From: an uncultured bacterium
Lineage (GTDB): Bacteria; RBG-13-61-14; DATKZS01
Assembly (NCBI GenBank): GCA_964650485.1
Contig: CAZYTX010000015.1
Coordinates: forward strand, 6,182-70,181
DNA length: 64,000 nucleotides
Direction of reading: 5' to 3'
Shown here: one piece after another, positions 1 to 64,000 of the stretch
How the letters are laid out: the number at the start of each line of letters is the position of its first letter
Numbering within the stretch: the first letter of the stretch is position 1
The notes under the pieces: model-generated
Databases searched by the model: none
Told to the model about the DNA's origin: nothing
What the model saw: the letters and a program-made list of their open reading frames with translations, nothing else
Program-made: the position numbers and the translations under genes

Positions 1-701
1 CCGACGGCTTGTCCGAGCCTTCCCGAAAGTCCCTTGAAGAGGAGCTTCTGGAGAAGAGAGGCGTGGTGTCCCTTGATTACGTGGACAAGGACCAGGCCAT
101 GCTCGATTTCCACGCCATGCTGGGAGAGCGGGCGGAGATACTGGACGGCATGGAGGAGAACCCGCTGCCTGCAAGCTTCGTGCTCTCCCTGGACCCGGGA
201 GCAAGGAGCATGCAGGAGGTGGAGAAGCTGGCCGGGTCCATTCAAGAGATGCAGGGCGTGGACGAGGTTGACTACGGTGCGCGCCTCCTTGAGAGCTTCT
301 TTGCCGCGGGGAGGATAGCCCGGGCCGCGGTGCTTTTCATAGGGGGGCTGGTGGCAATGGCCGCTGCATTCATAGTGTCCAACACCATCAGGCTGACCAT
401 GTACGCCCGGGCCGAGGAGATAGGGATCATGAAGCTGGTGGGCGCGGGCAAGGCCCTTGTGCGCCTGCCCTTTGTGATCGAGGGTGTGCTCCAGGTCGTT
501 GCAGCGTCCTGCACGGGTTGCGCGCTTTTGTGGCTGCTTTTCCGCATGGGTCTCCAGGGCGTGCATTTCCCTGGCCTGCTGGGCGGGTTCGAACCGGTGT
601 TCCTCTCCGCCCCCGCAGTGTGGGCCATTCTGGGAGCGGGAGCGCTCATGGGCGCGGCCGGGAGCATGAGCAGGGTAAGGGTGTTCCTCAAGATGCAATG
701 A
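1..701 (+). CDS. ftsX: Cell division ABC transporter permease FtsX, C-terminal part (5' end lies outside window)
   Basis: ORF 9..701 is open to the window edge. It has 4 TM segments typical of FtsX (AAVLFIGGLVAMAAAFIVSNTIRLTMYAR...GIMKLVGAG) and sits directly upstream of an EnvC-like M23 gene, the usual ftsEX-envC order. Confidence 0.75.
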   Translation, partial: DGLSEPSRKSLEEELLEKRGVVSLDYVDKDQAMLDFHAMLGERAEILDGMEENPLPASFVLSLDPGARSMQEVEKLAGSIQEMQGVDEVDYGARLLESFFAAGRIARAAVLFIGGLVAMAAAFIVSNTIRLTMYARAEEIGIMKLVGAGKALVRLPFVIEGVLQVVAASCTGCALLWLLFRMGLQGVHFPGLLGGFEPVFLSAPAVWAILGAGALMGAAGSMSRVRVFLKMQ

Positions 702-706
702 AACCC

Positions 707-802
707 GGTAACACATAGCTTTGCTATGTGTGCGACCGAAGGGAGCAGGTTGTGGAGGAAGGAGCAAGAAGACATTGGAAAAATTCTGGTGAAGTGCACA
801 TG
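707..802 (+). repeat. Conserved intergenic leader module, copy A: 9-bp-stem hairpin CACATAGC-TTT-GCTATGTG, then GACCGAAGGGAGCAGGTTG, then GTGCACATGA spanning the start codon
   Basis: A ~47-nt core GGTAACACATAGCTTTGCTATGTGTGCGACCGAAGGGAGCAGGTTG is near-identical to the reverse complement of 10587-10636. Both copies lie in the same orientation relative to transcription, 5-15 nt after an upstream stop codon, and end in GTGCACATGA containing the downstream ATG. Confidence 0.6.
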
Positions 803-2086
803 ACCTGCTCGCTCCGCTCGCCCACAAAGCAGAGCTTTGTGGGTTGCCTTTTGAAAGTGGAGCGGAAAACCATTAAAGCTCTGAAAGAGCGACGGTCTAT
901 AGCCCCGGGCACGCCCCGCCAGGGGCGCAGCCCTGGGAAAGCCCTTGCTGCCGCGGTGCTGTTTGCGGTCTCGGCCTGGGGTCTGGCGTATGGCTCCGAG
1001 GGCCTGGTGAAGCGGTCCGAGATAAGCCGGGAGCTCGATCGCACCAGGCAACAGATGGAACGGGAGAGACGCGCCCTGGATGAGCTCATGGGCAGGGAGG
1101 GGCGGCTGCTTGAGAAGCTCGCGGCCTTGAAGAGGCAGCTCGCCCGCTCGCGGTCCCGGCTCTCCGATCTGGCCGCAAAAAAGCGGAACCTCGAGGAGCA
1201 GGAGAGGGAGCTGGTGCAGAAGATCAGCGATCTTGAAGCGGAGCTCGCGGAGAAAAAGCGCAGCATGGGAGAGCGTCTTTCCGCCCGCTACCGCTTCGAG
1301 AGGCGCGGGTCGCTCTCTTTCTGGCTGGGCGCGGAGAGCATCTCCGCTCTGTCCAGGCGCGCCCGCTACCTGGAGGACCTTTTCCTGGCCGATAAGAAGA
1401 AGGTGGAGTCCTATAAGACGCTGCTGGCCGAGCTCTTTGAAACACAGGAGGAGCTCTCGGAGAAGCGGCGCGACCTCGATTCCCTGCACCGCGTCGAGCT
1501 CGAGCAGGAGAGGGCCCTTGCCAGGCAGAAGAGCTCGTATGAAGGCATGCTGCGCAAGGTGAACCTTGAGCGGGAGGCGCACGAGCAGCTCCTTGCCGAG
1601 CTTAAAAGGAGCGCGGAGCGTCTTGAGTCCCTTATCGAGGAGCTTGCAAAAGAGGGCTCCAGCGGTGGTGAGTTCGAGTCCAGGAAGGGCTCCCTGTGCT
1701 TTCCTGCCCCGGGCGAGGTGGTCTCCGAGTTCGGCAAGAAGGTGCACCCGCGCTTTTTAACCGTGACCATGCAGAAGGGCATAGAGATCGGCGCCGGAGG
1801 AGGGGCGCCGGTGAGGGCGGTGTCATCTGGCGTGGTCAGGTTCGCGGAGTGGTTCATGGGCTACGGCAACCTGGTGATCCTTGACCACGGCAACGGGTTC
1901 TACACCCTTTACGGGCACCTGGCGGAGTTCAGGTCCGGGGTAGGAGGTCGTGTCGAGCGGGGCGAGGTTATCGGGCTGGTGGGTGACACGGGCTCGCTTT
2001 CCGGGCCTTCGTTGTACTTCGAGATCAGGCGGCGGCTTACGCCCATGGACCCGGCTGAGTGGCTCGCGGACTGCGTGGAGGGATGA
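800..2086 (+). CDS. envC: Murein hydrolase activator EnvC-like protein (signal peptide, long coiled coil, C-terminal M23/LytM peptidase domain)
   Basis: Start ATG at 800 is set by the conserved leader GTGCACATGA; ORF track start 728 is probably too early. It has a hydrophobic N-terminus ALAAAVLFAVSAWGLAYG and a REL/KRQ coiled coil. The C-terminal GYGNLVILDHGNGFYTLYGHL...GDTGSLSGPSLYFEIR matches M23 peptidases. It follows ftsX. Confidence 0.7.
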   Translation: MTCSLRSPTKQSFVGCLLKVERKTIKALKERRSIAPGTPRQGRSPGKALAAAVLFAVSAWGLAYGSEGLVKRSEISRELDRTRQQMERERRALDELMGREGRLLEKLAALKRQLARSRSRLSDLAAKKRNLEEQERELVQKISDLEAELAEKKRSMGERLSARYRFERRGSLSFWLGAESISALSRRARYLEDLFLADKKKVESYKTLLAELFETQEELSEKRRDLDSLHRVELEQERALARQKSSYEGMLRKVNLEREAHEQLLAELKRSAERLESLIEELAKEGSSGGEFESRKGSLCFPAPGEVVSEFGKKVHPRFLTVTMQKGIEIGAGGGAPVRAVSSGVVRFAEWFMGYGNLVILDHGNGFYTLYGHLAEFRSGVGGRVERGEVIGLVGDTGSLSGPSLYFEIRRRLTPMDPAEWLADCVEG

Positions 2087-2225
2087 GCTACGGGCATTGA
2101 CAGGGGATCTTTTGACCGAACGTCGCCACGGCGCAACGCTGAATAATGCCTGTTGCAAAACTTAACCCCTGGGCTAATGACCGTCGGCCCATCAGTCCTT
2201 ATAAGCATCATGAAGTTTCTAAAGT

Positions 2226-3239
2226 TCAGTTCCTGTTGCCTGTCTTTCTGGCGTTCATGGCCTGCTTGATCTCTTCCACCGTGGCGACCGAGGTCCCGAT
2301 CTTTCCGACCACTATCCCCGCGGCCAGGTTGGCCGCCTTTGTGGCATCGAGCATGTCCATGCCCGCGACCAGGGCCACTGCCATGGCGCCCACCACCGTG
2401 TCGCCGGCGCCGGTGACGTCGTAGACCTCTCTGGCACGGGCGGGTATGTGCGCTGGCTTCTTTGTGTTCCGGAAGAGGCTCATCCCCTTCTCGCCCCTGG
2501 TTATGAGCAGTGCCTTGCATTGCAGTCGCTTTAGAAGCATCTCTCCGGCCCTTTCCAGGTCCTCATCAGTCTCGATCCCGGTCCCGGTCATGACCGATGC
2601 CTCCTGGCTGTTGGGCGTTATCAGGTCCACGCCCCGGTACCAGTCGGCGTGTGCGGGCTTGGGGTCCACCACCAGGAGCTTGCCTTTTTCCCTGCACAGC
2701 CCTTTGAGCCTCTCCATCAGCTTCTCGCTCACCAGCCCCTTTTGGTAGTCGGACACCACCACCGCGTCCACCGAGCCTATGGAGTCTTTTATGGACCTCC
2801 ACAGCTTGTTGAAGGTGGAGGGCTTTAGCTGTCTCGGGTCCTCGCGGTCAAAGCGCACCACCTGCTGCTGGTGGGCGATGATCCTGGTTTTGACCGCGGT
2901 GGGCCTCCTTGTGCTCCTGTGCACGCAAGCGCCCCTGGCGCCGATGCGCTCGAGCTCGCGCAACACGGCCTCACCCGCGGGGTCCGTGCCCACCACCCCG
3001 GCGAGCACGGCTTTTGCCCCGAGCGCGCGCACGTTGCCCACCACGTTGGCCGCGCCGCCCAGCAGGGCCGTCTCCCTGTGCACCTCGACCACGGGCACTG
3101 GGGCCTCGGGGGATATCCTCTTTACACGTCCCCATATGAAGATGTCGTGCATGATGTCGCCCACCACCATGACCCTGGCCTTTTTGAATCGGCCCAGTGA
3201 GTCCAGGAGGCCGGCTTTGGGTTTGGGGGTTCTTTTCAT
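2226..3239 (-). CDS. hldA: D-glycero-beta-D-manno-heptose-7-phosphate kinase (RfaE domain I / HldA type, pfkB carbohydrate kinase); no adenylyltransferase domain
   Basis: VMVVGDIMHDIFIWG at the N-terminus and DVTGAGDTVVGAMAVAL near the C-terminus are pfkB/RfaE-I hallmarks. Start chosen at MKRTPKPKAG (codon 60 of ORF 2226..3416) so it does not overlap the next gene; length ~337 aa. Confidence 0.65.
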   Translation of the reverse strand: MKRTPKPKAGLLDSLGRFKKARVMVVGDIMHDIFIWGRVKRISPEAPVPVVEVHRETALLGGAANVVGNVRALGAKAVLAGVVGTDPAGEAVLRELERIGARGACVHRSTRRPTAVKTRIIAHQQQVVRFDREDPRQLKPSTFNKLWRSIKDSIGSVDAVVVSDYQKGLVSEKLMERLKGLCREKGKLLVVDPKPAHADWYRGVDLITPNSQEASVMTGTGIETDEDLERAGEMLLKRLQCKALLITRGEKGMSLFRNTKKPAHIPARAREVYDVTGAGDTVVGAMAVALVAGMDMLDATKAANLAAGIVVGKIGTSVATVEEIKQAMNARKTGNRN

Positions 3240-3247
3240 GGGGCTGG

Positions 3248-3523
3248 TCAGGGCTCTTTTCGGGAGTGGTCTTCTATAACGTGCCTGGCCGCGGGTGAGA
3301 GGTAGAGGTTTTCCAGGTCCGCGTGCCTTAGCGCGCTGGCAAAGAGCTCGAGCCTCTCGGAGGTGGAAAGCTTTGGGTCCACGAATATCACGGGCGAGCC
3401 TTTTAGCAGGGCCCACCCGCTTCTGGCCTTTGCGTCCCTTTCTTGCAGGGCGGCTTCCCTCACGGTGAACCCCGCGGCCCGTGCCGCGTGCAAGAGCTCC
3501 TCAGCCAGTCTTTGTTTGTCCAT
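3248..3523 (-). CDS. Hypothetical small protein (91 aa)
   Basis: Clean ORF between hldA-like and the MCP gene on the same strand. No recognisable motif. Confidence 0.35.
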
Positions 3524-6158
3524 TGTTTTCCACGAAGAGCTGGAACCTTTTCACCTCGGCGTGGAGCGTCTCGCCTTCCCTTGTCAGGGCCTCGACCACC
3601 TCGGAGAGCTTCTTTGAACTTTCCGCGCTCTGCTGGCTGACCACGTTAATCCTGTCCATGAGCTTGAGCACCTGCGAGCTTCCCTGCTTCTGGTCCTGCT
3701 GGGCCTGGTTGATGCTGTATAGCATGTCGGTGATGTTCTCGATTGACTTGGTGATGAGCCTGGATCCCTGGAGCTGCTCCTCGGCGTTCCGTTTCACCTG
3801 CAGGGAGGCGCTCTTCATCTCCTCGGTGGACCTGTAAATCTGTGCCCCCCCCTTGGACTGCTGCTGGGTGGCCACGGATATCTGGTTTATCATCTCCGCC
3901 ATCTTCTCCATGGCCTGGCTCACCTGCCTGCTGGAGTCGGTCTGCTCCCTGGTGGTCCTGGCTATTCCCTGCACCCTCTCCATGGCCAGCTTGGTGCTCT
4001 CCATGATCTTTGCAAGCGACCCGCTGGCCTGCTCGGCCAGGTTGACCCCCTTCTCCACCGCCCTGGTGCCTTCCTCGATGGCGCCCACAGCCTGCTGCGA
4101 CTCCTCCTGCACGCCCTTTATGAGACCGTGTATCTCCCGGGTGCTTCCCGAGGTCCTCTCGGCAAGCTGCTTAATCTCGTCCGCGACCACGGCGAAGCCG
4201 CGGCCGTGCTCGCCCGCCTGGGCCGCGATGATGGCGGCGTTAAGAGCAAGCAGGTTGGTCTGGTTGGCCACGTCGTCTATCACCTGCACGATCTTGCCTA
4301 TCTCGTCCGCCCTTGATCCCAGCCTCTCGATCACGTCCTGGGCCGAGTGAACCACCTCGGATATCTCGTGCATCTCCTGCCTCACCTGGGAGACGTTGTC
4401 CACGCCGCTCTCCGCGTCCTTTATCACCGACTCGCTCCACTCCGCGGTGTCCTTGGTGTTCTTCTCCACCTGCCTTATGGCCGCGTCCATCTGGGCCATG
4501 CTGGAGGCCGTGTCCTCGGATACGCTGGAGAGCGCGCTCACGTTCTCCGCCACCTGGTCAAGGGCAGCGGTCATCTCGTTTATGGAGCTGGAGACCTCGT
4601 TTATGGACTGGTTCAGGATGTCCACGCTCTCGTTTATCTTCTTGACCGCGGCGCTCATCTCGAACACGGACGAGGAGCTCTCCTCGGCCGAGGACGAGAG
4701 CACCTCCACGTTGTCCGCGATCCCCTGGATGTTGGCGTCCATCTGGTTTATGGCCGTGGCCACGTCCTCCAGGGCCTGCACCTGCTGCTTGGCCCCGTCC
4801 CTCACCGACTCCGAGGCCTGCTGTATGGACCCGGTGGCCTGGTCAAGGCTTTTTGCCGCCTCCCTTATCCTTCGGATGACCCCGCCCAGCCGGCCGCTCA
4901 TGTCGCGGAGGCTGAGGGCAAGGTCGCCCACCTCGTCGTTGGCGTGGAAGAACACGTCCATGTGTATCTGGCCCTCGCCCACCTCCTTGGTGAACTCGAC
5001 CAGGCGGGAGATGGGGGAGGAGATGTCCGAGGCTATGGCCGCGCCCACCCCTATGCTGATAAGTGTTATCACCCCCATGAGCCCTATTGATATCCACTTG
5101 AAAGTGGAGAGCTGGCCCTTGTAGTTGCTCCAGGGGTAGCCGTACATGAGGAAGTACTCCCTGGCATGCTCGCCCTCGCCTGTCACCACACGCTTGAACA
5201 CCGAGACCTCGGCCCCGAAGGGGTTGAACTCCAGGGAGACGCCGTCAGTCGAGTCCTTGGCCTTGTCCCTGCTCACGTCTATCATCACCTCGGGATAAAT
5301 GTCCAGGAAGGACTGTCGCCGCAGATGCTCCTTGTATCCCTCACCGGTGTCCTCCACCAGGTAAATGTTTCGAGTGTCATCCTGCATGGCCGCAAGCTCG
5401 CTCGTGACCTCCTGCATATAGCCCGGGTCACGGTGCAGCCTGTCCCAGTCTATGCTCTCCGCCCGCTCCCTGACCTCGGAGAGGTGCTGCTTCCCTATCC
5501 ACCTTTGCAGCGCGGCCGCGGCCTGCCTGTATCCGGCCAGCTCGGCGATGAACAGGCTCAGCACCACCAGGGGTATGAGGGTGATCAAGAGGAATGACCT
5601 CAAAGGCACCCGCATGACCGAGAGCTCCTGGTCGAGCACCTCGGGGCTCCTGTGTATGATAAGCCCCACCACCGGGTCAACGATGGAGCGCCACCTGTAG
5701 AACTGGAAGATGGTTATTATGAGGGCCGCGGCCACCACTCCGACCCAGATGGTGCCTCCATCTATGAAGCGCAGCTTGCCGTCGGTGGCCACCAGGGCGC
5801 CCAGCACCGCGCCCAGGCCACCTGCCGCCCACGCGGCCAGCCCGAAAAGCGGCATCTTCACCGGGAAGTCCATCACCGCCTTGAGGGCCTGCTGGGCCGA
5901 GACCTCGCCCTGGGGCCCGGGCTCATGGTCGAGGAAGGCCTGCGCCACCCTCCAGCGCCTGTTCATGAGCATCACGTGGATGGCTATCATGCTGGCCGTG
6001 GGCACAAAGGCCCCGGCCAGCGCGTACCCTATGATGCCCAGTGTCACCGTGGGTATGAGTATGAGTATGTAGAGAATGAGCAGGATGATGCCCATGGTGG
6101 TGAGTATGGCAATCCAGCGGTCTATCTGCTTCTTGGCATTATCAACTACGTCGGCCAT
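3501..6158 (-). CDS. Methyl-accepting chemotaxis protein (multi-TM N-terminal sensor region, HAMP, MCP signalling domain)
   Basis: 885 aa. N-terminal hydrophobic helices, then a long heptad-rich region with the MCP signature ...[35 protein letters not shown]... Confidence 0.85.
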
Positions 6159-6170
6159 TTTCCCGGTCCT

Positions 6171-6473
6171 TTAATGAACGTGCCCTGTTTCAGGGACCCC
6201 GTCCTTTTTATCTAGTCCGAAGGGAGCATTAATCCACTGGTCGCGGCACGGTTTGCAAAGGAAGAAGGAGACCTTCTGAAAGACCTCGTCCGAGAGCTCC
6301 TGCTCGCTCTTTCGCTCAACCTGTTTCCACATTTGCGACATCTCTTTGGGCGAGTCGGGCGGCACAAGCGCCCCGTCGAAGTCCGCCACCGCGCTTATGG
6401 TCACCGCGTAGCTGGTCTCGCCGCTGTCCAAGAGCATGCCGCAGCGGGCGCAATTCTTATTCGCATTCCCCAT
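6171..6473 (-). CDS. Small zinc-ribbon protein (two CxxC pairs)
   Basis: 100 aa with C-A-R-C-G near the N-terminus and C-K-P-C near the C-terminus. Sits 13 nt upstream of the MCP start on the same strand. Confidence 0.4.
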   Translation of the reverse strand: MGNANKNCARCGMLLDSGETSYAVTISAVADFDGALVPPDSPKEMSQMWKQVERKSEQELSDEVFQKVSFFLCKPCRDQWINAPFGLDKKDGVPETGHVH

Positions 6474-6633
6474 TTCATCTCCGCGCTTTACAACTCAGCT
6501 TTACACGAGGCTAATAATGTCCTGCCGGCTAACTATACTATAATCCAGCGCTAACAAAAAAACAAGAAAGCTTTATTTTGGACAGCAGTGGTCCGGGCTT
6601 ATAATGAAGAGCTTTGCATCCGAGGGCTGATCC

Positions 6634-7566
6634 ATGCATCCGGTAATCGAGATCATAGATATAGTCTCGCCTGTTTTCCTGCTTATCGGGGTGGGCTACG
6701 CCCTTGGCTCCAGGGGGTTTATGGGGCCGGAGGCGGTCTCGGTTCTTTCCAGGCTGGTGTTTTACGTTGCCGCGCCCCCGCTGCTTTTCAGGAGCGCGGC
6801 AGGGGCGGACCTGTCCCGGGCACTTGACATGGGCTCCATCGCCTGGATAGCGCTGGTGACCGTGCTCACAGCCTCCGCCACATACGCGCTCGCGGCATGG
6901 ACCAGGCCCGAGCGCCGGGGTGTGATCGCCCAGGGTGTCTTCCGCACCAACATGGTGTTCGTGGGGCTTCCGGTGATCATGAACGCCTTTGGCGAGGAGG
7001 TTCTGGGCCCGGCCGCGGTGCTCATAGGCTTCATGGTGCCGGTGTACAACCTCCTTGCCGTGCTGGTGCTCTCCCTGCCGCATAAGAGCGCGCAAGGCCC
7101 CGGGTCCCTGCTTTGGAAGACTGCGCGCGAGGTGGTGTTGAACCCTCTCATCCTGGGCAGCGCCGGGGGCATGGTCTTCTCCGCGCTGGGCCTTGCCCTG
7201 CCCGTGTTCGCGGACCGCACCTTCGATCTCTTGGGAAGGATAGCCATGCCGCTCGCGCTCCTGGTGGTGGGCGCCGGGCTTGACGTTCAGAGGCTGCGCA
7301 CCGAGCTGAGAGCGGCCTCCCTCATCTCTTTTATCAAGCTGATAATATACCCCGCGCTTATCTATGCGGGGCTCAGGATGGCCGGGGTCTCCGGGGTGTC
7401 GCTGCAGTTCCCGGTGCTGCTCATGGCCGCGCCCACCGCGGTGGCCAGCCACATCATGGCCCGGGAGATGGGAGGCGATTCTCAGCTTTCCTCCGCGGTC
7501 GTTATCGGCGCCACCCTGAGTTCACTTTTCACCATTACCCTGTGGCTGGTGTTCTTCAGGCTCTGA
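6634..7566 (+). CDS. AEC (auxin efflux carrier / malate permease) family transporter
   Basis: 310 aa, ~10 TM helices in a 5+5 arrangement separated by a hydrophilic loop. Composition is typical of the PF03547 membrane transport family. Confidence 0.65.
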   Translation: MHPVIEIIDIVSPVFLLIGVGYALGSRGFMGPEAVSVLSRLVFYVAAPPLLFRSAAGADLSRALDMGSIAWIALVTVLTASATYALAAWTRPERRGVIAQGVFRTNMVFVGLPVIMNAFGEEVLGPAAVLIGFMVPVYNLLAVLVLSLPHKSAQGPGSLLWKTAREVVLNPLILGSAGGMVFSALGLALPVFADRTFDLLGRIAMPLALLVVGAGLDVQRLRTELRAASLISFIKLIIYPALIYAGLRMAGVSGVSLQFPVLLMAAPTAVASHIMAREMGGDSQLSSAVVIGATLSSLFTITLWLVFFRL

Positions 7567-7613
7567 CCGCGAAAAGTTTTGCAGGCCGCCCGGGGTCTGC
7601 TAATCTAGAATGC

Positions 7614-8822
7614 ATGAAGCCTTTCCAGGTGCTGGTAAAGCCCGCAGCGGGCGATTGCAACCTTGCATGCGAGTACTGCTTTTACCGGAGCACCACGCCC
7701 GAGCTCTACCCCGATCAGAAAAAACACCGCATGAGCCGCGAGGTCATGGAACTGCTGGTGAAAGACCTCCTCTCCTACCGCTTTGCCGAGACCATCTTTT
7801 CATGGCAGGGAGGCGAGCCCACCCTCATGGGACTCGATTTTTTCGAGGACGTGATCCGCGCGCAGATGGACAATGGAAAGGGCGGCCAGGTGGTGGGCAA
7901 CGCGCTCCAGACCAACGGCATCCTCATAAACGACGACTGGGCCAGGTTCCTTTCCCGCTACAAGGTGGTGGTGGGACTTTCCCTGGACGGACCACGGGAT
8001 GTTCACGACCGCTTTCGGAAGAGCGCGGGAGGAGGGCCTACCTTTGACCGGGTGATGGAGGCCGCGGAGGTGATGAAAAGGCGGGGCGTGGCCTTTAATA
8101 TCCTCTGCGTGGTGAACCGGTATAACCAGGACCTGGGCCGCGAGGTTTTCCGGTTTTTCAAGGCCCAGGGTTTCGATTACATCCAGTTCATACCCTGCCT
8201 GGAGACGCACCCCGAGAGCTGCGAGGTCATGCCCTTCTCGGCCACGCCCGACGGGCTGGCCCGCTTCTTTTGCCGGGTGTTCGAGGAGTACGCCGCGGAG
8301 GGTTTCCCCCGGGTGTCGGAGCGCAACTTCGACGCGCTCCTCAGCATGCACGTTACAGGCAGCCCGGGTCTTTGCACCTTCGAGGACAAGTGCGGCTCCT
8401 ACCTGGTGGTCGAGTACAACGGGGACATATACCCTTGCGACTTCTTCGTGGAGGAGAAGTGGCGGCTGGGGAACCTGGGCGACAAGCGGCTGGGCGAGTT
8501 CTTCGAGCACCCCCTGATGCACAAGTTCGCCGCGGCCAAGCAGAAGGTCCCGGCCGAGTGCAGGCGGTGCAGGTGGTACGCCTGGTGCTTCGGCGGTTGT
8601 CTCAAGGACAGGCTCCCGCACCGGGCGGATGGCCCGGGCAAGAGCCGGTTCTGCGAGTCCTACCTTGCCATGTTCGAATGCTCGCAAGAGAAGATGGAGA
8701 AGTGGGCGGAGATGGTGAGGCAAAGGGACGGTCAGGCGGAGCAGGAGGGGAAAAGGCCCGGCAGGAACGCCCCCTGCCCCTGCGGCTCCGGGAAGAAGTA
8801 CAAGAAGTGCTGCGGCGCGTGA
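7614..8822 (+). CDS. Radical SAM / SPASM-domain maturase of the anaerobic sulfatase-maturating enzyme (anSME) type with a C-terminal SecA-like SEC-C zinc-binding tail
   Basis: N-terminal VLVKPAAGDCNLACEYCFY (Cx3Cx2C). C-terminal Cys clusters CTFEDKCG...YPCDFF...CRRCRWYAWCFGGC fit SPASM. The last 20 aa, [20 protein letters not shown], form a SEC-C motif. Start is at MKPFQ (ATG 7614). Confidence 0.7.
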   Translation: MKPFQVLVKPAAGDCNLACEYCFYRSTTPELYPDQKKHRMSREVMELLVKDLLSYRFAETIFSWQGGEPTLMGLDFFEDVIRAQMDNGKGGQVVGNALQTNGILINDDWARFLSRYKVVVGLSLDGPRDVHDRFRKSAGGGPTFDRVMEAAEVMKRRGVAFNILCVVNRYNQDLGREVFRFFKAQGFDYIQFIPCLETHPESCEVMPFSATPDGLARFFCRVFEEYAAEGFPRVSERNFDALLSMHVTGSPGLCTFEDKCGSYLVVEYNGDIYPCDFFVEEKWRLGNLGDKRLGEFFEHPLMHKFAAAKQKVPAECRRCRWYAWCFGGCLKDRLPHRADGPGKSRFCESYLAMFECSQEKMEKWAEMVRQRDGQAEQEGKRPGRNAPCPCGSGKKYKKCCGA

Positions 8823-8831
8823 GCTTCCACA

Positions 8832-9842
8832 CTATGGTTCTACGTATACCCGCTGGCGCCTGGACGGAGGGCTCTGGTTGGGCGCCGCCGCGTTGTCCAC
8901 CGCGGTGATCGCGTACTCGTACTCCGCGCCGGCCCTGGCGGTCCGGTCGAGGTAACCGGTCTCTTTCAGGGGGTCGAGGAATAGCTGCTTGAAGTCGGTC
9001 TTTCCCGGCCTCCTCCTCCATACCAGGTACCCGTCGAGGTCCGGCTCCTGGTTCATAAGCCAGGAAAGCTGAACACCCTCGCCGGTCCAGGCGGCGCTCA
9101 CCCCCTTGGGCGCCGCGGGCGGGACCTTGTCCACCGGGACCACGCTGACCCGGGCCGGCGGCCCCTCCACACTCGGGTACCCGGGCGGCTGGATCATTGC
9201 CCTTATCTCGTAGAAGTATTGGGCCCCGTTCTCGACGGGGCCGTCGGAGAAGCGGGTCGCGGCGATGGGCTCCGGGTTCACTGGATGGAAGGACTCGAGT
9301 GCCGGGCTCCCGGTCCGGTACAGGTTATATAAGAGGCCGGGTGGTGCGCCTTCCGGGGGCCGCCATGTTACGTCCGCGTGACCGTCGCCCGGCTCGGCCG
9401 CGGGGTTCTTTGGCGCACCCGGCGGCTGCGGGTTCATGGCCTTCACCGGCCCCGCGGCCTCGCCGCTCTCCTGCTCCGCTGATACGCCCCGGACCTTGTA
9501 AAGAGCGGCCCGGCCGTGCTCCAGGGAGCAGTCGGAAAAGCGGGTCTTGTCCGTGCTTTCAATGACCATATACGAAGGCGATCCCCTGTGGCCGGGCTCC
9601 TCGGCGCGCAGCACCTGGTAGCTTGTCGCGGCCACCTTTTGCGGGGGCTTTTCCTCCGGCGCTGTCCAGGACAGCTCTACGCAACCCTCGCGCACCAGCG
9701 CGGCAAGGTCCCCGGGCCTGGCCGGCGCCGGGACCAGCGGCGGCTCCGGCAAGGCCTTCACCCCGCAGTAGCAGAGCAGGAGACCGGCCGCGCACAAAGG
9801 CGTGTATATTATAGGGTATTGGAGGCGCTTGCCTGAGATCAT
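8832..9842 (-). CDS. Secreted protein with three fibronectin type III-like repeats
   Basis: N-terminal hydrophobic segment with LLLCYCG. Three ~90-aa repeats, each starting with a P-rich linker then a Y/W-rich beta motif (LSWTAPE..., VTWRPPE..., LSWLMNQ...). Start ATGA overlaps the hisA stop. Confidence 0.5.
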   Translation of the reverse strand: MISGKRLQYPIIYTPLCAAGLLLCYCGVKALPEPPLVPAPARPGDLAALVREGCVELSWTAPEEKPPQKVAATSYQVLRAEEPGHRGSPSYMVIESTDKTRFSDCSLEHGRAALYKVRGVSAEQESGEAAGPVKAMNPQPPGAPKNPAAEPGDGHADVTWRPPEGAPPGLLYNLYRTGSPALESFHPVNPEPIAATRFSDGPVENGAQYFYEIRAMIQPPGYPSVEGPPARVSVVPVDKVPPAAPKGVSAAWTGEGVQLSWLMNQEPDLDGYLVWRRRPGKTDFKQLFLDPLKETGYLDRTARAGAEYEYAITAVDNAAAPNQSPPSRRQRVYVEP

Positions 9843-10573
9843 TCCCCCGCGTCCTTTGCAATCTTTATGGCCCGGGCCAGGTCCAGGGTCCCCTCGTAAA
9901 TGGCCCTGCCGGTGATCACCCCTATGACCCCGTCCTCCTCGTGCTTTTTAATCTGCATAATATGCTCGATAGTCTTGACGCCCCCGGAGGCTATGACCGG
10001 GAGGCTTATTTTCCGTGCCAGGTCCGCGGTGCTCTCCACCGACGGCCCGGTCATCATGCCGTCCCTTTTTATGTCCGTGTATATGATGGCGGCCACCTCC
10101 ATTCCCTGGTAGGGCGCGGCCAGCTCGGCCGCGGGGACGTCGGTGAGCTCGGCCCACCCCTTGACCGAGACCTTCCCCTCCCTGGCGTCCACGCCCACCG
10201 CTATCCTTTTCGGGTAAGCTTCACTCGCCCTTTCCACCAGTTGGGGGTCCTTGTGCGCCGCGGTGCCCAGCACCACCCGGTGCACGCCCTCCTGCAGGTA
10301 TGACTTTATCGTATGCATGCGTCGCAGGCCGCCGCCCAGCTCCACGGGGACATCCACGGCCTTTACAACATCGAGCACCGCCTCCCTGTTCACGGGCCCT
10401 CCGGCGAACGCCCCCTCCAGGTCCACCACGTGTATGAGCTCCGCGCCCATGGACGCCCACTTGCGGGCCACGGCAGCAGGGTCGTCCGAGTAGGCCTTGT
10501 CCCTGTCCATCATGCCCTGCTCGAGCCTGACCACCCTGCCCCCTTTCAGGTCTATGGCGGGAATGACAATCAT
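9839..10573 (-). CDS. hisA: HisA-like (beta/alpha)8 isomerase: 1-(5-phosphoribosyl)-5-[(5-phosphoribosylamino)methylideneamino]imidazole-4-carboxamide isomerase
   Basis: MIVIPAIDLKGGRVVRL...GGGLRR...VVLGTAA...ASGGVKTIEHI are HisA/HisF family signatures. The start ATG at 10573 lies in the conserved leader module. No other his genes are nearby. Confidence 0.65.
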   Translation of the reverse strand: MIVIPAIDLKGGRVVRLEQGMMDRDKAYSDDPAAVARKWASMGAELIHVVDLEGAFAGGPVNREAVLDVVKAVDVPVELGGGLRRMHTIKSYLQEGVHRVVLGTAAHKDPQLVERASEAYPKRIAVGVDAREGKVSVKGWAELTDVPAAELAAPYQGMEVAAIIYTDIKRDGMMTGPSVESTADLARKISLPVIASGGVKTIEHIMQIKKHEEDGVIGVITGRAIYEGTLDLARAIKIAKDAGE

Positions 10574-10640
10574 GTGCACCTTTCCATCCAACCTGCTCCC
10601 TTCGGTCGCACACATAGCAAGCTATGCGTGTTACCGCCAC
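10574..10640 (-). repeat. Conserved intergenic leader module, copy B (10-bp-stem hairpin with one compensatory G-U, GGGAGCAGG, GTGCACATGA at the hisA start)
   Basis: Reverse complement of 10587-10636 matches 709-756 at about 45 of 48 nt. It lies between the mutase stop (10653) and the hisA start (10573). Confidence 0.6.
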
Positions 10641-10652
10641 GGCCGCCCGTCC

Positions 10653-12323
10653 TCAGAAGAGCACCGGGGGCCTGTACTCGCCGAAGGCCGCCCTCCAAAC
10701 GTCGCATATCTCTCCCACCGATGCGTATGCCTTTACCGCCTCCAGCACGCAGGGCATGAGGTTGTCGCCGCCGCGGGAGGCGTTCTCCAGCCGCTGCATG
10801 CTTTGCTTGTATTTTTCCGGGTCCCTGTTTGCGCGCACCTTCCTCAGCGCCTCGACCTGCTCCTGTTCGACCTCCTCCCCGATCTTGAGGGTCGGCACCG
10901 GCGGGTAGTCCTCGGTTGCGTACTTGTTCACGCCCACGATCACCTGGTCGCCCTCTTCCACCGCGAGCTGGTAGCGGTATGAGGCGTCGGCTATCTCCCG
11001 CTGCGGGAACCCCTTCTCGATGGCCGCGACCATTCCTCCCATCTCCTCGATCCTGTGGATGTAGTCCCATGCCTCGTCCTCCATGCGGTCGGTGAGCTGC
11101 TCCAGGTAGTACGAGCCGGCCAGCGGGTCTATGGAGTGGGCCGCCCCCGACTCCTCGGCGATGACCTGCTGGGTGCGCAGGGCCACGGTCACGGCCTCCT
11201 CCGTGGGCAGGGACAGGGTCTCGTCCATGGAGTTGGTGTGCAGGCTCTGGGTGCCGCCCATGACCGCGGCCAGTGCCTGTATAGTTGTGCGTATGACGTT
11301 GTTGTGCGGCTGCTGTGCGGTGAGCGAGCACCCCGCGGTCTGTGTGTGGAAGCGCATGATCCTGCTCTTTTGCTCTTTGGCGTTGAAGCGGTCCTTCATG
11401 ATCTTCGCCCACATCCTGCGGGCGGCCCTGAACTTCGCCACCTCCTCGAAGAAGTCGTTGTGGGAGTTGAAGAAGAAGGACAGCCGGGGGGCGAAGGCGT
11501 CCACCGGAAGCCCGGCGTCAATGCCGGCCTGCACGTAGCACATGCCGTCGGCTATGGTGAATGCCAGCTCCTGGGCCGCGGTGCTCCCCGCCTCCCTGAT
11601 GTGGTAGCCGGATATGGATATGGTGTTCCACCTGGGCACGCGCTCGGCGCAGAATCCCATGATGTCGGTGATGATGCGCAGCGATGGCCGGGGCGGGAAT
11701 ATCCACGACTTCTGGGCGATGTACTCCTTCAGTATGTCGTTCTGTATGGTGCCGCCGATCTCCGCTGCCGGGGCCCCCTGCTTCTCGGCCACTGCCATGT
11801 ACATGGAAAGCAGTATGGACGCGGGCGCGTTTATGGTCATGGAGGTGGTGACCTTGTCGAGAGGGATGCCCTGGAACAGTGTCTCCATGTCTGCAAGGGT
11901 GTCCACGGCCACGCCCACCTTCCCCACCTCGCCCAGGGAGCGGGGATGGTCCGAGTCGCGCCCCATGATGGTGGGCAGGTGGAAGGCCACGGACAGGCCG
12001 GTGACCCCCTGCTGCATGAGGTAGTGGAAGCGCTGGTTGCTCTCCCTGGCGGTGCCGAACCCGGCGAACTGTCTCATGGTCCAGAGCCTTCCCCTGTACA
12101 TGGTCGGGTATACTCCTCGTGTATAGGGGTGCCGGCCCGGGAAGCCGAGCTTTTGCTCGTAGTCGAAACCGGGCAGGTCGTGGGGGGTGACCAGCCTTGG
12201 TATCTCCCGCATGGACACGGTCTTGAAGCGCTCTTTCCTCTCGGGTGACTTCGCAAGGTGCGGCTCCAGCGCCTCCTTTTCCCACTGGACCTTTGAGTGG
12301 GTGGAAGATTTCTTGTCCGCCAT
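10653..12323 (-). CDS. Coenzyme B12-dependent acyl-CoA mutase large (substrate-binding TIM-barrel) subunit: methylmalonyl-CoA / isobutyryl-CoA mutase family, no fused B12-binding domain
   Basis: 556 aa. [39 protein letters not shown]..., ...[14 protein letters not shown]... and the overall length match MCM/IcmA catalytic subunits. No cobalamin-binding small subunit or MeaB is adjacent. Confidence 0.8.
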
Positions 12324-12371
12324 CTTAAAAAACCTCCGACAGGCAAATGACAGCCCGGCCGCGTCCGCTCC

Positions 12372-12965
12372 TCAGCCCGGTGGCGGGGCGGTGCGGTTCG
12401 AGGCCCGCTCCTGGTTCTTGAGCACGCTCTCGATCGCGCCCGCGAGCGCCGCGGGGTCCTCGGGGCTCAGCACCCAGACCCTTCCCTTGCTCTTCTCAAC
12501 GGCCAGGGCCCCGCTGACCGCGGGGGTCAGGTTTGCATAACCTGGCCGGAAAAAGGTCTTCTTTGTCTCCATCTCCGAGAACTCGCGCACGCCTTTCAAG
12601 TCTTCGGCCCGGAGTGTCCGCCTGCCAAAGAGCATATCGAAGAGTATCTCGTCCTCGTAGACGACCACCTTTCTCGGGTAGAAGCTCGCCGCCCAGAAGA
12701 CCCATATGAGCACGATGCCGACGAGGGCCGCCATGAGGTAGGCCGGCATCCTCGTCTCCAGCATGGGGTCGAAGCGCATGACCAGCTCCTTGTAAAGGTA
12801 TGCAAGCGCGGCGGCCCCCAAAACGGCCATGATGAACAGGGGCAGCTCGTAAAAGAGCGCTTTTATCTCCGCGCTCCTCATGAGGCTCTCGTGTATGGGC
12901 TCGCCCTCGTCCATGTACACCTCCCAATCTCTCCGCTGCATTACTGCAGAGCGGTCATCATCCAC
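12372..12965 (-). CDS. Membrane protein with bacterial PH (bPH_2, YdbS/YdbT-like) domain
   Basis: Two TM helices (LPLFIMAVLGAAALAYLY, LMAALVGIVLIWVFWAASF) followed by a ~90-aa soluble domain, typical of DUF304/bPH_2 proteins. Confidence 0.45.
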   Translation of the reverse strand: MDDDRSAVMQRRDWEVYMDEGEPIHESLMRSAEIKALFYELPLFIMAVLGAAALAYLYKELVMRFDPMLETRMPAYLMAALVGIVLIWVFWAASFYPRKVVVYEDEILFDMLFGRRTLRAEDLKGVREFSEMETKKTFFRPGYANLTPAVSGALAVEKSKGRVWVLSPEDPAALAGAIESVLKNQERASNRTAPPPG

Positions 12966-13024
12966 TGGTTATTATATATACTTTCCGGGGGACATGGTAG
13001 GGATGGCCGCCAGGAACAGCCGAT

Positions 13025-13056
13025 CAAAGAAAGGCGGGACCCGTAAAGGCCCCGCC
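13025..13056 (-). terminator. Rho-independent terminator downstream of fhs
   Basis: On the minus strand: GGCGGGGCC-TTTAC-GGGTCCCGCC (9-bp stem with one G-U) followed by TTTCTTTG, 27 nt after the fhs stop codon. Confidence 0.55.
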
Positions 13057-13082
13057 TTCTCCTCCTTCTGACCCGAAACTTA

Positions 13083-14861
13083 TCAGAACAGCCCGGTGAC
13101 CTTCTTGGTCTTCAGGTTCACGTCTATCTTCCTGTAGGCCGGGTCCGAGGCGGTGCCGGGCATGAGCTTTATCGGTCCCGCCACCGGCACCAGGAAGCCG
13201 GCTCCCATGTATGTGAGGATGTCCCTGATGTTCAGGGTCCAGCCCCTTGGGGCGCCCGGCACTCCGGGCACGTCGGTGAGTGAGAGGTGAGTTTTTACCA
13301 TGCAGGTCCCCAGCTTCTTGGCCTCGGGGTCCTTCTCCAGCCTCTCCAGCTTTGCCTGGGCCGCGGGGGTGTAGCTTACGTCCTTGGCACCGTACACGTC
13401 CTTGGCTATCTTCTGTATGCGGGAAGAGAGCGGCATGGTGTCCGGGTAGAGGAACTTGAACTTGGACTTGTCCTTGCAGGCGTCCACCACCGCGTCGGTG
13501 AACTCCAGTGCCCCGTCGCCGCCTTTTGCCCAGTGCTCGGAGTAGGCCGCCCTTGCACCGGCCTGCTCGGCTATCCTGCGCACGGCGTTGACCTCGCGCT
13601 TGGTGTCCAGCCTGAACCCGTTGATGCACACCACCGGGTTGATCCCGGCCTTTCTCAGGGTCTTGATGTGGTGCACCAGGTTGGTCTCCGCGCCCTTTGA
13701 CACCAGCTTCACGTTCTCCTTGGTGTAAGCCTCGTCCAGGGGCCTGCCCGGCGCCACCTTGGGCCCGCCGCCGTGCATCTTCAGCGCCCTGATGGTGGCC
13801 ACCAGCACCGCGCAGTGGGGCTTGAGACCGGAGAAGCGGCACTTCAAGTTCCAGAACTTCTCGAACCCGATGTCGGCCCCGAACCCGGACTCGGTCACGT
13901 GATAGTCGCTGAGCTTGAGACCCACCCTGTCCGCCACGATCGAGCTCTGGCCGATGGCTATGTTTGCGAACGGGCCCGCGTGCACGAACACCGGCTGCCC
14001 TTCCACCGTCTGCATGAGGTTGGGGTTCAGGGCCTTTAGCATGAGCGCGGTCATGGCCCCGCCCACCTCCAGGTCCCCGGTGGTCACCGGGGCGCCTTTC
14101 TTGTCGTAGCCCACCACTATCTTGTCCATCCTCTCCCGGAAGTCCTTGATGTCGGTGAACACCGCAAGGCAGGCCATGACCTCGGAGCTAACCGTTATGT
14201 CGAAACGCGACTCCATCATGAACCCGTCCATCTTGCCGCCTATGCCGATTACTATGTCTCTTAGCGCCTGTACGCACAGGTCAATCACGAAGCCCATCTC
14301 CAGGTTGTTGGGGTCTATGTCGAGCCTTTTGAGCTTCTTCGAGCGCAGAACCTTGTCGTCGTAGTTGAACTCGTGCTGCATGCGCGAGGTCAGGGCCACC
14401 ATGGCCAGGTTATGGGCCTGGGTGATGCAGTCAATGTCGCCGGTGAGCCCCAGCGAGAACTCGGGAAGGGGCACGCACTGGGCCACGCCTCCACCTGCGG
14501 CGCTCCCCTTGATGTTGAAGGTCGGCCCCGAGGACGGCTGGCGTATGGCCCCCACCACCTTCAGGCCCCGCTTGCCCATGCCCTCGATCAGGCCCATGGA
14601 GGACGTGGTTTTGCCCTCGCCCAGGGGGGTGGGGGTGATGGCGGTCACGTCAATGTACTTTGCATTGGGCCGGTTCTTGAGCCGGTCCACCACCTTGCCG
14701 TAGTCCACCTTTGCCACCCGCTTGCCCATGGGTATGAGCTCTTCGTCCTTGATCCCGAGCTCGTCGGCAAGCTGATGGGGGGACTTCATCTGCTTCTCGG
14801 CCATCTCCGAGATCTGCCAGTCCTCGTAAAACTTCTTGTTCAGATCGAATTTCAACGCCAT
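13083..14861 (-). CDS. fhs: Formate--tetrahydrofolate ligase
   Basis: 592 aa. ...[17 protein letters not shown]... P-loop, ...[18 protein letters not shown]..., ...[12 protein letters not shown]... are diagnostic for Fhs. Confidence 0.9.
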
Positions 14862-15106
14862 TTCAGTCTACCTCCTTTATTCCGTACTTCTTAAAACTTC
14901 CGCCCCGGGCCGACCGGAGCGAACCTCTTGCCTGAAACGAATTGTGCCCCGCTTCCAACCGCCGGACACAATATCAGGTTTTTTTATCATAATTTTGGGT
15001 TTTTCGCAAGCACTGCTCTGAATCCTTGCCTGCGGGTCGCTGGCATGGACCGGGAGCGCGTGTAAAATATGTATATAGAAAGACTTGAAAGGCGGTTTGA
15101 TAGGTC

Positions 15107-15307
15107 ATGTCATCCACGTTCAAGGAATGGGAGGCCTCGGAGCTCTTCTGCCCGCGCTGCCAGAAGCCGGTGCCTGTTAGGAAGAAGCTCTTGCTTGTGC
15201 TTTCGGACGGCGACAAATACGATTACGTCTGCTCGATATGCGGCAGCTCGGTGGGCGCCAAGATGGACAAGAAGAACAACCGGCTCGGGGGCCTTATAAG
15301 TTTTTAG
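15107..15307 (+). CDS. Small zinc-ribbon protein (66 aa, CPRC ... CSIC)
   Basis: ELFCPRCQKPVPV and DYVCSICGSSVG form two CxxC pairs. Stop overlaps the start region of the neighbouring minus-strand gene. Confidence 0.4.
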   Translation: MSSTFKEWEASELFCPRCQKPVPVRKKLLLVLSDGDKYDYVCSICGSSVGAKMDKKNNRLGGLISF

Positions 15308-15939
15308 AAGTCCGCCTTGAGGGTCCCGCCCAGCCCGGCCAGGTGGTGGGTGTCGTTCATGGCGTATACCACGGCCCGGGGCGGGTCGTACTCGAAGCGG
15401 TTTATGCAGGTGGTGTCCTGGCGCACCACCCAGAACTTGTCCGCCCTGGCACCGAACAGTCCCAGCATCACCAGCTTGCACACCACCCGGTGCGAGCAGA
15501 GCACAATGGCCGCTTCCGGGTGCTCGATCCCCAGCCTTGACAGTGCCCGCATGGCCCTGGCCTGGACCCCGTCCAGGCTCTCCCCCCGGGGGATGTCCGC
15601 GGTGTGGGGGGCCTCCTTCCAGGCATTGAAAAGGTCCGGGTACTTGTCCTTGACCTCCCCCCCTGCCATGCCCTCCCAGTCGCCGAAGTCCATGTCTATG
15701 ATCCCCTCAAGGGGGACCACCTCCTTGCCCAGCCTCGATGCCAGGGGCTCAAGCGTCTGCATGGCCCGCGACAAGGGGCTCGCAAAGATATAGTCTATGC
15801 TCTCATTCGAAAACGCATCAGCCACCGCCTCGGCCTCCCTCCGGCCCTGGTCGGAGAGGGGAACGTCCTTCCTGCCCCGGAAACGCTGGTCCTTGTTCCA
15901 GGCGGTCTGGCCGTGCCTTACCAGGAAGAACTTTGCCAT
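15304..15939 (-). CDS. Histidine phosphatase family protein (phosphoglycerate mutase-like)
   Basis: MAKFFLVRHGQTAWN...RFRG is the RHG catalytic motif of branch-1 histidine phosphatases. Start chosen at MAKFF (codon 7 of ORF). Confidence 0.7.
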   Translation of the reverse strand: MAKFFLVRHGQTAWNKDQRFRGRKDVPLSDQGRREAEAVADAFSNESIDYIFASPLSRAMQTLEPLASRLGKEVVPLEGIIDMDFGDWEGMAGGEVKDKYPDLFNAWKEAPHTADIPRGESLDGVQARAMRALSRLGIEHPEAAIVLCSHRVVCKLVMLGLFGARADKFWVVRQDTTCINRFEYDPPRAVVYAMNDTHHLAGLGGTLKADF

Positions 15940-15953
15940 GTGCGCACCTCCTT

Positions 15954-17234
15954 TCACTCCTCTTCTACAAAGACCGCCCTCATTATCTCGGGGCCGCCGT
16001 CCTGGTTCTTGTCATCCAGGTTTGCAAAGGATACGAACACCACCGTCTTTCCATCCCGGCTTATGTCCGGGCTTTTAGAGAACCCGAAGGGAAAATCGGT
16101 CACGGGTGAGGGCATGGTCCGGGGCGGGCTCTTGTGTTCGGACACGGCTTTTATCATCTTTTCAACCGGCACGTCGAGGATGAATATCTCCGGGTTGCGC
16201 TCCGGGTTCACATCGTCCGCTGCCACGCCCGTGCTCAGCGGGGAGGAGAACACCAGCCTGGAGCCGTCTTTGCTCCACCTCAATTGCCCCGCCTGGAAAT
16301 GCAGCCCGGGCTCCGCCGGCACGGCCCTCTGTGCCATGAAGTGCAGCCTGGGCCTAAACTCCCCGGTCATGCGCTCCTTTCCGCAGTTCGAGGTGAATGC
16401 TATGAGCCTGCCCTGAGGGTGCAGGGCCGGCGGCCCGTTTTCGCAGGTCTCGGTGCGGGTTAGCTGCCTGGGTTTTCCCTTGAAACTGAAGCTCATGAGC
16501 TCGTAGTTAAGGTCCGGGTTCCCGCCCACGCTCCTTCCGTCCACAATAACGGGCAATGAGCTCGTTTCCCCGGGCGCAGCGGTGCCGGCCACGTCCGCCT
16601 TGCACCTTGCCACCACCGAGTCCGCAGCCACCGCGGGCGCCTCGCATATTCCATTGCCCGATGTATCGCTTAGCTGCCTGACCTTTATCTCTTCGGCGTT
16701 GAGCTCGGCCATGAATATCTCCTGGCTGCCGTCCGGGTTCTTGTCTGAAAGGTCGGCCCGTGACACGAAGGCCAGTCGCCTGTTGTCATGGGACCACGAG
16801 GGGCTGGCGCTGGGAAGACCGTTTCCCTGTGTGATGACCCGAACCTTGCCGGACAGCTCCATCACCACTATCTCCATGCCCCTTCCCGAGTTCTTGCCCT
16901 GGAAGAAGCAGTTGGAAGAAAACGCCAGCGCATCCTCGTCAGGGGACGGGGCCAGGTCCGTGAACATGCAGTTATGCTCGCTGGTAAGCCTCTTGATCCC
17001 GCCGTCCTCCCACATGTACACCTGCTGTCCGCCGGGACCCCGGTCCGGGATCAGGGAGCAGTCTGACACGAAATACACCCGCTCGCCGTCCGGGCTCACC
17101 CGTGGCGAAAAGCTCTTTCCCCCGGTGCAGGAGGTGAGCTGGGTGATTTTCCAGTGGCCTTGTGCATGGACCGCCTGGGCCAGCAGGAAGGCTATGCATA
17201 ACATAAATGCGGTCCCTGCTGTCAGTCCCTTCAT
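15954..17234 (-). CDS. Secreted TolB-like beta-propeller protein (PD40/WD40-like repeats)
   Basis: Signal peptide MKGLTAGTAFMLCIAFLLAQAVHAQ. Repeated SP(S/D)G.R(L/V)(A/Y)F(V/T)S motifs (SPRVSPDGERVYFVSD, SPSWSHDNRRLAFVSR, ALHPQGRLIAFTSN, LRWSKDGSRLVFSS, SKSPDISRDGKTVVFVS). Confidence 0.7.
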   Translation of the reverse strand: MKGLTAGTAFMLCIAFLLAQAVHAQGHWKITQLTSCTGGKSFSPRVSPDGERVYFVSDCSLIPDRGPGGQQVYMWEDGGIKRLTSEHNCMFTDLAPSPDEDALAFSSNCFFQGKNSGRGMEIVVMELSGKVRVITQGNGLPSASPSWSHDNRRLAFVSRADLSDKNPDGSQEIFMAELNAEEIKVRQLSDTSGNGICEAPAVAADSVVARCKADVAGTAAPGETSSLPVIVDGRSVGGNPDLNYELMSFSFKGKPRQLTRTETCENGPPALHPQGRLIAFTSNCGKERMTGEFRPRLHFMAQRAVPAEPGLHFQAGQLRWSKDGSRLVFSSPLSTGVAADDVNPERNPEIFILDVPVEKMIKAVSEHKSPPRTMPSPVTDFPFGFSKSPDISRDGKTVVFVSFANLDDKNQDGGPEIMRAVFVEEE

Positions 17235-17237
17235 TTG

Positions 17238-17960
17238 TCAGCGCGTCCTTCTCGCAAGGAAGATGAAATCACCCGTCTGAAAACCCGGCCTGTCCAGGCG
17301 ATAAAGCCCGCTCTTCTCCCCTGATTCTCCTTGCCGGGAAAGGCAGGGGACCCGGGCCATGTCCCTGAAAAAGGCCCGGGGCTCATATCTTTTTCCCATG
17401 ACCTCCTGGCAGAGCGCCAAAAAGGACTCCCTTGAGAACACCCCGGGCAGGAGGTCGAACATGCGGGGCGTGAGCAGGGCCAGCTCACGCAGCCTGGCCC
17501 TGGCCGCGGCCAGTATCTTCGGGTGGTCGAATGCCAGCTCGGGCGGCCTTCGCAAGGGGAACAGCCCGGCATCTCTTGCGTCGTCGCCCGCCCGGGGCCT
17601 CGCCCTGTGCGGCCTCACAAGCGCCATGTATGCCGCGGAGATCACCCTGGCCCGGGGGTCACGCTCCGGGTCACCGAACATGCCGACAGGTATCAGGCTC
17701 ACCCTCTTGAGACCGGTCTCCTCGCAAAGCTCGCGCCGGGCCGCCACCTCCAGCGGCTCGTCAATCTCCACGAAACCGCCCGGGAGGGCCCAGTACCCCT
17801 TGTAAGGGTCGTGCCTGCGCTGGATCAAGACCACCTTCAGCCTCTCGTCTGAAAAGGTGACTATAACCACGTCGCAGGCCACCGATGGCTTTTTGTACTT
17901 CGAGTGGTCATACCCTTGCGGCGCCGTGTGCCCGGGCCTCTGAAAGCGCTTGTTTTGCAT
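17238..17960 (-). CDS. NUDIX hydrolase with C-terminal winged-helix-like extension (NrtR/ADP-ribose pyrophosphatase-like)
   Basis: Nudix box GGFVEIDEPLEVAARRELCEETGL. An extra C-terminal domain of ~90 aa resembles NrtR-type regulators; that part is inference. Confidence 0.6.
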   Translation of the reverse strand: MQNKRFQRPGHTAPQGYDHSKYKKPSVACDVVIVTFSDERLKVVLIQRRHDPYKGYWALPGGFVEIDEPLEVAARRELCEETGLKRVSLIPVGMFGDPERDPRARVISAAYMALVRPHRARPRAGDDARDAGLFPLRRPPELAFDHPKILAAARARLRELALLTPRMFDLLPGVFSRESFLALCQEVMGKRYEPRAFFRDMARVPCLSRQGESGEKSGLYRLDRPGFQTGDFIFLARRTR

Positions 17961-18046
17961 CTTCGCATACCATGTTATGAGGAGGCGATAACATAGTCAA
18001 GCAGAAAAGGCGCCTCTTTTGGCAAAGCATAAACATGTGATAATTC

Positions 18047-19648
18047 TTGGAATGTAGTAGTGATGGGATTAACATGCCTTCTGCGGAAGAACATAGAAGA
18101 TCGGTGGAAATGATCGCGGACGAGATGATGGCCGAGCTGGCCCGGGTTTTCCCTGTATGCACCATGAGCGACGAGTTCCACTACTTCCCCCAGGCACTGC
18201 CAGGGCGGGACGAGCCTGCAAGCTGGGACGACTTTTCGCCCGAGACCCTCCAGCAGGTGATCAAGAAACTTTCTTCGTGGGAAAGCCTGCTTGCAGGGGT
18301 GGGTGAAAAAAACGCCGACCTGGACACCGTTATTGACGCCTCCATGCTCTCCAGGGCCGCACTCATAATCCGGGAGCAGATAGAGCTTTGCCGCTTCCAC
18401 GCCCGCGAGCCCACCTTCTATCTGACAGTGGCCTGCATGGGCCTTGCCCATGCTCTCGAGAGCAAGGACGCTTCTCTCTTCCGGGAGCGGGCCAGGGGTC
18501 TGGACGGCTTCCTTTCCCAGGGCATGAGAAACCTCGAGCGGGCGCCCCTGCCCTTTCTCGAGCTGGGCATCGAGATGGCCGGCCGGACCAGGGATTGGCT
18601 TGCCAGCCTGGCCGGGGACACCCCCGGGGCCGGGCCAGCGGCCGAGGCAATGGCTCGGTTCGAGCGCGGCCTGAAAGAGCTCCAGCCTTCGGAGGACCTG
18701 CTGCTTGCCCCGGACCTCTACGAGCGCATAGTGCGCGACCATATCTGGTGCGGCGCCGGGGCATTGGAGGTCGAGTCCGAGCTTGACCATGAGATCGAGG
18801 AGCGGACCGCTGTACTGGAAGAGCTGGCCCGAAAAATCGAGCCCGGCTCGAGCTGGCGCGAGGTCCTGGCTAACATGCCCGCGGAGCCCCTGCCCGCGGC
18901 CGGCCTGGTCGGTCTTTACCGGGATGCGGTGGAGGACCTTGCAAGGCACTGCCTTGAAGCGGGCCTTGCAACAGAAGAGCTTGTAAGGACCAATCCGGTG
19001 CGGGTGGCGCCGGTGCCTCCGCACCTCCGGCCCGTGCGCAGCGCCGCGGCCTACAGCATGCCGCCGGGGCGCCCTCCCAGGGGCGGGACGTTTTTCATCC
19101 TAAGCCATGGGCTCTCGCACGACCTTCGCCACACCCTGCAACGAGACTATCGGCTGCTCACAGCGCACGAGACCTGGCCCGGGCATCACCTCCTGGACGC
19201 CACCCGCTGGGGCCTCGTGCAAAGGCTGCGCCGGCCCATGGAGTTCCCCCTTTTCTACGAGGGATGGGCGTGCTTTGCCGAGGGGCTGCTGGCGCAGACA
19301 GGGTGCTTGAGCTCGGGCCCGGACCTCATACTGCTGAACAAGAGGCACCTGCTCAGGGCGGTGCGCGGAAAAGTGGACATAGGGATACAGACCGGGAGCA
19401 TGAGCCTTGATGATGCCGCCCGGTATCTTTACGAGGCCGGCTTTGATAAGGAGGGCGCCCTGCCGCTTGCAAAAAGGTATGCGTTGAAACCTGGATACCA
19501 GCTATGCTATGCTTTCGGCCTCAGAAAGTTCGAGGGGATTTATGGCCGGTCTCACATGGACCCCGCGGAGTTTGCCAAAGCGGTGCTGGGTCGGGGGGAG
19601 ATCGGCTTTGATAACCTCTCGAGAATACTGGAGCGAGAAAACAGATGA
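18047..19648 (+). CDS. DUF885 family protein (putative HExxH-like metallopeptidase)
   Basis: LLTAHETWPGHHLLDATRW matches the HE.vPGHH motif of DUF885. 533 aa, no signal peptide. Stop overlaps the next gene's start by 4 nt. An alternative start at 18074 is possible. Confidence 0.6.
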   Translation: MECSSDGINMPSAEEHRRSVEMIADEMMAELARVFPVCTMSDEFHYFPQALPGRDEPASWDDFSPETLQQVIKKLSSWESLLAGVGEKNADLDTVIDASMLSRAALIIREQIELCRFHAREPTFYLTVACMGLAHALESKDASLFRERARGLDGFLSQGMRNLERAPLPFLELGIEMAGRTRDWLASLAGDTPGAGPAAEAMARFERGLKELQPSEDLLLAPDLYERIVRDHIWCGAGALEVESELDHEIEERTAVLEELARKIEPGSSWREVLANMPAEPLPAAGLVGLYRDAVEDLARHCLEAGLATEELVRTNPVRVAPVPPHLRPVRSAAAYSMPPGRPPRGGTFFILSHGLSHDLRHTLQRDYRLLTAHETWPGHHLLDATRWGLVQRLRRPMEFPLFYEGWACFAEGLLAQTGCLSSGPDLILLNKRHLLRAVRGKVDIGIQTGSMSLDDAARYLYEAGFDKEGALPLAKRYALKPGYQLCYAFGLRKFEGIYGRSHMDPAEFAKAVLGRGEIGFDNLSRILERENR

Positions 19649-21054
19649 GTTTTGCGAATAACAACATTGAACCGGCGCAGTTCCAGGGGTTCCACTCGGA
19701 ATGGAACCTGGGGAGTCCGGGCGGTTGGGACTACCAGAGGACCACGCAGGAGATAGGCAAAAAGGTGTGGGAGAGGATCAACAGCATAAAGCCCGTCGGC
19801 GTCGATCTCGACTTTGACCATCCGTACATGTCGCCGGTGATAACCCTGGCGCACATGCTCGTAAGGGAGCATAAGAAGAGGCGAGGCTCGACCCCGGGCC
19901 TGATAGCGGTGGTTGCGGAGGAGGAGTCGCTAGAGGACGTGACCGAGAACATCAACCTGGCGGCCCAGCTCGACTCCATGGACGGCATCAGCGGTGCGCT
20001 GTTCGCTCCCCACGAGCTGGAGCTTGAAAACGGGGCGCCCTGCTACAAGGGGGAGCCGGTCTCGATCATCTTCATGGACTTCAACTCCGACGTGCTGCTT
20101 TCGCTCCACAAGAAGCACGGCCTGGACCCGCTCATGCGTGCGGTGAAACAGGGCATGGTTATAAACCCCCGCGGCACCGAGCCCATAAACGTAAAGAGCG
20201 TGTTCGAGGTATTGACCGGTCCGGAGAGCGGCCGTTTCCACCCCGAGATAGTGAGGCGCACTCCCTGGACCCGGCAGTTCTATGGCCGCTCCACCGAAGG
20301 TCCGCAAGGGGAGCAGATAAAGGACCTGCCCGAGTGGACGCGGAAGAACTGGGAGCGGCTGGTGCTGAAGCCCGAGCGGGGCTACTCTGGCAAGGGCGTG
20401 AAGGTTGGCGGCGTTGACAAGGAGGACGCGGTGGAGGCGGCCCTGGAGGCCGAAAACTACATAGTGCAGGAGAAGATACCGCTCGCCCTGTGGGGGGAGG
20501 ACGTTCCCGGGCCGGACAAAGAATCTGGCGCGGTGGTCATGAAGAGGTTCCAGACCGACTTCCGCTGCTTTATCGGCGCGGAGGGGCTGCTGGGCTTTTT
20601 GGGCAGGATCGGGGGAGTGCCCACCAACGTGGGAAGCGGAGGAGGCATGCACCCGCTGGCAGTGCTTCGCTCCGAGGTGTCGCCGCGTGAAGCGGTCACG
20701 CGCATGAACGAGGTCATCGCGGGAATGGATTACTCTGACCTTGCCGGGATTCAGGCCATGCAGGAGCAGATGGCCTGCGATCAAAGGTTCACATACCTCT
20801 TGGGACCCATCAAGATAGCCATGCGGCCCCGGGTGCTCACACCCGGACAACTGAAAGCACTGGAGGGTTACTCCAGGGCCATGTGGGAGGACTGCCTTAC
20901 CCTGGAGAAGATGTGGGAGCAGGGCGCGCTGGAGAGGTTCATAAAGATTGACCCGGAGGAACTGGAGATAGCCAGATCACAGCCCTGGCACGGGTCCGCG
21001 GCCATCATCGCCTCGGACGGGCTCTACAGCTTCGGGGCCCACCCGGAGGGGTAA
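19645..21054 (+). CDS. Circularly permuted ATP-grasp superfamily protein (GspS-synthetase-like amide/peptide ligase)
   Basis: 469 aa. ...LKPERGYSGKGVKVG...ENYIVQEKIPL... resembles the nucleotide-binding core of CP-ATP-grasp (DUF404/DUF407-like) proteins. Family assignment is from memory of the motif pattern only. Confidence 0.45.
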   Translation: MSFANNNIEPAQFQGFHSEWNLGSPGGWDYQRTTQEIGKKVWERINSIKPVGVDLDFDHPYMSPVITLAHMLVREHKKRRGSTPGLIAVVAEEESLEDVTENINLAAQLDSMDGISGALFAPHELELENGAPCYKGEPVSIIFMDFNSDVLLSLHKKHGLDPLMRAVKQGMVINPRGTEPINVKSVFEVLTGPESGRFHPEIVRRTPWTRQFYGRSTEGPQGEQIKDLPEWTRKNWERLVLKPERGYSGKGVKVGGVDKEDAVEAALEAENYIVQEKIPLALWGEDVPGPDKESGAVVMKRFQTDFRCFIGAEGLLGFLGRIGGVPTNVGSGGGMHPLAVLRSEVSPREAVTRMNEVIAGMDYSDLAGIQAMQEQMACDQRFTYLLGPIKIAMRPRVLTPGQLKALEGYSRAMWEDCLTLEKMWEQGALERFIKIDPEELEIARSQPWHGSAAIIASDGLYSFGAHPEG

Positions 21055-21827
21055 TGGACCTCCATCCCGACCCGGACTGGTGGAAGACCCTTTTCGACCA
21101 GGTGTACCTTTTGACCGACGCCCGGTCGGTGTGCGACGCGGACGTGACCCGGAAAGAGGCCGCGCTGGTGGCTGATATAGCCGGCCTGGGCCCGGGCCAC
21201 AAGGTTTTGGACCTGTGCGGGGGCCACGGCAGGCACAGCATGGAGCTTTCCGGCAGAGGGTGCAGGTGCACGGTGTTCGACTACTCCGAGTTTCTGCTGG
21301 ACAAGGGCAGGGCCGAGGCCGAGGAGCGCGGGCTCGATATAGAGTTCGTGCAGGGCGACGCCAGGAGCACGGGACTCGAGAGCGAGTGCTTCGACCGGGT
21401 GCTCATACTGGGCAACTCGCTCGGCTACCTTTGGGAGCCGTCAGCGGACCTTGACATTCTCCGCGAGGCCCACAGGGTGCTCCGGCCGGGCGGGATGATA
21501 GTGCTGGACGTGACCGACGGAGGCCGGGCAAGCAAGCTCTCGCCCCTGGCCTGGCACGAGACGGGGGAGGACGTAGTGGTGTGCAGGCAGCGCCTCCTCC
21601 ATGACGGTTCCGTATACACGCGCGAGCTGGTGATGAGCAAAGAGAGGGGCCTGGTCAGGGACTGCACCTACCAGGTGAGGCTCTATGACCGCTTGTCCAT
21701 CCTGGACCTGGCCGAGCGGGCGGGTTTCGAAGGCGTCCGGGTGATAGACTTCAGAAGAGACCAGGACGGGGGCGACTACGGTTTCATGAACAACCGCATT
21801 ATCATATGCGGGGGTAAGCAGGAGTAA
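21054..21827 (+). CDS. Class I SAM-dependent methyltransferase
   Basis: VLDLCGGHGRHSMEL (motif I, G-x-G-x-G) ... VFDYSEFLL ... DRVLILGNSLGYL ... LRPGGMIVLDV. Start codon overlaps the upstream stop (TAATG). Confidence 0.75.
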   Translation: MDLHPDPDWWKTLFDQVYLLTDARSVCDADVTRKEAALVADIAGLGPGHKVLDLCGGHGRHSMELSGRGCRCTVFDYSEFLLDKGRAEAEERGLDIEFVQGDARSTGLESECFDRVLILGNSLGYLWEPSADLDILREAHRVLRPGGMIVLDVTDGGRASKLSPLAWHETGEDVVVCRQRLLHDGSVYTRELVMSKERGLVRDCTYQVRLYDRLSILDLAERAGFEGVRVIDFRRDQDGGDYGFMNNRIIICGGKQE

Positions 21828-21833
21828 GGATTT

Positions 21834-22517
21834 ATGGACAGGTGCGTCATTGAGTGGCCTGGCAGGGCTTTGCTGCCCAGGACCGTTGTAAGGCTGAGCC
21901 GGGCAAAGAGGCGGTTCAAGGGGAAGGCCCTTTTCGAGCGCATGCTGGGGATCAGCGGGACCATCGAGTTCTACTTCGCATTTGACGACCCCTACAGCGC
22001 CATAGCCCTGCCCAAGATGATGGAGCTGGTCTCGGACAGGGAGCTTGAGATCGAGCTCTTCCCCCTGGCTGAGCACGGCATACCCGGAGACCCTGACATA
22101 GACAAGAGGCGGGCCTACTCGCTGGCGGACGCCGCCAGGCTGGGAAAGAGGCTCGGGGTGGAGATAAACAGGACCAGCCCGCTCGATCCCGACAAGGTCC
22201 TCTTCCTTGCCGCCTGGGCTGAAAGCGCCCGGGAGGTCATGTGCATGGACGACTTCTCCGAGCGGGCCATGGCAATGCTCTGGGCCAGGGACCAGGAGCC
22301 CGGGCCGGGGTCATACGTCGAAATATACGAGCGCACCGTGGGCATTGACCCGCTCGATGACCCCTCCGAGTACGCAGAGGAGCTCGAGGCCAACTTGAAG
22401 AGGCTCCGCAGGAAGGGGCACTGGGAGGTCCCCGCGGCCCTGGTGTATGGCCAGTGGTACTTTGCACACGAGCGGCTGGAGGCAATCGAAGAGCGGCTCG
22501 ACTTTCTGGGAAGGTGA
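21834..22517 (+). CDS. DsbA-like thioredoxin-fold protein, 2-hydroxychromene-2-carboxylate isomerase / kappa-GST family (paralog 1)
   Basis: IEFYFAFDDPYSAIA ... HWEVPALVYGQWYFAHERLEAIEERL parallels paralog 2. The true start may be the internal ATG at 21942 (MLGISGTIEFYF). Confidence 0.55.
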   Translation: MDRCVIEWPGRALLPRTVVRLSRAKRRFKGKALFERMLGISGTIEFYFAFDDPYSAIALPKMMELVSDRELEIELFPLAEHGIPGDPDIDKRRAYSLADAARLGKRLGVEINRTSPLDPDKVLFLAAWAESAREVMCMDDFSERAMAMLWARDQEPGPGSYVEIYERTVGIDPLDDPSEYAEELEANLKRLRRKGHWEVPAALVYGQWYFAHERLEAIEERLDFLGR

Positions 22518-22520
22518 TCC

Positions 22521-23114
22521 ATGGAAAAGATCAGGGTCGAGTTCTTCTTCTCATTCAGAAGCCCCTACTCTTACCTGGCCGGGCCGCGCGCGTTCGCATT
22601 GCCGGAGAAGTACGGCGTCGAGCTGGTCTTTCGGGGGGTCCGGCCCATGGTGACCAGGGGGGTGCCGTTGCCATCTGCCAAGCGGCTCTACATCCTGCTG
22701 GATGCGGCCAGGGAAGCCGAGCGGCTGGGCATGCCCTTCGGAAAGATATACGACCCTCTTGGCGAGGGTGCTCTGCGATGTCTTTACGTGGCCGAGCACG
22801 CAAAAGAGAGCGGCAGGCTCTCCGAGTTCGTGCTGGCCGCGAGCAGGGCCGTCTGGGCCGAAGGGGTGTGCGTGGCCGGGGACAGGGGCCTCAAGAGGGT
22901 GTGCGACTCAGTGGGTCTCGACTGGGAGGGGTGCAGGGCCGCGCTCGAAAACCCCGAGTACCACCGGCGCATCGAGGACAACGTGACGAGGCTCCTGGAG
23001 CTGGGCCACTGGGGCGTGCCCCTGTTCCACGTGAACGGCGAGCTCTTCTGGGGCCAGGACAGAATACCGGACCTGGAGGATGCCCTGGCCCGTGTGTGCG
23101 AGAAACGGGAATAG
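22521..23114 (+). CDS. DsbA-like thioredoxin-fold protein, 2-hydroxychromene-2-carboxylate isomerase / kappa-GST family (paralog 2)
   Basis: VEFFFSFRSPYSYLA ... HWGVPLFHVNGELFWGQDRIPDLEDAL is the HCCA-isomerase/DSBA pattern. Starts 3 nt after paralog 1. Confidence 0.6.
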   Translation: MEKIRVEFFFSFRSPYSYLAGPRAFALPEKYGVELVFRGVRPMVTRGVPLPSAKRLYILLDAAREAERLGMPFGKIYDPLGEGALRCLYVAEHAKESGRLSEFVLAASRAVWAEGVCVAGDRGLKRVCDSVGLDWEGCRAALENPEYHRRIEDNVTRLLELGHWGVPLFHVNGELFWGQDRIPDLEDALARVCEKRE

Positions 23115-23162
23115 GTCTTCGCTTCATTGATGCAATTGCAAGGCTATGCTCCGCTTGCCGGC

Positions 23163-24245
23163 TCACCCTTCCACGCCGTTTCTTATGTAGAGGGCGCACT
23201 TGGTAATTTTTTCCGGAATTTCTGACATTTGGATGGTTCTTTCCATGCTGGCCGGGGAGGATGTATCCGGAAGCTCTATCAAGGCGAACACCTGAAGCAA
23301 AGTCCCATTTGCTTTAGGCTTGAGCTTGATCTCCATGAACCCCAACTGTTCCGGGCTTACAAGGTATACCCTTTGAGAGTAAAGCTTTTCCTCGCTGCTT
23401 ATCAGCGTAAATGTGTCAAGAGGATGCCTGGAGTGGCCATGCTCTGAGTAGGCCGCACAATGAAACACCGGCTTGTCCTCGGGGAAGCTGTATAGGCAAC
23501 CATCGTTTGATCTGACGAGCTGCAGAAATTGGGCGCCGCTTTTTTTTAGCCAGGCCACGGACTCTTCCATGCCGGCGTCAATCCATACACTCACTTCATG
23601 TGCGGGATAAATGGTGTCGAATATCTCGCCGCGAAGCCCCTTGGACACGACCTCCTGCGGGTCCAGGCCGGGATTGAAATGCGCCTGCATGCGCGCGAGC
23701 TGAAGGTCCATGTCTTTGTAACCCTTGTCAATGAAAAGACGGGTGATGCTCTCGATGTGGCTTAAAAACCCGCGGCTCGGCACTTGTAAACCGGAGTCGA
23801 TGCGTATGCGGACCTTATCACCCACGGGTTCGAAACGCCATTTGCGGAACTGGAATATCTCCGGGCTGTGCCATAAGAACCAGGTGTTCTCCTGGTCGTT
23901 CTTTACCAGTATCATCCTGCCCGTAAACTTGTAAAAGAGCTTCCACGCCGTAAACCGGATGCTCTCGCCTAGTGGAGTGGATTTATCACCGACTGTAATC
24001 TCTGCTTCCTGTTCCACACTGGTGGTGGGCAAACTGACATGTGCGGGGTTGGAAAGGTAGTTGAAGACCTGTTCAAGAGTGGCGTCCACGGTTACGTTCT
24101 GCTGGAAGCTCCTTATCGCCACTGTGAATGAGCTTTCAACAAGCTCTTTGCCGGCAATTCCTTGGACCGATTCATCATCGGAAAAACTCCCGCCAAAGCA
24201 TACAGCCGCAACACCAAGAAAAAGAATAATCCTTTTAAAAGGCAT
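23163..24245 (-). CDS. Secreted hypothetical protein (360 aa) in a visibly lower-GC patch; possible tandem SRPBCC/Bet-v1-like lipid-binding domains
   Basis: Signal peptide MPFKRIILFLGVAAVCFGGS. Coding sequence is AT-richer than its neighbours (runs like ggtaattttttccggaatttctgacatttgg). The domain guess rests only on the alternating beta-rich hydrophobic pattern. Confidence 0.45.
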   Translation of the reverse strand: MPFKRIILFLGVAAVCFGGSFSDDESVQGIAGKELVESSFTVAIRSFQQNVTVDATLEQVFNYLSNPAHVSLPTTSVEQEAEITVGDKSTPLGESIRFTAWKLFYKFTGRMILVKNDQENTWFLWHSPEIFQFRKWRFEPVGDKVRIRIDSGLQVPSRGFLSHIESITRLFIDKGYKDMDLQLARMQAHFNPGLDPQEVVSKGLRGEIFDTIYPAHEVSVWIDAGMEESVAWLKKSGAQFLQLVRSNDGCLYSFPEDKPVFHCAAYSEHGHSRHPLDTFTLISSEEKLYSQRVYLVSPEQLGFMEIKLKPKANGTLLQVFALIELPDTSSPASMERTIQMSEIPEKITKCALYIRNGVEG

Positions 24246-24374
24246 CTTTGCCTCTCCTTATGGCACTACAGTATTTTACGCTCTTATGGAAATGTCAACT
24301 TGAAAGAAAGTTTATGAGATTTCTTGACAATAGACATACTAACTTGCCATGATAGACCCTCTAAGGCGGAAAGT

Positions 24375-25535
24375 ATGAAAGAGTTCAAGCCGCGGGAACC
24401 AAAGCCCGACTTCCAGGCCATGGAAGCAATGATAAAAGGCGAGATCGAGCCCGAGAAGGTCCGCCTTGCCGAGCTGGTGGTTGACTTCGAGGTCATCGCC
24501 TGGGTGCTTGACAAGCTCTTCAACGAGAAGATGATGACCCTGGCCGAGGCCTACCACCCGGACGAGATCAGCGCCTCCCTCAAGCAAGGCAAGGGGGTCC
24601 AGCCCATGGCCGGGGAAAAGGAGAGGCTCTTCTGGAAGCAGTACGCGTCCTTCTTTTACAGGATGGGGTACGACTTCGTGACCGACCTCGGACCCATGGG
24701 CTACCTGCTCTTCATGACCACGCCTTCGCTAAGGATCGCCGACGACACCGCGGAGCTCTCGCGCGGCAAGAGGCTGTGGGCGGAGGAGGGCAGGGGAAAG
24801 ATCGCCTCCTGGGATGACTTCGAGAGATTCAACTGGGACGGGCTGAAGCTGAACCTGGAGGCATGGGCAGAGTTCTGGGAGAGCACCCTGCCGGAGGGCA
24901 TGAAGATAGCCGTGAACTGCAGCCTTTACGAGCAGGTGCTTGAGAGGCTCATGGGCTACGAGGGGCTGTTCTACAACCTGGTTGACCAGCCCGACCTTGT
25001 AAAGGCGGTGTTCGACAAGTGGGGAGAGATAGTGGAGGGCTTCTACCTGCAGGCGATAAAAAGCCATGCCGCGGGGCTCATCTTCCACTCGGACGACCTG
25101 GGCTACAAGTCCCGCACCATGATCAGCCCGGACCAGCTCCGGGAGTACGTGTTCCCCTGGTTCAAGAGGTACGCCCAGATCGCGCACTCCGAGGGCAAGA
25201 TGTTCTGGCTGCACTCGTGCGGGAACCTGCTCGGGGTGATGGACGACCTTATTGACCACGTGGGCATAGACGCTTTCCACTCCTTCCAGGACCAGATCAT
25301 ACCCGTGGCCGAATTCAAGAGGGAGTACGGGCACAGGGTGGCCGCGCTTGGCGGCGTGGACGTGGACAACCTCGCCAGGATGGACGAGCAGTCTCTCCGG
25401 GCCTGTTGCCGCGGGGTGCTCTCCGGGTGCATGCCCGGCCGCTATGCATTCGGCTCGGGCAACTCCATCACAAACTACATGCCCGTCTCGAACTACCTTG
25501 CCATGCTGGAGGAGGCGGGAAGGTTCAAGGTATGA
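24375..25535 (+). CDS. Uroporphyrinogen decarboxylase (URO-D) family protein, MtaA/CmuA-like methylcobamide methyltransferase or decarboxylase
   Basis: ...FHSDDLGYKSRTMISPDQLREYVFPWFKRY...FWLHSCGNLLGVMDDLIDHVGIDAFHS... matches the URO-D/MtaA TIM-barrel signature. Start chosen at MKEFKPRE with upstream AAGGCGGAAAG. Confidence 0.55.
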   Translation: MKEFKPREPKPDFQAMEAMIKGEIEPEKVRLAELVVDFEVIAWVLDKLFNEKMMTLAEAYHPDEISASLKQGKGVQPMAGEKERLFWKQYASFFYRMGYDFVTDLGPMGYLLFMTTPSLRIADDTAELSRGKRLWAEEGRGKIASWDDFERFNWDGLKLNLEAWAEFWESTLPEGMKIAVNCSLYEQVLERLMGYEGLFYNLVDQPDLVKAVFDKWGEIVEGFYLQAIKSHAAGLIFHSDDLGYKSRTMISPDQLREYVFPWFKRYAQIAHSEGKMFWLHSCGNLLGVMDDLIDHVGIDAFHSFQDQIIPVAEFKREYGHRVAALGGVDVDNLARMDEQSLRACCRGVLSGCMPGRYAFGSGNSITNYMPVSNYLAMLEEAGRFKV

Positions 25536-25560
25536 GCTTTTGTCAGCCGGCCCGTCTTTA

Positions 25561-25740
25561 TCAGCCGCCCGGTTCGACCGCTACCCTGGCGTCGTCAATG
25601 CAGTTTCTGAGCTCGTCTTCGGTGGCGTGTTCGGGGTCCTTGAGGGATTCCCGCGGACAGATGAACTCGTTGCCCGCTTTATCTTTCACCCTTACAAAGC
25701 TCTGTCTTTTCCCGGGTGTATTCACTTCACCGTCGGTCAT
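25561..25740 (-). CDS. Small hypothetical protein (59-64 aa)
   Basis: ORF has GAAAGG 7 nt upstream of the internal ATG at 25740. A 13-bp perfect palindrome AACTTACTAAGTT lies at 25761-25773 just upstream. No recognisable family. Confidence 0.3.
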   Translation of the reverse strand: MTDGEVNTPGKRQSFVRVKDKAGNEFICPRESLKDPEHATEDELRNCIDDARVAVEPGG

Positions 25741-25917
25741 GGCTAGCCTTTCCATTCCTTAACTTACTAAGTTAGATAATCACGGTGTGCGATAAGTCAA
25801 GGAGGGGAGTGAGCGGGGTCAGCCCACATAGCTGTTTGCGCTATGTTTTGTGTGAAGTTAAGGAGGAAAGGAGGCATGCAGATGGATGTGAAAGCTCATG
25901 AGCCGGCTATGAATTCC

Positions 25918-26913
25918 CTACTTCTCCACTATGGTCTCTTCGATCTTGACCCCGAAGTGTCGGCCGGCCTGCTCCAGGTACGCCAGCACCCGGTCCCCCG
26001 GTTTCAGCTCGGTGATGGATGCGGGCTCGCCGCCCGGCCGGGTCAGCCTTATGGTCTCTGCGTTCTGCATGACCAGTGACAGGGGCTCTCCCTTGTAGGC
26101 CGCTTCCACCAGCATCATGGGCCTTTTCTCCACCTTGGCCCTGCCCACGAAGCCGACCTCGGTGTTTCCCTTGTGGTCAACTATCAAAACCGGGTCGCCT
26201 ATGCTTATGTCCGCGAGGTAGGCTGTCTTTCCCTCGGGCGCCCGGGTGTATGCGTGCACCGCGCCGGCGTTCACGCGGAAGGGCCGGGTGGCGCAGTACG
26301 GGGTCTCCACGTTCTCGGCGTGCACCAGGAACATGCCCGAGCTTGCGTTGCCCACCAGGAGCCCCTGGCCGGGCGCCATGTTGGTGATGGTGTCAACGCA
26401 CACCCTGTCCCCCATTCCCAGGGGCTTTATTGACTTTATTGTGGCCTGGACGAGCTTTAGCTTCTCGCCCTTCTCCCGTATCACCGCCGCGGTCTTTTTA
26501 ATCTCGGAGAGGTCGTCGCTGTCCAGGACCACGCCTTCCACGCCCCTCTCCATTATCTTCAGGGCGATGCCGGCCTCCTCCGCGCTCCGCACCCATGCCA
26601 GCAGCCCCTTCCCCCGCTTTGCGATCAGGTTCTCCAGGGGAATGACCTTCCAGTCGCTGGTCTTTACGATCACCTTGTCCGCGCGCTCGCGCATGACCGC
26701 GGCCTCGTCCTTCTGGGATGATACCTTGCGCTCGACCACGTCCTGGCCGAGCTTTAAGTCCCCGTCCGGGGCCACTGTCTTCATCAGCCCGAGCGCATGC
26801 ACCTTGTCGGTCTGGCCCTTTGGCACCAGCACCGCTTCGGCCCCGCTCTCCAGGGCGGCGGTCACCACGTTTTTCTTATACGGTCTGGCATTGACCCAGA
26901 AAGTCCTGGCCAT
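25918..26913 (-). CDS. aroB': 3-dehydroquinate synthase II (archaeal-type AroB', acts on 2-amino-3,7-dideoxy-D-threo-hept-6-ulosonate)
   Basis: 331 aa. The N-terminal MARTFWVNARPYKKNVVTAALESGAEAVLV ... and length/architecture match DHQ synthase II (PF01959), and it is co-located with an AroA'-type aldolase. Confidence 0.65.
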   Translation of the reverse strand: MARTFWVNARPYKKNVVTAALESGAEAVLVPKGQTDKVHALGLMKTVAPDGDLKLGQDVVERKVSSQKDEAAVMRERADKVIVKTSDWKVIPLENLIAKRGKGLLAWVRSAEEAGIALKIMERGVEGVVLDSDDLSEIKKTAAVIREKGEKLKLVQATIKSIKPLGMGDRVCVDTITNMAPGQGLLVGNASSGMFLVHAENVETPYCATRPFRVNAGAVHAYTRAPEGKTAYLADISIGDPVLIVDHKGNTEVGFVGRAKVEKRPMMLVEAAYKGEPLSLVMQNAETIRLTRPGGEPASITELKPGDRVLAYLEQAGRHFGVKIEETIVEK

Positions 26914-26944
26914 TACATGCTCCTTTTCTGCATGCGCTGTCTGT

Positions 26945-27739
26945 TCAACCCTTGAGGACCTTCATGGCCTGGTCCGCGCTCTTGCCCTGGTGCACGATGG
27001 CGCATGCGGCCGCGACCAGCTTCGCCGGGGTCTCGTGCTGGAAGGCGTTTCTCCCCATGGATAGCCCCGCGGCCCCGGCCTTGATGGCGCCCTCGACCAT
27101 CTTGAGGGTGTCCTCGTCCGACAGCTTGGACCCGCCTGCTATGACCACCGGCACCGGGCACCCCTCGACCACCGTCTTAAAGGACTCGGCAGAGCCGGTG
27201 TAAGGCACCTTGACCAGGTCCGCGCCCAGCTCCGCGCCCAGCCGCGCGGCTATCTTCACGTGCTCCACGTCTTTTTCGTCCTCGACCTTGGGACCGCGCG
27301 GGTACACCATGGAGAGGAGGGGCATACCCCAGAAGAGCGCGTCCTCGGCCACCCTGCCGAATGCCTCCAGCATCTCGCCCTCGTTCTCCGCGCCTATGTT
27401 CACGTGTATGGACACCGCGTCCGCGCCCAGTTGTATGGCCCTCTCCACCGAGCACACCAGCACCTTGCGGTTGGGGTCCGGGGAGAGGCTGGTGCTCCCG
27501 GACAGGTGCACGATGAGCCCTATGTCGCGGCCGTACTTCCTGTGGCCGGCGCCCACCATGCCCCCGTGCTCGACCACGGCGTTGGCGCCCCCCTCGGCCA
27601 CCTTTTCCACCGCCTCGGGAAGGTCTGTTAGACCCTTGATCGGCCCCACCGTGACCCCGTGGTCCATGGGCACGATCACGGTCTTGCCGGTCTCGCGGTT
27701 CATGATCCGCTCTTTGCGGATCTCCTTGCCTATACCCAT
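26945..27739 (-). CDS. aroA': 2-amino-3,7-dideoxy-D-threo-hept-6-ulosonate synthase (AroA', DhnA-type class I aldolase)
   Basis: [21 protein letters not shown] ... LVKVPYTGS ... VVIAGGSK is the DhnA/FbaB-family Schiff-base aldolase pattern. It sits directly upstream of aroB'. Confidence 0.65.
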
Positions 27740-27776
27740 TTGCTTATACCCCCTTCGGACGGAATATTATATCATA

Positions 27777-28511
27777 TTATTTAGCCAGCAGCGAGGCTGA
27801 CTCGTGGTCCAGGTAAACGAAGGCCCGGGGGTGCTTCTGCAGGATGGACGCGGGAACCTCGGGCGTGACCGGGCCCTCGATGAACGCCTTTGCAGCCTCG
27901 GCCTTCCTCTCCTCCGGGCACGAGCAAACAATGGAGTGCGACTTCATGATCTGACTTATTGACATGGACACCGCCTTTTCCGGGACCTGGTCAACGCTCT
28001 CGAACCAGCCTTCCTTGACCTGCTGCGAGCGGCTGTTCTCGTCCAGGCGGACGATAATGTATGGGTCCTCGGTCTCGAAGTCCGCGGGCGGGTCGTTGAA
28101 GGCCAGGTGCCCGTTCTCGCCCACGCCCACGAAAGCCACGTGCACCTCGGTCTTGCGCATGACATGGTTCAGCCGGCGGCACTCGGCTGCAGGGTCGTCA
28201 TCAGCGTTAATGTAGTCGAACTCGGCCACCGGCACCTGGTATACGAACTTCTCCTTCATGTACTTCCTGAAAGAAGCGGGGTGGTCCGCGGGTATTCCCG
28301 CGTACTCGTCCAGGTGGAAGCCCTTTACCAGGGACCACTCGATGCTGGGCAGACTGACAAGGGTCTCCAGCATCTTTAGCTGCGAGGTCCCGGAGGCCAG
28401 CACCACGTTGGCCCAGCCGTTGTCGGATAAGGCCTTTCTTATGAGGTCCGCCCCGTGCTCCGCGGCCTGTCTTCCGAGCTCGTCACCGTCTTTGCATATG
28501 GTTACTTTCAT
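27777..28511 (-). CDS. Glucosamine-6-phosphate deaminase / 6-phosphogluconolactonase family protein
   Basis: LASGTSQ...DEYAGIPADHPASFRKYM...VGVGENGHLAFNDPPADF match the NagB/Pgl superfamily motifs. Confidence 0.7.
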   Translation of the reverse strand: MKVTICKDGDELGRQAAEHGADLIRKALSDNGWANVVLASGTSQLKMLETLVSLPSIEWSLVKGFHLDEYAGIPADHPASFRKYMKEKFVYQVPVAEFDYINADDDPAAECRRLNHVMRKTEVHVAFVGVGENGHLAFNDPPADFETEDPYIIVRLDENSRSQQVKEGWFESVDQVPEKAVSMSISQIMKSHSIVCSCPEERKAEAAKAFIEGPVTPEVPASILQKHPRAFVYLDHESASLLAK

Positions 28512-28543
28512 CTCGGCCCGCTTTATATAATATAGCGCATGGG

Positions 28544-29890
28544 TCAGGTCACAGCCCTTGCCACCGCCTCGAAAAGCACCTCCAGCCCGAACCTGAAGCC
28601 GTCCACCGGTATGCGCTCGTCGTGTCCGTGCGCCAGGGCCGTGAGTGCCAGGTCAGGCGGCAGCTTTACAGGCGAGAAACCGTAGCACTTGATCCCGAGC
28701 TTCTTGTAGTGGGTGGCGTCTGTAAATGCGGTGACAAGGTTCGGCAGGACCACGGCCTCGGGGTCGTGTCTTTTTATGCACTGCTCCATCAATCCCAAAA
28801 CGGGGTCGTCCGCGGGTGCGTGAGTGGGGGTGAGCTGGTGCATGACCTCGATCTCAACCTCTTCTTTTATATGATCTCTCACCTCTGCCAGGTACTCCTC
28901 AATGGAGAAGCCCGGAAGTATCCTGCCGTCAACCTCGACCTCGGCAGTGCTCGGCACCACGTTGGTCTTCTCGCCCGCACGCAGCACCGTGGGGTTCGCG
29001 GTGTTGTGGAGCAGGGCCGAGAATGCCCGGGCCACCCCTTTGTCCGGGAATACCTTGTCCAGGATCAGGCCCGAGAGCGAAGGGTTCAAGAGCAGCTTGA
29101 ACACCACGCCCTTGGGGAAGCCGAGGTTGGGGGCCAGCTTGTGAACGAACCGCTCCACCGCCTCCACGTTGTGCTGGGGCAGCCTTTTCGCGCCCAGCAT
29201 GGCGGCGATGCGGGCGGCCTTTACGGGGGCGCTTTCCGGGTCGGGCATGGAGCCGTGTCCCGGCTCTCCCTTTGTTTTTATCTTGAACCAGCACACCCCC
29301 TTTTCCGCGGCCTGCACAAGGTAAAAGCGCATCCCCTCCATCTCCATGGAGAAGCCGCCTATCTCTCCGAAGGCGTACTCCGCTTTCACCTTGTCCGGGT
29401 GGTTGTCAACCATGAACTGCGAGCCGTGCTTTCCGCCGGCCTCCTCGTCCGACACCGCGCAGAAGATCAGGTCCCGCTTGAGTGGCGTCCCCGCCATTTT
29501 CATGAGCAGCATGCACATGAGGCTCATGGTCACCATATTCTTCATGTCCACCGCGCCCCTGCCCCAGATGAAGCCGTCCTTCTCCACCGCATCGAAAGCC
29601 GGCACGCTCCACTTGTCCTGCTCCACCCCCACCACGTCAAGGTGGCCGTGCAAAAGAAGCGGCGGCTTCTCTCCGGTCCCCTTGATGCGGCAGACCATGT
29701 TGGCCCGGTCAGGCGCGCTGTCGAAAACTCCTGGCTCGATCCCGTCCTTTGAAAGCACGTCCGCCAGGTACTCCGCGGCCGGCTTCTCGTTTCCGGGCGG
29801 GTTCACGGTGTTGAACCTCAGCAGGGTCTTGAAATGCTCCAGGGCTTCCTTGTGGGCCTCTTCCCAGTTAACCTCGTCCCAAACAGGCAT
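28544..29890 (-). CDS. M20 family metallopeptidase (ArgE/DapE/dipeptidase-like)
   Basis: LLLHGHLDVVGV...GRGAVDMKN...SDEEAGG are the M20 metal-binding motifs. Start at MPVWDEV (codon 34 of ORF 28544..29989). Confidence 0.75.
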   Translation of the reverse strand: MPVWDEVNWEEAHKEALEHFKTLLRFNTVNPPGNEKPAAEYLADVLSKDGIEPGVFDSAPDRANMVCRIKGTGEKPPLLLHGHLDVVGVEQDKWSVPAFDAVEKDGFIWGRGAVDMKNMVTMSLMCMLLMKMAGTPLKRDLIFCAVSDEEAGGKHGSQFMVDNHPDKVKAEYAFGEIGGFSMEMEGMRFYLVQAAEKGVCWFKIKTKGEPGHGSMPDPESAPVKAARIAAMLGAKRLPQHNVEAVERFVHKLAPNLGFPKGVVFKLLLNPSLSGLILDKVFPDKGVARAFSALLHNTANPTVLRAGEKTNVVPSTAEVEVDGRILPGFSIEEYLAEVRDHIKEEVEIEVMHQLTPTHAPADDPVLGLMEQCIKRHDPEAVVLPNLVTAFTDATHYKKLGIKCYGFSPVKLPPDLALTALAHGHDERIPVDGFRFGLEVLFEAVARAVT

Positions 29891-30043
29891 GGTATCCCCT
29901 CCGGCAGTAAAGGCTACATAAGATATATACCAGAATTCCGGCAAAGCCTCAAAAAGCTTTTGACTGGGGGCATGCAAAGAGGATAACATTAAAGAGAGTC
30001 TTAAATTTTTTTTCCGGGTGATTTCATCAAAAAGAAAAGAGCA

Positions 30044-31024
30044 GTGATTATAGCGGCCGTTGTTGTGGTGGTTGTCTTATCCCTTATTGCCTATTACCTC
30101 GTTATCGGGGATGGCGGTGGAGAGCAGGAGCTCTACAACGGTGTCTTAGAGGCCGCGGAGGTTGACCTCAAAGCCGAGGTCACGGGCAGGGTGTTGTCCA
30201 TGCCTGTGAAAGAGGGCCAAAGGGTGGAGCAGGGCCAGGTGGTGTGCGAGCTTGACCGGGAAAAGCTGGACCTCCAGCTCCGGGCCGCCCGTGCCGAGCT
30301 CCGGGCCCAGCAAGCGGTGCTGGCGGCCATGGAGGAGGGGGCCCGCTCTCAGGAGGTGGAGCAGGTGAGGCTTCTCCTGGAGCAGGCCCGCACCCAGCTT
30401 TCAGAGGCGGAGAAGAACTACGGGAGGATGGCCAGACTCCGGGCCGACAATGTCGTCTCCGAGGCTGAGCTGGACAGGGCCAGGACCGCGCGTGACCTTG
30501 CCCGTGACCAGGTGGGGCGGGCCGGGCAGCAATACGACCTCGTATTGAAGGGCGTGCGTGACGAGGAGTTGAAAGCGCAGCTCGCAAAGGTTGACGCCGT
30601 AGGCGCCAAGGTGGACCTCTACGAGATACAGGTGAAGGACGCGCTCATGGAGAGCCCCCTCTCCGGCAGGGTGGTGGAGCTCTTTGTTGAGCCTGGCGAG
30701 CTGGTGATGACCGGCGGACTGGTGATGACCCTTGCCGACTATCGCGTGATGGAGGTCAAGGTCTACGTTCCCGAGGACCGGGTGGGCCGCGTCTCTCTTG
30801 ACCAGGAGGCCGCGGTGATGGTGGACTCCTTTCCCGGCAAACAGCTTTCCGGCAGGGTGTCGCACAAGTCAAAAGAAGCGGAGTTCACCCCCAAGAGCGT
30901 GCAGACCAGGGAGGAGCGCACCACCCTGGTGTACGAGGTCACGGTCACGGTGGAAAACCCGGGGGAATGGGCTGTTGCCGGGCTTCCCGCGGACGTGAGG
31001 TTTATGCAAACAGGGGCCAAATAG
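30044..31024 (+). CDS. HlyD-family membrane fusion protein
   Basis: N-terminal TM IIAAVVVVVVLSLIAYYLV, then coiled coil and beta-barrel motifs (VVCELD..., GRVVELFVEPGELV, FTPKSVQTREERTTLVYEVTVTV). GTG start. Confidence 0.75.
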   Translation: MIIAAVVVVVVLSLIAYYLVIGDGGGEQELYNGVLEAAEVDLKAEVTGRVLSMPVKEGQRVEQGQVVCELDREKLDLQLRAARAELRAQQAVLAAMEEGARSQEVEQVRLLLEQARTQLSEAEKNYGRMARLRADNVVSEAELDRARTARDLARDQVGRAGQQYDLVLKGVRDEELKAQLAKVDAVGAKVDLYEIQVKDALMESPLSGRVVELFVEPGELVMTGGLVMTLADYRVMEVKVYVPEDRVGRVSLDQEAAVMVDSFPGKQLSGRVSHKSKEAEFTPKSVQTREERTTLVYEVTVTVENPGEWAVAGLPADVRFMQTGAK

Positions 31025-31057
31025 CATCTGCAATACTCCGCAATAAGATGTTTATTT

Positions 31058-31160
31058 CGCACAGAGACACAGAGATGCAGAGATTCGGAATTTTTATTGC
31101 GAGAAAAAATCTCTGAGATTTATTTCTCTTCTTCTGTGTCCTCTGTGCCTCTGTGCGAGA
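31058..31160. repeat. Inverted arrays of 8-bp direct repeats (CACAGAGA x3 ... ~55-bp AT-rich spacer ... TCTGTGYC x3 ending CTCTGTGCCTCTGTGCGA), copy 1
   Basis: Left arm CGCACAGAGACACAGAGATGCAGAGAT, right arm TCTGTGTCCTCTGTGCCTCTGTGCGAGA. It is flanked by T-rich runs and sits ~40 bp upstream of the ABC ATPase start. The 18-nt CTCTGTGCCTCTGTGCGA recurs identically at 58460-58477. Confidence 0.6.
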
Positions 31161-31203
31161 CAATTTTTTATGCCACCTATTTCGGGAGCGCGCCGGAAGA
31201 ATT

Positions 31204-32142
31204 ATGGAACTTGACGCGGACTCATACGCCATCCAGGTGAGCGGTCTCAGAAAGGAGTTCGGCCACCACGTGGCCGTGGCCGGGATAGACCTCGCCATCA
31301 ACAGGGGAGAGATATTCGGGTTCCTGGGACCCAACGGCGCCGGCAAGTCAACCACCATAAGGATGCTGTGCGGGCTTTTGCAGCCCACTTCCGGCCGGGG
31401 ACACGTGGCAGGGTTCGACATCCTTGACCAGGCCGAGAGCATCAAGAAGGTGATCGGCTACATGAGCCAGCACTTCGGTCTCTACCAGGACCTCACAGTG
31501 GAGGAGAACATCGAGTTCTACTCGGGCATCTACCTGGGCCGCGGGTCGAAGCAGGTGCGCGAGCGGCTGATCGAGGAGCTGGGCCTGACCCGGTACAGGA
31601 AGTTCCTTGCCGGGCAGCTCTCGGGCGGGTGGAAGCAGCGGCTGGCCCTTGCCTGCGCCATATCCCACGACCCCAGGGTGCTCTTCCTTGACGAGCCCAC
31701 CGCGGGCATAGACCCCATGAGCAGGAGGACATTGTGGGACTTCCTCTACGAGAAGTCGAGCCAGGGCGTGACCCTGTTCGTGACCACCCACTACATGGAC
31801 GAGGCCGAGCACTGCCACCGGCTGGGCTTTATCATGGAGGGCGAGCTCACCGCCTGCGCTTCCCCCTCGGAGATAAAGTCCAGGAAGATGAGCGGCGAGG
31901 TCATGACCTTGCGCACTGACATGAACAACGTAGCCTATACCCGCTTGCGAGAGCTCGCAGAGCTTGTGGACGTGAACATCTACGGGGACACCATCCACAT
32001 AGTGACCACGTCCGATGAGCAGGCCATGCCCCGGGTCGAGCGGGCGCTTTCAGACGCCGGGCTCCAGGTCCACGAGCTCAGGCGGATCGAGCCCACCATC
32101 GAGGACGTGTTCGTTTCCCTTTCCAAGGAGCGCTCGCTTTGA
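31204..32142 (+). CDS. ABC transporter ATP-binding protein (ABC-2 exporter type)
   Basis: Walker A GPNGAGKST, signature LSGGWKQRLALA, Walker B VLFLDEPTAGIDP. Start at MELDAD (ATG 31204). Confidence 0.85.
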   Translation: MELDADSYAIQVSGLRKEFGHHVAVAGIDLAINRGEIFGFLGPNGAGKSTTIRMLCGLLQPTSGRGHVAGFDILDQAESIKKVIGYMSQHFGLYQDLTVEENIEFYSGIYLGRGSKQVRERLIEELGLTRYRKFLAGQLSGGWKQRLALACAISHDPRVLFLDEPTAGIDPMSRRTLWDFLYEKSSQGVTLFVTTHYMDEAEHCHRLGFIMEGELTACASPSEIKSRKMSGEVMTLRTDMNNVAYTRLRELAELVDVNIYGDTIHIVTTSDEQAMPRVERALSDAGLQVHELRRIEPTIEDVFVSLSKERSL

Positions 32143-33266
32143 GGCGCATGCTTTTCCTGGTGCGCAAGGAGTTCATCCAGATTAGGCGGGACTGGCGCGC
32201 CCTGAGCCTCACCCTGGTGCTGCCGGTGGCCGTGCTCCTGCTTTTCGGGTACGCCATCACCCTTGACATAAAAGACATACCCATGGCCGTGGTTGACCGC
32301 TCGAACACGAAAGAGTCCCGGGAGCTGGCGCGAAGGTTCTCGGGCTCTGGCTACTTCGTGGTGAGCTACCGCGGCATGGAGGATGCGGCCAGGATGATGG
32401 AGGAGCGCGAGGTGTGGATGATCATGGTCATACCTCCCGGCTTCAGCCGGGACCTGGGCTCCGCGCATGCTTCCAAGGTGCAGCTCCTGGTTGACGGGTC
32501 CAACTCGAACTCCTCCACCATAGCGCTCGGCCACGCCCAGGGCGTGCTCCAGGAGTATGCCATGGACAAGACCCTGGGACCGGTGTTCAAGGCCGGCCTC
32601 CTGGATAAGTCGCAGTTCCCGCCCGTGCAGCTCCAGCCCAGGGTGCGCTTCAACCCCGAACTCGAAAGCACCACATTCATCGTGCCCGGGCTGGTGGCCA
32701 TCATCATGATGATCACGGTGGTGGTGCTCTCAGCCATGTCCGTGGTGAGGGAGCGCGAGCTTGGGACTCTCGAGACTATCATGGTCTCGCCTTTGCACGG
32801 CAACCAGTTCATACTGGGCAAGCTGATCCCCTACTTCTCCCTGGGCTTCGCCGACCTGTTTATAATACTGGGCGCGGGCGTACTCTTCTTCGGCGTGCCC
32901 TTCCGGGGCAGCGTATCTTTGTTGGTCGTCCTCTCGGGTCTGTTCATCGTGGGCGGCCTGGGCATGGGCCTTCTCATATCCACCCTGGCCGAGACCCAGC
33001 GCACCGCGTGGATGGCATCGCTCATAGCCACCCTGCTGCCCTCCATAATCCTTTCCGGGTTCATCTTCCCCATACGCTCGATGCCGGGTTGGCTGCAGGT
33101 GGTGACCTACGCCGTGCCGGTGAGGTACTACCTGGTGATAGTGAGGGGCATAGTGCTAAAAGGCGCAGGAGTAGTGGACCTGTGGCCCCAGGTCGCGGCC
33201 CTGGTCATATTCGCCAGCATAATGATAGCGCTGTCGGTGAACAGGTTCGCCAAAAGGCTTTCCTGA
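32139..33266 (+). CDS. ABC-2 family transporter permease
   Basis: 6 TM helices, N-terminal cytoplasmic region then a large first loop; typical ABC-2 membrane protein. ATGA overlap with the ATPase gene. Confidence 0.75.
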   Translation: MRRMLFLVRKEFIQIRRDWRALSLTLVLPVAVLLLFGYAITLDIKDIPMAVVDRSNTKESRELARRFSGSGYFVVSYRGMEDAARMMEEREVWMIMVIPPGFSRDLGSAHASKVQLLVDGSNSNSSTIALGHAQGVLQEYAMDKTLGPVFKAGLLDKSQFPPVQLQPRVRFNPELESTTFIVPGLVAIIMMITVVVLSAMSVVRERELGTLETIMVSPLHGNQFILGKLIPYFSLGFADLFIILGAGVLFFGVPFRGSVSLLVVLSGLFIVGGLGMGLLISTLAETQRTAWMASLIATLLPSIILSGFIFPIRSMPGWLQVVTYAVPVRYYLVIVRGIVLKGAGVVDLWPQVAALVIFASIMIALSVNRFAKRLS

Positions 33267-33436
33267 AACGCAGGCGCATGCAAAAATAACCGGGCGGGCT
33301 ATTCTCGGATGTCCCTCTCGGGACAATGATTGATTCATCATATTATTTTGTGACCTGCGAATAACTGTTAACTGATCAATGACCAGACATACCTGTCAAC
33401 TTGACCGCTCCCAGGCCATCCGATAAAACATGTAGC

Positions 33437-35425
33437 ATGGAAAAAGCCGGCAACATTGCCGAGATGACCGTCCGGGCCGTGGTGATTGGCGTGCTGGTGG
33501 GCGTGCTCTTCGGCGCGGCCAACGCCTACCTCGGCCTCAAGGTGGGGCTTACCGTTTCCGCGTCCATACCCGCGGCGGTGATGGCGGTGTCCATATTCCG
33601 GGCCCTGGCGCGCTCTCGCCTGGCCACCCCCGCGGGCATCCTCGAGAACAACATGGTGCAGACCGTGGGCTCTGCCGGCGAGTCCCTGGCCGCGGGCGTG
33701 ATCTTCACGGTGCCGGCCCTTATACTGCTCGGTTTTTCACCGGGGGTGCTCAAGATTTTCGTGCTGGGCTCTCTGGGCGGCGTGCTGGGCATCATCCTCA
33801 TGATCCCTCTGCGCCGCTACCTGATAGTGCGTGAGCACGGCAGGCTCATATACCCGGAGGGCACCGCGTGCGCGTCCGTGCTCTTTGCCGGCCGCGAGGG
33901 AGGCTCGGGCGGCGGACTGGTGTTCTCCGGCCTGGGTCTGGGCGCGGCGTACGAGTTCCTGGTAAGCGGCATGGGCCTCTGGAAGTCGCGTCCCGCCTGG
34001 GAACTGCCGAGGATACCCGCGGCCGAGGTGTCCGCGGACTCGTCGCCCGCTCTCCTGGGCGTGGGATTCGTGATAGGACCGCGGGTGGCCGCGATCATGT
34101 TCGGCGGCGGGGCCCTTGCCTGGCTGGTGTTCATACCCGCGATCAAGCTGTTCGGGGGACCGGGCGGGGGCACTGTGTTCCCGGCGCCCCTTCCCGTGTC
34201 CGAGCTGGGCGCGCACGAGCTCTGGCATCATTACGTGCGCTATATAGGAGCAGGCGCAGTGGCCTTCGGCGGGCTGGTGACTTTAGTGCGCTCTTTGCCG
34301 GTGATAGTGTCCAGCGCAGGCGAGGTCTTCCGGGGCCTGGTCCCCTCCGGCCGGGGGGCTTCGGTCAAGGACAAGGCTTTCCTGGACCTGCCCGGCCCGG
34401 TGATCATTTTCCTTCTCGCCTGCGTAGTGCTGCTCATGGCGCTCTTGCCGAAGTCAATGGCCCCTGGAGAGTGGAGCACCACCCTGCTGGCCCTGGTGTT
34501 CGCCTTCTTCTTCGCCGCGGTCAGCTCCAGGATAGTGGGCCTCATCGGGTCCAGCTCAAACCCGGTCTCGGGCATGACCATCGGGGCCCTGCTGCTCACC
34601 GCGCTGATATTCAAGCTGGCAGGCTGGACCGGGCCGGGACACCAGTCCGCGGCCCTGACAGTGGGCGCATTGGTGTGCATAAGCGCGGCCATTGCCGGGG
34701 ACACCAGCCAGGACCTGAAGACCGGGTACCTGGTGGGGGCAACCCCCTGGCGGCAGCAGGCCGGCGAGATCATCGGGGTGCTGACCTCGGCCGCGGTCAT
34801 CGGCCTGGTGGTGCTCCGGCTGCACAAGGCCTACGGCATAGGCTCGGAGGCCCTGCCCGCTCCCCAGGCCACCCTCATGTCCATGGTGGTGAGGGGCGTG
34901 CTCGCGGGAGACCTTCCCTGGGGACTGGTGTTCATAGGCGCGGCCGCGGCCGCGGTGGTCGAGCTGGTGGGTGTGCCTTCGCTCCCCTTTGCGGTGGGCC
35001 TTTATCTTCCGCTCTCCTTGACCACGCCCATTTTGGGAGGAGGATTCGTGAGGTGGCTCATAGAAAGGCGCGGCGCAGGAGAGGCAGAGGAGGATGGAAA
35101 AACAGCGGCCAAAGGCGATGAAAAAGCTGGGCATGAAGAGGAGGGCGCGGGCGGCGCCGACTCCCTGGTAAAGGAGCGGGGCGTGCTGTTCGCCTCCGGG
35201 TTGATAGGGGGCGCCGCGTTCGTGGGCATGGCCCTGGGTCTTTTGCGCTCGTTTATGGGGCCGGGGTCCTTACTGGATGCCATGGAGGTCGGGCCCGGCT
35301 GGGCCGGGCCGTGGCAGGACCCGGCCTCAGCACTCTTGCTGATACTGCTTGCGCTGGTGCTTTTCCTGGTAAGCAGGCGCAAGGATAAAAGCGGGGCCAT
35401 GCAAGGCAGCGGGCCTGGGCATTGA
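33437..35425 (+). CDS. OPT family oligopeptide transporter
   Basis: ~660 aa polytopic membrane protein. The N-terminal NIAEMTVRAVVIGVLVGVLFGAANAYLGLKVGLTVSASIPAAVMAV pattern is characteristic of the OPT superfamily. Confidence 0.6.
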   Translation: MEKAGNIAEMTVRAVVIGVLVGVLFGAANAYLGLKVGLTVSASIPAAVMAVSIFRALARSRLATPAGILENNMVQTVGSAGESLAAGVIFTVPALILLGFSPGVLKIFVLGSLGGVLGIILMIPLRRYLIVREHGRLIYPEGTACASVLFAGREGGSGGGLVFSGLGLGAAYEFLVSGMGLWKSRPAWELPRIPAAEVSADSSPALLGVGFVIGPRVAAIMFGGGALAWLVFIPAIKLFGGPGGGTVFPAPLPVSELGAHELWHHYVRYIGAGAVAFGGLVTLVRSLPVIVSSAGEVFRGLVPSGRGASVKDKAFLDLPGPVIIFLLACVVLLMALLPKSMAPGEWSTTLLALVFAFFFAAVSSRIVGLIGSSSNPVSGMTIGALLLTALIFKLAGWTGPGHQSAALTVGALVCISAAIAGDTSQDLKTGYLVGATPWRQQAGEIIGVLTSAAVIGLVVLRLHKAYGIGSEALPAPQATLMSMVVRGVLAGDLPWGLVFIGAAAAAVVELVGVPSLPFAVGLYLPLSLTTPILGGGFVRWLIERRGAGEAEEDGKTAAKGDEKAGHEEEGAGGADSLVKERGVLFASGLIGGAAFVGMALGLLRSFMGPGSLLDAMEVGPGWAGPWQDPASALLLILLALVLFLVSRRKDKSGAMQGSGPGH

Positions 35426-35478
35426 CCGCTCGCACGCTATGATTTAATATACGTGTTATAAGGAGGCCCGGAGAGGCG

Positions 35479-35853
35479 ATGAAACGAGTACTGGTGGTTG
35501 ATGACAGCCCCACCCTGGTAAGCGCGGCCTATGACGAGCTGGAGCAGAGGGGCTACGAGGTGGAGGTCGCCTATGACGGCAACAAGGCGATCGAGTACCT
35601 TTCGAAGAACCCGAACCTTATCCCCGACCTGATAGTCATGGACATCGAGATGCCCAAGATGCGGGGTGACGAGGCCGCCCGTAAAATCCGCGACAACCCC
35701 TCCTGGCGCCACATCCCTATTATCGCTTTGACCGCGACCAGCGCGGAGAGTATCGAGGACTGGGCAAGTCTTTTCGACAGCTACCTTGTAAAGCCTTTCG
35801 GGTTCGAGGAGATGCTTGAGCTGGTGGCCGAGATCATAGGCGGGCCCGGTTGA
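35479..35853 (+). CDS. Single-domain response regulator (CheY-like receiver)
   Basis: VLVVDDSPT...DLIVMDIEMPKMRGDE...PIIALTA...YLVKPF, with the phospho-acceptor Asp and conserved Lys. Confidence 0.8.
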   Translation: MKRVLVVDDSPTLVSAAYDELEQRGYEVEVAYDGNKAIEYLSKNPNLIPDLIVMDIEMPKMRGDEAARKIRDNPSWRHIPIIALTATSAESIEDWASLFDSYLVKPFGFEEMLELVAEIIGGPG

Positions 35854-35944
35854 AAGGTCAATCTATTTCACGCGCACTGTTACCTCGTTGTGCACCATGA
35901 ATTGGTACCTGCCTCCCGGGTAGGGCTTTCAAAACCGGGTTGCC

Positions 35945-36139
35945 TTATACTAATTCGTCGTCAAACGTATGGCAGTAATCCTCGGCAAAGAGATCAGCGA
36001 TTTCAGGAGCAGGCTTGCGCGGATGAGTCAACCAGATGGCAAGCCGCCTCTGATAGGCGTCCTTGCCGGGCGCTTCCCGCACCCACACCGCCAGTTCCTC
36101 GGGACTGAACCGGGGCTTGAGTTGAGCAGGTGGCAGCAT
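35945..36139 (-). CDS. Small hypothetical protein (64 aa) downstream of the glycyl radical enzyme
   Basis: Strong SD GGAGGTGA 4 nt upstream of the ATG, preceded by an AT-rich promoter-like stretch. Single Cys, no family recognised. Confidence 0.4.
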   Translation of the reverse strand: MLPPAQLKPRFSPEELAVWVREAPGKDAYQRRLAIWLTHPRKPAPEIADLFAEDYCHTFDDELV

Positions 36140-36410
36140 TTCTCACCTCCTGCCCTGATTTTATCATTAGGATATATTTAAGCTCAAACATATATTATCC
36201 ATGCATATGCCGGCATCGGAACCGCCGAGTCGGCGAGTGCTGCCACCCGGTTGTCTGCAACCGTGCGGGGCGTAGCCGGTCGCTCTTGTTCTATTTCTCC
36301 AACGCCGGGTCTGTATGCAAAGGGCACTCAAAAGCCTTGTGCCGCCTCTTTAAAAACCTGCGTGCGCCACCGGCTGATGCTGCCCCTCATTTGCTGATAT
36401 AACATTAATA

Positions 36411-38957
36411 TCATAGTCCCGAGAACGCGCTCCTTTGGATGATGTCGTCCTGGACCGGCTTGCCCAGGTCAACGAAGTATGCGGAGTAGCCCGACACCCT
36501 GACCACAAGGTCCTTGTACCGGTCCGGGTGCTGCTGTGCCTCGCGGAGCACCTTGTCGTCCACCACGTTGAACTGCACCTGCATGCCACCCTGCCTGAAG
36601 TGGGCTCTTATCATTGCCGCCACCTTCTTAACGCCCGCGTCGGTGGCGAGCATGGTTGGCAGGAACTTTACGTTTGTGGAGGAGCCGTTCGGCGCCAGCC
36701 GGTGGTTTAACTTGGCAACGCTCTGCAGCGCGGCCACCGGCCCCTTCTTCTCGGCCTGGTTCGATGGGGAGAGGCTGTTGGACACGGGCTCGCCCGCGCT
36801 CCTGCCGTCCGGTGTCGCCGCAAGCACCGTGCCCTCGAACACGTGCATGCCGTACGAGAAGAAGCTTGGCCTGTATATGCCGCCCCGAAGGGGCTTGTGC
36901 TTCATGACCTCGGTGCAGAAGAACTCCGCCACCTCGCTCGCGATCGCGTCCGCCCGGTCGTCGTCCTGGCCGTACTTGGGGGCCCTGGTCTTGAGCCGCG
37001 CTTTCAGCTTCTCCTTTCCCTTGAAGTTATTCCTGTGCGCGTCCAGGAGCTCGGCCATGGACACGCTCCCCTGTTCGTATACCATCTCCTTTATGGCGGC
37101 CAGGGAGTCCGCCGCAGTGGCCAGGCCCCGGCCAGAGATGGAGTTGAAGTTGTACTGGGCCCCTCCCACGGTGGCGTCCTTCGCATTCTCGATGCACCCC
37201 TTCAGGGTGAGGGATACGAACGGGCAGGGCAGCATCTCCGCGTATGCCCGGTCTTTGAGGTCCGTGGCCCTGGCGATCAGGTCCACGCACGCGGCCACCT
37301 GTTTTTTATAAGCTTCCATGAACTGGTCGAAGGTCTTGAACTTTCGCGGGTCACCGGTCTTCGGTCCAAAGCGACTGCCGGCCATGCGCAGGTAGCCGTT
37401 GTTGAGCGTCATCTCGAAAGCGCCCACCAAAGACACGTCGTTTCCCGAGGTGCAGCCAAAGGTGTTCCCGTGCGAGGTCGGCTCCACGCACCCGATGATT
37501 GCATAGTCGCGCGCGTCCTCGATGGAGTAGCCGGAGTCGGCGAGAGCCGGCACGATGGCCTCGTCGTTGAATATGGAGGGGCCGTTGGCGCTCCTGTGAA
37601 TGGATACCACCTTTTCCACGTAATCATCCGGCGACTTTTCGCTTGTCCTGAAAGACATAGAGTTCGTCATGTGCTGCATGGTGGTGGTGGCCTTGATGAA
37701 CAGGTATGAGAGCGGGTTGGTGGCGTCCTCCCCGTCGCGGCCCACCCCGCCCACGGTCACGGCCATGTTGTCCGCGCCCAGCTCGGACCCGGTCTGCTTG
37801 CCGTAAGGAGGCAGCACGATCACGTTATAGGAGAGCTTTACGATCAGCTCCTCCAGAAGCTCGAGCGCCTGCTCCTCGGTGATGCTCCCTCCCTCCAGGT
37901 CCGCCTTCAGATACGGCCACAAATACTGGTCCATGCGTCCGAGCGCGAACACGCTGGGCATCCCGTATGATATGAGAGCCATGACCTGGGTGAGCCACAC
38001 GAACTGGAGGGCCTCGCGAAAGTCGCCCGGGGGATGCCAGGGCACTCGCCTGCACCGCTCGGCTATTGCGATAAGCTCGGCCTTGCGCGCCGGGTCCCGT
38101 TGCTCTCTCGCCTTTTCCTCGGCCAGCCTTGCAAAGCGCCCCGCAAAGACCCTGGCAGCGTCGCAGCATATGATAACGGAATCGAGGAAAGCCCCGGCCT
38201 CGGGGTCATTGCCCGCCTCCTGCAGCTTCTCCCCGGCCCTTTTCTTCGCGCCCTCGAACCCTCCTTCCAGCAGGTTCTTGTGACCTATGACCAGGTGGCC
38301 CTGCACGTCGAACACGTTCATGCACAGCCCCGGGTTGTTGACCGGTATCTCCTCCCCGGCCCGGGCCATGTACCTGGGGTTCCCGCCCGCGCTCTGCACC
38401 TGCTTGTACACGGCGCCCAGCCCGAAGCCCCGCACCCGGTCGAGCGAGCTTCTTGCCGTGAGCTTTACGGGAAAGTATAGGCCGCTTTGTTTCCAGAGCT
38501 CTTTCTTGCGCTCTCGTATGGTCTTGCTGTGCCAGTAGGGTAGGATGTCCTGCATGAGCTCGCGCTTCTCGTCTTCGGAGAGGCGGTAGGGCCTGTCCGG
38601 CCGGGTGAGGAGCTTTTCCAGTTCCATCTCCAGCACCAGGTTGATTTCGCCCCGCTCCACCGGTATCACCGCGGCCACCAGCTTGCCCGAGCGGTTGCCC
38701 ACTATGGCCTCCCGGTCCAGGATGTATACGGTCATGTTCTCCAGGGTGTGGGCGAAAGCCCGGGCCGCGCGCAGGGCAGGGTGCAGACCCCCGGTGCCCC
38801 TATACGATTCAGTGTAGTAGCGGGCCCGCTCGATGCATATCTCGTAGGGCGCGTCCAGGATCATTTTTCGCAGGGCATGAGTGCGGGATTGCGGCTCTGT
38901 CGTCTGGGGTGCGGGGATCCTGTTTTTTTCTGGAAGGCTTTCTACGGCTTCTGTCAT
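36411..38957 (-). CDS. Glycyl radical enzyme of the pyruvate formate-lyase superfamily (PFL2 / diol-dehydratase / lyase type; substrate unknown)
   Basis: 848 aa. Glycyl radical motif RVSGYSAYF near the C-terminus. Thiyl-radical Cys loop IIGCVEP. Central ...GRMDQYLWPYL... The whole architecture is PFL-like. Confidence 0.85.
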   Translation of the reverse strand: MTEAVESLPEKNRIPAPQTTEPQSRTHALRKMILDAPYEICIERARYYTESYRGTGGLHPALRAARAFAHTLENMTVYILDREAIVGNRSGKLVAAVIPVERGEINLVLEMELEKLLTRPDRPYRLSEDEKRELMQDILPYWHSKTIRERKKELWKQSGLYFPVKLTARSSLDRVRGFGLGAVYKQVQSAGGNPRYMARAGEEIPVNNPGLCMNVFDVQGHLVIGHKNLLEGGFEGAKKRAGEKLQEAGNDPEAGAFLDSVIICCDAARVFAGRFARLAEEKAREQRDPARKAELIAIAERCRRVPWHPPGDFREALQFVWLTQVMALISYGMPSVFALGRMDQYLWPYLKADLEGGSITEEQALELLEELIVKLSYNVIVLPPYGKQTGSELGADNMAVTVGGVGRDGEDATNPLSYLFIKATTTMQHMTNSMSFRTSEKSPDDYVEKVVSIHRSANGPSIFNDEAIVPALADSGYSIEDARDYAIIGCVEPTSHGNTFGCTSGNDVSLVGAFEMTLNNGYLRMAGSRFGPKTGDPRKFKTFDQFMEAYKKQVAACVDLIARATDLKDRAYAEMLPCPFVSLTLKGCIENAKDATVGGAQYNFNSISGRGLATAADSLAAIKEMVYEQGSVSMAELLDAHRNNFKGKEKLKARLKTRAPKYGQDDDRADAIASEVAEFFCTEVMKHKPLRGGIYRPSFFSYGMHVFEGTVLAATPDGRSAGEPVSNSLSPSNQAEKKGPVAALQSVAKLNHRLAPNGSSTNVKFLPTMLATDAGVKKVAAMIRAHFRQGGMQVQFNVVDDKVLREAQQHPDRYKDLVVRVSGYSAYFVDLGKPVQDDIIQRSAFSGL

Positions 38958-39385
38958 GGCGGGCTCCTTTCTGCCGATGCTTTTTTGTCTATCGGGCAGC
39001 TCACAAAAGCTATGTGGGCCACCCTCAACCCATACACCATGTCATAAAAATAGCTGATCAGAGGCGCCAATACAAGAAGAGCAAAGATATATGGCATCAC
39101 TCTTGTCCAAAACAGGATCAGGAAAATTTACCACAAAGTCGCAAAGGCACGAAGAATTAAAAGGATCAGGAGGATTGATTCAAGGCCTTGGCAAAGTCAA
39201 CCTGGATTTGGACATGGCAAAAAAAGAGGGGGCTTGCTCGCTTTTGACCCTCGCTTTGCCTTTTCTTCCTTGGCGTCTTTTCTGGTGCCTTGGCGTTTTG
39301 CTTTCGCTTCTGCCCTCGTTTATAATCCTTTTACTGTCCGGGTCTGCGTCAGGGAAGTGTTTTAGTAACGAGGAGGTTTAAGCCA

Positions 39386-40060
39386 ATGAGTGATAAGTAT
39401 GCCGAGCTTCGGCGCGATGTGTGCGATTACGCACGCAGGATGGCGGCAGAGGGGTGGGTCACGGGCTCTTCGGGCAACGTGAGCGTACGTGTCCCCGGGG
39501 AGGAGGGTCACTATGTTATAACACCCACCAGTATAAAGTACAACGAGCTTGTGCCCGATAACATAGTAGTCTGCGACGAGGAGGGGGACGAGGTCATCGA
39601 GGTTGAGAACGCGCCCAGCTTCGAGCTGCCGTTGCACGTTGCCGTGTACAAGGCCCGGCCGGACGCGAACGCGGTTTTCCACACCCATGCGCTCTACAGC
39701 ACGGTTTTATCGGTGCTGCGGCTTCCGCTGCCTCCCATAGTTGAGGAGCTGGTGCCCTACATCGGGGGCGAGATATTGGTGGCGGAGTACGGTCAGTCGG
39801 GCACGGACGATCTGGCCGAAAACGTGGTCAAGGCGCTCGGCGACAAGGGCGGGGTCTTCATAGCCAACCACGGCAACGTTTGCGTAGGCAAGAACCTGAA
39901 GAAAGCGTTCAACGTGTGCGCGCTGCTGGAGCGGACCGCGCAGACGTACGTGGAGTGCTTAAAGCTGGAAGGTCTTGGTCACGGTTCGGTGACGCGTCTT
40001 CCTGGCGAGGTGGTGGAGTCGGAGGCCGGGATGTACGAGGCCATGAAGGACTTCGACTGA
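39386..40060 (+). CDS. Class II aldolase/adducin-domain protein (L-fuculose-phosphate aldolase / MtnB-like)
   Basis: GSSGNVSVRV...HYVITPTS...AVFHTHALYSTVLS...VAEYGQSG match the class II aldolase metal-binding pattern. AGGAGG RBS upstream. Confidence 0.7.
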   Translation: MSDKYAELRRDVCDYARRMAAEGWVTGSSGNVSVRVPGEEGHYVITPTSIKYNELVPDNIVVCDEEGDEVIEVENAPSFELPLHVAVYKARPDANAVFHTHALYSTVLSVLRLPLPPIVEELVPYIGGEILVAEYGQSGTDDLAENVVKALGDKGGVFIANHGNVCVGKNLKKAFNVCALLERTAQTYVECLKLEGLGHGSVTRLPGEVVESEAGMYEAMKDFD

Positions 40061-40092
40061 TCGGCCCGGTCAAAGACTCATCTTGTCACAGG

Positions 40093-41265
40093 ATGTTACG
40101 CATGGAGACTGCGGCGAGGTTGGGGGCTTTTGCAGTGGTGCTGGCCCTGCAGGCCTTAGCCGCTTTTGTTTTTATACGCGGGCTCAAGCTCCCCTCGGGC
40201 TGGGCGTGGCCGGTCATATTCGCTTTCATACTTTTCAATTTTCCGCTGCCGTACCTGTTCTGGCTGCAGGCCGGCGCCAGGCAGGCTCCGTTTTGGGTTG
40301 CTGCGCTCGTTGTCAGGCCCTGCTTTGCCTGGCAGTTCAACTGGATCACTTTCCTTTTTATCGCCGGTCCACTGGTCATACTGGGATGGCTTTTTGCCTG
40401 GCTGTTCCACGCCCAGGCTATTATAAGCGTGATGAGATGGGTGCTGGTCCCGCTGGTGCTTGCCTGGTGGTCGCTCAGCTTTTACGGTCTGTTCGACACG
40501 GTGCGGCCGCCGGAGTACAACACCGTGGAGGTGGATCTTCCTGGCCTGCCGGCTTCCGAAGACGGCGCCAGGGTTGCGCTTCTCTCCGACCCGCACGTTG
40601 CCTGGTGGAACTCTGCCAGGGAGATATGCCACATAGGAAAAGCTATAAGGGAAATGGACCCCGACCTCTTCCTGGTGACCGGCGACATGGTGGACCACAA
40701 CCCCGATTACGTGCACGCGTTCGCGGACTGCATGGAGGGGATCGAGCCCCGGCTGGGAAGGTACGCCATCATCGGCAACCACGACGTTTACACGGGCAGG
40801 GAGGCGGTGGCCAGGCGCATGCAGGCCCGTGGCTTCGGGATGATAAGGAACCAGTGGATCAGCCTCGCGGACAAAGGCTCGGCGATTGTGCTGGCCGGCG
40901 TGGAGGACTCGGGCGTGAACTGGGCCGGCAAGGGCCCGGCAACTAAAAAGCTGCCCGGTATACTGGCCGACTGCCCGCAGCAGGCCCCGGTGATACTGAT
41001 GAAGCACAGGCCCTCGGACTTCAAGTACTACAAGGACCTGCCCGTGGACCTGGTGCTCTCGGGCCACACCCACGGGGGCCAGTTCAAGCTCCCCTTCGGC
41101 GGCCCGGGTCTCGCCCATATGACGTATAAGTATCCGGAGGGCCTGCACTCGCAGGGTGGAAAGACCACGTTCGTGAGCCGGGGCACAGGCACCGTGGGCT
41201 GGCCCTTCAGGCTTTTCTGCCCAAAGCAGGCCACCCTGATAATCCTGCGCTCGCCTGATGCGTGA
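40093..41265 (+). CDS. Membrane-anchored metallophosphoesterase (calcineurin-like, YkuE type)
   Basis: ~5 N-terminal TM helices, then LSDPHV...GDMVDHNPDY...IIGNHDVY...LSGHTHGGQ phosphoesterase motifs. Start ATG at 40093 (in-frame subset of ORF 39880..41265). Confidence 0.65.
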   Translation: MLRMETAARLGAFAVVLALQALAAFVFIRGLKLPSGWAWPVIFAFILFNFPLPYLFWLQAGARQAPFWVAALVVRPCFAWQFNWITFLFIAGPLVILGWLFAWLFHAQAIISVMRWVLVPLVLAWWSLSFYGLFDTVRPPEYNTVEVDLPGLPASEDGARVALLSDPHVAWWNSAREICHIGKAIREMDPDLFLVTGDMVDHNPDYVHAFADCMEGIEPRLGRYAIIGNHDVYTGREAVARRMQARGFGMIRNQWISLADKGSAIVLAGVEDSGVNWAGKGPATKKLPGILADCPQQAPVILMKHRPSDFKYYKDLPVDLVLSGHTHGGQFKLPFGGPGLAHMTYKYPEGLHSQGGKTTFVSRGTGTVGWPFRLFCPKQATLIILRSPDA

Positions 41266-42255
41266 CTAGTTATCTTTCAGCCACGCAATCAGCGAGTCCA
41301 TTGATTCCATGGGCTCTCTCGGTGGGAGCCCGGCGCAGACAAAACACGGCAGGCCGGACACAGCGGCATTTACCCATTGCAAACGGTCCTCCCAAAACCC
41401 TCTGTTAAAGAGCTTTTCGCCGAACCCGTGCATCTCTTCCAAGTCGGTCCGCGCCATGCGCGCGGCCATGTCTTCGGGGGCCAGTGGCGCCGGGCTTTTG
41501 TTTTTGCTTGCCGGCCCGGACAGCCATATTGCGCCGGCCAGGGCGCTCTTTGGGGCGATGTTTATTTCCGGGACCAGGAGTTCTACCCTTGCCTTGAAGT
41601 ACATCTTCAGTCTTTTCATTGAGGCATGGCGCAGAGCCGTGCGCAGGGCTATGTCCAGCTTGTGTCTGGAAGAGAGCCCTGCTGTGGCGCTTCTGGATGC
41701 GAGGTGCCTTGCGCCCAGCCGCAGGGGGGTCGGGTATGCGAGCACGTATTGGCCGTCCAGCAGCGAGAAGTCGTCTCCGGCAAAGGGGCGCCCGGCATCG
41801 AGCCATCTGAGCACCCAGGTGGTCTTGCCGGCGCCGCCGGGTCCGGCCACCAGCACGGCCCGCTCCCCGTCCGATAGGGCGGCGGCATGGGTCATGAGGG
41901 CCCCCTTGCGCTCTGCCGCGATCCTTATTGCCGGCTCCACTATCCACTTGGACACGATGAACCGGGTCGCCGCGTTCCCTGTGACCTTAAGAGCAAACGG
42001 CCTTTGCGAGGGCTCTCCCGCGTGCACCTGCCAGCGGGCCATCATGTGCCTGCCATGCCAGGAGAAGGCCGGCGCAAAAGTCTCGTCCCAAACCCCTTGC
42101 GGGTAGTCGAGACATACGTCCAAGTCAAGGTCTTGGAGCACGGGGGCGCGGTCCTCGAAGAAATACAGCTCTCGCCTGACAGGGTCCACAAGACCTGGCG
42201 ATCCCTTCACCCTTCCCTTTACCAGCCGGTGGATAGAGAAGAAGAATTCTGGCAA
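41266..42255 (-). CDS. HprK-related P-loop kinase-like protein
   Basis: AVLVAGPGGAGKTTWVLRWLDAGRPFAGDDFSLLD parallels the HprK C-terminal domain (G.SG.GKS...LV.DD). Its stop abuts the stop of the convergent phosphoesterase gene. Confidence 0.45.
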   Translation of the reverse strand: MPEFFFSIHRLVKGRVKGSPGLVDPVRRELYFFEDRAPVLQDLDLDVCLDYPQGVWDETFAPAFSWHGRHMMARWQVHAGEPSQRPFALKVTGNAATRFIVSKWIVEPAIRIAAERKGALMTHAAALSDGERAVLVAGPGGAGKTTWVLRWLDAGRPFAGDDFSLLDGQYVLAYPTPLRLGARHLASRSATAGLSSRHKLDIALRTALRHASMKRLKMYFKARVELLVPEINIAPKSALAGAIWLSGPASKNKSPAPLAPEDMAARMARTDLEEMHGFGEKLFNRGFWEDRLQWVNAAVSGLPCFVCAGLPPREPMESMDSLIAWLKDN

Positions 42256-42257
42256 GT

Positions 42258-43232
42258 CTAGCTCCCGGCCTGATCCTGCAGGAGGGCGAGGTCATTGTCA
42301 ACCATCATCTTGATGAGCTCTTCAAAGCTTGTCCGGTGGGTCCAGCCGAGTTTTTCCCCGGCCCTGGCAGGGTCCCCCACCAGGCGGCCCTTCTCGGCAG
42401 AGCGCACAAGCGAAGGGCTGACTATCACGTGGTCTTTCCAGTCGAGTCCCGCGTGCTGGAATGCAGTCTCGCACAGGTCGCGCACGGTGTGCTGCTCGCC
42501 GGTGGCTATGACATAGTCGTCGGGCGCATCCTGCTGCAGCATGAGCCACATGGCCTTTACGTAGTCCCCGGCAAAGCCCCAGTCGCGCCTGCTGGAGAGG
42601 TCCCCGAGCTCGATCTTTTCCTCGATGCCCAGCTTTATGGCGGCCGCGGCCCGGGTGACTTTCCTGGTCACGAAGTTGGCGCTGCGCCTCGGCGACTCAT
42701 GATTGAAGAGTATGCCCGAGCAGGCGAACACTCCCAGGCTCTCGCGGTAGTACCTTGTCATGTAGTGGCCATAAGCCTTGGCCGCGCCGTAGGGGTTGCG
42801 CGGATAAAAAGGTGTGCTCTCGTTCTGCGGCGACTGGGTGACGTTGCCGAACATCTCCGAGGACCCTGCCTGGAAGAAGCGGACCTTTGGCCCCGCGGCG
42901 CGCACGGCCTCCAGCACCCGGGTCACTCCCAGGGCGTTCAGCTCTCCCATGAGCAGGGGCTGCTCCTTGTGGTCCGGCACGAAGCTCATGGCCGCGAGGT
43001 TGTAGACCTCCCGCGGCTGTGAGGCTTTCATGGCTTTTGCGAGCGAGTCCCCGTCCAGCATGTCGCCCTGTATGAGCTCTATGTCATCCAGTATGTGACT
43101 GATGCATGCGGTCCTGTGCTCGGAGACCTCCAGGTCGAGGCCGAACACGCGGTAGCCCTCCTCCAGCAGCAGCTCGGCCAGGTAGCTCCCGTCCTGGCCG
43201 GTGATCCCGGTTATGAGTGCATTCTTTTTCAT
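42258..43232 (-). CDS. gmd: GDP-mannose 4,6-dehydratase
   Basis: ALITGITGQDGSYLAELLL (Rossmann), ...YNLAAMSFV..., ...SSEMFG..., YGAAKAY (YxxxK) are hallmarks of Gmd-type SDRs. Confidence 0.8.
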   Translation of the reverse strand: MKKNALITGITGQDGSYLAELLLEEGYRVFGLDLEVSEHRTACISHILDDIELIQGDMLDGDSLAKAMKASQPREVYNLAAMSFVPDHKEQPLLMGELNALGVTRVLEAVRAAGPKVRFFQAGSSEMFGNVTQSPQNESTPFYPRNPYGAAKAYGHYMTRYYRESLGVFACSGILFNHESPRRSANFVTRKVTRAAAAIKLGIEEKIELGDLSSRRDWGFAGDYVKAMWLMLQQDAPDDYVIATGEQHTVRDLCETAFQHAGLDWKDHVIVSPSLVRSAEKGRLVGDPARAGEKLGWTHRTSFEELIKMMVDNDLALLQDQAGS

Positions 43233-43244
43233 ATAATAGCAGAC

Positions 43245-44147
43245 CTAGTAAGGCTCCTCGTCCTCGGGCACGAACCTTATGGGCAGCTCCAGCACACCTT
43301 CCTCCACCTCGCGCGGCAGAGGCGGCAGCTTCTTTATCTTCGCAAGAAGAGCCATCACCGACTTGTCCATGTCAGGGTTGCCAGACTCGTGGAGCACCTG
43401 GTATCCCATCACCTTGCCGTCCTCGTCAACCTTTATGAGCACGTCGAAGTGGAGGCCCTGGTTCAGGGGCACGGTCACGGGCAGGTCCCAGGAGCGGAGC
43501 AGCTCCATGCCGGCGAGCCTCTTGTAGTGCAGTATCCTCACGTCGCCCTTCACCCCGGCCATGGCAAGGCCCCAGGCCGTGCTCCCGTCCACTGAGCCTT
43601 GCAGGCTGCCGCGGCCGGAGACCATGTTCCTCGCAAGATCTATGTCGTCCCGCTTTGCATCCGGAAAAGTATCGGAGGACCCCTCTTCCCCTCCGTCCTC
43701 CTCGCCAGGGGCTTTTTCCTCCTCCGGCTCCTTCTGCTCTTCGGGCTCATCCTCCTTCACCGGCTTCTTGTTCTTTTGCTCCTCGGGCTCCGGCTCTTTC
43801 TTTTCGGCCGCTTTCTCGGGAGGCTCTTCGCTCTCTTCCTCCGGATTTTCGATCACCGGCTTTGCAATCTTCTTGGGCTCCGGTTTTGGTGCTTCCGCTT
43901 GCAAGGGCTTTTGCGAGGCGGGCCCGGGATCATCAGCCTTGGCCGGCGCGCCCTTCTTCGGCATGGGCGCGACCCACCTCACCTGAATGGAGTGATCCGA
44001 AAGCCACGGCTCGCGGCCGCAGCGGCTGGAGAGCGCGACAACACAGAGCAGCGCGAGGTGCACGCACCCGGAGGCGGCCACCGCCTTCAAAAAGGAGCAC
44101 GTGACCTCTTTGTCCCGCTTCCCATATGCAACAGTATAAGAGCTCAC
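43245..44147 (-). CDS. tonB: TonB family protein (N-terminal anchor, Pro/Glu/Lys-rich spacer, C-terminal TonB domain)
   Basis: Hydrophobic anchor CVHLALLCVVAL, then a long EPEEQKEP/KPEP spacer and a C-terminal ~90-aa domain. Start overlaps the exbD stop. Confidence 0.6.
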   Translation of the reverse strand: MSSYTVAYGKRDKEVTCSFLKAVAASGCVHLALLCVVALSSRCGREPWLSDHSIQVRWVAPMPKKGAPAKADDPGPASQKPLQAEAPKPEPKKIAKPVIENPEEESEEPPEKAAEKKEPEPEEQKNKKPVKEDEPEEQKEPEEEKAPGEEDGGEEGSSDTFPDAKRDDIDLARNMVSGRGSLQGSVDGSTAWGLAMAGVKGDVRILHYKRLAGMELLRSWDLPVTVPLNQGLHFDVLIKVDEDGKVMGYQVLHESGNPDMDKSVMALLAKIKKLPPLPREVEEGVLELPIRFVPEDEEPY

Positions 44148-44539
44148 CTGGTCTCGATCTCCTCGGGCTCGGTCACCATGCCGAGGCCCGGGACGCCCGC
44201 CTTCCTGGCCGCGGCCATCACCCCCACCACGAACCCGTATGGCACGTCTTGGTCGGCCCGCAGGTACACCTCCTTGCCGGCGCGGCCGGACAGGGTCTCC
44301 TCGAGCACCGGGCCCAGCCTCTCGACCTCGACCTCGATGTCGTCAAGGAAAACCTTCTTGCCTTCGGTCACAGTTATCACCAGCTCGTCCGTCTTCACCG
44401 GAAAAGCGGACATGGTGACCTGGGGAAGGTCTACGGAGACCCCCTGCTGCAGGTGGGGAGCGGTGAGCATGAAGATGATGAGCAGCACCAGCATCACGTC
44501 CACCAGAGGGGTCACGTTGATCTCCGACATGGGTAGCAT
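44144..44539 (-). CDS. exbD: Biopolymer transport protein ExbD/TolR
   Basis: MSEINVTPLVDVMLVLLIIFMLTAP...VYLRADQDVPYGFVVGVMAAARKAG is the ExbD signature. Start chosen at an internal Met (MLPMSEI); the ORF extends to 44584. Confidence 0.7.
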   Translation of the reverse strand: MLPMSEINVTPLVDVMLVLLIIFMLTAPHLQQGVSVDLPQVTMSAFPVKTDELVITVTEGKKVFLDDIEVEVERLGPVLEETLSGRAGKEVYLRADQDVPYGFVVGVMAAARKAGVPGLGMVTEPEEIETR

Positions 44540-44740
44540 GCTGTTCCCGCCCGCGCCTCCTTGCATAAAAGCCCCCTTTGTCACCGCTGTGCAGCGGGTC
44601 TAAAACTCTATACTTATTTAACTGCAATCGCCTGGCATTATCAACCCGGAGTTTTTAAGGCTCGCAACGACGCCATGAGGCCACGGTATGTTGTATCATA
44701 TGTGAGGCGGGAGGGATCAAGTCTTTACGACCCCTGGAGT

Positions 44741-45670
44741 TCACGGCCTCTTTACCCTGACCGCTTGAGGGATGACCTCGAAGCTCGCGGGGAGCATGCC
44801 CGGCTGCTCCCCGTCAACGTCCAGGAGCACCCGTTCCTCGGAGTCGGCCTCCACCCTGCCGGCCCGGAAGCTCTCCACCTTGGGATGTGTCGTATGGTCT
44901 CCAGTATAGATGGTGCGCATGAGGCTCACCTGCTCCATGAAGGAGAGGTCACCCAGCACCACCACGTCGAAGAGCCCGTCGTCCACACTGGCCCCGGGCG
45001 CGGTGCGCATGCCGGCCCCGAAGTACTGGCCGTTGGCCACGGCCACGTTGAAAACCTTGCGCTCAAAGGGCTCGCCATCGTCCAGCCTTATGCTCACCCT
45101 CTTGTTGCTGTAGGCCAGGGACCCCCGCAGCGACCCGATCATGAAGCTCACCCTGCCCCCGAACACCTTGGTGGTCCGGTTCACCCGGTCGTCAACCTCG
45201 CCGCCCACGCCGAAGGATGCGATGTTTATGAAGTAGCGGGACAGGTCTTCGCCCCGGTGGTCCCTGAGCGTCATCCTCCCCACGTCGGTGGGCTTTGCCG
45301 GGAGCTCGGAGAGCACGGCCACGGAGTCGCGGAACTCTCTTGGCACCTTGATGGTCTTTATGAAGTCCGAGCCCGTGCCCATACATACGACAGCGAATAC
45401 AGCATCCGGGTTTACCAGCTCGCCATGCTCGAAGAAGCCGTTTATGACCTCGTTGTTGGTCCCGTCGCCGCCCAGGGACACGATCATCTCGAAGCCGTCC
45501 TTGATCGCCTTCCTGGCCAGCTCCGGCGCGTGCCACGGCCCCTCGGTCATGCCGAACTCGACCTTGCCGAGCACCGACTCGGCAAGCGACTTTATCTCCG
45601 GCCACAGCTTCTTTGCCCGGCAATTGGCCGCGTTCGGGTTCACCACGAAAAATGTCTTCAAGCCAGCCAT
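44741..45670 (-). CDS. Diacylglycerol/lipid kinase catalytic-domain protein (YegS/BmrU family)
   Basis: FFVVNPNAANCRA...MIVSLGGDGTNNEVING is the DAGK_cat GGDGT motif and the overall YegS architecture. Confidence 0.7.
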   Translation of the reverse strand: MAGLKTFFVVNPNAANCRAKKLWPEIKSLAESVLGKVEFGMTEGPWHAPELARKAIKDGFEMIVSLGGDGTNNEVINGFFEHGELVNPDAVFAVVCMGTGSDFIKTIKVPREFRDSVAVLSELPAKPTDVGRMTLRDHRGEDLSRYFINIASFGVGGEVDDRVNRTTKVFGGRVSFMIGSLRGSLAYSNKRVSIRLDDGEPFERKVFNVAVANGQYFGAGMRTAPGASVDDGLFDVVVLGDLSFMEQVSLMRTIYTGDHTTHPKVESFRAGRVEADSEERVLLDVDGEQPGMLPASFEVIPQAVRVKRP

Positions 45671-45697
45671 GGAAAACTCCTCCCCCTCTGCGGCGCT

Positions 45698-47191
45698 CTA
45701 CCTTAAGTTCTCGATCAGCCGGATAAGCAGCCGCGTGCCCCTGCCCGACGGTCCTCCGGACAGGTACGGCCCGGCCTTGGGGTTCCAGAACACCGATGCT
45801 ATGTCCAGGTGGGCCCAGGGGGCCTCGCCCACGAACTGCTTTAAGAACATGCCGCCCACGATAGTGCCGGCTTCCCTGCGGGTGGAGGTGTTTATGATGT
45901 CCGCGACCTTGGACTCGATCAGCTCCTCGTACTCGTCCCAGGCGGGCAGTATCCAGGTGCGGTCCCCGGAGGCGTGCGCGGCCGCGCTGATCTTTCCCAG
46001 GAGCTCCTCGTTGTTTCCCATCAGCCCGATGGCCTGGCTGCCAAGAGCGATGGCGCACGCCCCGGTCAGGGTCGCCACGTCCACCACCCCGTGCTTCGGC
46101 TTCAATGACACCGCGTAGTGGAGCGCGTCCCCCAGCACCAGCCTGCCCTCGGCGTCGGTGTTCATGACCTCGACGGTGAGACCCGATGCCGTGCGGATCA
46201 CGTCGCCCGGTCGCTGGGCCCCTCCGCCGGGCAGGTTCTCGGCCAGCGGCATCACCGCGGTGGCGTTCACCTTGAGGCCCAGCTTCTTTGCCGCGGCCAC
46301 CGCGTGCAGCACGCACGCCGCGCCCGACATGTCCCCCTTCATCTGGTCCATGTTGGATGATGGCTTGATGGATATGCCCCCGGAGTCGAACGTGACCCCC
46401 TTGCCCACCAACACCAGGTCAAGCCCCTTCCTGGCCGCGCCCTGGTATTTCACAATGACCAGGCGGGGAGGGTTATGGCTGCCCTTGCCAACCGCCAGGA
46501 CAGCGTTCATGTTGCGTCTTTTAAGCTCCTGCTCCTTCCACACTGTGGCCTCTAGGCCGGCGTCCCTGGCAACCTTTCGGGCCTCTTTAGCAAAAAGCTC
46601 TGGGTACAGCTCGCCCGGGGGCCGGTTTATCATGTCGCGGACCGCGCACTGGGCATGGGCCGCTATCTCGCCGGGCCTGATGCCCTTTTTCAGCTTGCTG
46701 TCGCCGAACAGGGTCAGTGTGGACACCGGCGCAGCTTTCTTGTCCTTGGTCTTGTAATCCAGGAACCGGTAGCTCTTTAATATCGCGCCTTCCACGAATG
46801 CGCGCGAGACCTCGGCCAGGGATAGCCCCGGCTTGCCAGGGTCGCGCAGCTCTGCGTGGCAGGTCAATTTCTCGCCCTTGTCAGGCGCGCCCGTGACCAG
46901 GCCGCCGGCCTTGCGATAGCTCTCCGGCTCCAGTTTGTCCCTTTTTCCCAGGCCGGCCATCACTACCATGCCGAAAGGCGACTCCTTTCCGGCGGGTATG
47001 CTTATGACCTCGTCCTTCTTGCCCTTGAAGCCGCGCTTGATGCTCTGTGACACCGCGCCCCGGGTGGCCTTGTCTGCCGCCTTTGCCCCGGGCCACAGCC
47101 CGAGCTCGTCCTCCACGAAAACCAGCCCCAGCAGGTCGCATTTCTGTCTGGCTATGTCTCCCTTCCCCATAGTGATCCTGAGATCGCTCAT
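45698..47191 (-). CDS. pepA: Leucyl aminopeptidase (M17 family)
   Basis: ...VGKGVTFDSGGISIKP..., ...NTDAEGRLVLGDAL..., ...ACALGS... are M17 catalytic motifs. Confidence 0.8.
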   Translation of the reverse strand: MSDLRITMGKGDIARQKCDLLGLVFVEDELGLWPGAKAADKATRGAVSQSIKRGFKGKKDEVISIPAGKESPFGMVVMAGLGKRDKLEPESYRKAGGLVTGAPDKGEKLTCHAELRDPGKPGLSLAEVSRAFVEGAILKSYRFLDYKTKDKKAAPVSTLTLFGDSKLKKGIRPGEIAAHAQCAVRDMINRPPGELYPELFAKEARKVARDAGLEATVWKEQELKRRNMNAVLAVGKGSHNPPRLVIVKYQGAARKGLDLVLVGKGVTFDSGGISIKPSSNMDQMKGDMSGAACVLHAVAAAKKLGLKVNATAVMPLAENLPGGGAQRPGDVIRTASGLTVEVMNTDAEGRLVLGDALHYAVSLKPKHGVVDVATLTGACAIALGSQAIGLMGNNEELLGKISAAAHASGDRTWILPAWDEYEELIESKVADIINTSTRREAGTIVGGMFLKQFVGEAPWAHLDIASVFWNPKAGPYLSGGPSGRGTRLLIRLIENLR

Positions 47192-47215
47192 GCTCGCTTC
47201 CTCCTTGAATCAGCT

Positions 47216-48790
47216 TTACAAGGCCCCTGAAACTCCTTGTTCTTTTGAAGACAATATCATACTGGCAACATAGCGGTCCATAAAGTCCGGGTCAAGGTTG
47301 AGCTCCACGTGCCGGGTCCTCTCGGCCATGCCGCACGCCGTATCGAACATCTCGGGGTCGAGCATCATGGCCGCGCCCAGCCCTGCGCCGTTTGGAATGG
47401 AATGTATAAAAGACGGCCTGAACCCGGGCAGCAGCCCTATGTCCATCACCTCGGCGGGGTCCATCTTACCCCCGAAGCTGCCGGTCAGTATGACCCGTTC
47501 CAGGTCCTTAGTCTCCATTCCCGCGCGCTCGAGCAGTATCTCCACGGCCGCCCTGATGGCGCCCTTTGCCTTCTGCAGCTCGCGCACGTCGTTCTGGGAG
47601 AGGAATATGCCGGGAGAGAGCATGACACTCTTCCCGTCCCGCCCCTCCATGATCTTTATCCCGGGCGCGCTCCCCGGCTCCGCGATCCTGCCGGAAGGCT
47701 CTATGGCGCCCGCCTCTATAAGCGCGGTCACCGCGGACAGGAGCCCGCAGCCGGAGAGCCCTTTTGGCTTGCCGCCGCCAATTGTCGAGAGCTCCAGCCC
47801 ATGGTCCCGGCTCCACTTAACCCCGCTTATGGCGCCGTGGCCAGCCCTCATGCCGCAGCTTATGTTCACCCCCTCGAACGCGGGACCCGCGGCGGTGCTC
47901 GCTGCCATGAGCCTGCCGCCGGCTGCCAGCATGACCTCGCCGTTGGTGCCGAGGTCTATGGCAAGAGCATTGCACTCCTTTTCCATGTGGAAGGAAAGCA
48001 TGCAGGCGAGCGCGTCCGAGCCCACGAACCCGCCTATCAAGGGCGCGAAGCGGACCTCTGAGAGCCCCGGGAACAACGAGCCGATGGCCTCGGGCCTGTA
48101 CTCGACCGGCCCGGTGCGGCTTGGCTCGAAAGGTGAGCGCAGGAGCGTACCCACGGGCAGCCCAAGCGCCAGGTGGTGCATGGCCGAGTTTCCCACCGCG
48201 GTTGCCCTTTCCACCCGCTGGCGGGCGCTCGCATCCAGCCCGAGTCCCCGGGCAGCCTCTGCCACGCTCTTCCAGGCCAGCTCGCGCAGGAGTTCCTGGT
48301 TCTTCTCTGCAAAGCCCAGCCTGGACATGACCTCTGCCCCGTGCGAGGTCTGCAGGTTCAGGGTTGCATGGCCGGCGAACACCCTGCCCTCTTCGAGCCC
48401 CGTGATAAAGCAGGCCACCGTGGTGGTGCCCAGGTCAATGGCAAGGCCGAGGGGTCCGGGGACCTTTGACAGGTCCGCGCCGGTTGAAAAGGACTTGTCA
48501 GTGAAGACCGCGGGCGCCTCCATCTGCACCCGGGCCTCTCCAAGCACCTTTGTCTGGCATGCTAGCCTTATGCCCTTTTTGATCTCGTCCTCGCCAAGGT
48601 GCTTGAGCTCGTTTTCAGTGAGCGGGGAGAGCTCTCCGCCGGCCTTGACCCTGCACTTCCCGCACTTGCCCCTTCCCCCGCATGGCCGGTCAAGCAGCAC
48701 TCCCGCGGACAGTATGAGGTCGTCCAGCCTGGCGCCCGGCTCCGCGTCTATCTCCATGGAGGCGTCCTTCATTTCCAGCAGCAGCTTCAT
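47216..48790 (-). CDS. ASKHA-domain protein with N-terminal plant-type [2Fe-2S] ferredoxin domain (RACo-like reductive activator of corrinoid proteins, DUF4445)
   Basis: N-terminal CGGRGKCGKCRV...LACQT ferredoxin Cys pattern. LAIDLGTTTVA is the actin/Hsp70-fold phosphate-1 motif. Later ALAIDLGTNGEV and LTGSFGG complete the ASKHA signature. Stop overlaps the pepA-side spacer; start overlaps the upstream rSAM stop. Confidence 0.65.
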   Translation of the reverse strand: MKLLLEMKDASMEIDAEPGARLDDLILSAGVLLDRPCGGRGKCGKCRVKAGGELSPLTENELKHLGEDEIKKGIRLACQTKVLGEARVQMEAPAVFTDKSFSTGADLSKVPGPLGLAIDLGTTTVACFITGLEEGRVFAGHATLNLQTSHGAEVMSRLGFAEKNQELLRELAWKSVAEAARGLGLDASARQRVERATAVGNSAMHHLALGLPVGTLLRSPFEPSRTGPVEYRPEAIGSLFPGLSEVRFAPLIGGFVGSDALACMLSFHMEKECNALAIDLGTNGEVMLAAGGRLMAASTAAGPAFEGVNISCGMRAGHGAISGVKWSRDHGLELSTIGGGKPKGLSGCGLLSAVTALIEAGAIEPSGRIAEPGSAPGIKIMEGRDGKSVMLSPGIFLSQNDVRELQKAKGAIRAAVEILLERAGMETKDLERVILTGSFGGKMDPAEVMDIGLLPGFRPSFIHSIPNGAGLGAAMMLDPEMFDTACGMAERTRHVELNLDPDFMDRYVASMILSSKEQGVSGAL

Positions 48791-50169
48791 CTTCTGCCCA
48801 GGTTCCTCCTGATCAAGGATACGCCCTCCCCGGCCTCGGATAAAAACGCGGGCAAGGACCTCACCGACATGAGCCTCCTTGCAAGGTAGCCGGGCCTTAG
48901 ATAAAAGTCGCGCACAGCCTCGGCCTTGAGAGCGGCAACCTCCTGCCGGGACAATGCCCTGGTGCGCATGGACACAACCTCGCCGGCCTGGTCAGGGTCA
49001 ACACCCCGGGCCGCCAGGCCCTCGTCCTCGGCCGTTGTCCTGAGCCCGGTGGCCGCCCTGGGCACGGCCACGTTGTAGGACACAAAGTCGGGGTCAAGCT
49101 CGCGTGCAAGCCTCATGGTGGCGCGCACCGTGTGCTCGGTGTCCTCCGGCAGCCCGATTATAAAGGTGGCCACGGTCCTTATCTTGTGTTCTCTGCACAG
49201 CTCGAACCCCCGGCGCACCTTGTCCATGGCAAGCCCCTTGCGGTAGGCCTCCAGGATGTCCTGGTCCGCGCTCTCCACCCCCATGATCAGGGTGTGGCAG
49301 CCCGCTGTTTTAAGGGCCTTCACAAGGTCGGGGTCGAGCAGGTCTGCCCGGGTGAAGGTGGTCCATCCCATGCCCGGCGCCTTTGCAGCCATTTTCTTCA
49401 GCAGTTCGAGCGACCTTTTCCTGCGGGCCCCAAAGCACTGGTCGGTCACGAACAGCTCTCGCACCCCGCGGTTTTTAAGCCAGCAGAGTTCTTCGATCAC
49501 CTCGGCGCAGGGCCGGAGCCTGTATCCCAGGGATGCCATCACGCAGAAGCTGCACTTGAAGGGGCAGCCGAAGTCCGTGAGCACGGTGGCAAACCTCCTG
49601 CCTCTGGCAAAACTGAACCTGTAGCCCTTGTGTCCGAACAGCTCGTGGAGCGGTCTTCCCAGGGAGAACTCTTGTGAAGGCCCCGGGTCAAAGTCGCCTT
49701 TAACACCGCCGTCCTCGCGCACCACGAGGTCCGGCCCTGCCCTGCCCGTGTCGAGGTAAGTCTTAAGCCCGCTGCTCACGAACCTGAGAAGGGCCCCCTT
49801 TACAAAGGGGTGCTCGCGGAGCCACTCTTCCGGCCTGTCAAGGAAGACCTCGCCGGTTATGAAGAGGTCAGCGTCAACCCGGGCTGCGAGCTCCTTGTAA
49901 AAGGCTTTGTCCCCGGAGTCGGTGACCGCGCCCCACAGGCCCAGCACCGCCTGGGGGCCGATCTTTTCAATCTCCTGCATGCACTGATCGGTGGAGAGCT
50001 TCCTTGCCACCGCGTCAATGGCGTGCACCTCGCATGACCGGGCCAGTATTCCGGACTGCATAAGGAGGTCAATGGGCTGGAACAGGTAGTTCGACTTGGT
50101 GTGCTTGGAGCAGTAGTAGTCCCGGATGACCACGTCCCGGGCAGGCGGGTTCAAGAGCAGTATCTTCAA
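48787..50169 (-). CDS. B12-binding-domain radical SAM protein (class B rSAM, 460 aa), paralog 1
   Basis: N-terminal Rossmann-like B12-binding region MKILLLNPPA...HAIDA, and radical SAM cluster motif FGCPFKCSFC. 4-nt overlaps at both ends. Confidence 0.75.
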   Translation of the reverse strand: MKILLLNPPARDVVIRDYYCSKHTKSNYLFQPIDLLMQSGILARSCEVHAIDAVARKLSTDQCMQEIEKIGPQAVLGLWGAVTDSGDKAFYKELAARVDADLFITGEVFLDRPEEWLREHPFVKGALLRFVSSGLKTYLDTGRAGPDLVVREDGGVKGDFDPGPSQEFSLGRPLHELFGHKGYRFSFARGRRFATVLTDFGCPFKCSFCVMASLGYRLRPCAEVIEELCWLKNRGVRELFVTDQCFGARRKRSLELLKKMAAKAPGMGWTTFTRADLLDPDLVKALKTAGCHTLIMGVESADQDILEAYRKGLAMDKVRRGFELCREHKIRTVATFIIGLPEDTEHTVRATMRLARELDPDFVSYNVAVPRAATGLRTTAEDEGLAARGVDPDQAGEVVSMRTRALSRQEVAALKAEAVRDFYLRPGYLARRLMSVRSLPAFLSEAGEGVSLIRRNLGRR

Positions 50170-51356
50170 CCGGCTTCCCCCAGGGCCCTCTTAACGGCGG
50201 CGAACGCTTCATCCACGCTTATGCCTGTAAGACACTCGGGCTCATCGCGCATGCACCTCACCGTCTTTGCGTTGTAGATGTTTATGCAGGGCGAGCAGTC
50301 TATGCCCCGGTATAGCACGACGTGTCCGGGGCCCCGTGGCCCGAACAGTTGCGGGGTCTCTGGCCCGAAGAAGCTCACGGTCTTTGTGCCCAGCGCGTCC
50401 GCGAGGTGGAGCGGCCCGCTGTCGTTTGTGATAAGCAGGTCCGATCTCTGGAGCACCCCTACCAGGTCCCGGAGAGACGACTCCCCTGCAAGGCTCACCA
50501 CTGCGTCTGGGTCCCGGGCCCTCTTGCGCACCCCTTGCACGAACTCTGCCTCACCGGGCGTGCCCAGGAGCACCACCCTTCCCAGGGCTTCCCGGTTAAT
50601 CCTGTCAATCAGCTCCACGAAGCGGCCCTCCGGCCACCTGCGCGCAAGCGCCACCGTGGACGCGTTCGGGTTTACCGCGATCACTTGCTCACCCTCCTGC
50701 ACGCCCTTCCTGTGGAGGAGTGCCATGGCCCTTTCCTTCTCATCTCCTTTCGTATTCAGCTTCACCGGACTCGGCTCGTCGCTGTCATTGCAAAGGGCCC
50801 TCTCCAGGTTCATGAAGTTCAAGGTCACGTGCCAATAGGGGTTGAAGGCCCTTTGATTGTTGTGCAGGTCTCCTCTCCACACGTCCCAGCTATGGAAGCC
50901 GACCCTTACGGGTGCGCGCGACAGGCTGGTGACTATGGCTGAGAAGCGGGAGAGGTACTCGAGATCAATCACCGCGTCCAGCCCGATCTCTCTGACCGAG
51001 GAGAAGAAGCGGAGAATGTTCCACGCCACACCGGGCGCACTCTCGGGCAGGTCCAGGTAGTGCACTTGGTCCGCGATGTGGAGCAGCTCGACAATGCCCC
51101 TGTTCTGCTCCAGGGTAATAAGGTGTATCCTGGCGCCGGGGTTTGTGTTCCTCATGGCGTAGAACACCGGCGCGGCAAGGATGAGGCTGCCCATGCCCCA
51201 GAACTTTATCACCCCGATGTCTTTAAGGTCTGGTGCCCGGGGGTTAACGCCGGGCCTAGCCTTGTCCCTGCCCCGGGCTCTTTCGTACAGGGTGAGCGCG
51301 GCGCATATGGGCACTCCGGCGAAGCGGTCAATGCGCTTCATCCACTGCATGTCCAT
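50166..51356 (-). CDS. Glycosyltransferase family 9 (ADP-heptose:acceptor heptosyltransferase-like)
   Basis: IGVIKFWGMGSLILAAPVF...LLITNDSGPLHLADALGTKTVSFFGPE matches the GT9 fold motifs. Start chosen at MDMQWMK so that TGATG overlaps the upstream rSAM stop; the annotated ORF has a spurious 100-aa N-terminal extension. Confidence 0.7.
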   Translation of the reverse strand: MDMQWMKRIDRFAGVPICAALTLYERARGRDKARPGVNPRAPDLKDIGVIKFWGMGSLILAAPVFYAMRNTNPGARIHLITLEQNRGIVELLHIADQVHYLDLPESAPGVAWNILRFFSSVREIGLDAVIDLEYLSRFSAIVTSLSRAPVRVGFHSWDVWRGDLHNNQRAFNPYWHVTLNFMNLERALCNDSDEPSPVKLNTKGDEKERAMALLHRKGVQEGEQVIAVNPNASTVALARRWPEGRFVELIDRINREALGRVVLLGTPGEAEFVQGVRKRARDPDAVVSLAGESSLRDLVGVLQRSDLLITNDSGPLHLADALGTKTVSFFGPETPQLFGPRGPGHVVLYRGIDCSPCINIYNAKTVRCMRDEPECLTGISVDEAFAAVKRALGEAG

Positions 51357-52779
51357 CACACCCACCCCCTGAACTCGATCACCATCCTGGCGAACGCCGG
51401 CATCCCCCTCACTCCCACGTCGCGCCTTATCACCCGCCACACCCGGGAGGGGCTCGCGTAGAACCTTCGGTAGGCGCGCCTGCGCCATGCCTGGAGCTCG
51501 GCCGGGCTCATGCCGGGCAGGTCCATCACCGCGAAGTTCTGTTCGAACCTGTGCCAGGGCTCCTGCTCGACCCAGCCCTTCTCTGAAGCCGTGTTGAACA
51601 AGGGGGACCCCGGGAAGGGCACGGCGCAGTAGAACTGGGCGTAGTCGAGCGGGAGCGAGCATGCAAAATCAATGGTCTGCCTGACGGTGTCCTCGGTCTC
51701 CCCCGGGTATCCCAGCACCATGTGGGCGGTGACCTGGAGCCCGGCCTTCTTTGCCTGCTCGACCGCCTGCCGGTTCCGCTCGACCGTGACCTTCTTGTTC
51801 ATGAGGTCCAGTATGCGCTGGCTACCGGACTCCAGCCCCAAGCCTATCATCCAGCACCCGGCCCGGTGCAGGAGCCCGAGCAGCTCGGGGTCCACGTGGT
51901 CGGTGCGCGAGTTCACCACGAAGCGCACTCCAAGGTCGAGCTTTATGATCTCCTCCAGCACCCGGGCGGCCCACTCCCTGTTCAGGGTGAACGACTCGGA
52001 CCAGAACAGGAAGTCGTATATGGCGAATTCCTCGCGCACGTGTTCGATCTCCGCCGCGACCCTCTCCGGCGACTTTGTGCGCAGCTTGTGGCCGTAGTAG
52101 GCCGGGTCCGCGCAGAAGGTGCAGTGATAGGGGCACCCCCTGGATGTGCCTATCAAGAGGAAAGGCTTTGCCGAGAAGGGCATCCTGTAGAGATGCGTCT
52201 TTACAAGGCCCCAGGCAGGGAAAGGGAGCTGGTCCAGTACGGCCGGCTCGCGGTCGGGACCGTGCGAGAACCCGTCTCCGTCCCGGAGGGACATGCCGGG
52301 TATGCCTTTTAGTGTCTGGCCCCGCTCCACGGCCCTGGCGGCGTCGCGCACGGTGAGCTCGGGCTCGCCCCGCACCACCGCGTCCAGGCCGGCCGCTGTT
52401 TTCAAGGACTGCTCGGGCAGCGCCGTCACGTGGATGCCGATGGCCAGTATTTTTGAGTCCGGGAACTCCTTCTTGAGCTCGTCCGCGAGCCCGAGGTCTG
52501 AGTCTATGGAGGGCGTGGCGGTGTTTATAACGAACATCCGGGGCTGGAAAGCACGCGCCCGCTGGAGCAGCTCGTCTTTGTCCAGTCCCTCGATGATGCA
52601 GTCATCCAGCCGGCACCCGGCCCCTTCATCCTCCAGCACCGCTGCGATGGTGGCAAGCGATATGGGGGCCCACACCGCGGTCCATGCCCCGGCCCTCTGC
52701 ATGCACCTGCCCTCGCGCACCATGTCCACGCCGGATGCCGCGGGCGGGTTTATCATCTGGATACGCAAGCTCATACCAT
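51356..52779 (-). CDS. B12-binding-domain radical SAM protein, paralog 2
   Basis: Start at MSLRIQMINPPAAS (B12-binding fold), and radical SAM motif SRGCPYHCTFCADP. ORF track start 53113 is inside the upstream GT2 gene. Confidence 0.75.
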
Positions 52780-53460
52780 CTCCCGGAACAGTCTTATGAA
52801 GAACTTGTGCGCCTTCCTGAAGGTGGGCAGCTTTGACTTCCCCCCTGCTCTCGCGTACTCGTGGCTCCCCACTTCTCCCACCCGGAGCCCCTTTTTCAAC
52901 GCCTTCATCACCATCTCGTGCTCGATATCGAAGTCGTATGCGGAGAGGCCCAGGGACAGCGCCTTCTCCCTGTCCATTGCCCTGAAGCCGTTCAGGCAGT
53001 CGGTGAGCTCGACCTTGAAACGGAAAGATATGGCGATGGCCAGGAGGTTCCCGCCCAGGTCGCGGACAAAGTGGGTGAAGTTCGGGTGCACGTCGTCCGA
53101 GCCGCCGCGCCACCTGGATGCGATCACCATGTCCAGGTCGCCGGAAAGAATGGGGCCTGCCAGCCGGGGTATGTCGTCCGGGTCGTGGGACCCGTCCGCG
53201 TCCAGGAAAACCGCCACCTCTCCCGAGGCCTTCTCCAGGCCGGTGCGGTAGCCGTCACCCTTGCCGAGGCCGCTGTCCTCGAAAACCTTGGCGCCCGCGG
53301 CCTGGGCCAGCTCCCGGGTGCGGTCCCTGGAGCGGCCGTCAATGACCAGCACCTCGTCCGCACGGGGCAGGCACCTCTCCACCACGCTCTCAATGGTGGC
53401 TTCCTCGTCTTTTGCAAGAATCACCGCGGATACTTTGACAACCCGTGTATGCATAATCAA
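52771..53460 (-). CDS. GT2 family glycosyltransferase (polyprenyl-phosphate sugar synthase, DPM1-like)
   Basis: VSAVILAKDEEATIESVV...VLVIDGRSRDRT...VFLDADGSHDP (DxD) are GT-A signatures of Dpm1/GtrB-type enzymes. Overlaps the neighbours on both sides. Confidence 0.7.
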   Translation of the reverse strand: MIMHTRVVKVSAVILAKDEEATIESVVERCLPRADEVLVIDGRSRDRTRELAQAAGAKVFEDSGLGKGDGYRTGLEKASGEVAVFLDADGSHDPDDIPRLAGPILSGDLDMVIASRWRGGSDDVHPNFTHFVRDLGGNLLAIAISFRFKVELTDCLNGFRAMDREKALSLGLSAYDFDIEHEMVMKALKKGLRVGEVGSHEYARAGGKSKLPTFRKAHKFFIRLFREMV

Positions 53461-55328
53461 ATGCCCAGCCCGATGGTGATCTCTTGCGGGGGATTAACTA
53501 TTCCTATGAAGCCCACAGGATCGCCGCCCTTTGAAACCTTCACAAGCTCGGCCGGTGGACAGGACTGCAAGCCGTCCACCCAATGATAGGATACCACCGC
53601 AAGCCCCGAAGGTGTAGACACGCTTGAAAGCTCGATCTTTCCGAGCTTTGCTTTTACGCTGCCCGAGCCCTGCAGGAAGAAGTCGCGCTCGCGGTCCAGG
53701 ACGTAGGCTTCGATTTTTCCAAAGGTCTCGGAAAGCCTCGCGCCCTGGTATCTTGACATGCGCTCCCTGGAGGATGCGGAGAAGCATACGACCCAGCCTA
53801 TGTTGTAGAGCTCCATGGCCCGGTCGAGATCCTGGTCGGTGTACTCGGACACCGGCCTCGTGAGCAGGAGCCCGTCGTGGAACCCGGCGTAGTGGTGCTT
53901 TATGAATGCGTTCGGGAGAGGCCCGCCGATGAGCTCCCGGGGCGTGAGCAGGGGCAAGAGGTGCACCAGCCTGGCGCCGCCGTATACGTCCGAGTACTGC
54001 CCCTCCCACACGTTTATGTCCTCGATGAGGATGCGGGCGCTCCTGTCGGTGTTCTCGCGCACCCACGAGACCAGCTCCCGGCTGTTTTTGTCGAGCGTTG
54101 TTGTAAGGGGCGCCGCGCGGCTGAATGCAAGGAAGCTCGGCAGCAGGAGCAATGCGGCGAGGGCCGCGGCAAAGAGCGCCAGGGCTATGGCACGGCCCCC
54201 CTTGATGCGGGTTGCCGCGATCCAGTCGCTTGCCCTTTTGAGGCCCCAGCCGCTTGCCGGCAGCCACATGAAAAAGTATGCGGTCACGTAGCGGTAGGGC
54301 TGCAAATGCATGAGCCGCTCCGAGAAGGAGCCGAAGTAGGAGAGCAGGAGGAAGAACACCACAGCAGCGAGCAGGGGCGCGGCGAGCGCAGGCGACCTGT
54401 GCCTGATGAAGAAGAGCCCGCCTATGCCTGTGGCCACGATGAGCAGCCTGGCAAGGGGCAGGGCGTAAAAGGGCTGCAGCGGGACCATGTCCTTTATCCA
54501 CCTGAAAGGGTCAACGTTCTGGAAGAAGGTGGTTGCGGGGTCCAGGGTCTTCAGGTGCATGAACCTGAAGAAGGGGTATAGCCAGTGGAGGTTCACCATG
54601 AGAACGAACGCGAACGCCCCCACAAGGAGCATGAGGTCCCGGGGCCGGAGCGAGGGCGAGAACATGAGTATCCATACAAGGGCGATCGGCAGCACCAGCA
54701 CGAAAGCGGTCTTGTGCACGGTGAGGGAGGCGGCCAAAGCGAACAGGAGCAGTGCATAGGCCCGGTTCTCCTTGAGGTGCATGAACCGGTAAATGAGCGA
54801 GAGCGGGACCAGGAAGAAGTGGAGCAGGAAGGCGCCGGAGATCATGCCCATGCGGCCGAAGAAGGCGCACTCCGATACCCAGAAGTATACTACGCCCAGG
54901 GCGGAGGCGCACAGTGCCGGGCCGCGGCCGAGCCCGAACCAGCGCATGGAGAAATAGAGCGACAGGGGGGCCAGCGCAAAGCTCCCGATAAAGAGCAGCT
55001 TGATGATGCGGGCGAGGTCTTGGCTTTTAAAGACTACGGCGACAAGCTGCACGGGCAAAGCGGAGTTGAACACGAAGTCCAGGGGATAGCCGGCCATGAA
55101 GAAGGGGTCGTAACCCCACATCCTGCCGTGCTCGCTCGCAAGCTCGCGGGCAGCGTTCGCCCAGTAGTACTGCGAGCAGAAGTCAACGTTGAGTACGGGC
55201 CGGGTGTTTACGATGTGTTCAAATGACTTGAAAGACGATAGGGTGAGGCAGACCTGCAGGATGAGGAGTATGCCAAGGACCAGTGCCGTGTACCCGGCCG
55301 GGAGTCTTTTCTGTTGAGTGTCTCTCAT
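53457..55328 (-). CDS. Polytopic membrane protein (623 aa, >=11 TM, C-terminal soluble domain), putative GT-C-fold glycosyltransferase
   Basis: Topology and size resemble PMT/ArnT-like GT-C enzymes. It is first in an operon with a DPM1-like GT2, the classic donor/transferase pairing. No diagnostic motif confirmed. Confidence 0.4.
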   Translation of the reverse strand: MRDTQQKRLPAGYTALVLGILLILQVCLTLSSFKSFEHIVNTRPVLNVDFCSQYYWANAARELASEHGRMWGYDPFFMAGYPLDFVFNSALPVQLVAVVFKSQDLARIIKLLFIGSFALAPLSLYFSMRWFGLGRGPALCASALGVVYFWVSECAFFGRMGMISGAFLLHFFLVPLSLIYRFMHLKENRAYALLLFALAASLTVHKTAFVLVLPIALVWILMFSPSLRPRDLMLLVGAFAFVLMVNLHWLYPFFRFMHLKTLDPATTFFQNVDPFRWIKDMVPLQPFYALPLARLLIVATGIGGLFFIRHRSPALAAPLLAAVVFFLLLSYFGSFSERLMHLQPYRYVTAYFFMWLPASGWGLKRASDWIAATRIKGGRAIALALFAAALAALLLLPSFLAFSRAAPLTTTLDKNSRELVSWVRENTDRSARILIEDINVWEGQYSDVYGGARLVHLLPLLTPRELIGGPLPNAFIKHHYAGFHDGLLLTRPVSEYTDQDLDRAMELYNIGWVVCFSASSRERMSRYQGARLSETFGKIEAYVLDRERDFFLQGSGSVKAKLGKIELSSVSTPSGLAVVSYHWVDGLQSCPPAELVKVSKGGDPVGFIGIVNPPQEITIGLGI

Positions 55329-55473
55329 GCATTCAATTTGTTAAGAGTCTTTCTTGAAAGCCATGCGTTCCCTGAAGTTCTGTAACGGTACAGACTTATA
55401 AAAAGAAAAGAGTTTAAACAGGCGGCCTTGCATAATTATTAACATTTGAATCAAGATAAAATAAAGCTTGCTC

Positions 55474-55502
55474 TTGACAGAAAAACTTTTCATATTATAC
55501 CA
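55474..55502 (+). promoter_or_regulatory. Candidate sigma70-type promoter for the PPC-domain lipoprotein gene (TTGACA ... TATTATAC)
   Basis: TTGACA at 55474-55479 in an AT-rich 280-bp divergent region. The -10 assignment is ambiguous: spacer is 13-17 nt depending on which hexamer is used. Confidence 0.25.
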
Positions 55503-55609
55503 TAACTAGTTGAAACTTTCATCTCACATCCGGCTACTATTCACGCAAACATGAATAAGAATGTCCGATTCCGGACGCAGGTGAAAAATCAAAAAAGGAG
55601 AATGAAGTC

Positions 55610-56605
55610 ATGAAGACAAAGGTTTTCGCTTTGTCGGTCGCGGCGCTTTTTTTAGTCGGGACCTACGCCTGTTCGCTGAAGGAAGTGGATAAAGCGGTGG
55701 ACACCGCGGATAAGGCGGCGGGCCTGGCTGAAAAGTTCGAGGACAAGGCCGAGGAAAAGAAGGGGTCCTCCGAAGGGGGAGAGACCGCCCAGGCTGCCGG
55801 AGGGGTTAGGCAACAAAGCGGTGTAAGGATTGACAAGTACGAGCCCAACGAGGACCTGCTGAGCCCCACCCAGGTCGAGTTGCCAGCCACCATAAAAGCC
55901 ACAATCGAGCCCGCAGGAGATATTGATTTTTACAAGTTCCACGTTGCCTCGAACAAAAGGGAATTGGTGAATGTCACCTTGCTTAACCCCACCACCAACC
56001 TTCGTCCTTGTTTGCATTTTTACAACCAGAACAGGGAACGCTTTGGGGGAACTGGTAGAGTACAACCCGGAACTGCAAAGGTCGGTGGAGAAATTATCGC
56101 CCTGCCAAATCAGGATTACTATGTAGCAGCATGTACTTCTTCATCAGGCAATTGCGCATGCAGAGAATCAGGAGGAAATTCCAGCAAGTATTACACCCTG
56201 AAGATAGAGCTTGCCGGAGTGGGTGATAAATATGAGCCCAATGAATCACTTACTGAGGCCACCACAGTCTCCCCCGGGAAAATAAAAGGCACCATCAACC
56301 CGAAAAACGACAAGGATGTTTACAAGGTCCGGTTCAGCAGGTCCGGCACAGTAAAGGTCACATTCCATAACCCCACGCTTAACCTTCAACCTTGTCTGCA
56401 TTTTTACGACCAGAACCGGCAACAATTTGGTCAAACGAGTAGGGTTCAAGCCGGCGCAGCCAAGACCGGAGGCAAATTCAATGTACAGCCCAATCAGGAT
56501 TATTATGTAAAAGTATGTACCTCTTCATCAGGTAATTGCGCATGCAGAGGATCGGGAGGAAATTCAGAAAAACCTTACACCCTTGAGATCAGGATGGTAG
56601 AGTAA
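55610..56605 (+). CDS. Lipoprotein/secreted protein with two tandem pre-peptidase C-terminal (PPC)-like domains
   Basis: Signal peptide MKTKVFALSVAALFLVGTYAC. Two ~125-aa repeats, each DKYEPNE...IEP.GD.DFYKF/VYKV...L.N.PCLHFY.QNR..FG...YYV..CTSSSGNCACR..GGNS.K.YTL, matching the DxYEPND...D.DwY.F...YYi.V pattern of PPC domains. Lower GC than neighbours. Confidence 0.5.
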   Translation: MKTKVFALSVAALFLVGTYACSLKEVDKAVDTADKAAGLAEKFEDKAEEKKGSSEGGETAQAAGGVRQQSGVRIDKYEPNEDLLSPTQVELPATIKATIEPAGDIDFYKFHVASNKRELVNVTLLNPTTNLRPCLHFYNQNRERFGGTGRVQPGTAKVGGEIIALPNQDYYVAACTSSSGNCACRESGGNSSKYYTLKIELAGVGDKYEPNESLTEATTVSPGKIKGTINPKNDKDVYKVRFSRSGTVKVTFHNPTLNLQPCLHFYDQNRQQFGQTSRVQAGAAKTGGKFNVQPNQDYYVKVCTSSSGNCACRGSGGNSEKPYTLEIRMVE

Positions 56606-56640
56606 TCAGCGGGAAGCGAGGGACTGGATGCGGGTTGTGA

Positions 56641-56669
56641 GTTGTGAGGGGTTCCAAGTCCCTCACAAC
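56641..56669. other. Perfect 10-bp-stem hairpin GTTGTGAGGG-N9-CCCTCACAAC between convergent genes (possible terminator/processing site)
   Basis: Sits between the PPC gene stop (56605) and the DUF2442 stop (56694). No U-tract follows on either strand, so intrinsic-terminator function is uncertain. Confidence 0.3.
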
Positions 56670-56693
56670 TAAAACCCTCACCCCTTAAATCTA

Positions 56694-56927
56694 TTACAGC
56701 AGCCCCTCCACGGAAAGGTCCTCGTCCAAATCCTGCCAATGGATTCCCACTCCCCCTCCGATCAGGCGCCAATTTCTACGCGCCTCAGGAGAAGCATCCC
56801 TCAGAGCTGGAAGCCATTCCAGGGGCACGGAAATCTCGCGCCCGTCAGCCAGGCGCACCTTTAAAAACTCGTCGGTCACCGTGACGTCAACCGCACACGG
56901 TTCTTTTTTAGCCGCTGAAATAGTCAT
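56694..56927 (-). CDS. DUF2442 family small protein
   Basis: C-terminal ...GVGIHWQDLDEDLSVEGLL matches the DUF2442 IHWPDLDEDISVEGLL signature. Starts 12 nt after the upstream rSAM gene. Confidence 0.55.
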   Translation of the reverse strand: MTISAAKKEPCAVDVTVTDEFLKVRLADGREISVPLEWLPALRDASPEARRNWRLIGGGVGIHWQDLDEDLSVEGLL

Positions 56928-56939
56928 ATCACCAAAGCC

Positions 56940-58340
56940 TCACCCGAAGTAGTGCTGCATCCTTTTGTAGAACTGGTATCTGAATATCAGCCTGTCGAGC
57001 GAGGGCTCCTTTACAAATTCCTTTATTAGCTGCGCCATGTTGTCCTTTAATATGAAGGCCTTCCTGTTCCTCAGCATCCTCGCGCGGGAGTCCAAGAGGT
57101 CCTGGTACTCGAGCCCGTCTATCTTCACGGGCGGGTCGCCGGAGCCGGTGCGGGGCAGGTAGTAGTCCAGGTCCGCGTAGTCTCTGACCATGATCCTGCC
57201 TTCCCTCTCGCACCTCTCTGCCAGGTGGGTGCCGATAAGGGGTGTGTAGATGGACACGTGCATGGTGCTGGGCCGAAGCTCCTTTATCAGCCGCTCGGTC
57301 TCCAGGAGGGCCCCCTTTGTCTCGTCGGGCGAGCCCAGGAGCACGTAAGCGTGGGTCCTGAACCCGAGCTCCTTGCATATCTGGAAGGCCTCCCTGGCCT
57401 GCTCCACGGTAGTGCCCTTGCCGATGGAGTCCAGGACCTTCTGCGAGCCGGACTCGATCCCGAAGAGCACGTAGTACACGTTCATACTTTTCAAGACGGC
57501 GGCCCGCTCGCGGTCGAAGGTGTCCACCCGGGAGTTGACCACGTACCTGAATTCGTGCAGCAGACCCGCCCGGTCGAGCTCGTCGCGCAGGCCGATCATC
57601 CAGCCCTTCTTTATGGTGAAGGTGTCGTCGTGGAAGAACACGTCGTGGATGCCGTACTTCATGTGACACTCTCGTATCTCCCGGGCCACCCTCTCCGGGC
57701 TTTGAAAGCGGACCTTCTTCCCGAACATACGCTCCAGTGTGGGCTGGCAGAACCTGCACCTGTAGGGGCAGCCGCGTGCCGAGTGCAGGTTTATGGCCCT
57801 GGCGCGCAGGTAGCTCTTGTGCACGTCCAACAGGTCCCGATCGGGCACGGGTATGGAGTCCAGGTCCACGGGCTGCGCCGGTCCGGTGTTCACGACTTCC
57901 CCGCCGCGACGGAGGGCCAGGCCGGGTATCCCATCCGGGTCCGTATGCCCGCGGACCGCGTCAAGGAGCGCGGGCAGGGAGTCCTCGCCCTCGCCCATGA
58001 CCGCGTAGTCGAGCTCCGGTATCCTGCACAGGGTGTCCTCCGGGAGTATGGTGGGGTGCGGCCCGCCGGCTATGGTGGCCGCGCCGGCCTCCTTGGCGGC
58101 CTTTATTACCTTTTCGGCCGCGGGGAAGAAGTCGGTGAGGAAAGACACGCCCACCGCGTCCGGCCTCTCGGCCTGGATCATCCTGACCACGCGGTTTGTG
58201 TCGGGCTCGAAGCTGGTGTCGTGGCAGGTGACCTGGTGGCCGGCCTTTTTAAGTATGGTGCCCAGAGTGATGATGCCGAGCGGCGGCCACATGCCGTGCA
58301 CCTGTCCTGAGAGTCGGGGGAATATGAGGGCGACCTTCAT
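56940..58340 (-). CDS. B12-binding-domain radical SAM protein, paralog 3
   Basis: MKVALIFPRL...GIITLGTILKKAGH (B12-binding fold), SARGCPYRCRFCQP (Cx3Cx2C), ...VLFGIESGSQ.... Confidence 0.75.
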   Translation of the reverse strand: MKVALIFPRLSGQVHGMWPPLGIITLGTILKKAGHQVTCHDTSFEPDTNRVVRMIQAERPDAVGVSFLTDFFPAAEKVIKAAKEAGAATIAGGPHPTILPEDTLCRIPELDYAVMGEGEDSLPALLDAVRGHTDPDGIPGLALRRGGEVVNTGPAQPVDLDSIPVPDRDLLDVHKSYLRARAINLHSARGCPYRCRFCQPTLERMFGKKVRFQSPERVAREIRECHMKYGIHDVFFHDDTFTIKKGWMIGLRDELDRAGLLHEFRYVVNSRVDTFDRERAAVLKSMNVYYVLFGIESGSQKVLDSIGKGTTVEQAREAFQICKELGFRTHAYVLLGSPDETKGALLETERLIKELRPSTMHVSIYTPLIGTHLAERCEREGRIMVRDYADLDYYLPRTGSGDPPVKIDGLEYQDLLDSRARMLRNRKAFILKDNMAQLIKEFVKEPSLDRLIFRYQFYKRMQHYFG

Positions 58341-58378
58341 CTTAGCGGGCCTTTAAATAGAATCATACATTTTTTATT

Positions 58379-58477
58379 CACACAGAGGCACGGAGAGCAC
58401 AGAGGAAAGAAAAATAACATAGCGTATGTTCCCGTTTATTGTTCATCCAGCTCTGTATTCTCTGTGCCTCTGTGCGA
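58379..58477. repeat. Inverted arrays of 8-bp direct repeats, copy 2 (CACAGAGG CACGGAGAG CACAGAGG ... spacer ... CTCTGTAT TCTCTGTGC CTCTGTGCGA)
   Basis: Same arm sequences as 31058-31160 (18-nt identity CTCTGTGCCTCTGTGCGA). On the minus strand the proximal arm lies ~40 bp upstream of the rSAM paralog-3 start codon. Sits between secA and that gene. Confidence 0.6.
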
Positions 58478-58553
58478 AAAAACCTTGCTCATACCTATCT
58501 TGGACAGCAATGAAAAGTAGTACAAACCCCGGGGACACTCATCAGTATGGCGC

Positions 58554-61500
58554 TTACACCCCGCAGCACTTCTTGTACTTCTTTCCCGAGCCGCAGGGAC
58601 AGGGGTCGTTCCTTCCCACCTTGGGGACCTCGTGCCTGAAGGTCACGGGCTTCTCGTCTTCCGCTGGACTGATGGGCTCGCGGCCCCCGTCGGGCGCTGA
58701 CTCCGCTGCCTGGGCCGCGGGCATGGCCGGCCTTCCGCCCCTTCCGGCCCTCATGCCTCGTATTGCCCTGCGCCTCCTCTCCATCCTCTCCTGCTCCGGG
58801 TCAACGGGCTGGATGCGGGAGATCCTCTGCACGGCCTCGGAGTGCACGTTGAACACGAAGTCCTGGAACAGGTTTATGGACTCGCGCTTGTACTCGACCA
58901 GGGGGTCCTTCTGCCCGTATCCCGCCAGTCCGATGCCCTCTTTGAGGTGGTCCATGTCCAGGAGGTGGTCCTGCCACAAAGAGTCAATGGTGAAAAGGTA
59001 TATGTCCTTCTCCACCTGGTCCATGGTCTCGGTTCCGATGGCTTCGCGCTTTTGCTGGTACGACTTTATTGCCTGCTCTGCTATCATGCTTGCGAGGTCG
59101 TCCGGGTGGGTGGAGTCCAGCTTCTCCGGGTCCAGGATCACGGCCACCCCGAGCTGCTGCGCCGCCTTGAGGGTCATCTGTTTCCAGTCCCACTCCTCCT
59201 CGGGTGTCTTCTCGTCGCCGAAGGAGTAGACGATGTCCTCGGCCACCCGGGTGACGGCGTCCTCCACCCGGGCCTGGATGCCCTCCTCCCTCATGATGTC
59301 GCGCCGGAGCCCGTAGACTATCTCCCGCTGCTGGTTCATCACGTCGTCGTAGTCCAGCAGCCGCTTCCTGATCTCGAAGTTGTGTTGCTCGACCTTTGCC
59401 TGTGCGCGCTGTATGGCCCTGGACACCATCTTGTGCTCGATGGGCTCGTTGTCCTCGATCCCGATCCTGTCCATTATCTTTGCCAGCGAGTCGGAGCCGA
59501 AGATGCGCATGAGGTCGTCCTCGAGTGAGAGGTAGAAGCGAGAGCTTCCCGGGTCCCCCTGCCTGCCGGATCGTCCCCGGAGCTGGTTGTCAATGCGCCG
59601 GGACTCGTGCCTCTCGGTGCCGATGATGTGCAGCCCCCCCTGGTCCACCACCTTGTTGTGCTCGTCCTCCCACGCGGCGCGGAACCTGGCCATGAGCTCC
59701 TTGAACCTCTCCTCGTCCCCCTTGGCCGCGGTCTTGGCCATCATCTCCGGGTTGCCGCCCAGTATGATGTCTGTGCCGCGTCCGGCCATGTTGGTGGATA
59801 TGGTGACCGCTCCCAGCCGGCCGGCCTGTGCCACTATCTCTGCCTCCCTCTCGTGGTGCTTGGCGTTCAGGATATTATGGCGTATGCCGCGGTTCTTTAG
59901 CATGCGGTGCAGCCGCTCGGACTTCTCCACCGAGGTGGTGCCCACCAGTATGGGCTGGCCGGTCTCGTTGACTTGTTCGATCTCTTCCACCACCGCGGCG
60001 AACTTCTGCTTCTCGGTCTTGTAAATAACATCCGAATGGTCCTCCCTCACCATGGGCATGTGGGTGGGGATGACCCTCACGTCCATCTTGTAGGTGTTGT
60101 GGAACTCCTCCTCCTCGGTCTCCGCGGTGCCGGTCATTCCGGCAAGCTTCTTGTACATGCGGAAGTAGTTCTGCAGGGTGATGGTGGCGATGGTTTGTGT
60201 GGCCTTTGCGATTGAGAGGTTCTCCTTGGCCTCGATGGCCTGGTGGAGCCCGTCCGAGTACCTTCTCCCTTCCATCTTCCTGCCGGTGAACTCGTCCACT
60301 ATCACCACCCGTCCGTTCTCGACCATGTACTCGTCGTCCAGCTCGAACATGTTGTAGGCTTTGAGGAGCTGGCTTACCACGTGCAGCTTCTCGCTCTTGT
60401 CCTGGTAGTCACGGGTGAGCTCGTCCAGCCTGGCGGCCTTGTCCTCCGCGGACAGGCTCTCGTCACGGTTGATCTCGTCCTCCGCTGTGGAGAGCTCGGG
60501 CAGCACGAACACGTCTCCGATGATGCCCACGAGCTCCTCCTGTCCCTCCTCGGTCAGCTCGATTGAGTTGTCCTGCTCGTTGTGCGCGTAGAGCAGCCCC
60601 TTTTTCAGCTCGTACAGGGTCTTGTTCATGCGGAGCTGGTTCTGCACCCGCTCCATCTCCTTTTTTGTCTCCTTGTTGGAGGCGATGAGGTTGAACAGCT
60701 CCTTGTTCTTGGGGTCTCCGGCCTGCACCTGGCAGAGCTTGAAGTAGTACTCCTCGCTGGCGCCGTTGTCCTTCTGCAGGCGGCGGGCCTCGGAGAAAAT
60801 CTTCCTCACTATCTGCTTCTGCCTTTTCACCAGCCGCTCCACCGGCTGCCTGAGCTCGGCATAGGCCCTGGTGTCGTCCCGGTCAACCTCCCCGGATATG
60901 ATGAGCGGGGTGCGGGCCTCGTCTATGAGTATCGAGTCAACCTCGTCAACTATGGCGTAGTAGAGGGGATCGGGCTGCACCATCTCTTCCGCCCGGTGCT
61001 TCAAGTTGTCGCGCAGGTAGTCGAACCCGAACTCGGAGTTGGTCCCGTATGTCACGTCGCAGGAGTAGGCCTGCTTCCTCTCCTCGTCGGGCATGTCGTG
61101 CTGCAGGGAGGAGGCGGAGAGCCCCAGCAGGTTGTACACCGGTCCCATCCACTCGGCGTCGCGCCGCGCCAGGTAGTCGTTCACCGTGATGACGTGCACC
61201 CCCTGTCCCAGCAGGGCGTTCAGGGCCACAGGGCAGGTGGCGGCCAGGGTCTTTCCCTCGCCGGTCTTCATCTCCGCTATCTTGCCCTGGTGCAGGGCGA
61301 TGGCGCCCAGCATCTGCACGTCGTAATGGCGCTGTCCCAGGGTGCGCCTGGCAGCCTCCCTGGTGGCGGCGAACACCTCGGGTAACAGCCCGTCGAGCTT
61401 TTTCATGTAGCGGTCCCAGTCATCGTCGGTGAAGTTCCTGCGCTCCTCCTGGACAGCATCCCAGTCTTTATCAAAGATGCGCTTCCGCCACTTCCCGGCC

Positions 61501-61652
61501 AGGCCGCTCATCTGCTCGTCGGTCATGGACTCGAACTCGGGCTCGAGCGCGTTGATCTCGTGGACTATGGGCCATATCTCTTTTAGCACGCGCTCGTTCT
61601 TGGACCCGAAGATCCTGACCGCGATCGAGCTTAGGCTGGACATTACTGACAT
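58554..61652 (-). CDS. secA: Preprotein translocase ATPase SecA (with C-terminal SEC-C zinc-binding motif)
   Basis: 1032 aa. N-terminal [17 protein letters not shown]-like motor motifs, C-terminal [20 protein letters not shown]. Confidence 0.95.
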
Positions 61653-61776
61653 CTATATCAAAACTCCCTTTTCTCAGGACTAGCCATGCAAAAATACTCA
61701 ACATATTAGTATAAATGTGGGGGGAAGATGTTGCAAGGGCCAAGGCGGGTCGCGGGTTCTTTAAGGCCCTTTTTCC

Positions 61777-62640
61777 CTATAACAGGGACACGCCGATGAA
61801 CGGCTTGTACCCCTTTCGCCTGGCTTCTAAAGCCGTGTGCAAGGTGGGCATGAAGAAGGGGTCGGGAACGTGTACGCCCAGGCCGGGCAGCGGCCTTGTG
61901 AACCCGTACTTCTTTCCCTGGAACAGGTATCGCAAGAGGGGGAACCTGAACTGGTAGTCGTAGCTAAGCCTTCCCCTGGCCACCAGGCTCACGAAGTCGG
62001 CCACTGTCTCCGGGTCCCTGGTGATGCCCTTTATATTGGGGTGCTTGGTCCTCCATTTCTCCACCGCCTCTTCAGAGCTGAAGAAGCTGTTAAAGTCGCA
62101 CCAGCCCACCGCGTCGTCCGGCATGTACCGGAGTGGAACACCGAAGTGCACACGCAGGCTCTTGGGCGAGTAGTGGAGCAGCTTTCCGTCTTTTCCCACG
62201 AGTTCGACCGGCTCCTTGGTGTAGCGGCACACGGAATTCACCTTCACCTCCTTGCCCGGGAACATGGAGGAGATGCCGCAAACCTCCACCGCGCATTCGC
62301 CATACCACTTCTGCTCGCCCTCGACCTCGATCCTGTAGTGGTTCTTGAAAGATGCAAAGGGCCGGGCGTAAAAGACCTCGCCCACCTCCGGCACCGGCTC
62401 CGCAAGCTTCTCCTCCTGGAAGTACTCGATGCCGGCGTGGGCCTCGTTCTGCAGGCCCACCACGATCGCGGCCTCCAGGTCCCTCATGATCCCGGAGAGC
62501 TCATCCGGGCCCATGGAGAGGGCCTCGGATATCTCCGCCTTCTTGGGGACCGTGCCGTCGGCCACAACCCGGTCCATGATCATCTTCCTCACCTTCTTGG
62601 CCTTCTCGTACAACGCCGGCATCAGTCCTTCTCCTTTCAT
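61777..62640 (-). CDS. Alkylmercury lyase (MerB) family protein with N-terminal extension; no other mer genes present
   Basis: WYGECAVEVCG aligns with MerB YAWCALD (Cys, then Asp replaced by Glu at +3). GWCDFNSFFSSEEAVEKW aligns with MerB FCCHVHFFASVPTAEDW (second catalytic Cys). Family call is from memory of MerB motifs. Confidence 0.45.
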   Translation of the reverse strand: MKGEGLMPALYEKAKKVRKMIMDRVVADGTVPKKAEISEALSMGPDELSGIMRDLEAAIVVGLQNEAHAGIEYFQEEKLAEPVPEVGEVFYARPFASFKNHYRIEVEGEQKWYGECAVEVCGISSMFPGKEVKVNSVCRYTKEPVELVGKDGKLLHYSPKSLRVHFGVPLRYMPDDAVGWCDFNSFFSSEEAVEKWRTKHPNIKGITRDPETVADFVSLVARGRLSYDYQFRFPLLRYLFQGKKYGFTRPLPGLGVHVPDPFFMPTLHTALEARRKGYKPFIGVSLL

Positions 62641-62810
62641 GTTTCCACAAACACCAAAGACAGCAAGTGGAGAACATTAAAATGTCATTTACTTTCAGTC
62701 TTGTCAAAGTAGCCTCTGAATAAATAGAATAAATACGTCCTCCTGAATTTGTGGCATAATGGACTGGGTTATCATGGCCCAAAAACCACAACCAAAAGGA
62801 GGACAAGACT

Positions 62811-63188
62811 ATGTTACGCGTATCCAGTCTCTTCAGTCAACTGCTCCACCACTTCCCCCGGTCCGAGTTCGCATCCCTGGTCAAAAAGCACAACGCCGAG
62901 TACAAGGCAAAAGGCTTCACCTGCTGGAGCCAGTTCGTGTCCATGATCTTCTGCCACCTGGCGGGCGCCGGCTCACTCCGGGACATCCGCAACGGGCTCA
63001 AGTGCTGCCTGGGAAAGGTGCGGCACCTCGACCGAAGGCTGCCGCCTCCGGCGGGCATGCTCCTTGACAAAAGAGCGGATTCCGCTAATCACGTCCCTGA
63101 CACACAAATAGTTGCATCACCTGTGCGCTTTAATTTTGCTTGCATCGCGTTTGATAATGTGGTAAATTATATTGACTTTAATGAATGA
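62811..63188 (+). mobile_element. Remnant of an IS4-family transposase gene (N-terminal DUF4372 domain only; truncated after ~85 aa)
   Basis: MLRVSSLFSQLLHHFPRSEFASLVKKHNAEYKAKGFTCWSQFVSMIFCHLAGAGSLRDIRNGLKCCLGKVRHL matches the conserved N-terminus of DUF4372-containing IS4-family transposases (..FSQL...P..EF...V.....RY.K.F.CW.QF..M.F.QL....SLRDI...L.....K.YHLG). Sequence then diverges and stops. It retains AAGGAGG RBS and CATAAT -10, in an AT-rich patch. Confidence 0.55.
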
Positions 63189-63199
63189 ATGTTCATTCA
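63182..63199. promoter_or_regulatory. Perfect inverted repeat TGAATGAA-TG-TTCATTCA (candidate TetR/FadR-type operator) upstream of an acyl-CoA dehydrogenase gene
   Basis: An 8+8 palindrome with 2-bp spacer follows a TTGACT -35-like hexamer (63172-63177) immediately upstream, ~160 bp 5' of the acdh start. It resembles fatty-acid-degradation regulator boxes of the TGAATGA...TCATTCA type. Confidence 0.4.
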
Positions 63200-63357
63200 G
63201 TAACGAGGGTTCTTCAGGAAAACAGGTCGAATAAACGGGTCTGATAGAATAATGAGGGCCTGATTCAAGATATAGAAATATATAATCATGGTGTCCCGAT
63301 CAGAGGTGAAGTTCTGGGTCGGGGGAAGTGAAAACAAATTCAGAGGAGGTCCAAGAT

Positions 63358-64000
63358 GCCGGGAAAAATAGTTGACAAGAGAGACATCGAGTTCGTGTTA
63401 TGGGAGCAGCTCGACCTGGAAAAACACCTTGACCACGAGGTGTTCAAGGGCTATGGCAAGGACGAGTTCAACATGATCATTGAGGAGGCCCTGAAGTTCG
63501 CCGAGGGCTCGGTTTACCCGGCCAACGTGGAGGGCGACAGGGAGGGCGTTCACCTGGAGGACGGCCAGGTAAAGGCCCCTCCCTCCTACAAGCCTGTTTA
63601 TGACACCATGGTTGAGGGCGGCTGGATGGGTCTTGCATCCCCCGAGGAGTATGGAGGCCAGGACCTGCCCGAGGTAATCAGCATCGTTGCCAACGAGCTT
63701 TTGGTGGCAGGCTCGGTGGCGTTCGCCATATATCCCGGCCTCACCCGGGCCGCGGGCCACCTCATGGAGACCTACTGCAACGACGAGCAGAAGCAGAAGT
63801 ATCTGCCCAAGATGGTAGAGGGCAAGTGGCAGGGGACCATGGCGCTGACCGAGCCCCAGGCCGGCTCCGCCCTGGGCGACCTCAAGACCTCGGCCAAGAA
63901 GCGCGACGACGGCACATGGAGCATCTCCGGCAACAAGATTTTCATCTCCGGGGCTGACCACGACATGGTGGAGAACGTGGTCCACCTGGTGCTGGCCAGG
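63358..64000 (+). CDS. Acyl-CoA dehydrogenase, N-terminal part (3' end outside window)
   Basis: AGGAGG RBS 6 nt upstream of the ATG. ...GWMGLASPEEYGGQDLPEV...MALTEPQAGSALGDLKT... are acyl-CoA dehydrogenase N-terminal/middle-domain motifs. Not in the ORF track because no stop falls in the window. Confidence 0.75.

What the first reader, a model, noticed from the sequence alone, without database searches (positions are those of the whole stretch)
707..802. A ~50-nt structured leader module (hairpin + GGGAGCAGG + GTGCACATGA start context) is duplicated in front of two unrelated genes (envC-like at 800 and hisA at 10573)
Alignment of 707-802 with the reverse complement of 10574-10640 gives GGTAACAC(A/GCA)TAGCTT(T)GCTATGTGTGCGACCGAAGGGAGCAGGTTG nearly identical in both copies, then a divergent stretch, then GGTGCACATGA with the ATG of the downstream gene. 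Copy A carries a ~30-nt insertion. Both copies are in the same orientation relative to transcription and both sit 5-15 nt after the stop of an upstream co-directional gene (ftsX, mutase). The hairpin differs between copies by a change that keeps pairing (C-G versus G-U), suggesting selection on RNA structure. The DNA is also an 8-bp inverted repeat, so it could be an operator. It could be a translational-coupling or processing element, a regulatory-protein or sRNA target, or a miniature mobile RBS cassette. The two protein products share no similarity, so this is not a gene duplication.
Basis: seen in the sequence. Interest (0 to 1): 0.7.

Follow-up and report, generated by a model that had tools for sequence, protein, structure and literature searches.

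The report
Small hairpin-forming mobile repeat, not a leader
The duplicated "leader" is the end of a small non-coding repeat of the REP/REPIN or MITE kind: one complete copy sits between ftsX and a peptidase gene and one broken copy abuts hisA, which is an ordinary feature of bacterial genomes.

Summary
The duplication is real. A 30-nt exact core occurs twice in the window against 0 expected by chance, and GTGCACATGA is also shared.

The ~48-nt module is one terminal unit of a ~144-nt element (window 705-848). Its two ends are inverted copies of each other, and each end carries its own stem-loop. Copy A is complete and fills the ftsX-M23 peptidase junction, which is only 1-5 nt long in three relatives. 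The ATG at 800 lies inside the element. Homologues of the peptidase start about 65 residues further in.

Copy B (10638-10570, minus strand) is a 3'-truncated singlet. Its remnant runs up to the hisA start codon.

The same end units occur in a related MAG (CAXXFL01, HisA 65% identical). That MAG holds at least 7 full ~190-nt copies and 1 singlet, all intergenic, in either orientation to neighbouring genes, and with an unrelated centre. One further copy is in a metagenome contig.

Compensatory changes preserve the stem-loop within each unit. No target-site duplication was found. IS110-family insertion sequences have landed at one fixed point of the unit three times.

It is best read as a REPIN-like non-autonomous mobile repeat. 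The mobilising enzyme was not found. This is a new member of a known kind, of low interest.

The parts
705..848 (+). Copy A: complete repeat element (5' unit, centre, inverted 3' unit) filling the ftsX-M23 intergenic space
   Evidence: An nhmmer profile of the full element matches 702-854 (E 3e-32), and the unit profile matches 704-753 (+) and 852-799 (-). It aligns end to end with the CAXXFL01 copies. It folds into one long hairpin: -66.2 kcal/mol as RNA, z -5.3.
707..754 (+).
711..731 (+). Stem-loop of the 5' unit: ACACATAGC-TTT-GCTATGTGT
   Evidence: Pair counts over 16 units are.
755..796 (+). Purine-rich centre (spacer) of copy A. It is unrelated in sequence to the ~120-nt centre of the CAXXFL01 copies.
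797..848 (+). 3' terminal unit of copy A, an inverted copy of the 5' unit: CACATGACCTGCTCGCTCCGCTCGCCCACAAAGCAGAGCTTTGTGGGTTGCC. It contains the ATG at 800-802.
821..853 (+). Stem-loop of the 3' unit (CCCACAAAGC-AGA-GCTTTGTGGG) followed by TTGCCTTTT. It looks like an intrinsic terminator on the + strand.
   Evidence: 11 pairs, tail TGCCTTTTGA
10570..10638 (-). Copy B: 3'-truncated copy. It has a 5' unit, a short centre and the first 7 nt (CACATGA) of the 3' unit, and then runs straight into hisA coding sequence.
   Evidence: The unit profile hit is 10637-10587 (E 3e-14).
10589..10635 (-). 5' unit of copy B: GGTAAC, stem-loop CACGCATAG/CTATGTGTG, GCGACCGAAGGGAGCAGGTTG
10570..10579 (-). GTGCACATGA: element-derived inner edge of the lost 3' unit. 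It carries the hisA start codon (10573-10571).
   Evidence: The hisA start position agrees with relatives (MQVIPAIDL and MLIIPAIDL).
857..2086 (+). M23 peptidase (EnvC-like) gene. The likely true start is GTG857 or TTG851, just past the element. The ORF is open back to 728 through the element.
9839..10573 (-). hisA. Its ribosome-binding region (GGAAAGG) and start codon lie in element-derived sequence.

Best explanation
The 'module' is one terminal unit of a small non-coding, non-autonomous repeat element of the REP-doublet (REPIN) / MITE kind. Each unit is GGTAAC, then a 9-10 bp stem-loop, then a ~22-nt tail. [quoted passage not shown]

Copy A (705-848) is a complete element that landed in the normally 1-5 nt junction between ftsX and the M23 peptidase gene.

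Copy B is a decaying singlet. Its 3' unit has been lost up to CACATGA, most simply by a deletion that ended at the hisA ATG(A). As a result the hisA ribosome-binding region and start codon now lie in element-derived DNA.

Shown: the anatomy, the family in other genomes, the variable orientation, within-unit compensation in the stem-loop, absence of target-site duplications, and the tight 'empty' junction in relatives.

Inferred: movement is catalysed in trans by an enzyme that recognises the stem-loops. A hairpin-binding Y1 (RAYT / IS200-IS605-like) transposase acting on single-stranded DNA is the best guess.

Effects on the neighbouring genes would be side effects of insertion, not the reason the sequence exists. 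These effects are loss of ftsX-M23 translational coupling, a terminator-like hairpin upstream of the M23 gene, and a hairpin about 10 nt after the ftsX stop.
For: - Inverted terminal units: the unit profile hits 704-753 (+), 852-799 (-) and 10637-10587 (-), and nothing else in 64 kb.
- Family elsewhere: the 18-mer scan of 185,579 genomes gave mostly chance hits, but 8 copies with the same GGTAAC, stem-loop and tail in MAG CAXXFL01. That is 7 full ~190-nt elements at 84-97% identity to each other and one singlet (L047 2936-2985). One more copy is in metagenome contig L083.
- CAXXFL01 is a relative of the window organism. Its HisA is 65% identical and comes from its 1,614,738-bp contig, and the hisA-fn3 gene pair is conserved.
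- Only the end units are conserved between the two genomes. The centres are unrelated.
- The stem-loop is kept by compensatory changes: 90% of cells are paired, 3 pairs change on both sides, and 0 of 500 shuffles reach this. The compensation is inside a unit (winA 3' unit CAAAGC/GCTTTG; L063 3' unit CATATAGC/GCTATATG), not between the two units.
- No target-site duplication appears at any boundary offset.
- Empty-site arrangement: in L084, L085 and L087 the ftsX stop and the M23 start are 1-5 nt apart, and no units occur in those loci. In the window the gap is 155 nt, of which the element takes 144.
- M23 homologues begin about residue 65-70 of ORF 728-2086.
- Orientation is not tied to genes in CAXXFL01.
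- IS110-family elements are inserted at ATGT^GGGTTAC of the unit in L047 and L078, and at the same point in L083. IS110 elements do this with REP sequences (PMC11208160).
- REPIN definition, and REP singlets as decaying remnants: PMC3337134.
Against: - No transposase of any kind, RAYT included, was found among the ~55 ORFs of the window or next to the copies in CAXXFL01. The mobilising enzyme is therefore unidentified.
- Only 1.5 copies are visible for the window's own genome, whose other contigs could not be reached.
- The unit (~48 nt) is longer than classical REPs (~20-40 nt), and its head is GTAAC rather than the GTAG typical of proteobacterial REPs.
- Relatives used as 'empty sites' are distant (about 50% M23 identity), so the insertion is inferred from arrangement, not from a near-identical empty allele.
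- IS1111-type elements also target transposon terminal repeats, so the IS110 insertions do not distinguish a REP from a MITE.
Confidence: 0.8

Rival explanations
1. One reading: a cis-acting structured leader (translational coupling, processing site, or protein/sRNA target) selected in front of start codons, with hairpin, GGGAGCAGG and GTGCACATGA as a portable expression cassette.
For: Both window copies are sense to the downstream gene and start 5-17 nt after an upstream stop. GGGAG lies 7 nt before GTG752, and GGAAAGG lies before the hisA ATG. In copy A, GAGCAGGTTGTG pairs with CACATGACCTGCTC over the ATG at 800. The hairpin shows compensatory change.
Against: The ATG at 800 and GTG752 lie upstream of where every homologue of the peptidase starts. 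The pairing over ATG800 is simply the two inverted end units annealing. In CAXXFL01 three of six copies are antisense to the neighbouring genes and lie downstream of stop codons. Copy B lacks the partner strand. No Rfam family matches.
Confidence: 0.06
2. A classical MITE: a deletion derivative of a DDE-transposase insertion sequence, recognised as double-stranded terminal inverted repeats and moved by cut-and-paste.
For: ~48-nt terminal inverted repeats, a small non-coding body with a variable centre, and multiple near-identical copies. IS1111-type elements are known to target transposon terminal repeats (reference list of PMC11208160).
Against: No target-site duplication appears at any offset in 7 copies. 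Each repeat is itself a palindrome kept by within-unit compensation, which a dsDNA-binding DDE enzyme does not need. No parent IS with these ends was seen. There are no matches in 72,556 plasmids or in viral contigs.
Confidence: 0.12
3. A structured non-coding RNA gene family (sRNA or ribozyme-like) present in several copies.
For: Very stable fold (z -5.3). The ends are conserved between genomes whose HisA proteins are only 65% identical. An asymmetric internal loop is conserved: CCGAAGG opposite GC[AG][TG]AGC.
Against: The centre is not conserved in sequence or length between genomes. RNAalifold found no compensatory pairs outside the end units. Orientation to transcription is variable. No promoter-like site was found. 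There is no Rfam match.
Confidence: 0.04
4. A one-off local duplication or gene conversion within this 10-kb region, with no mobility.
For: Only two loci in 64 kb, 9.8 kb apart and inverted.
Against: The same units occur in at least 8 places in another genome and in a third sample. The Logan contig of the same organism breaks inside the copy B hairpin, as assemblers do at repeats.
Confidence: 0.02

Closest known systems
REPINs (REP doublets forming hairpins) and BIMEs, mobilised by RAYT Y1 transposases (Bertels & Rainey 2011; PMC3337134, PMC3116915)
   Same: Two imperfect-palindrome units in inverted orientation around a spacer of variable length and sequence. The whole folds as a hairpin. The location is extragenic, often just after stop codons. 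Singlets occur as decayed remnants. There is no target-site duplication. IS110-family elements use them as targets. The sequences persist in related lineages.
   Different: The units are about twice as long (~48 nt) and carry a 22-nt conserved tail beyond the palindrome. The head is GTAAC, not GTAG. The copy number seen is low (at least 8 by exact 18-mer in one MAG). No RAYT gene was located. The host is an unclassified uncultured lineage, not Proteobacteria.
Bacterial MITEs such as Correia elements (Neisseria) and ERIC/IRU (enterobacteria); from my own knowledge
   Same: 100-200 nt non-coding elements with terminal inverted repeats. They insert between genes of operons, are co-transcribed as long hairpins, and can alter expression of the neighbours.
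   Different: Correia elements make a TA duplication, and ERIC has no internal palindrome in each end. Here there is no duplication, and each end is a self-complementary stem-loop.
IS200/IS605 ends (IS608, ISDra2); from my own knowledge
   Same: Subterminal stem-loops are recognised as single-stranded DNA, there is no target-site duplication, and left and right ends are asymmetric.
   Different: Those ends are not inverted copies of each other and flank a tnpA/tnpB gene. No such gene is seen here.
Integron attC sites (for example Vibrio VCRs); from my own knowledge
   Same: Imperfect palindromic repeats of about 60-140 nt with ...TAAC / GTTA... at the ends. They are targets of IS1111-attC-group elements.
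   Different: The core sites RYYYAAC / GTTRRRY are not matched (GGGTAAC / GTTACCC). The copies are dispersed rather than in cassette arrays, and the element is longer.

Membership tests
REP / REPIN | The unit contains a short imperfect palindrome with a conserved head | tested here: met
   GGTAAC followed by a 9-10 bp stem in all 16 units. 90% of cells are paired, and 3 pairs show compensatory change.
REP / REPIN | [quoted passage not shown] | tested here: met
   Window 707-754 and 797-848, with a fold of -66 kcal/mol. The same holds in 7 CAXXFL01 copies.
REP / REPIN | Extragenic and multi-copy within a genome | tested here: inconclusive
   All copies are intergenic. CAXXFL01 has at least 8 copies by exact 18-mer. 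For the window's own genome only 64 kb could be read (1 full copy and 1 singlet).
REP / REPIN | A RAYT (Y1 HUH transposase) gene in the genome, flanked by the same units | not testable with these tools
   No transposase domain was found in the ~55 window ORFs or in the neighbours of CAXXFL01 copies.
REP / REPIN | No target-site duplication | tested here: met
   No consistent direct repeat of 2-9 nt at any boundary offset in 7 copies.
REP / REPIN | Singlets exist as decaying remnants of doublets | tested here: met
   Copy B (truncated) and L047 2936-2985 (tail diverged: GCGACCGCCAGGAAGCAG). The definition is in PMC3337134.
MITE (DDE-type) | Terminal inverted repeats and a small non-coding body | tested here: met
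MITE (DDE-type) | Target-site duplication flanking each copy | tested here: not met
MITE (DDE-type) | A parent insertion sequence with the same terminal repeats | tested here: inconclusive
   None in the loci held. No matches in plasmids or viral contigs. The IS110 elements present have unrelated ends.
Cis-regulatory leader RNA / any Rfam family | Match to a curated covariance model | tested here: not met
   0 gathering-level hits in the window and in 3 related loci. Only sub-threshold miRNA-precursor look-alikes appear at E up to 10.
Cis-regulatory leader RNA / any Rfam family | Fixed orientation and distance to the regulated start codon | tested here: not met
   L041, L047b and L063 are antisense to the flanking genes. 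ATG800 is not the M23 start.
Integron attC | Core sites RYYYAAC ... GTTRRRY, in arrays of cassettes | tested here: not met
   The ends read GGGTAAC ... GTTACCC/GTTACGC. Copies are dispersed over three contigs.

The most novel reading that the evidence does not exclude
The units are the cargo of a long-lived, vertically inherited REPIN-RAYT-like partnership in an uncultured, unclassified bacterial lineage. They would have unusually long (~48 nt) units whose stem-loop, 22-nt tail and asymmetric internal loop (CCGAAGG opposite GC[AG][TG]AGC) have stayed about 90% identical, while a housekeeping protein (HisA) has drifted to 65% identity. In the window, one remnant would have been co-opted to supply the ribosome-binding site and start codon of hisA.
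Probability: 0.25. Interest if true: 0.4.

Novelty: new member of a known kind. Interest (0 to 1): 0.22.

Why it matters
Mainly for annotation. The element misleads gene callers. The NCBI call for the M23 peptidase starts at GTG752 inside the element (P0001, 444 aa). hisA has been called from GTG10579 (P0123, 246 aa) and from ATG10615 inside the hairpin (258 aa).

It also shows that an uncultured lineage carries REP-doublet-like repeats that serve as landing pads for IS110-family (bridge-RNA) elements. A repeat inserted in an ftsEX-envC operon junction must have changed how the peptidase gene is expressed.

Nothing here opens a long-standing question.

Tried and rejected
- Rfam at gathering threshold on the window and three related loci, and at E up to 10 on 650-900, gave no real match.
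- The genome-wide 18-mer scan gave 81 stretches. Most are chance or unrelated contexts: coding antisense, an orthologous 5' UTR in Gaiellaceae, and unrelated repeats in Saprospiraceae and Poriferihabitaceae. Only CAXXFL01 carries the family.
- The metagenome scan with a 26-base pattern gave one contig only.
- Two viral-contig scans gave 0 hits. The plasmid blastn gave 0 hits.
- Exact-protein look-ups: HisA as 244 aa and P0001 were not on record. The 258-aa call gave only a 1.3-kb Logan contig.
- The search for a transposase or RAYT in the window by Pfam over ~55 ORFs found none.
- The search for a target-site duplication found none.
- Covariation in the ~120-nt centre of the CAXXFL01 copies was not supported by RNAalifold, although CCAAG/CTTGG versus CTAAG/CTTAG in L068 looks compensatory by eye.
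- attC and Tn3-type terminal repeats were considered and rejected on end sequence and on the absence of a duplication.
- Inversion between the two window copies was considered as the origin of copy B. It was rejected because recombination between inverted copies would not truncate one of them.
- The sigma-70 promoter scan around both copies found nothing.

Full report
**Observation.**
The 30-mer GCTATGTGTGCGACCGAAGGGAGCAGGTTG occurs exactly at 723-752 (+) and 10618-10589 (-). It occurs nowhere else in the window with up to three mismatches, and none of 100 shuffles gave a match. Upstream of it both copies have GGTAAC and a 9-bp stem-loop. Downstream both have GTGCACATGA, with the ATG at 800-802 in copy A and at 10573-10571 in copy B. 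Copy A is about 31 nt longer between the two blocks.

By arithmetic, a shared 10-mer within a few tens of bases of an anchored alignment is expected about once in a thousand trials. The second block is therefore also inherited, not chance. The two copies lie in different reading frames relative to the downstream ORFs (GTG728 TGC GAC... versus ATG10615 TGT GCG...), so the similarity is not protein-coding.

**What copy A really is.**
Reading on past 802 shows a second stem-loop, CCCACAAAGC-AGA-GCTTTGTGGG (821-843). Before it lies CACATGACCTGCTCGCTCCGCTCG. The reverse complement of 797-848 aligns with 707-754 base for base, except for a 7-nt patch. An nhmmer profile of the unit finds three places in the 64 kb: 704-753 (+), 852-799 (-) and 10637-10587 (-).

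Copy A is therefore a complete ~144-nt element. It has two inverted terminal units, each with its own stem-loop, around a 42-nt purine-rich centre. As one strand it folds into a single long hairpin (-66.2 kcal/mol as RNA, z = -5.3; -32.5 as DNA, z = -4.8). The pairing of GAGCAGGTTGTG with CACATGACCTGCTC that covers the ATG at 800 is simply the two units annealing.

**The ATG at 800 is not the peptidase start.**
ORF 728-2086 carries a Peptidase_M23 domain. Its homologues are 380-400 aa long and cover only about 77% of the ORF. In the alignment they all begin just before the signal-peptide-like segment, about residue 65-70 of the ORF. The likely start is GTG857 or TTG851, immediately after the element.

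The ORF happens to stay open back through the element to 728. By arithmetic this has a probability above 0.1 for about 43 codons in G+C-rich DNA. The NCBI call (P0001, 444 aa) starts at GTG752 inside the element.

**Empty-site arrangement.**
In the three nearest relatives that could be fetched (M23 47-50% identical), the order is ftsE-ftsX-M23. The ftsX stop and the M23 start are 1-5 nt apart: GTGTGAGCTCCATG, GCGTGAGATG and GCGTGAGATG. None of those loci contains a unit.

In the window the gap is 155 nt, and the element takes 144 of it. This is what an insertion into a translationally coupled junction looks like. The relatives are too distant to give a near-identical empty allele.

**Copy B.**
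Copy B has a full 5' unit (10635-10589) and a 14-nt centre that matches the ends of copy A's centre. It then has only CACATGA of the 3' unit before hisA coding sequence begins. The hisA start is at the ancestral position: the window reads MIVIPAIDLK and relatives read MQVIPAIDLK and MLIIPAIDLK.

The simplest history is a full element upstream of hisA, followed by a deletion whose end fell on the ATG(A) shared by the element and hisA. This is inference. Only deletions that kept hisA intact would survive. The hisA ribosome-binding region (GGAAAGG) and start codon therefore now lie in element-derived DNA.

The gene upstream of hisA differs in the window (methylmalonyl-CoA mutase-like), in L089 (hisH plus an unknown gene) and in L090 (a methyltransferase). 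The downstream fn3-like gene is conserved in all three. Copy B thus sits at a synteny breakpoint.

**The family elsewhere.**
A scan of one genome per species (185,579 genomes) with GCGACCGAAGGGAGCAGG gave 81 stretches. By arithmetic about 17 are expected by chance for uniform composition, and several-fold more in G+C-rich genomes. Most hits are unrelated contexts.

One MAG, CAXXFL01 ("bacterium isolate 752fb81a"), has eight hits. In all of them the 18-mer is preceded by GGGTAACCCACATAGC-loop-CTATGTGG. It is followed about 120 nt later by CGACCTGCTCGCTATGCTCGCCCACATAGC-loop-GCTATGTGGGTTAC. That makes seven full ~190-nt elements, 84-97% identical to each other, plus one singlet with a decayed tail (L047 2936-2985). 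A metagenome contig (L083) holds one more unit.

CAXXFL01 is a relative of the window's organism. Its HisA (P0139, from the 1,614,738-bp contig) is 65% identical and among the best hits, and the hisA-fn3 pair is shared. Between the two genomes only the end units are conserved. The centres differ in length (42 versus ~120 nt) and have no similarity. One asymmetry between the two ends is conserved in both genomes: CCGAAGG in the 5' unit against GC[AG][TG]AGC in the inverted 3' unit.

**Which structure is selected.**
Over 16 units the 10-pair stem is 90% paired. Three pairs change on both sides, and no shuffle out of 500 reaches the observed values. Slid controls drop to 24-66% paired.

The compensating changes are within a unit. 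The window's 3' unit has CAAAGC/GCTTTG where its 5' unit has CATAGC/GCTATG. L063's 3' unit has CATATAGC/GCTATATG where its 5' unit keeps CATAGC/CTATG. These changes preserve the local stem-loop and spoil pairing between the two units.

So the local hairpin, not the long one, is what is kept. That fits recognition of a folded stem-loop, as by Y1 transposases of the IS200/IS605-RAYT type, better than recognition of double-stranded terminal repeats. No target-site duplication exists at any boundary offset in seven copies, which points the same way. RNAalifold on six CAXXFL01 copies found no compensatory pair in the centre.

**Relation to genes.**
In CAXXFL01 all copies are intergenic. In L041, L047b and L063 the element is antisense to the flanking genes. 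In L047b and L063 it lies 18-22 nt after the stop of a WD40-repeat gene and of era. In L068 it is sense and upstream of an HNH-endonuclease gene. There is no fixed relation to start codons, which removes the main support for a leader function.

**Mobilising enzyme.**
None was found. About 55 window ORFs have no transposase domain, and neither do the neighbours of the CAXXFL01 copies. Viral contigs and plasmids have no match.

IS110-family elements (DEDD_Tnp_IS110 plus Transposase_20) are inserted at ATGT^GGGTTAC of the unit in L047 (3181-4762) and L078 (identical copies). A 77%-identical element is inserted at the same point in L083. Their ends (GTAAACATGAAAGC... / ...GCTTTCATAGAT) are unrelated to the units, so they are guests, not parents. 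IS110 elements are known to insert into REP sequences, and IS1111-type elements into transposon terminal repeats (PMC11208160).

**Comparison with known kinds.**
The anatomy matches the definition of REPINs: two REPs in inverted orientation around a variable spacer, hairpin-forming, extragenic, with singlets as decaying remnants (PMC3337134). It differs in unit length, in the head sequence, and in the so far unseen RAYT. It also resembles MITEs such as Correia or ERIC elements, but fails the target-site-duplication test. attC sites and Rfam families are excluded (see the membership table).

**Likely consequences in the window (inferred, not shown).**
- Translational coupling of ftsX and the M23 gene is lost.
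- The 3' stem-loop followed by TTGCCTTTT scores as terminator-like.
- The first hairpin starts about 10 nt after the ftsX stop. From my own knowledge (Liang, Rudd & Deutscher 2015), E. coli REPs at that distance can lower expression of the upstream gene.

**Verdict.**
This is an uncatalogued family of an ordinary kind of bacterial repeat.

Noticed in passing
L047 3181-4762; L078 ~1-879 (minus strand); L083 ~186-1717: IS110/IS1111-type insertion sequences (DEDD_Tnp_IS110 plus Transposase_20, subterminal repeats CATGAAAGC/GCTTTCATAG) are inserted at the same point of the repeat unit, ATGT^GGGTTAC. This is seen in two places of MAG CAXXFL01 (100% identical copies) and, as a 77%-identical relative, in an unrelated metagenome contig. 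About 400 nt of non-coding DNA follows the recombinase gene and could encode its guide RNA.
   Followed up: partly
window 31050-31165 and 58375-58485: A second, A+T-rich hairpin-type intergenic repeat family with inverted ends TCGCACAGAG(A/G)CACAGAGA ... TCTCTGTGCCTCTGTGCGA. One copy lies between the HlyD-like and ABC-transporter genes, and one lies between a radical-SAM gene and secA.
   Followed up: partly
window 8760-8824 and 58552-58616: A 65-nt inverted repeat, 88% complementary. It encodes the C-terminal SEC-C zinc motif ([18 protein letters not shown]) both of a radical-SAM/SPASM protein (7542-8822) and of SecA (58554-61652). DNA-level similarity this high suggests a recent transfer of the motif between the two genes.
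   Followed up: partly
window 55967-56205 and 56351-56589: A 239-nt direct repeat at 75% identity, 384 nt apart. It lies inside an ORF (55610-56605) with low third-position G+C (0.55) and no Pfam match.
   Followed up: no
L015 590-640, L068 6217-6262, L078, L047 4763-4800: In four CAXXFL01 copies the 3' end GGGTTAC is followed by GCCGGAGG..CACGCC..GGGCAATGT and a second GGGTTACCTGTT. This is an extra ~37-nt module that repeats the terminal motif. In L078 the IS110 element sits in this second motif.
   Followed up: no
L041 3983-4291 and L063 3527-3833: These two copies share about 110 nt of flank beyond the element (94% over 309 nt). In L063 the shared flank overlaps the 3' end of era, so one copy arose by segmental duplication rather than clean transposition.
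   Followed up: no
window 752, 10579, 10615: Public gene calls start inside the repeat. The M23 peptidase is called from GTG752 (P0001, 444 aa). hisA is called from GTG10579 (P0123, 246 aa) and, in a Logan assembly, from ATG10615 in the hairpin (258 aa). That Logan contig (L001) begins inside the copy B hairpin.
   Followed up: yes
window 8832-10573; L089 10001-11765; L090 10001-11802: hisA is separated from the other his genes in the window and in L090. In all three genomes it is followed by a ~340-aa fibronectin-type-III-like protein, a conserved and unexplained gene pair in this lineage.
   Followed up: no

Follow-up and report, generated by a model that had tools for sequence, protein, structure and literature searches.

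We found that the radical SAM gene at 7614..8822 (+) of the 64-kb window (by which we mean the whole stretch of DNA under analysis) codes for an ordinary enzyme of the anaerobic sulfatase maturase (anSME) family, its membership being fixed by score and residues and its activity being predicted. To this enzyme is appended a SecA-like metal-binding tail, the DNA of which closely resembles the 3′ end of the secA gene in the same window. We think it likely that the tail is an old part of the protein, that the resemblance at the DNA level arose by way of a shared peptide and a shared codon bias, and that the tail serves in a form of docking that is independent of both SecA and SecB.

The gene forms one open frame, 402 amino acids in length. 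Its ATG at 7614 can be taken as the correct start, given that the residues MKPFQ also open its orthologues and that an identical 402-residue protein is present in a public collection. Pfam detects in it a Radical_SAM domain (3e-18), a SPASM domain (1.3e-10, residues 261-319) and a SEC-C domain (3e-10, residues 384-401, 40.2 bits where the cutoff is 20.4). The protein further scores 387.5 bits with the NCBIfam anaerobic sulfatase maturase equivalog TIGR03942, which has a cutoff of 349.45, and covers positions 1-362 of the 363 in that model. The sequence-only reading of this DNA, which had named it an anSME-type SPASM radical SAM enzyme with a SEC-C tail, is thereby confirmed. It does not reach two narrower equivalogs, NF010321 (301 against 441) and NF010308 (273 against 484), and the nearest NCBIfam neighbors of the family are peptide-modifying SPASM enzymes.

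The closest solved structure to the core is anSMEcpe of Clostridium perfringens (PDB 4K36, from the series 4K36-4K39), with a match that spans the full core (E 5.5e-81, residues 1-364). With this enzyme, the AtsB/ChuR family and TIGR03942 it shares the CX3CX2C motif, the SPASM cysteines and an aspartate next to C275. The radical SAM cluster motif was read directly from the sequence as CNLACEYC (7656..7679, +), and its cysteines C15, C19 and C22 are invariant in homologue alignments of 16 and 34 sequences. Equally invariant in both alignments are D276 and all eight cysteines of the SPASM region (8373..8654, +), namely C254, C260, C275, C316, C319, C325, C329 and C347, which are predicted to hold two auxiliary [4Fe-4S] clusters on the strength of Pfam, the alignments and the comparison with anSMEcpe. 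The heptapeptide YPCDFFV that holds D276 aligns with YPCDFYV of 4K36, and the Asp after the Aux I cysteine (D277 in anSMEcpe) is the proposed catalytic base. From its family membership, and from orthologues that lie in sulfatase operons, the enzyme can be predicted to generate formylglycine: it would oxidize the Cys or Ser of the (C/S)xPxR motif in a still unfolded sulfatase, in the cytoplasm.

Characterized anSMEs and the family model end at about 363-370 residues, whereas the protein from the window continues with a linker of about 17 residues and a SEC-C knuckle of 20 residues. Since the characterized anSME and the family model stop near residue 365, linker and tail can be viewed as an add-on to the core. 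The transition consists of a C-terminal helix and a poorly conserved linker (approximately residues 348-382; 8655..8759, +), as seen in the homologue alignment, where the linker differs in both length and sequence, and in the AF2 model. The latter has a mean pLDDT of 93.2, with a helix at 347-379, a drop to about 65 in the block of residues 371-380 within the linker and values of 72-86 in the small terminal knuckle; it gives no view of what the tail touches. The tail proper (8760..8822, +, including the stop codon) displays, at the C-terminus (residues 388-400), the ligand motif CxCx8CC along with its conserved Ser and Tyr. Taken on its own, it matches the C-terminal chain of YchJ (9l6b_C). 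The variable linker bears a SecA-like knuckle, predicted to bind metal, in a layout that also recalls SecA itself, where the metal-binding domain (SEC-C, PF02810) is likewise at the extreme C-terminus behind a poorly conserved flexible linker. A sequencing frameshift was considered as a source of the tail and ruled out by the continuous frame and by the same layout in orthologues, so that the tail does belong to the translated frame.

The window also codes for a SecA protein of 1032 amino acids (58554..61652, −), in which Pfam detects all the SecA domains (SecA_DEAD, SecA_PP_bind, P-loop_SecA and SecA_SW) and a SEC-C tail of its own. A six-frame motif scan of the 64-kb window recovers SEC-C motifs in these two genes only. 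In a comparison anchored at the stop codons, the SEC-C tail of secA together with its stop (58554..58616, −) is the counterpart of 8760..8822; the two agree at 55 of 63 nucleotides, at 53 of 60 without the stops and at 18 of 20 amino acids, with an exact run of up to 23 nucleotides within the coding part. The sequence-only reading had counted about 54 of 63 nucleotides and an exact 24-mer, and had drawn from this near-identity the suggestion of intragenomic copying. Such copying would mean that the tail of the maturase was recently acquired from the 3′ end of secA in the same genome, or overwritten by it through short-patch gene conversion. The number of shared nucleotides and the length of the exact run speak for such an event. 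However, the identity stops exactly at the motif: the flanking DNA is identical at only 16 of 60 positions upstream and 18 of 60 downstream. Moreover, five of the seven differences in the 60 nucleotides are synonymous; as these fall in 5 of the 18 shared codons, with about 11 synonymous sites, the crude dS is 0.67, which argues against recent copying.

The likeness can instead be traced, in all probability, to both genes drawing on one GC3-rich set of codon preferences to encode a nearly identical conserved peptide. Across 38 ORFs of the window GC3 is about 0.8, and AAG (0.80), TGC (0.90), TAC (0.85) and AAC (0.89) are strongly preferred. When codons are drawn independently for both tail peptides from this usage, 48.0 ± 2.3 of 60 positions are expected to agree against the 53 observed, with P(≥53) = 0.023 for a pair that was chosen post hoc; the corresponding P values are 0.12 for the run length and 0.11 for the 13 identical codons. 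With the codon usage of the rSAM and secA genes themselves the expectation is 48.8-49.0 (the spread being ± 2.2-2.3 of 60 over the simulations), and P is 0.04-0.055 for identity, 0.18-0.21 for run length and 0.16-0.21 for codon identity. Broken down by degeneracy, 4 of 8 four- or sixfold codons are identical against 2.6 expected, and 9 of 10 twofold codons against 7.6 expected. Hence, while the identity is nominally over the codon-usage null (P 0.023-0.055), as copying or conversion would have it, neither the run length nor the codon identity reaches significance (P 0.11-0.21). The likeness of the two tails is far over chance but at most marginally over what the shared peptide and the codon bias yield; with unrelated flanks and an identity near the simulated expectation, the resemblance is restricted to the conserved peptide.

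A further control is offered by relatives of the organism. The closest SecA homologues, which include P0129 and P0126, are 69-75% identical to the SecA of the window, and the nearest named relatives by SecA, at about 50% identity, are from Deltaproteobacteria, Desulfatiglans and Thermodesulfobacteriota. The secA genes P0129 and P0126 share metagenome samples (ERZ21869602, ERZ27256834) with the rSAM orthologues of the loci L002 and L001, respectively, and each pair very likely belongs to a single organism. In these two samples, the same-sample rSAM and secA tails agree at 42 and 41 of 54 nucleotides compared to 40-48 for cross-genome pairs. Thus, there is no same-sample excess in these two relatives, contrary to what copying within a genome would suggest. 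The pair from the window itself, with 49 of 54, stands at the top of the matrix and exceeds the 27 other tail pairs (40-48), which is a point in favor of copying, if again one obtained for a pair selected post hoc. The tails of the relatives use both AAA and AAG for lysine and both tails of the window AAG only, in keeping with the preference for AAG (0.80) in the window.

Evidence bearing on the age of the tail comes from its distribution. The SEC-C domain (PF02810) is present in 85 of the 120 top homologue clusters, down to 43% identity. When each GTDB species was represented by one genome, scanning recovered at least 592 relatives, and the tail is found in about 50 of the best 80 of these (39 identified by regular expression and 11 by inspection); both rankings mildly favor tailed matches, as the query contained the tail. 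Among the GTDB species-genome matches listed, none is closer than 48% identity to the enzyme of the window. Going by the titles of the records, the tailed loci belong to Planctomycetota, Acidobacteriota, Bacillota, Desulfobacterota, Poribacteria, Spirochaetota, Chloroflexota, Verrucomicrobiota, Bacteroidota, Armatimonadota and Hydrogenedentota, with more than 12 bacterial phyla represented overall. Three MAGs of Asgard archaea (L034, L042 and L085) have tailed maturases as well, and the contigs of the first two can be taken as archaeal because they carry genes for geranylgeranyl reductase (GGR) and PcrB-family lipid enzymes. Thus, the fusion, which had been called unusual, turns out to be common among the relatives of this maturase. 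In literature searches that paired SEC-C with radical SAM enzymes, SPASM domains or the maturation of sulfatases, we came upon no mention of an anSME combined with SEC-C.

In a rough neighbor-joining tree of 88 sequences, computed from the core only, the tail is distributed in large blocks with about 11 changes of state, and the clade comprising the window and the loci L001-L006 (seven members) is tailed throughout. The tails of the maturases compared are mostly all-Cys versions of CxCx8CC, with some having His or Met as the fourth ligand and some being degenerate. The residues by which the tail of the window's maturase departs from that of secA, namely the Ala in GRNAPC (the fourth position of the tail) and the ending CCGA with its terminal GA, recur in orthologues (P0016, P0017 and P0023; P0004 and P0014) and not in secA. 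At the DNA level, the tails of orthologues agree with the rSAM tail of the window at 31-46 of 54 positions and with its secA tail at 29-44 of 54. These comparisons indicate that the SEC-C tail is ancestral to a large part of the maturase family, having been inherited along with the core with several losses or gains. The sequence-only reading had itself named, as a refutation of copying, the finding of SEC-C on orthologues across many lineages with DNA that has diverged. This is what the comparisons show, and the copying hypothesis is not supported; with the tail being present throughout the clade of the window and in many phyla, and with its rSAM-specific residues being common to orthologues, we consider a recent transfer from secA, be it by copying or by conversion, to be very unlikely.

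The gene neighborhoods bear on what the enzyme modifies. In the window, the gene is preceded by a co-oriented gene for an AEC-type transporter (6634..7566, +; Pfam Mem_trans 1.1e-27), a conserved neighbor that in L004 and L005 likewise lies beside the gene for the rSAM enzyme. No sulfatase was found in the 64-kb window by Pfam on 40 ORFs and a motif scan for (C/S)xPxR. The orthologues in L003 and L006 (57-61% identity), by contrast, are in operons made up of co-oriented genes for a Sulfatase, a 192-aa ORF and the rSAM enzyme, and the sulfatases of both display the motif CSPSR. In addition, a Thorarchaeota orthologue directly follows a sulfatase gene, and the sulfatase adjoining the orthologue in L034 yielded no (C/S)xPxR motif by regular expression. 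The four closest orthologues (64-71% identity) have a different context: each is followed by a co-oriented, tightly spaced gene for a secreted neutral-ceramidase-like protein of about 416 amino acids, with no sulfatase found within 8 kb.

These observations raise the possibility that the subclade of the window is not made up of sulfatase maturases and that its members modify some other exported protein, such as the ceramidase-like product. The consistent linkage in all four of the closest orthologues would fit such a role, as would the kinship of the family with peptide-modifying SPASM enzymes. The ceramidase-like neighbor was considered as the substrate; its proteins, however, show no conserved (C/S)xPxR motif, and the window holds no homologue of it, so that it has no ceramidase-like gene any more than a sulfatase. 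Against a substrate other than sulfatases stand also the score over the TIGR03942 equivalog cutoff and the sister subclade with its sulfatase operons. Further, a single anSME is known to be enough for many sulfatases that are unlinked to it (PMC6388578), which makes action in trans plausible. Thus, going by their ceramidase-like neighbor and the lack of a sulfatase within 8 kb, the subclade of the four closest orthologues could work in trans or have a different kind of substrate, and we regard the latter as unlikely for the enzyme of the window.

As for the tail, one interpretation, put forward when the gene was first noted in a form that named SecB, the translocon or a substrate, would be that it anchors the maturase at SecB, at SecA or at the Sec translocon, thereby coupling modification to the Sec-dependent export of sulfatases. 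The metal-binding domains of both SecA (PMC6620043) and AscA/YecA (bioRxiv 10.1101/2020.07.21.215244) bind SecB, the tails of the maturases have kept the motif's basic residues, and many sulfatases are exported. However, the sulfatases adjoining tailed maturases, as classified by a simple regular expression and by eye, mostly have either a Tat-like twin-arginine signal (nine loci: L003, L006, L011, L015, L018, L021, L022, L027 and L067) or no signal at all (six loci: L030, L031, L035, L051, L066 and L034). Tat-like sulfatases adjoin tail-less maturases too. Moreover, the tailed enzymes extend to the three Asgard MAGs, among them those with GGR and PcrB lipid genes on their contigs, and to our knowledge archaea possess neither SecA nor SecB. 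For these two reasons a role of the tail that is specific to Sec or SecB is unlikely, and we accord such a tether little probability.

A docking module that would need neither SecA nor SecB is, in our assessment, the most likely role of the tail, and the known properties of related domains suggest what it might dock to. The metal-binding domain of SecA binds not only SecB but also 70S ribosomes, and it is kept in 52 surveyed species that lack SecB (PMC6620043). Similarly, the corresponding domain of AscA/YecA binds ribosomes in addition to SecB (bioRxiv 10.1101/2020.07.21.215244). SecA-like metal-binding domains are also found on YchJ and on methionine aminopeptidases (bioRxiv 10.1101/613315; bioRxiv 10.1101/2020.07.21.215244), so that AscA/YecA, YchJ and these aminopeptidases are, like the maturase described here, proteins other than SecA with such a domain at a terminus. 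By sequence the tail is nearly identical to that of SecA, with 18 of 20 residues shared with the SecA of the same window, even as the domain is on a translocation ATPase in one case and on a radical SAM enzyme, with representatives in archaea, in the other. In AscA/YecA, YchJ and the aminopeptidases, too, the partner of the domain differs from a radical SAM enzyme; the binding data come from AscA, and binding by the maturase tails is putative.

By analogy with the SecA and AscA/YecA domains, we favor the ribosome as the partner of the tail. Docking there would position the maturase where the sulfatase motif, which is close to the N-terminus, emerges, before the substrate folds or is exported. 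Methionine aminopeptidase, which acts on nascent chains, may be seen as a precedent for the logic proposed here. In its full form, this proposal holds that the tail is a SecA- and SecB-independent ribosome dock for co-translational formylglycine formation in Tat-dependent, Sec-dependent and cytoplasmic sulfatases alike, from bacteria to Asgard archaea, and that the metal-binding domain named for SecA is a general tag of factors acting on nascent chains. We offer it tentatively, as a possibility with perhaps a modest chance of being correct as a whole.

A lesser rival to ribosome docking would give the Cys4 knuckle a redox or metal function within the enzyme. It could be a relay of the rubredoxin-like Fe(Cys)4 type, helping to reduce the radical SAM cluster, or a sensor that switches the enzyme off in response to metal or oxidation. 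The domains of SecA, YecA and YchJ are known to bind Zn or Fe, and SecA-like metal-binding domains bind iron in vivo and have been proposed to act in sensing (bioRxiv 10.1101/613315). YchJ, which bears such domains, is reported to be ROS-sensing (PMC13377102). The predominance of all-Cys tails would also be consistent with such a function. On the other hand, well-studied anSMEs function with no such tail (370 residues in anSMEcpe, 363 positions in TIGR03942), the replacement of the fourth ligand by His or Met in some tails and the degeneration of others are at odds with it, and the long variable linker would fit a tether better than it would the distances of electron transfer. Hence, we view a redox or metal-sensing role as improbable and retain ribosome docking as the preferred, if tentative, reading of the tail.

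In itself, the gene from the window matters little, being a regular member of a large and already sequenced group, and its secA-like DNA is best seen as a by-product of codon bias. The sole point of wider interest is the architecture of the tailed maturase, which is widespread and uncharacterized: most of the maturase's close relatives have a SecA-like tail, in more than a dozen phyla as well as in Asgard archaea. If the tail docks on ribosomes, these proteins would be rare among radical SAM enzymes in acting on nascent chains, and they would favor seeing the metal-binding domain of SecA as a general tag for ribosomes and not as a receptor for SecB.

Most of the extra identity between the tails of the radical SAM maturase and SecA in the window is attributable to their lysine codons: both window tails use AAG only, whereas in relatives (the maturase loci L001, L002 and L005 and the secA loci L088 and L091) several lysines in the maturase and SecA tails alike are encoded by AAA. 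The GC3 of these relatives, at 0.85-0.92, is equally high as that of the window.

In all four loci of the closest orthologues of the window maturase, a co-oriented ceramidase-like gene lies directly downstream of the maturase gene (L001, 9345-10601; L002, 9098-10396; L004, 9235-10485; L005, 9257-10510), with a spacing that ranges from a 4-nt overlap to a 120-nt gap. Its product of about 416 aa has a signal peptide and resembles neutral ceramidases (Pfam Ceramidase_alk), scoring only 44 bits with the NCBIfam neutral ceramidase family. The ceramidase-like gene is absent from the window, despite the otherwise shared synteny with L005 (PfkB, MCP, a small ORF, Mem_trans and the maturase). In its place sits a convergent 336-aa ORF (window 8832-9842, minus strand), which ends 10 nt past the maturase stop codon and matched no family; by eye, it has three repeated segments with the look of fibronectin type III domains.

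In two more distant orthologues, a three-gene operon conserved between L003 (6006-9218) and L006 (5996-9194) couples the tailed maturase to a Tat-signal sulfatase with a CSPSR motif and a predicted membrane protein of 192-195 aa that matched no family. The L003 operon is preceded by genes for a Na/sulfate symporter and for an ABC transporter, whereas heparinase II/III-like and ATP sulfurylase/APS kinase genes occur in the vicinity of the L006 operon. Tailed maturases are also found in two Asgard archaeal MAG loci (L034, 4421-5632; L042, 6001-7209), both of which continue downstream with an ORF of about 250 aa, a geranylgeranyl reductase and a GGGP synthase of the PcrB family. Directly upstream of the L034 maturase gene is one for a 591-aa sulfatase lacking a signal.

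Elsewhere, the window codes for an 848-aa glycyl radical enzyme (36411-38957, minus strand; PFL-like and Gly_radical), for which no activase was found among the window ORFs scanned. The gene preceding secA is tatC in relatives (L089-L091) and one for a MerB (alkylmercury lyase)-like protein in the window (61777-62640, minus strand), where it is directly upstream. Just 3′ of secA is a run of genes on the same, minus strand (window 47216-58340), coding for a B12-binding radical SAM protein (56940-58340), a 622-aa product with no assignment (53457-55328), a second B12-binding radical SAM protein (51356-53113), a family-9 glycosyltransferase (50166-51662), another radical SAM protein (48787-50169) and a RACo-type corrinoid activase (47216-48790). 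This run may constitute a cobalamin-dependent modification cluster.

Follow-up and report, generated by a model that had tools for sequence, protein, structure and literature searches.

Introduction

REP elements consist of a hairpin and a terminal tag, and they form dimers, frequently heterodimers, in which the tags are outermost and the two units are separated by 20-100-bp spacers (PMC3733652). The published tag variants of the GTAG superfamily are GYAG, GYRG, GTRG and GTMG (PMC3733652). REP singletons are remnants of dimers, REPs are located between co-oriented as well as convergent ORFs, and G.T pairs occur in them; it was also shown that REPs are swallowed by over-long ORF calls and that some families have "double palindromic" arms (PMC3733652). 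RAYT tyrosine transposases are the presumed mobilising enzymes of the REP/REPIN elements (PMC3116915; PMC3733652). IS110-family elements, e.g., ISPpu9, are known to target REPs, and co-transcribed REPs can stabilise the upstream mRNA or lower the translation of the upstream gene (PMC8450116).

Here we describe a repeat found between a methylmalonyl-CoA-mutase-family gene and hisA in a 64-kb stretch of bacterial DNA (the whole of this stretch is referred to as the window). The first-pass annotation had seen in this junction the second copy of a "leader module". The copy is real and the genes that flank the junction are co-oriented, but the term "leader", in the sense of a cis-regulatory 5' leader, turned out to be unsupported. 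We consider that the sequence at 10590-10635 (- strand) is most probably a lone arm, one half of a dispersed palindromic repeat of REP/REPIN-like type that has decayed, and not a gene-specific leader.

Three Repeat Arms at Two Loci of the Window

When positions 10560-10665 were compared with the window by blastn, 10589-10620 was found to match 752-721 exactly over 32 nt (E = 3.5e-13), and a gapped match of 63 nt with 85.7% identity was found between 10575-10636 (-) and 706-766 (+) (E = 1.8e-12). A third, weaker arm is present on the opposite strand at 803-848 (78%, E = 3.7e-5). Repeat finding recovered the same pair (46 nt, 87%). The features of the two loci, with the evidence for each in brackets, are:

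10653..12323, - strand: methylmalonyl-CoA-mutase-family gene (Pfam MM_CoA_mutase, E = 8.7e-228)
10653..10655, - strand: TGA stop codon of this gene (ORF list, sequence)
10630..10635, - strand: unpaired 5' tag GGTAAC in the position of the REP GTAG tag, degenerate here (sequence, arm alignment)
10610..10629, - strand: hairpin H1, ACGCATAGC-TT-GCTATGTGT, with a 9-bp stem that includes one G.T pair (fold and covariation)
10595..10609, - strand: mini-hairpin H2, GCGACCGAAGGGAGC, read as GC / tandem G.A-A.G / CC-GAA-GG / GC (covariation)
10590..10594, - strand: tail AGGTT, the inner end of the arm, with AGG nearly invariant in all arms (arm alignment)
10574..10589, - strand: spacer remnant GGATGGAAAGGTGCAC with the Shine-Dalgarno-like GGAAAGG at 10579-10585 (aligns to 752-768, GTGGAGGAAGGAGCA)
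10571..10573, - strand: ATG start codon of hisA (N-terminus MIVIPAIDLKGG)
9839..10573, - strand: hisA gene (Pfam His_biosynth, E = 6.6e-76)
707..751, + strand: left arm of the full element, with GGTA, H1 at 711-731, H2 at 732-746 and AGGTT (blastn, covariance model)
752..801, + strand: spacer of the full element, ~50 nt, which contains GGAGGAAGGAG and ends in GTGCACATG (sequence)
802..848, - strand: right arm of the full element, with GGCAAC, H1 CCACAAAGC-TCT-GCTTTGTGG, H2 GCGAGCGGAGCGAGC and AGGTC (blastn, covariance model)

A covariance model run over the whole window with filters off scored the three arms at 63.1, 60.5 (707..751) and 59.3 bits (802..848), values that are high by construction since all three arms sat in the training set of the model. 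The informative outcome is that neither nhmmer nor the unfiltered covariance model found a fourth arm in the 64 kb, the best match of the model beyond the three arms scoring 13.5 bits. The total for the 64-kb window is three arms at two intergenic loci. A 1.3-kb Logan contig of the same organism ends exactly within H1, which fits multi-copy repeats, where assemblies break. Weak model matches at 25826-25846 and 38988-39023 were rejected as copies for being too poor. The stretch 25824-25847 reads CCCACATAGC-TGTTTGC-GCTATGT, which resembles H1, and is followed by GTTAAGGAGGAAAGGAGG; it has no H2, scores ~6 bits and is either a decayed relic or a product of chance.

The intergenic spacer between the mutase TGA and the hisA ATG occupies positions 10574-10652 and reads, on the - strand, GGACGGGCGGCCGTGGC-GGTAAC-ACGCATAGC-TT-GCTATGTGT-GCGACCGAAGGGAGC-AGGTT-GGATGGAAAGGTGCAC-ATG. 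It was proposed in the first-pass annotation that the copy fills this 79-nt spacer entirely. The length is correct and the module, which takes up ~62-67 of the 79 bases, comes close to filling it, but the 17 nt that separate the mutase stop from the tag are not common to the other copy. At the opposite end, 5 nt separate GGAAAGG from the hisA ATG. A scan of 10300-10900 (both strands in the case of terminators) predicted neither a promoter nor a terminator at the junction, which makes co-transcription of the two genes plausible, and we consider a mutase-hisA co-transcript probable. The hairpins are followed by AGGTTGGATGG, which is not T-rich and does not correspond to the G+C-rich hairpin with a U-run of an intrinsic terminator. 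The nearest available relative of hisA is 68% identical and keeps the hisA/fn3-like gene pair, with a methyltransferase gene upstream of hisA instead and with no module in the hisA upstream region; the arrangement at the mutase-hisA junction is therefore lineage-specific.

Architecture and Covariation of the Arms

The full element at 707-848 is a 142-nt inverted pair located between ftsX (9..701) and an M23 peptidase gene. It has the two inverted units and the short spacer of a REPIN, or "HH dimer", and so do its relatives. In general, the complete elements are ~140-190 nt long and are built of two inverted arms with the tags outermost and a spacer of 50-100 nt, while the mutase-hisA copy is a singleton made of a lone arm and a shortened spacer. 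After AGGTTG this copy reads GATGGAAAGGTGCA, which is aligned to the beginning of the spacer of the full element, TGGAGGAAGGAGCA. In the window, the 10-mer GTGCACATGA occurs in exact form only at 794-803 (+) and 10570-10579 (-); in the full element it immediately precedes the right arm, and at both loci it ends at an ATG. The predicted fold of single-stranded 700-849 is a long imperfect hairpin (-66.2 kcal/mol, z = -5.5), and each arm is also able to fold alone, the values for the 51-nt module being -18.6 kcal/mol as RNA and -9.4 kcal/mol as DNA.

H2 is 15 nt long and directly follows H1. Its pairs are G-C, C-G, G.A, A.G, N-N' and C-G around a GNA triloop, or GC-GA-NC-GNA-GN'-GA-GC in consensus notation. 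The mutase-hisA copy has the left-arm form of H2 (GCGACCGAAGGGAGC), the same as in 707-751. The right arm at 802-848 differs from the left one in a compensatory manner: the fifth pair of H2 is changed from C-G to G-C, and a T-A pair of H1 is changed to A-T.

The proposed structure was tested on 21 distinct arms (alignment A3), the test covering H1 and the four Watson-Crick pairs of H2. The fraction of paired cells is 93.2%, compared to 79.1% in column shuffles, none of which (0 of 500) reached the observed value, and the covariation score is 0.366 versus 0.145. Six pairs are changed on both sides across the 21 arms, and in a control where the partners were slid by 1-3 columns the pairing falls to 16-51%. 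For H1, five of the nine stem pairs are changed on both sides and 95.6% of the cells are paired, as is expected of a REP, an imperfect palindrome of 20-40 nt with complementary changes in the stem. The fifth pair of H2 is C-G in four arms, G-C in eight and A-T in three, and the loops are GAA, GGA and GCA. H2 is not favoured by nearest-neighbour energies, and it is covariation that supports this mini-hairpin. Triloops of the C(GNA)G type, in which a G.A pair is sheared, give DNA mini-hairpins of unusual stability, and the proposed H2 would fit this description.

Copies in Other Genomes and Metagenomes

The pattern used to scan genome contigs was loose (17 specified bases), and most of the listed matches are due to chance and fall in coding DNA; the informative ones are L073 and a few other repeat families. 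Among the matches listed, L073, a MAG, carries at ~400-585 the same inverted pair with the same difference between the left and the right H2, in A+T-rich flanks. The metagenome scan matched L124, L139 and six contigs of the metagenome Ga0209777. In the latter, at least six distinct loci have the complete design in elements of 135-150 nt, which read GGATAGC-GCACATAGC-TT-GCTATGTGC-GCGAACGNAGTGAGC-AGGTT, then a spacer, then the reverse complement of an arm with GCGGC-GNCA-GCCGC. Inverted pairs are present at L127, L128, L131, L137, L138 and L140, in addition to 707-848 of the window and L073. The surroundings of the copies vary: one is downstream of the ispD stop (L128), another downstream of the yajC stop (L137), a third beside a periplasmic binding protein gene (L131), and a fourth between a beta-barrel OMP gene and a gene convergent to it (L138), a position that excludes the role of a 5' leader there. 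Runs of GGGGTTT/GGGTTTA heptamers flank the L131 copy on both sides (~410-600).

In L124, a copy close to the L073 element is interrupted by an IS110-family element of ~1.6 kb (DEDD_Tnp_IS110 and Transposase_20, transposase at 525-1610 on the - strand), which splits the 5' arm of H1 into ...CGGGTAACCCAT at 119-131 and ACACATAGC... from 1713 (1713-1757). The junctions of this insertion read ACCCAT and ACACAT.

The matches listed also include an inverted pair from Hymenobacter, GTAG-CGCGAAGT-TTCC-ACTTCGTGC-GCGAGCGCAGCGAGC-AGG followed by its reverse complement, which combines the canonical tag with another H1 and the same H2; the search pattern accounts for part of the identity of H2 here, but for neither the tag nor the adjacent hairpin nor the inverted pairing. 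In Hymenobacter, the left and right arms occupy opposite strands and both have their G.T pairs in the sense of the arm, so that folding of each DNA strand fits better than folding of one transcript. The Hymenobacter repeat is multi-copy (GTAGCGCGAAGT-TTCC-ACTTCGTGC-GCGAGCGCAGCGAGC-AGG; L033 7127-7235 and L083 5233-5345, and also L023, L029, L030, L071 and L080), and its H1 has compensatory variants between the copies.

Units similar to H2 were observed in further repeats. In a Solirubrobacterales MAG, L074 (596-676, 716-790 and ~1530-1620; also L130), TTGTGAGCGA(C/G)CGAAGGGAGC(A/G)GGTT is situated in the loops of long hairpins with stems of 28-30 bp that differ between the copies and stay complementary; this family is distinct from the one in the window but makes use of H2 as well. 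The H2-like unit TGAGCGAGCGNAGCGAGCAGG also opens two further intergenic repeats, which then continue each with a conserved sequence of its own: one in a Chloroflexaceae MAG (L015, ~3040-3110 and 3600-3800), the other in a metagenome (L120, 2725-2790 and 4530-4600).

The conserved unpaired tag is in the position of the REP tag throughout. It reads GTAAC/GCAAC in the window and in L073, ATAGC/CTAGC in Ga0209777 and GTAG in Hymenobacter, and the GTAA/GCAA of the window is absent from the published GTAG variants. Scans of viral contigs gave one chance match inside a phage gene and otherwise none, an all-against-all ORF comparison of the repeat-bearing loci revealed no recurrent protein or transposase beside the copies, and a full-text literature search for the core sequences returned no relevant paper.

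Could the Element Be a MITE?

The terminal inverted repeats of ~45 nt, the short non-coding core, the length of 140-190 nt and the dispersed intergenic occurrence would also suit a strict MITE, i.e., a deletion derivative of a DDE-type IS that is moved by cut-and-paste by a full-length IS with the same ends, and the window does contain a truncated fragment of an IS4-like transposase (DUF4372, 62811-63188). We nevertheless regard this origin as quite unlikely. A MITE is recognised by terminal inverted repeats, a target-site duplication and an IS of full length with the same ends; here the inverted repeats exist, but inspection of the complete copies by eye showed no consistent duplication at their ends, no IS bounded by the arms was encountered, and the DUF4372 fragment has no arms nearby. 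Moreover, the sole intact transposase found beside a copy, that of the IS110 element in L124, interrupts the element and is not flanked by arms, and each arm is built like a REP, as a covarying hairpin whose tag is unpaired. The fragment itself is a 125-aa ORF on the + strand that matches DUF4372 with E = 1.7e-24, is cut off after ~80 residues and then continues into A+T-rich sequence. DUF4372 forms the N-terminal part of IS4-type transposases, and the truncated ORF has the appearance of a transposase relic.

Start Codons and the Leader Hypothesis

The repeat touches several gene calls. Two public calls of hisA begin inside it, one of 246 aa at GTG 10579 and one of 258 aa at ATG 10615, within the stem of H1. 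The N-terminus of a HisA homologue is MLIIPAIDLKGG, and the hisA product of the window begins, directly after the repeat remnant, with MIVIPAIDLKGG; the homologue N-termini suggest that the true start is ATG 10573. The public call of the M23 peptidase (444 aa) starts at GTG 752, immediately behind the left arm. The alignment to homologues of 365-410 aa begins at about residue 30-50 of the ORF opened by ATG 800, and the true start is probably TTG 851 or GTG 857 and not ATG 800. With a start at ~851-857, the whole 707-848 element is intergenic. Recognition of the repeat would therefore correct three public gene starts, two of hisA and one of the M23 gene.

These assignments bear on the original leader reading, according to which the module is a dedicated cis-regulatory RNA that controls the translation or stability of the downstream message, with hisA and the M23 gene being co-regulated. 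It is true that both copies in the window lie in sense orientation to co-oriented genes, that purine runs resembling a Shine-Dalgarno sequence come after both, that GTGCACATGA ends in ATG at both loci and that the hairpins are structurally conserved. However, since ATG 800 need not be a start codon and the homologue N-termini put the M23 start beyond the right arm, the idea of a portable "leader plus start codon" loses its main support. The arms come as inverted pairs, and half of them must therefore be antisense to any transcript; in other genomes the element is found behind the 3' ends of genes and where two genes converge; the genes beside the two window copies, among them hisA and the M23 peptidase gene, are functionally unrelated; and the closest relative of hisA has no module. 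There is also no match to Rfam 15, either in the window at gathering thresholds or at the two loci in a permissive search, which returned only miRNA and lncRNA matches at chance level. A leader is thus very unlikely, and the "leader module" of the first-pass annotation has to be replaced by the arm of an inverted-pair repeat.

It is hardly credible that the module is protein-coding, as an N-terminal extension of HisA (MCATEGSRLDGKVH-, the 258-aa ORF from ATG 10615) or as small 54-aa ORFs: ATG 10615 is in frame with hisA and is used in one public gene call, and four of the six Ga0209777 copies keep an open frame of 54 codons, but HisA homologues begin with MI/LxIPAIDL, ATG 10615 falls within the H1 stem, the loop lengths differ so that the frame is lost between copies, a profile of the 54-aa peptides had no match among 5.8 billion proteins, and the conservation of ~95% in the arms and ~60% in the spacers is the opposite of a coding pattern.

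Origin, Local Effect and Significance of the Half Element

Returning to the REP/REPIN-like repeat, the mutase-hisA half element may have originated from a full element that lost its right arm and part of its spacer. The loss would be achieved most simply by slippage or deletion between short direct repeats (GAAGG.GCA, ATGA), and ATGA does flank the right arm in the full copy. The occurrence of GTGCACATGA ending at an ATG at both loci counts against a pure "random remnant" model, which explains this shared end only through the proposed microhomology deletion. By analogy with REPINs, the family may have spread as single-stranded DNA hairpins copied by a trans-acting HUH tyrosine transposase (RAYT/TIRYT). 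No RAYT or Y1 (HUH) transposase was found among the subset of the window ORFs that was scanned against Pfam.

If the mutase and hisA are co-transcribed, the arm, being on the sense strand, would fold into a stable stem-loop at a distance of 17-23 nt from the mutase stop, and such an intercistronic structure could protect the part of the message upstream of it against 3' exonucleases. The spacer remnant, for its part, would supply the Shine-Dalgarno sequence of hisA, GGAAAGG being left largely unpaired in the predicted fold of a 73-nt RNA; the ribosome-binding region of hisA would then be built from repeat-derived sequence. By analogy with co-transcribed REPs, a side effect on the expression of the mutase relative to hisA is possible, and unequal levels of the two products, if any, would be a by-product of the insertion and not the work of a dedicated control circuit.

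The cross-genome conservation of H2 is the only feature of the family that goes beyond the ordinary. As a tentative and rather doubtful idea, several different repeat families in distant bacteria may share one recognition module, H2 together with the sequence around it (TGTG-N-GCGA-NC-GNA-GN'-GAGC-AGGT), the carriers being the lineage of the window, L073, Ga0209777, the GTAG-tagged Hymenobacter repeat, Solirubrobacterales, L015 and L120. If so, the module would point to one widespread clade of enzymes, RAYT/TIRYT or perhaps recombinases of the IS110 type, that recognises a DNA mini-hairpin with tandem G.A pairs and a GNA triloop, and to a horizontal spread of this type of REP that would be unusual for REPINs. 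Should H2 be a recognition site of an enzyme, it would provide a handle for the mobilising enzyme.

Other Repeats in the Window

Several other repeats were observed in the window. A 65-nt inverted repeat with 88% identity (8760-8824 and 58552-58616) joins the 3' ends of two genes, a radical-SAM/SPASM gene (7542..8822) that ends in a SEC-C motif and a gene for a 1032-aa protein (58554..61652, - strand) that is secA-like by the look of its translation; the two share a C-terminal zinc-binding tail that is near-identical at the DNA level. The second small intergenic repeat, TCTCTGTGCCTCTGTGCGA(A/G)A, is present three times (31052-31075, 31133-31163 and 58452-58482), with two inverted copies upstream of the gene at 31153 and one copy downstream of the stop of 58554..61652. 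A 239-nt direct repeat with 75% identity (55967-56205 and 56351-56589) lies inside the ORF 55610..56605, which has a weak match to the PPC domain; the G+C content of the region is lower, and the repeat looks like a domain duplicated within the ORF.

Comparison with Known Systems

The Correia elements of Neisseria and the enterobacterial ERIC sequences are imperfect palindromes of 100-200 nt that are intergenic or intercistronic, are co-transcribed and can alter the stability or processing of mRNA, and in this they are similar to the element described here. The Correia elements, however, duplicate a TA target, and their IS-like inverted repeats lack the internal design of hairpin plus tag. Integron attC sites and CRISPR repeats were set aside in view of the absence of an array, an integrase or matching core sites.

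A likeness also exists to the "double palindromic" TIR repeats of TIRYT genes (PMC3733652), in which a degenerate GTAG unit is accompanied by a second stem-loop and which form moderately abundant dimers and clusters. Those repeats, however, are defined by their TIRYT gene, and none was found here; this comparison is one of descriptions and not of sequences.

There are also differences from the typical REP/REPIN elements. The tag is GTAA/GCAA here and ATAG/CTAG in the metagenome copies instead of GTAG. Each arm contains a second conserved mini-hairpin, H2, with its tandem G.A pairs and GNA triloop. Finally, ~20-25 nt of the arm sequence are near-identical across contigs that differ widely in G+C content and context, while REPs are usually lineage-specific. 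Features that the two have in common are an unpaired terminal tag on a hairpin, inverted arms with the tags outermost, left and right arms that differ from each other ("heterodimers"), singletons, the intergenic site, G.T pairs, targeting by IS110-family elements and overlap with mis-called N-termini of ORFs. The family is thus best filed as an uncatalogued REP/REPIN-like member of a kind that is already known, which comes from an uncultured lineage without close relatives, as the 68% identity of the best hisA homologue illustrates.

Follow-up and report, generated by a model that had tools for sequence, protein, structure and literature searches.

A glycyl radical enzyme gene without a nearby activase gene belongs to a large clade that is rarely linked to activases

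Introduction

The function of glycyl radical enzymes (GREs), which are sensitive to oxygen, has usually been discovered from gene neighbourhoods, where the gene of the activase and those of the pathway accompany the gene of the enzyme. The genes of the B12-independent glycerol dehydratase (GD) and propanediol dehydratase (PD), for example, normally lie beside those of their activases. The Cys-x-Glu (CXE) motif, in which the Glu bonds the substrate hydroxyl, marks the GREs that act as 1,2-eliminases and isomerases (PMC13450708). One activase can also serve a second GRE that has a matching Gly loop, as in Escherichia coli, where TdcE is activated in trans by PflA, the activase of pyruvate formate-lyase (PFL) (PMC13450708). 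Among the archaeal proteins, PFL2/PflD of Archaeoglobus fulgidus (2F3O) is a CXE-type GRE of debated function that is often mislabelled as PFL, and GREs of Hermodarchaeota are reported to be 33-38% identical to it (PMC8163825).

Here we analyzed a GRE gene located in a stretch of 64 kb (the window) that is part of a source contig of 71.5 kb. An earlier note, made from the sequence of the window, had described this gene as a GRE with no activating enzyme nearby, divergently paired with genes for a class II aldolase and a membrane phosphoesterase.

Results

The gene and the motifs that it encodes are located as follows.

36411-38957, minus strand: GRE gene, 848 aa, ATG start, apparently monocistronic; its clade is large and uncharacterised and has the CXE motif
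36486-36500, minus strand: Gly loop R820-V-S-G823-Y824 (RVSGY), the glycyl radical site, from the translation
37479-37493, minus strand: Cys loop G489-C490-V-E492-P493 (GCVEP), with the thiyl-radical Cys and the general-base Glu, from the translation and alignment
38295-38309, minus strand: beta-1 motif D217-V-Q-G-H221, from the translation and the HMMER alignment to 1r8w

The Pfam domains, the Gly and Cys loops and the AlphaFold2 fold bore out the identification of the product as a genuine GRE. The open reading frame is intact (848 codons), and an AAAGGAG Shine-Dalgarno sequence can be read a few bases 5′ of the ATG. The protein has the elements that define the superfamily (IPR004184): a PFL-like barrel (PF02901, 581 bits) with a C-terminal Gly_radical domain (PF01228, 110 bits), an RVxG[FWY] Gly loop and a catalytic Cys. 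Its AlphaFold2 model (mean pLDDT 88.7, pTM 0.90) was matched by Foldseek to the solved GRE eliminases GD, PD, CutC and HypD with TM values of 0.83-0.88. The Gly loop was invariant or nearly so in 45 sequences of the clade to which the enzyme belongs, from now on the orphan clade, and in three of a sister subclade; C490 and E492 of the Cys loop were invariant in clade alignments of 36 to 48 homologues. Since C490-V-E492 aligned to GD C433-V-E435, the enzyme was classified as a CXE-type GRE. The D217-V-Q-G-H221 motif was also invariant in the clade. H221 occupies the position of GD H164, HypD H160, CutC D216 and IslA Q193, and D217 that of IslA R189 and HypD R156 (equivalences from PMC8473560). 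More than 100 residues, every catalytic residue among them, were invariant across the bacterial and archaeal homologues, and the invariant residues of the pocket were D217, H221, E392, D396, T503, S504, N506, D507, R696, F699, F700, Y702 and H705. Speculatively, this set could accommodate a small polar substrate that bears an anionic group as well as cationic or hydrogen-bond-donating ones.

Mapping of the active site, which had been suggested as a check, found the CXE motif and the beta-1 His conserved and the signatures of GD/PD, CutC, HypD, the C-S lyases and PFL absent. The best NCBIfam match was TIGR01774, at 629 bits under its cut-off of 678, and the top match in the PDB by both sequence and fold was 1r8w. 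GD from Clostridium butyricum (1R8W/1R9D) and PD (5I2G) have the same ten-stranded barrel (TM 0.85, 33-34% identity), the Cys-x-Glu loop and the Gly loop, and residues H221 (GD H164), C490 and E492 are common to both. These likenesses would fit the proposal that the enzyme dehydrates diols or glycerol independently of B12 and, together with the product of the divergent fuculose-phosphate-aldolase-like gene, takes part in a fucose or rhamnose pathway. However, GD and PD were no nearer than CutC or HypD, all of them showing 30-34% identity and TM values of 0.85-0.88. The pocket also differs, with GD D447, Y339, Y640 and Q636 replaced by S504, A395, F700 and R696, respectively, and a variable residue in the clade at the position aligned to H281/S282; of the GD set H164, H281/S282, Y339, D447 and Y640, only H164 is kept. 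Furthermore, the NGHS and WHD motifs occurred in the GD-like GREs recovered by the same scans and not in the clade, and the enzyme has an extra helical segment of about 40 residues before beta-1 (149-216, compared with 133-159 in GD). Together with the gene neighbourhoods described below, these differences make a diol dehydratase a very unlikely identity for the protein.

The other described eliminases did not offer a closer match. The choline TMA-lyase CutC (5FAU) shares the CXE motif, a TM of 0.86-0.88 and the pair T503-S504 (CutC T502-S503), but its trimethylammonium contacts D216 and Y506 are H221 and D507 in the window enzyme, the score against TIGR04394 was 510 bits vs. 1050, and a Pfam census of neighbours found no microcompartment or cut-operon context at the clade loci. 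The hydroxyproline dehydratase HypD was likewise distant (NF043068, 559 bits vs. 1100). The isethionate and DHPS C-S lyases IslA, IseG and HpsG (7KQ3, 5YMR, 6LON) have the CXE motif in common with the enzyme, and R696 in beta-8 followed by F700 has the spacing of IslA R678/F682, an equivalence inferred from alignment offsets and PMC8473560. Since the IslA sulfonate anchors R189 and Q193 are replaced by D217 and H221, and R696 stands at the position of R678, at most one of the three residues of the Arg-Gln-Arg triad is kept; the score against NF048011 was 528 bits vs. 1000.

A third identity, a PFL that produces acetyl-CoA and formate, is suggested by the database name "pyruvate formate lyase family protein" and by the pflD label listed and discussed for the genomes of two clade members, L009 and L010 (PMC11291895). 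It is extremely improbable. The single Cys of the GCVEP loop is preceded by G489 instead of forming a Cys-Cys pair, the TIGR01255 score was 151 bits vs. 994, E. coli PFL aligned over the C-terminal 190 residues only, and the CXE motif marks a different type of chemistry, that of eliminases and isomerases. The enzyme is thus not an ordinary PflB, an identity that would have refuted the reading of the earlier note, and the pflD (PFL) label is very probably wrong for the clade.

The single catalytic Cys and the sequence RVSGYSA of the Gly loop, identical to that quoted for BSS/IBSS, would also agree with a hydrocarbon-activating enzyme similar to the alkyl- and benzyl-succinate synthases, a role suggested for the PflD-like GREs found in Hermodarchaeota and in Archaeoglobus (PMC8163825). 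Nevertheless, the X-succinate synthases (BSS/ASS/MASS; 4PKC, 9O8U) gave 246 bits for BSS and 282 for MasD, in comparison to 400-490 bits for the eliminases, whose CXE Glu and beta-1 His are kept. Moreover, genes for small subunits are absent from the clade loci, and no neighbour of any type is conserved there. A succinate synthase is therefore very improbable. A. fulgidus PflD itself, with a TM of 0.86, is about 32% identical to the window enzyme and so belongs to a different clade.

The window was then inspected for an activase, taking into account the small open reading frame that lies 3′ of the GRE gene.

7542-8822, plus strand: radical SAM/SPASM protein, anaerobic sulfatase maturase (TIGR03942, 387 bits vs. 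a cut-off of 349; Radical_SAM, SPASM and SEC-C)
48787-50169, 51356-53113 and 56940-58340 (region 48787-58340), minus strand: three B12-binding or B12-like radical SAM genes
35945-36139, minus strand: 64-aa open reading frame 3′ of the GRE gene with a strong Shine-Dalgarno sequence, from the translation

Only four open reading frames in the 64 kb contain the CxxxCxxC motif, all of them radical SAM genes and, as the earlier note had stated, of the SPASM or B12 types. A B12-binding domain was detected in two members of the trio and the third is similar by NCBIfam only; the best NCBIfam matches of the three were HpnJ/PhpK-like, all far under cut-off. An activase HMM, for which 20 sequences from control loci were used, had no match at E<=0.01 among all stop-to-stop open reading frames of the window with 60 aa or more, a scan that can also reveal the remnant of a frameshifted activase. 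Such a remnant, which the earlier note had considered possible in the region of the 64-aa open reading frame, was not found there. This small open reading frame had no Pfam or NCBIfam match and no tblastn homologue in 167 related loci, and it was discarded as an activase fragment or a GRE small subunit because it matched neither the activase HMM nor any recognisable family. These results confirmed the core observation: the 64-kb window has no GRE activase.

The orphan clade is large. More than 1000 database proteins were found at E<=1e-50, and the best 120 of these relatives, 51-75% identical, come from Asgard archaea, Planctomycetota, Hydrogenedentota, Desulfobacterota and Myxococcota. Its members belong to bacteria of anoxic sediments and wetlands and to Asgard archaea. 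In two unbiased scans, an activase gene was adjacent to the GRE gene at three of 97 clade loci (47-75% identical overall), and at two of the 59 that are flanked by 1.2 kb or more on either side. The same scans found an adjacent activase at 32 of 43 loci (~74%) of other GRE clades. Weak matches to the activase HMM at L023, L035 and L044 were due to proteins that have a ferredoxin domain or resemble MoaA. Separation from the activase is therefore the rule across the clade and no quirk of this locus; the gene does stand alone, as had been claimed, but this is not an oddity of the window.

A solitary GRE gene with neither activase nor pathway genes nearby could be a relic, either decaying or silent, whose product never becomes activated. 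This is most unlikely considering the intact reading frame, the conservation of all catalytic residues from bacteria to archaea and the size of the clade. Furthermore, a pflD-labelled gene is reported among the transcribed genes of the Asgard genomes from wetlands in which clade members occur (PMC11291895).

The remaining neighbours of the GRE gene are the following.

35479-35853, plus strand: stand-alone receiver protein of the response-regulator type, its gene converging with that of the GRE (Pfam Response_reg)
38958-39385, no strand: divergent intergenic region of 428 bp between the GRE and aldolase genes, with the Shine-Dalgarno sequence of the GRE gene and presumably its promoter
39386-40060, plus strand: class II aldolase family gene (Pfam Aldolase_II, 178 bits)
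40093-41265, plus strand: membrane-anchored calcineurin-like metallophosphoesterase (Pfam Metallophos, 55 bits, and translation)

The flanks agree with the earlier description of an aldolase, a phosphoesterase and a 64-aa open reading frame. The true phosphoesterase gene is at 40093-41265 (plus strand), and the 287-aa open reading frame at 40083-40946 is a wrong-frame artefact. The intergenic region contains an 18-nt direct repeat (39111-39128 and 39159-39176). No sigma-70-like site was called within 38958-39385, and Rfam detected no riboswitch or RNA family in the 64-kb window or in the flanks of the GRE gene.

The two genes are indeed divergent, and the neighbour does encode a class II aldolase, but the functional pairing that the earlier note had drawn from it did not hold. 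The aldolase was under the cut-offs of all NCBIfam equivalogs, including every FucA one, and no homologue was present at any of the 167 related loci. Homologues of the metallophosphoesterase were confined, among the related loci, to two outside the clade, L065 and L167. Neither gene had a homologue beside any of about 100 clade loci, including those of eight near relatives (67-75% identity). Since they accompany no other clade member, the reading of a route from fucose or rhamnose to a diol is unsupported, which adds to the absence of the GD/PD pocket. On these comparisons we judged that the aldolase and the metallophosphoesterase stand outside the GRE system, the aldolase probably being a chance neighbour.

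The search for conserved neighbours was extended to the other clade loci. All-against-all clustering of their open reading frames revealed no conserved neighbour, no radical SAM family recurred near clade members, and no conserved small open reading frame was found beside them. A Pfam census of the two nearest genes per side at 45 clade loci returned generic families only (Response_reg in 5 of 147 neighbours, HAD in 3 and OsmC in 3). Genes related to phospholipid head groups were noticed at some loci, namely a CDP-alcohol phosphatidyltransferase at L056, L084 and L002, GDPD at L087, HAD at L001 and PAF-AH at L002; a direct search limited their recurrence to two related loci, and for this reason the theme was dropped. 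Receiver-only genes flank the GRE gene at L009 and L029 as well as in the window, probably by chance.

Discussion

The neighbourhood approach fails for this abundant and highly conserved clade, which has almost no genomic context. An indication about its activation comes from a basal sister subclade with a matching active-site signature (L056, L084, L086, L087 and L120; the trees were quick NJ trees without support values), where a canonical activase gene is found immediately 3′ of the GRE gene at every one of the five loci. The GREs of this subclade are 48-49% identical to the window enzyme at full length where measured, and that of L056, on a frameshifted contig of low coverage, is 56% identical over the C-terminal half. 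The pocket was identical in the full-length sister sequences compared (L085, L086 and L087), and the L056 activase scored 312 bits against TIGR02494 (cut-off 174). In the protein database, close relatives of this activase lineage number about five, all of them adjoining sister-subclade GREs. Therefore, the partner of the orphan clade is not simply that lineage relocated, a possibility that was rejected.

Alternatively, the GRE could be activated by a non-canonical radical SAM enzyme such as the SPASM or B12-binding proteins of the window. There are four radical SAM genes in it, none of them an activase, and the orphan clade has no recognisable dedicated activase lineage. Nonetheless, the candidate genes lie 10-28 kb away, one of them is a bona fide sulfatase maturase, none of their families recurs near clade members, the sister subclade has a canonical activase with the same Gly loop in its GREs, and a 2026 review mentions no precedent. 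This mode of activation is therefore very doubtful. Taking together the clade-wide unlinking and the canonical activase of the sister subclade, we infer that the enzyme is switched on in trans by an ordinary activase whose gene lies elsewhere in the genome. The complete genomes of Freyarchaeia and Atabeyarchaeia that carry orphan-clade members (L009 and L010; CP147778.1 and CP147779.1) are reported to have six and five genes of the activase family K04069 (PMC11291895 supplement), although some archaeal K04069 matches are radical SAM proteins whose function may be other than GRE activation. A precedent is that of TdcE, which differs in being a formate lyase with the same Gly loop as PFL. Here the separation from the activase marks an entire clade with more than 1000 members.

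We propose that the gene encodes a functional stand-alone CXE-type GRE that is activated in trans, would carry out eliminase-type chemistry and acts on a substrate that is none of the known ones. We estimate the probability of this reading, drawn from sequence and predicted structure, at roughly 0.7. The chemistry would be of the eliminase type to judge from the motifs alone. In the proposed mechanism, a canonical radical SAM GRE activase encoded elsewhere would install the radical on G823, from which it would move to C490. The resulting thiyl radical would take a hydrogen from the carbon that bears the hydroxyl or from the one next to it, E492 would deprotonate that hydroxyl, and H221 may assist the departure of the neighbouring leaving group to yield a carbonyl compound.

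Tentatively, the clade may catalyse a GRE reaction not yet described, a 1,2-elimination or isomerisation in which some small, polar and common metabolite is converted to a carbonyl product that enters central metabolism without dedicated genes. A reaction so independent of context would explain a lone gene common to Asgard archaea and many bacterial phyla. If this is true, another GRE system would share or lend its activase, and the "pflD/PFL" and "Ass/Bss" roles in reconstructions of Asgard and sediment organisms would be wrong for clade members. The matter has consequences, as a clade GRE labelled pflD/PFL has already been used to infer that wetland Asgard archaea produce acetyl-CoA and formate, and similar GREs elsewhere were read as hydrocarbon-activating; the active-site evidence suggests that neither label is safe. 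The GRE and activase pairs of the sister subclade (for example L084 and L086), which have the same pocket, offer a practical route to reconstitute the enzyme and find its substrate.

With respect to the origin of the gene, the closest relatives of the GRE (67-75%) parallel those of the SecA encoded in the window (59-75%, bacterial MAGs), a parallel that we count in favour of probable vertical inheritance.

The GRE gene and its product

The window GRE is a glycyl radical enzyme of the CXE type (Cys-x-Glu on the Cys loop) and belongs to a large uncharacterized clade whose members are as a rule encoded apart from their activase, the radical SAM enzyme that installs the glycyl radical. The gene was read as follows, the loops being located by translation.

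36411-38957, reverse strand: GRE gene, intact ORF of 848 codons
37479-37493, reverse strand: Cys loop GCVEP (C490, E492)
36486-36500, reverse strand: Gly loop RVSGY (G823)

An AAAGGAG Shine-Dalgarno sequence lies a few bases 5' of the ATG. The product matched the Pfam PFL-like (581 bits) and Gly_radical (110 bits) domains, and its AlphaFold2 model, built with 36 homologues, was confident (mean pLDDT 88.7, pTM 0.90); it superimposed on every solved PFL2-type GRE with TM-scores of 0.83-0.88 at 27-34% identity. The GRE call made in the earlier note was thus upheld: the gene is real and the predicted product looks functional. Several long antisense ORFs inside the gene (36514-38480, forward strand) owed their apparent "conservation" in related loci solely to mirroring the GRE coding frame. 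Such ORFs, in this high-GC DNA, replaced the true GRE gene in the crude longest-ORF calls of several loci.

Comparison with NCBIfam models gave about half of the cut-off for the eliminase and PflD equivalogs, and all characterized eliminases and isomerases in the PDB were about equally distant.

Table. NCBIfam scores of the window GRE (family: score; cut-off, in bits)
HypD: 559; 1100
HpsG: 528; 1000
CutC: 510; 1050
E. coli PflD: 499; 1109
PFL: 151; 994

The PFL score and the single Cys showed that the protein is not an ordinary PflB, an alternative raised earlier. The link to diol dehydratases hinted at in the same place was not supported, as the score against the broad PFL2/glycerol dehydratase subfamily (629 bits) was below the cut-off (678) and pocket positions of glycerol dehydratase (GD, 1r8w) were changed. 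According to the 2026 review of GREs (PMC13450708), entire clades, above all archaeal ones, still lack annotation. A formate-producing pflD (pyruvate formate-lyase), which may or may not be a clade member, is listed for the Asgard genomes behind loci L009 and L010 (PMC11291895); PflD-like Asgard GREs have been read as alkyl-/benzyl-succinate synthases (PMC8163825), and unassigned GREs were noted in the same taxa (PMC6258724). For this clade, the presence of a single Cys, the family scores and the CXE motif count against both the pyruvate formate-lyase and the alkyl-/benzyl-succinate synthase labels.

Active site

Alignment to GD showed that C433, E435 and H164 are kept (C490, E492 and H221 in the window GRE), while D447, Y339, Y640 and Q636 are changed to S504, A395, F700 and R696; the H281/S282 position is variable in the clade. 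Residues D217, Q219, H221, G332, E392, D396, T401, T503, S504, G505, N506, D507, R696, F699, F700, Y702 and H705 are clade-invariant. H221 occupies the common beta-1 site of IslA Q193, CutC D216 and HypD H160, and D217 that of the upstream Arg (IslA R189, HypD R156) (PMC8473560). From alignment offsets, the spacing of R696 and F700 appears to equal that of IslA R678/F682 on beta-8. A segment of about 40 residues before beta-1 (three short helices, residues ~150-215) is absent from GD; clade members align across it and other GREs do not. Judged from sequence, the CXE motif places the enzyme among the eliminases/isomerases, and no characterized GRE matches the rest of the pocket.

Linkage to an activase

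The CxxxCxxC motif was found in only four window ORFs.

7542-8822, forward strand: anaerobic sulfatase maturase (TIGR03942, 387 bits; cut-off 349)
48787-50169, reverse strand: B12-type radical SAM, by NCBIfam likeness only
51356-53113, reverse strand: B12-type radical SAM, B12-binding domain detected
56940-58340, reverse strand: B12-type radical SAM, B12-binding domain detected

None is an activase, as had been proposed, although the B12-binding type assigned to all but the SPASM gene rests for 48787-50169 on NCBIfam likeness. Unusually, the maturase has a SEC-C zinc motif added at its C terminus. An HMM built from 20 activases adjoining other GREs in the fetched loci had no match at E<=0.01 among all window stop-to-stop ORFs of at least 60 aa, which excludes a frameshifted activase in the downstream 64-aa ORF or the AT-rich stretch. 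The claim that no activase lies near the GRE therefore holds within the 64-kb window, out of a source contig of 71.5 kb (flanks of 25 kb on one side and 36 kb on the other).

Two scans, of species-representative genomes and metagenome contigs, yielded 160 loci with flanks of up to 10 kb on each side, sorted by identity over the C-terminal 475 residues (clade at least 50%, all others below 48%) and with genes called crudely as longest ORFs. An activase was present in 3 of 97 non-redundant clade loci (L056, L111 and L120) and in 2 of the 59 with at least 1.2 kb on both sides; the first 49 orphan loci had none in 650 kb of flank. Under the same 1.2-kb requirement, 32 of 43 loci of other GRE clades, a control set made up of those further GREs that chanced to match the two peptide patterns, carried one (26 strong, 6 weaker NrdG2-like). 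The lone GRE is unlinked, as the earlier note observed, but this scarcity makes it the normal state of its clade rather than a peculiarity of this locus. L111/L112 form a single nested exception within the orphan clade and have an unrelated activase.

At two Desulfobacterota MAG loci another GRE, highly divergent, lies at 6-8 kb from the orphan-clade one (L031, 18118-21162, reverse strand, ~1015 aa; L040, 19771-22212, forward strand, 814 aa, followed by a CoA-transferase-like ORF), with GC[VL]EP Cys and R[IV]SGY Gly loops; neither locus has an activase. A separate Asgard group (L046-L060, L135-L139; 37-40% identity) has strongly conserved neighbours, one of which, a few kb upstream, encodes a 246-aa NrdG2-like activase (TIGR02495, 157 bits), and may correspond to the Hodarchaeales microcompartment loci of PMC12747264.

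Sister subclade and activation in trans

A search with the L056 activase (TIGR02494, 312 bits; cut-off 174) retrieved few close relatives, each directly downstream of a GRE 48-49% identical to the window GRE (L084/85, L086, L087). In neighbor-joining trees, quick ones without support values, these and L120 formed a basal branch beside the orphan clade. For L056 there is only a frameshifted contig; it was left out of the trees and grouped with this branch through its activase. The activases of this sister subclade are 53-69% identical among themselves and at most 48% to others. The L085, L086 and L087 GREs carry every orphan signature residue, including the Gly loop. We infer from these sequences that the ancestral state was probably a canonical GRE/activase pair. 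Since sister GREs with an adjacent activase have the orphans' signature residues, orphan members would still depend on a canonical activase, one that is now encoded at another place in the genome or also serves another GRE. Activation of TdcE in trans by E. coli PflA (PMC13450708) is taken as support, and activase specificity is determined in part by the Gly-loop sequence (PMC13450708). Likewise taken as support, 6 and 5 genes of K04069, the PFL-activase family but not specific for true GRE activases, are tabulated for the complete Freyarchaeia and Atabeyarchaeia genomes with the orphan members L009 and L010 (PMC11291895 supplement).

Inheritance and genomic neighbourhood

More than 1000 database proteins matched the window GRE at E<=1e-50. 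The best 120 were 51-75% identical, about 20 of them at 67-75% and from bacterial MAGs; the remainder, at 50-58%, came from Asgard archaea (Frey-, Atabey-, Jord-, Hel-, Thor- and Hodarchaeota) and from Planctomycetota, Hydrogenedentota, Desulfobacterota, Myxococcota and other bacteria. Window SecA showed the same pattern of relatives (59-75% to bacterial MAG proteins, at most 54% to Deltaproteobacteria/Thermodesulfobacteriota), which suggests vertical inheritance of the GRE gene as a resident of an uncultured lineage. One Planctomycetota MAG (JAKLEA01, RA.bin122) has two orphan-clade paralogues on different contigs (L035, L041), with an activase near neither.

A functional pairing with the divergent class II aldolase gene, suggested earlier, was not borne out. 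Clustering of ORFs found no gene family recurring beside clade members, and the eight closest relatives (67-75%) shared no synteny with the window besides the GRE. Aldolase homologues were absent from all 167 loci, and those of the metallophosphoesterase occurred in only two, both outside the clade. In a Pfam census of 147 flanking genes of 45 loci, Response_reg (5), HAD (3) and OsmC (3) were counted and Aldolase_II was seen in the window only. Because the neighbours do not recur, coincidence is the best reading of the pairing. In the GRE flanks, nothing informative came out of Rfam or of simple promoter scans. The divergent side contains:

39091-39381, forward strand: 96-aa ORF within the GRE/aldolase divergent region
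39111-39128 and 39159-39176: 18-nt direct repeat AAnAGGATCAGGAnnATT, 48 nt apart, in the AT-richer intergenic DNA
40093-41265, forward strand: metallophosphoesterase gene, true frame

The repeat could be a putative regulator binding site. A 287-aa ORF at 40083-40946 (forward strand) was rejected as a wrong-frame, Arg/Gly/Pro-rich artefact, the metallophosphoesterase gene lying in another frame.

Elsewhere in the window, a 3-dehydroquinate synthase II gene (PF01959, 413 bits) adjoins a DeoC/LacD-family aldolase gene (25918-27739, reverse strand), a gene pair of the archaeal-type ADH-synthase/DHQS-II pathway for aromatic amino acids, here in a bacterial contig. A possible B12-dependent modification cluster (47216-58340, reverse strand) combines a RACo-like corrinoid reductive activator (47216-48790, reverse strand) with three radical SAM genes, two of them B12-binding, a GT9 heptosyltransferase and an unassigned 623-aa ORF.
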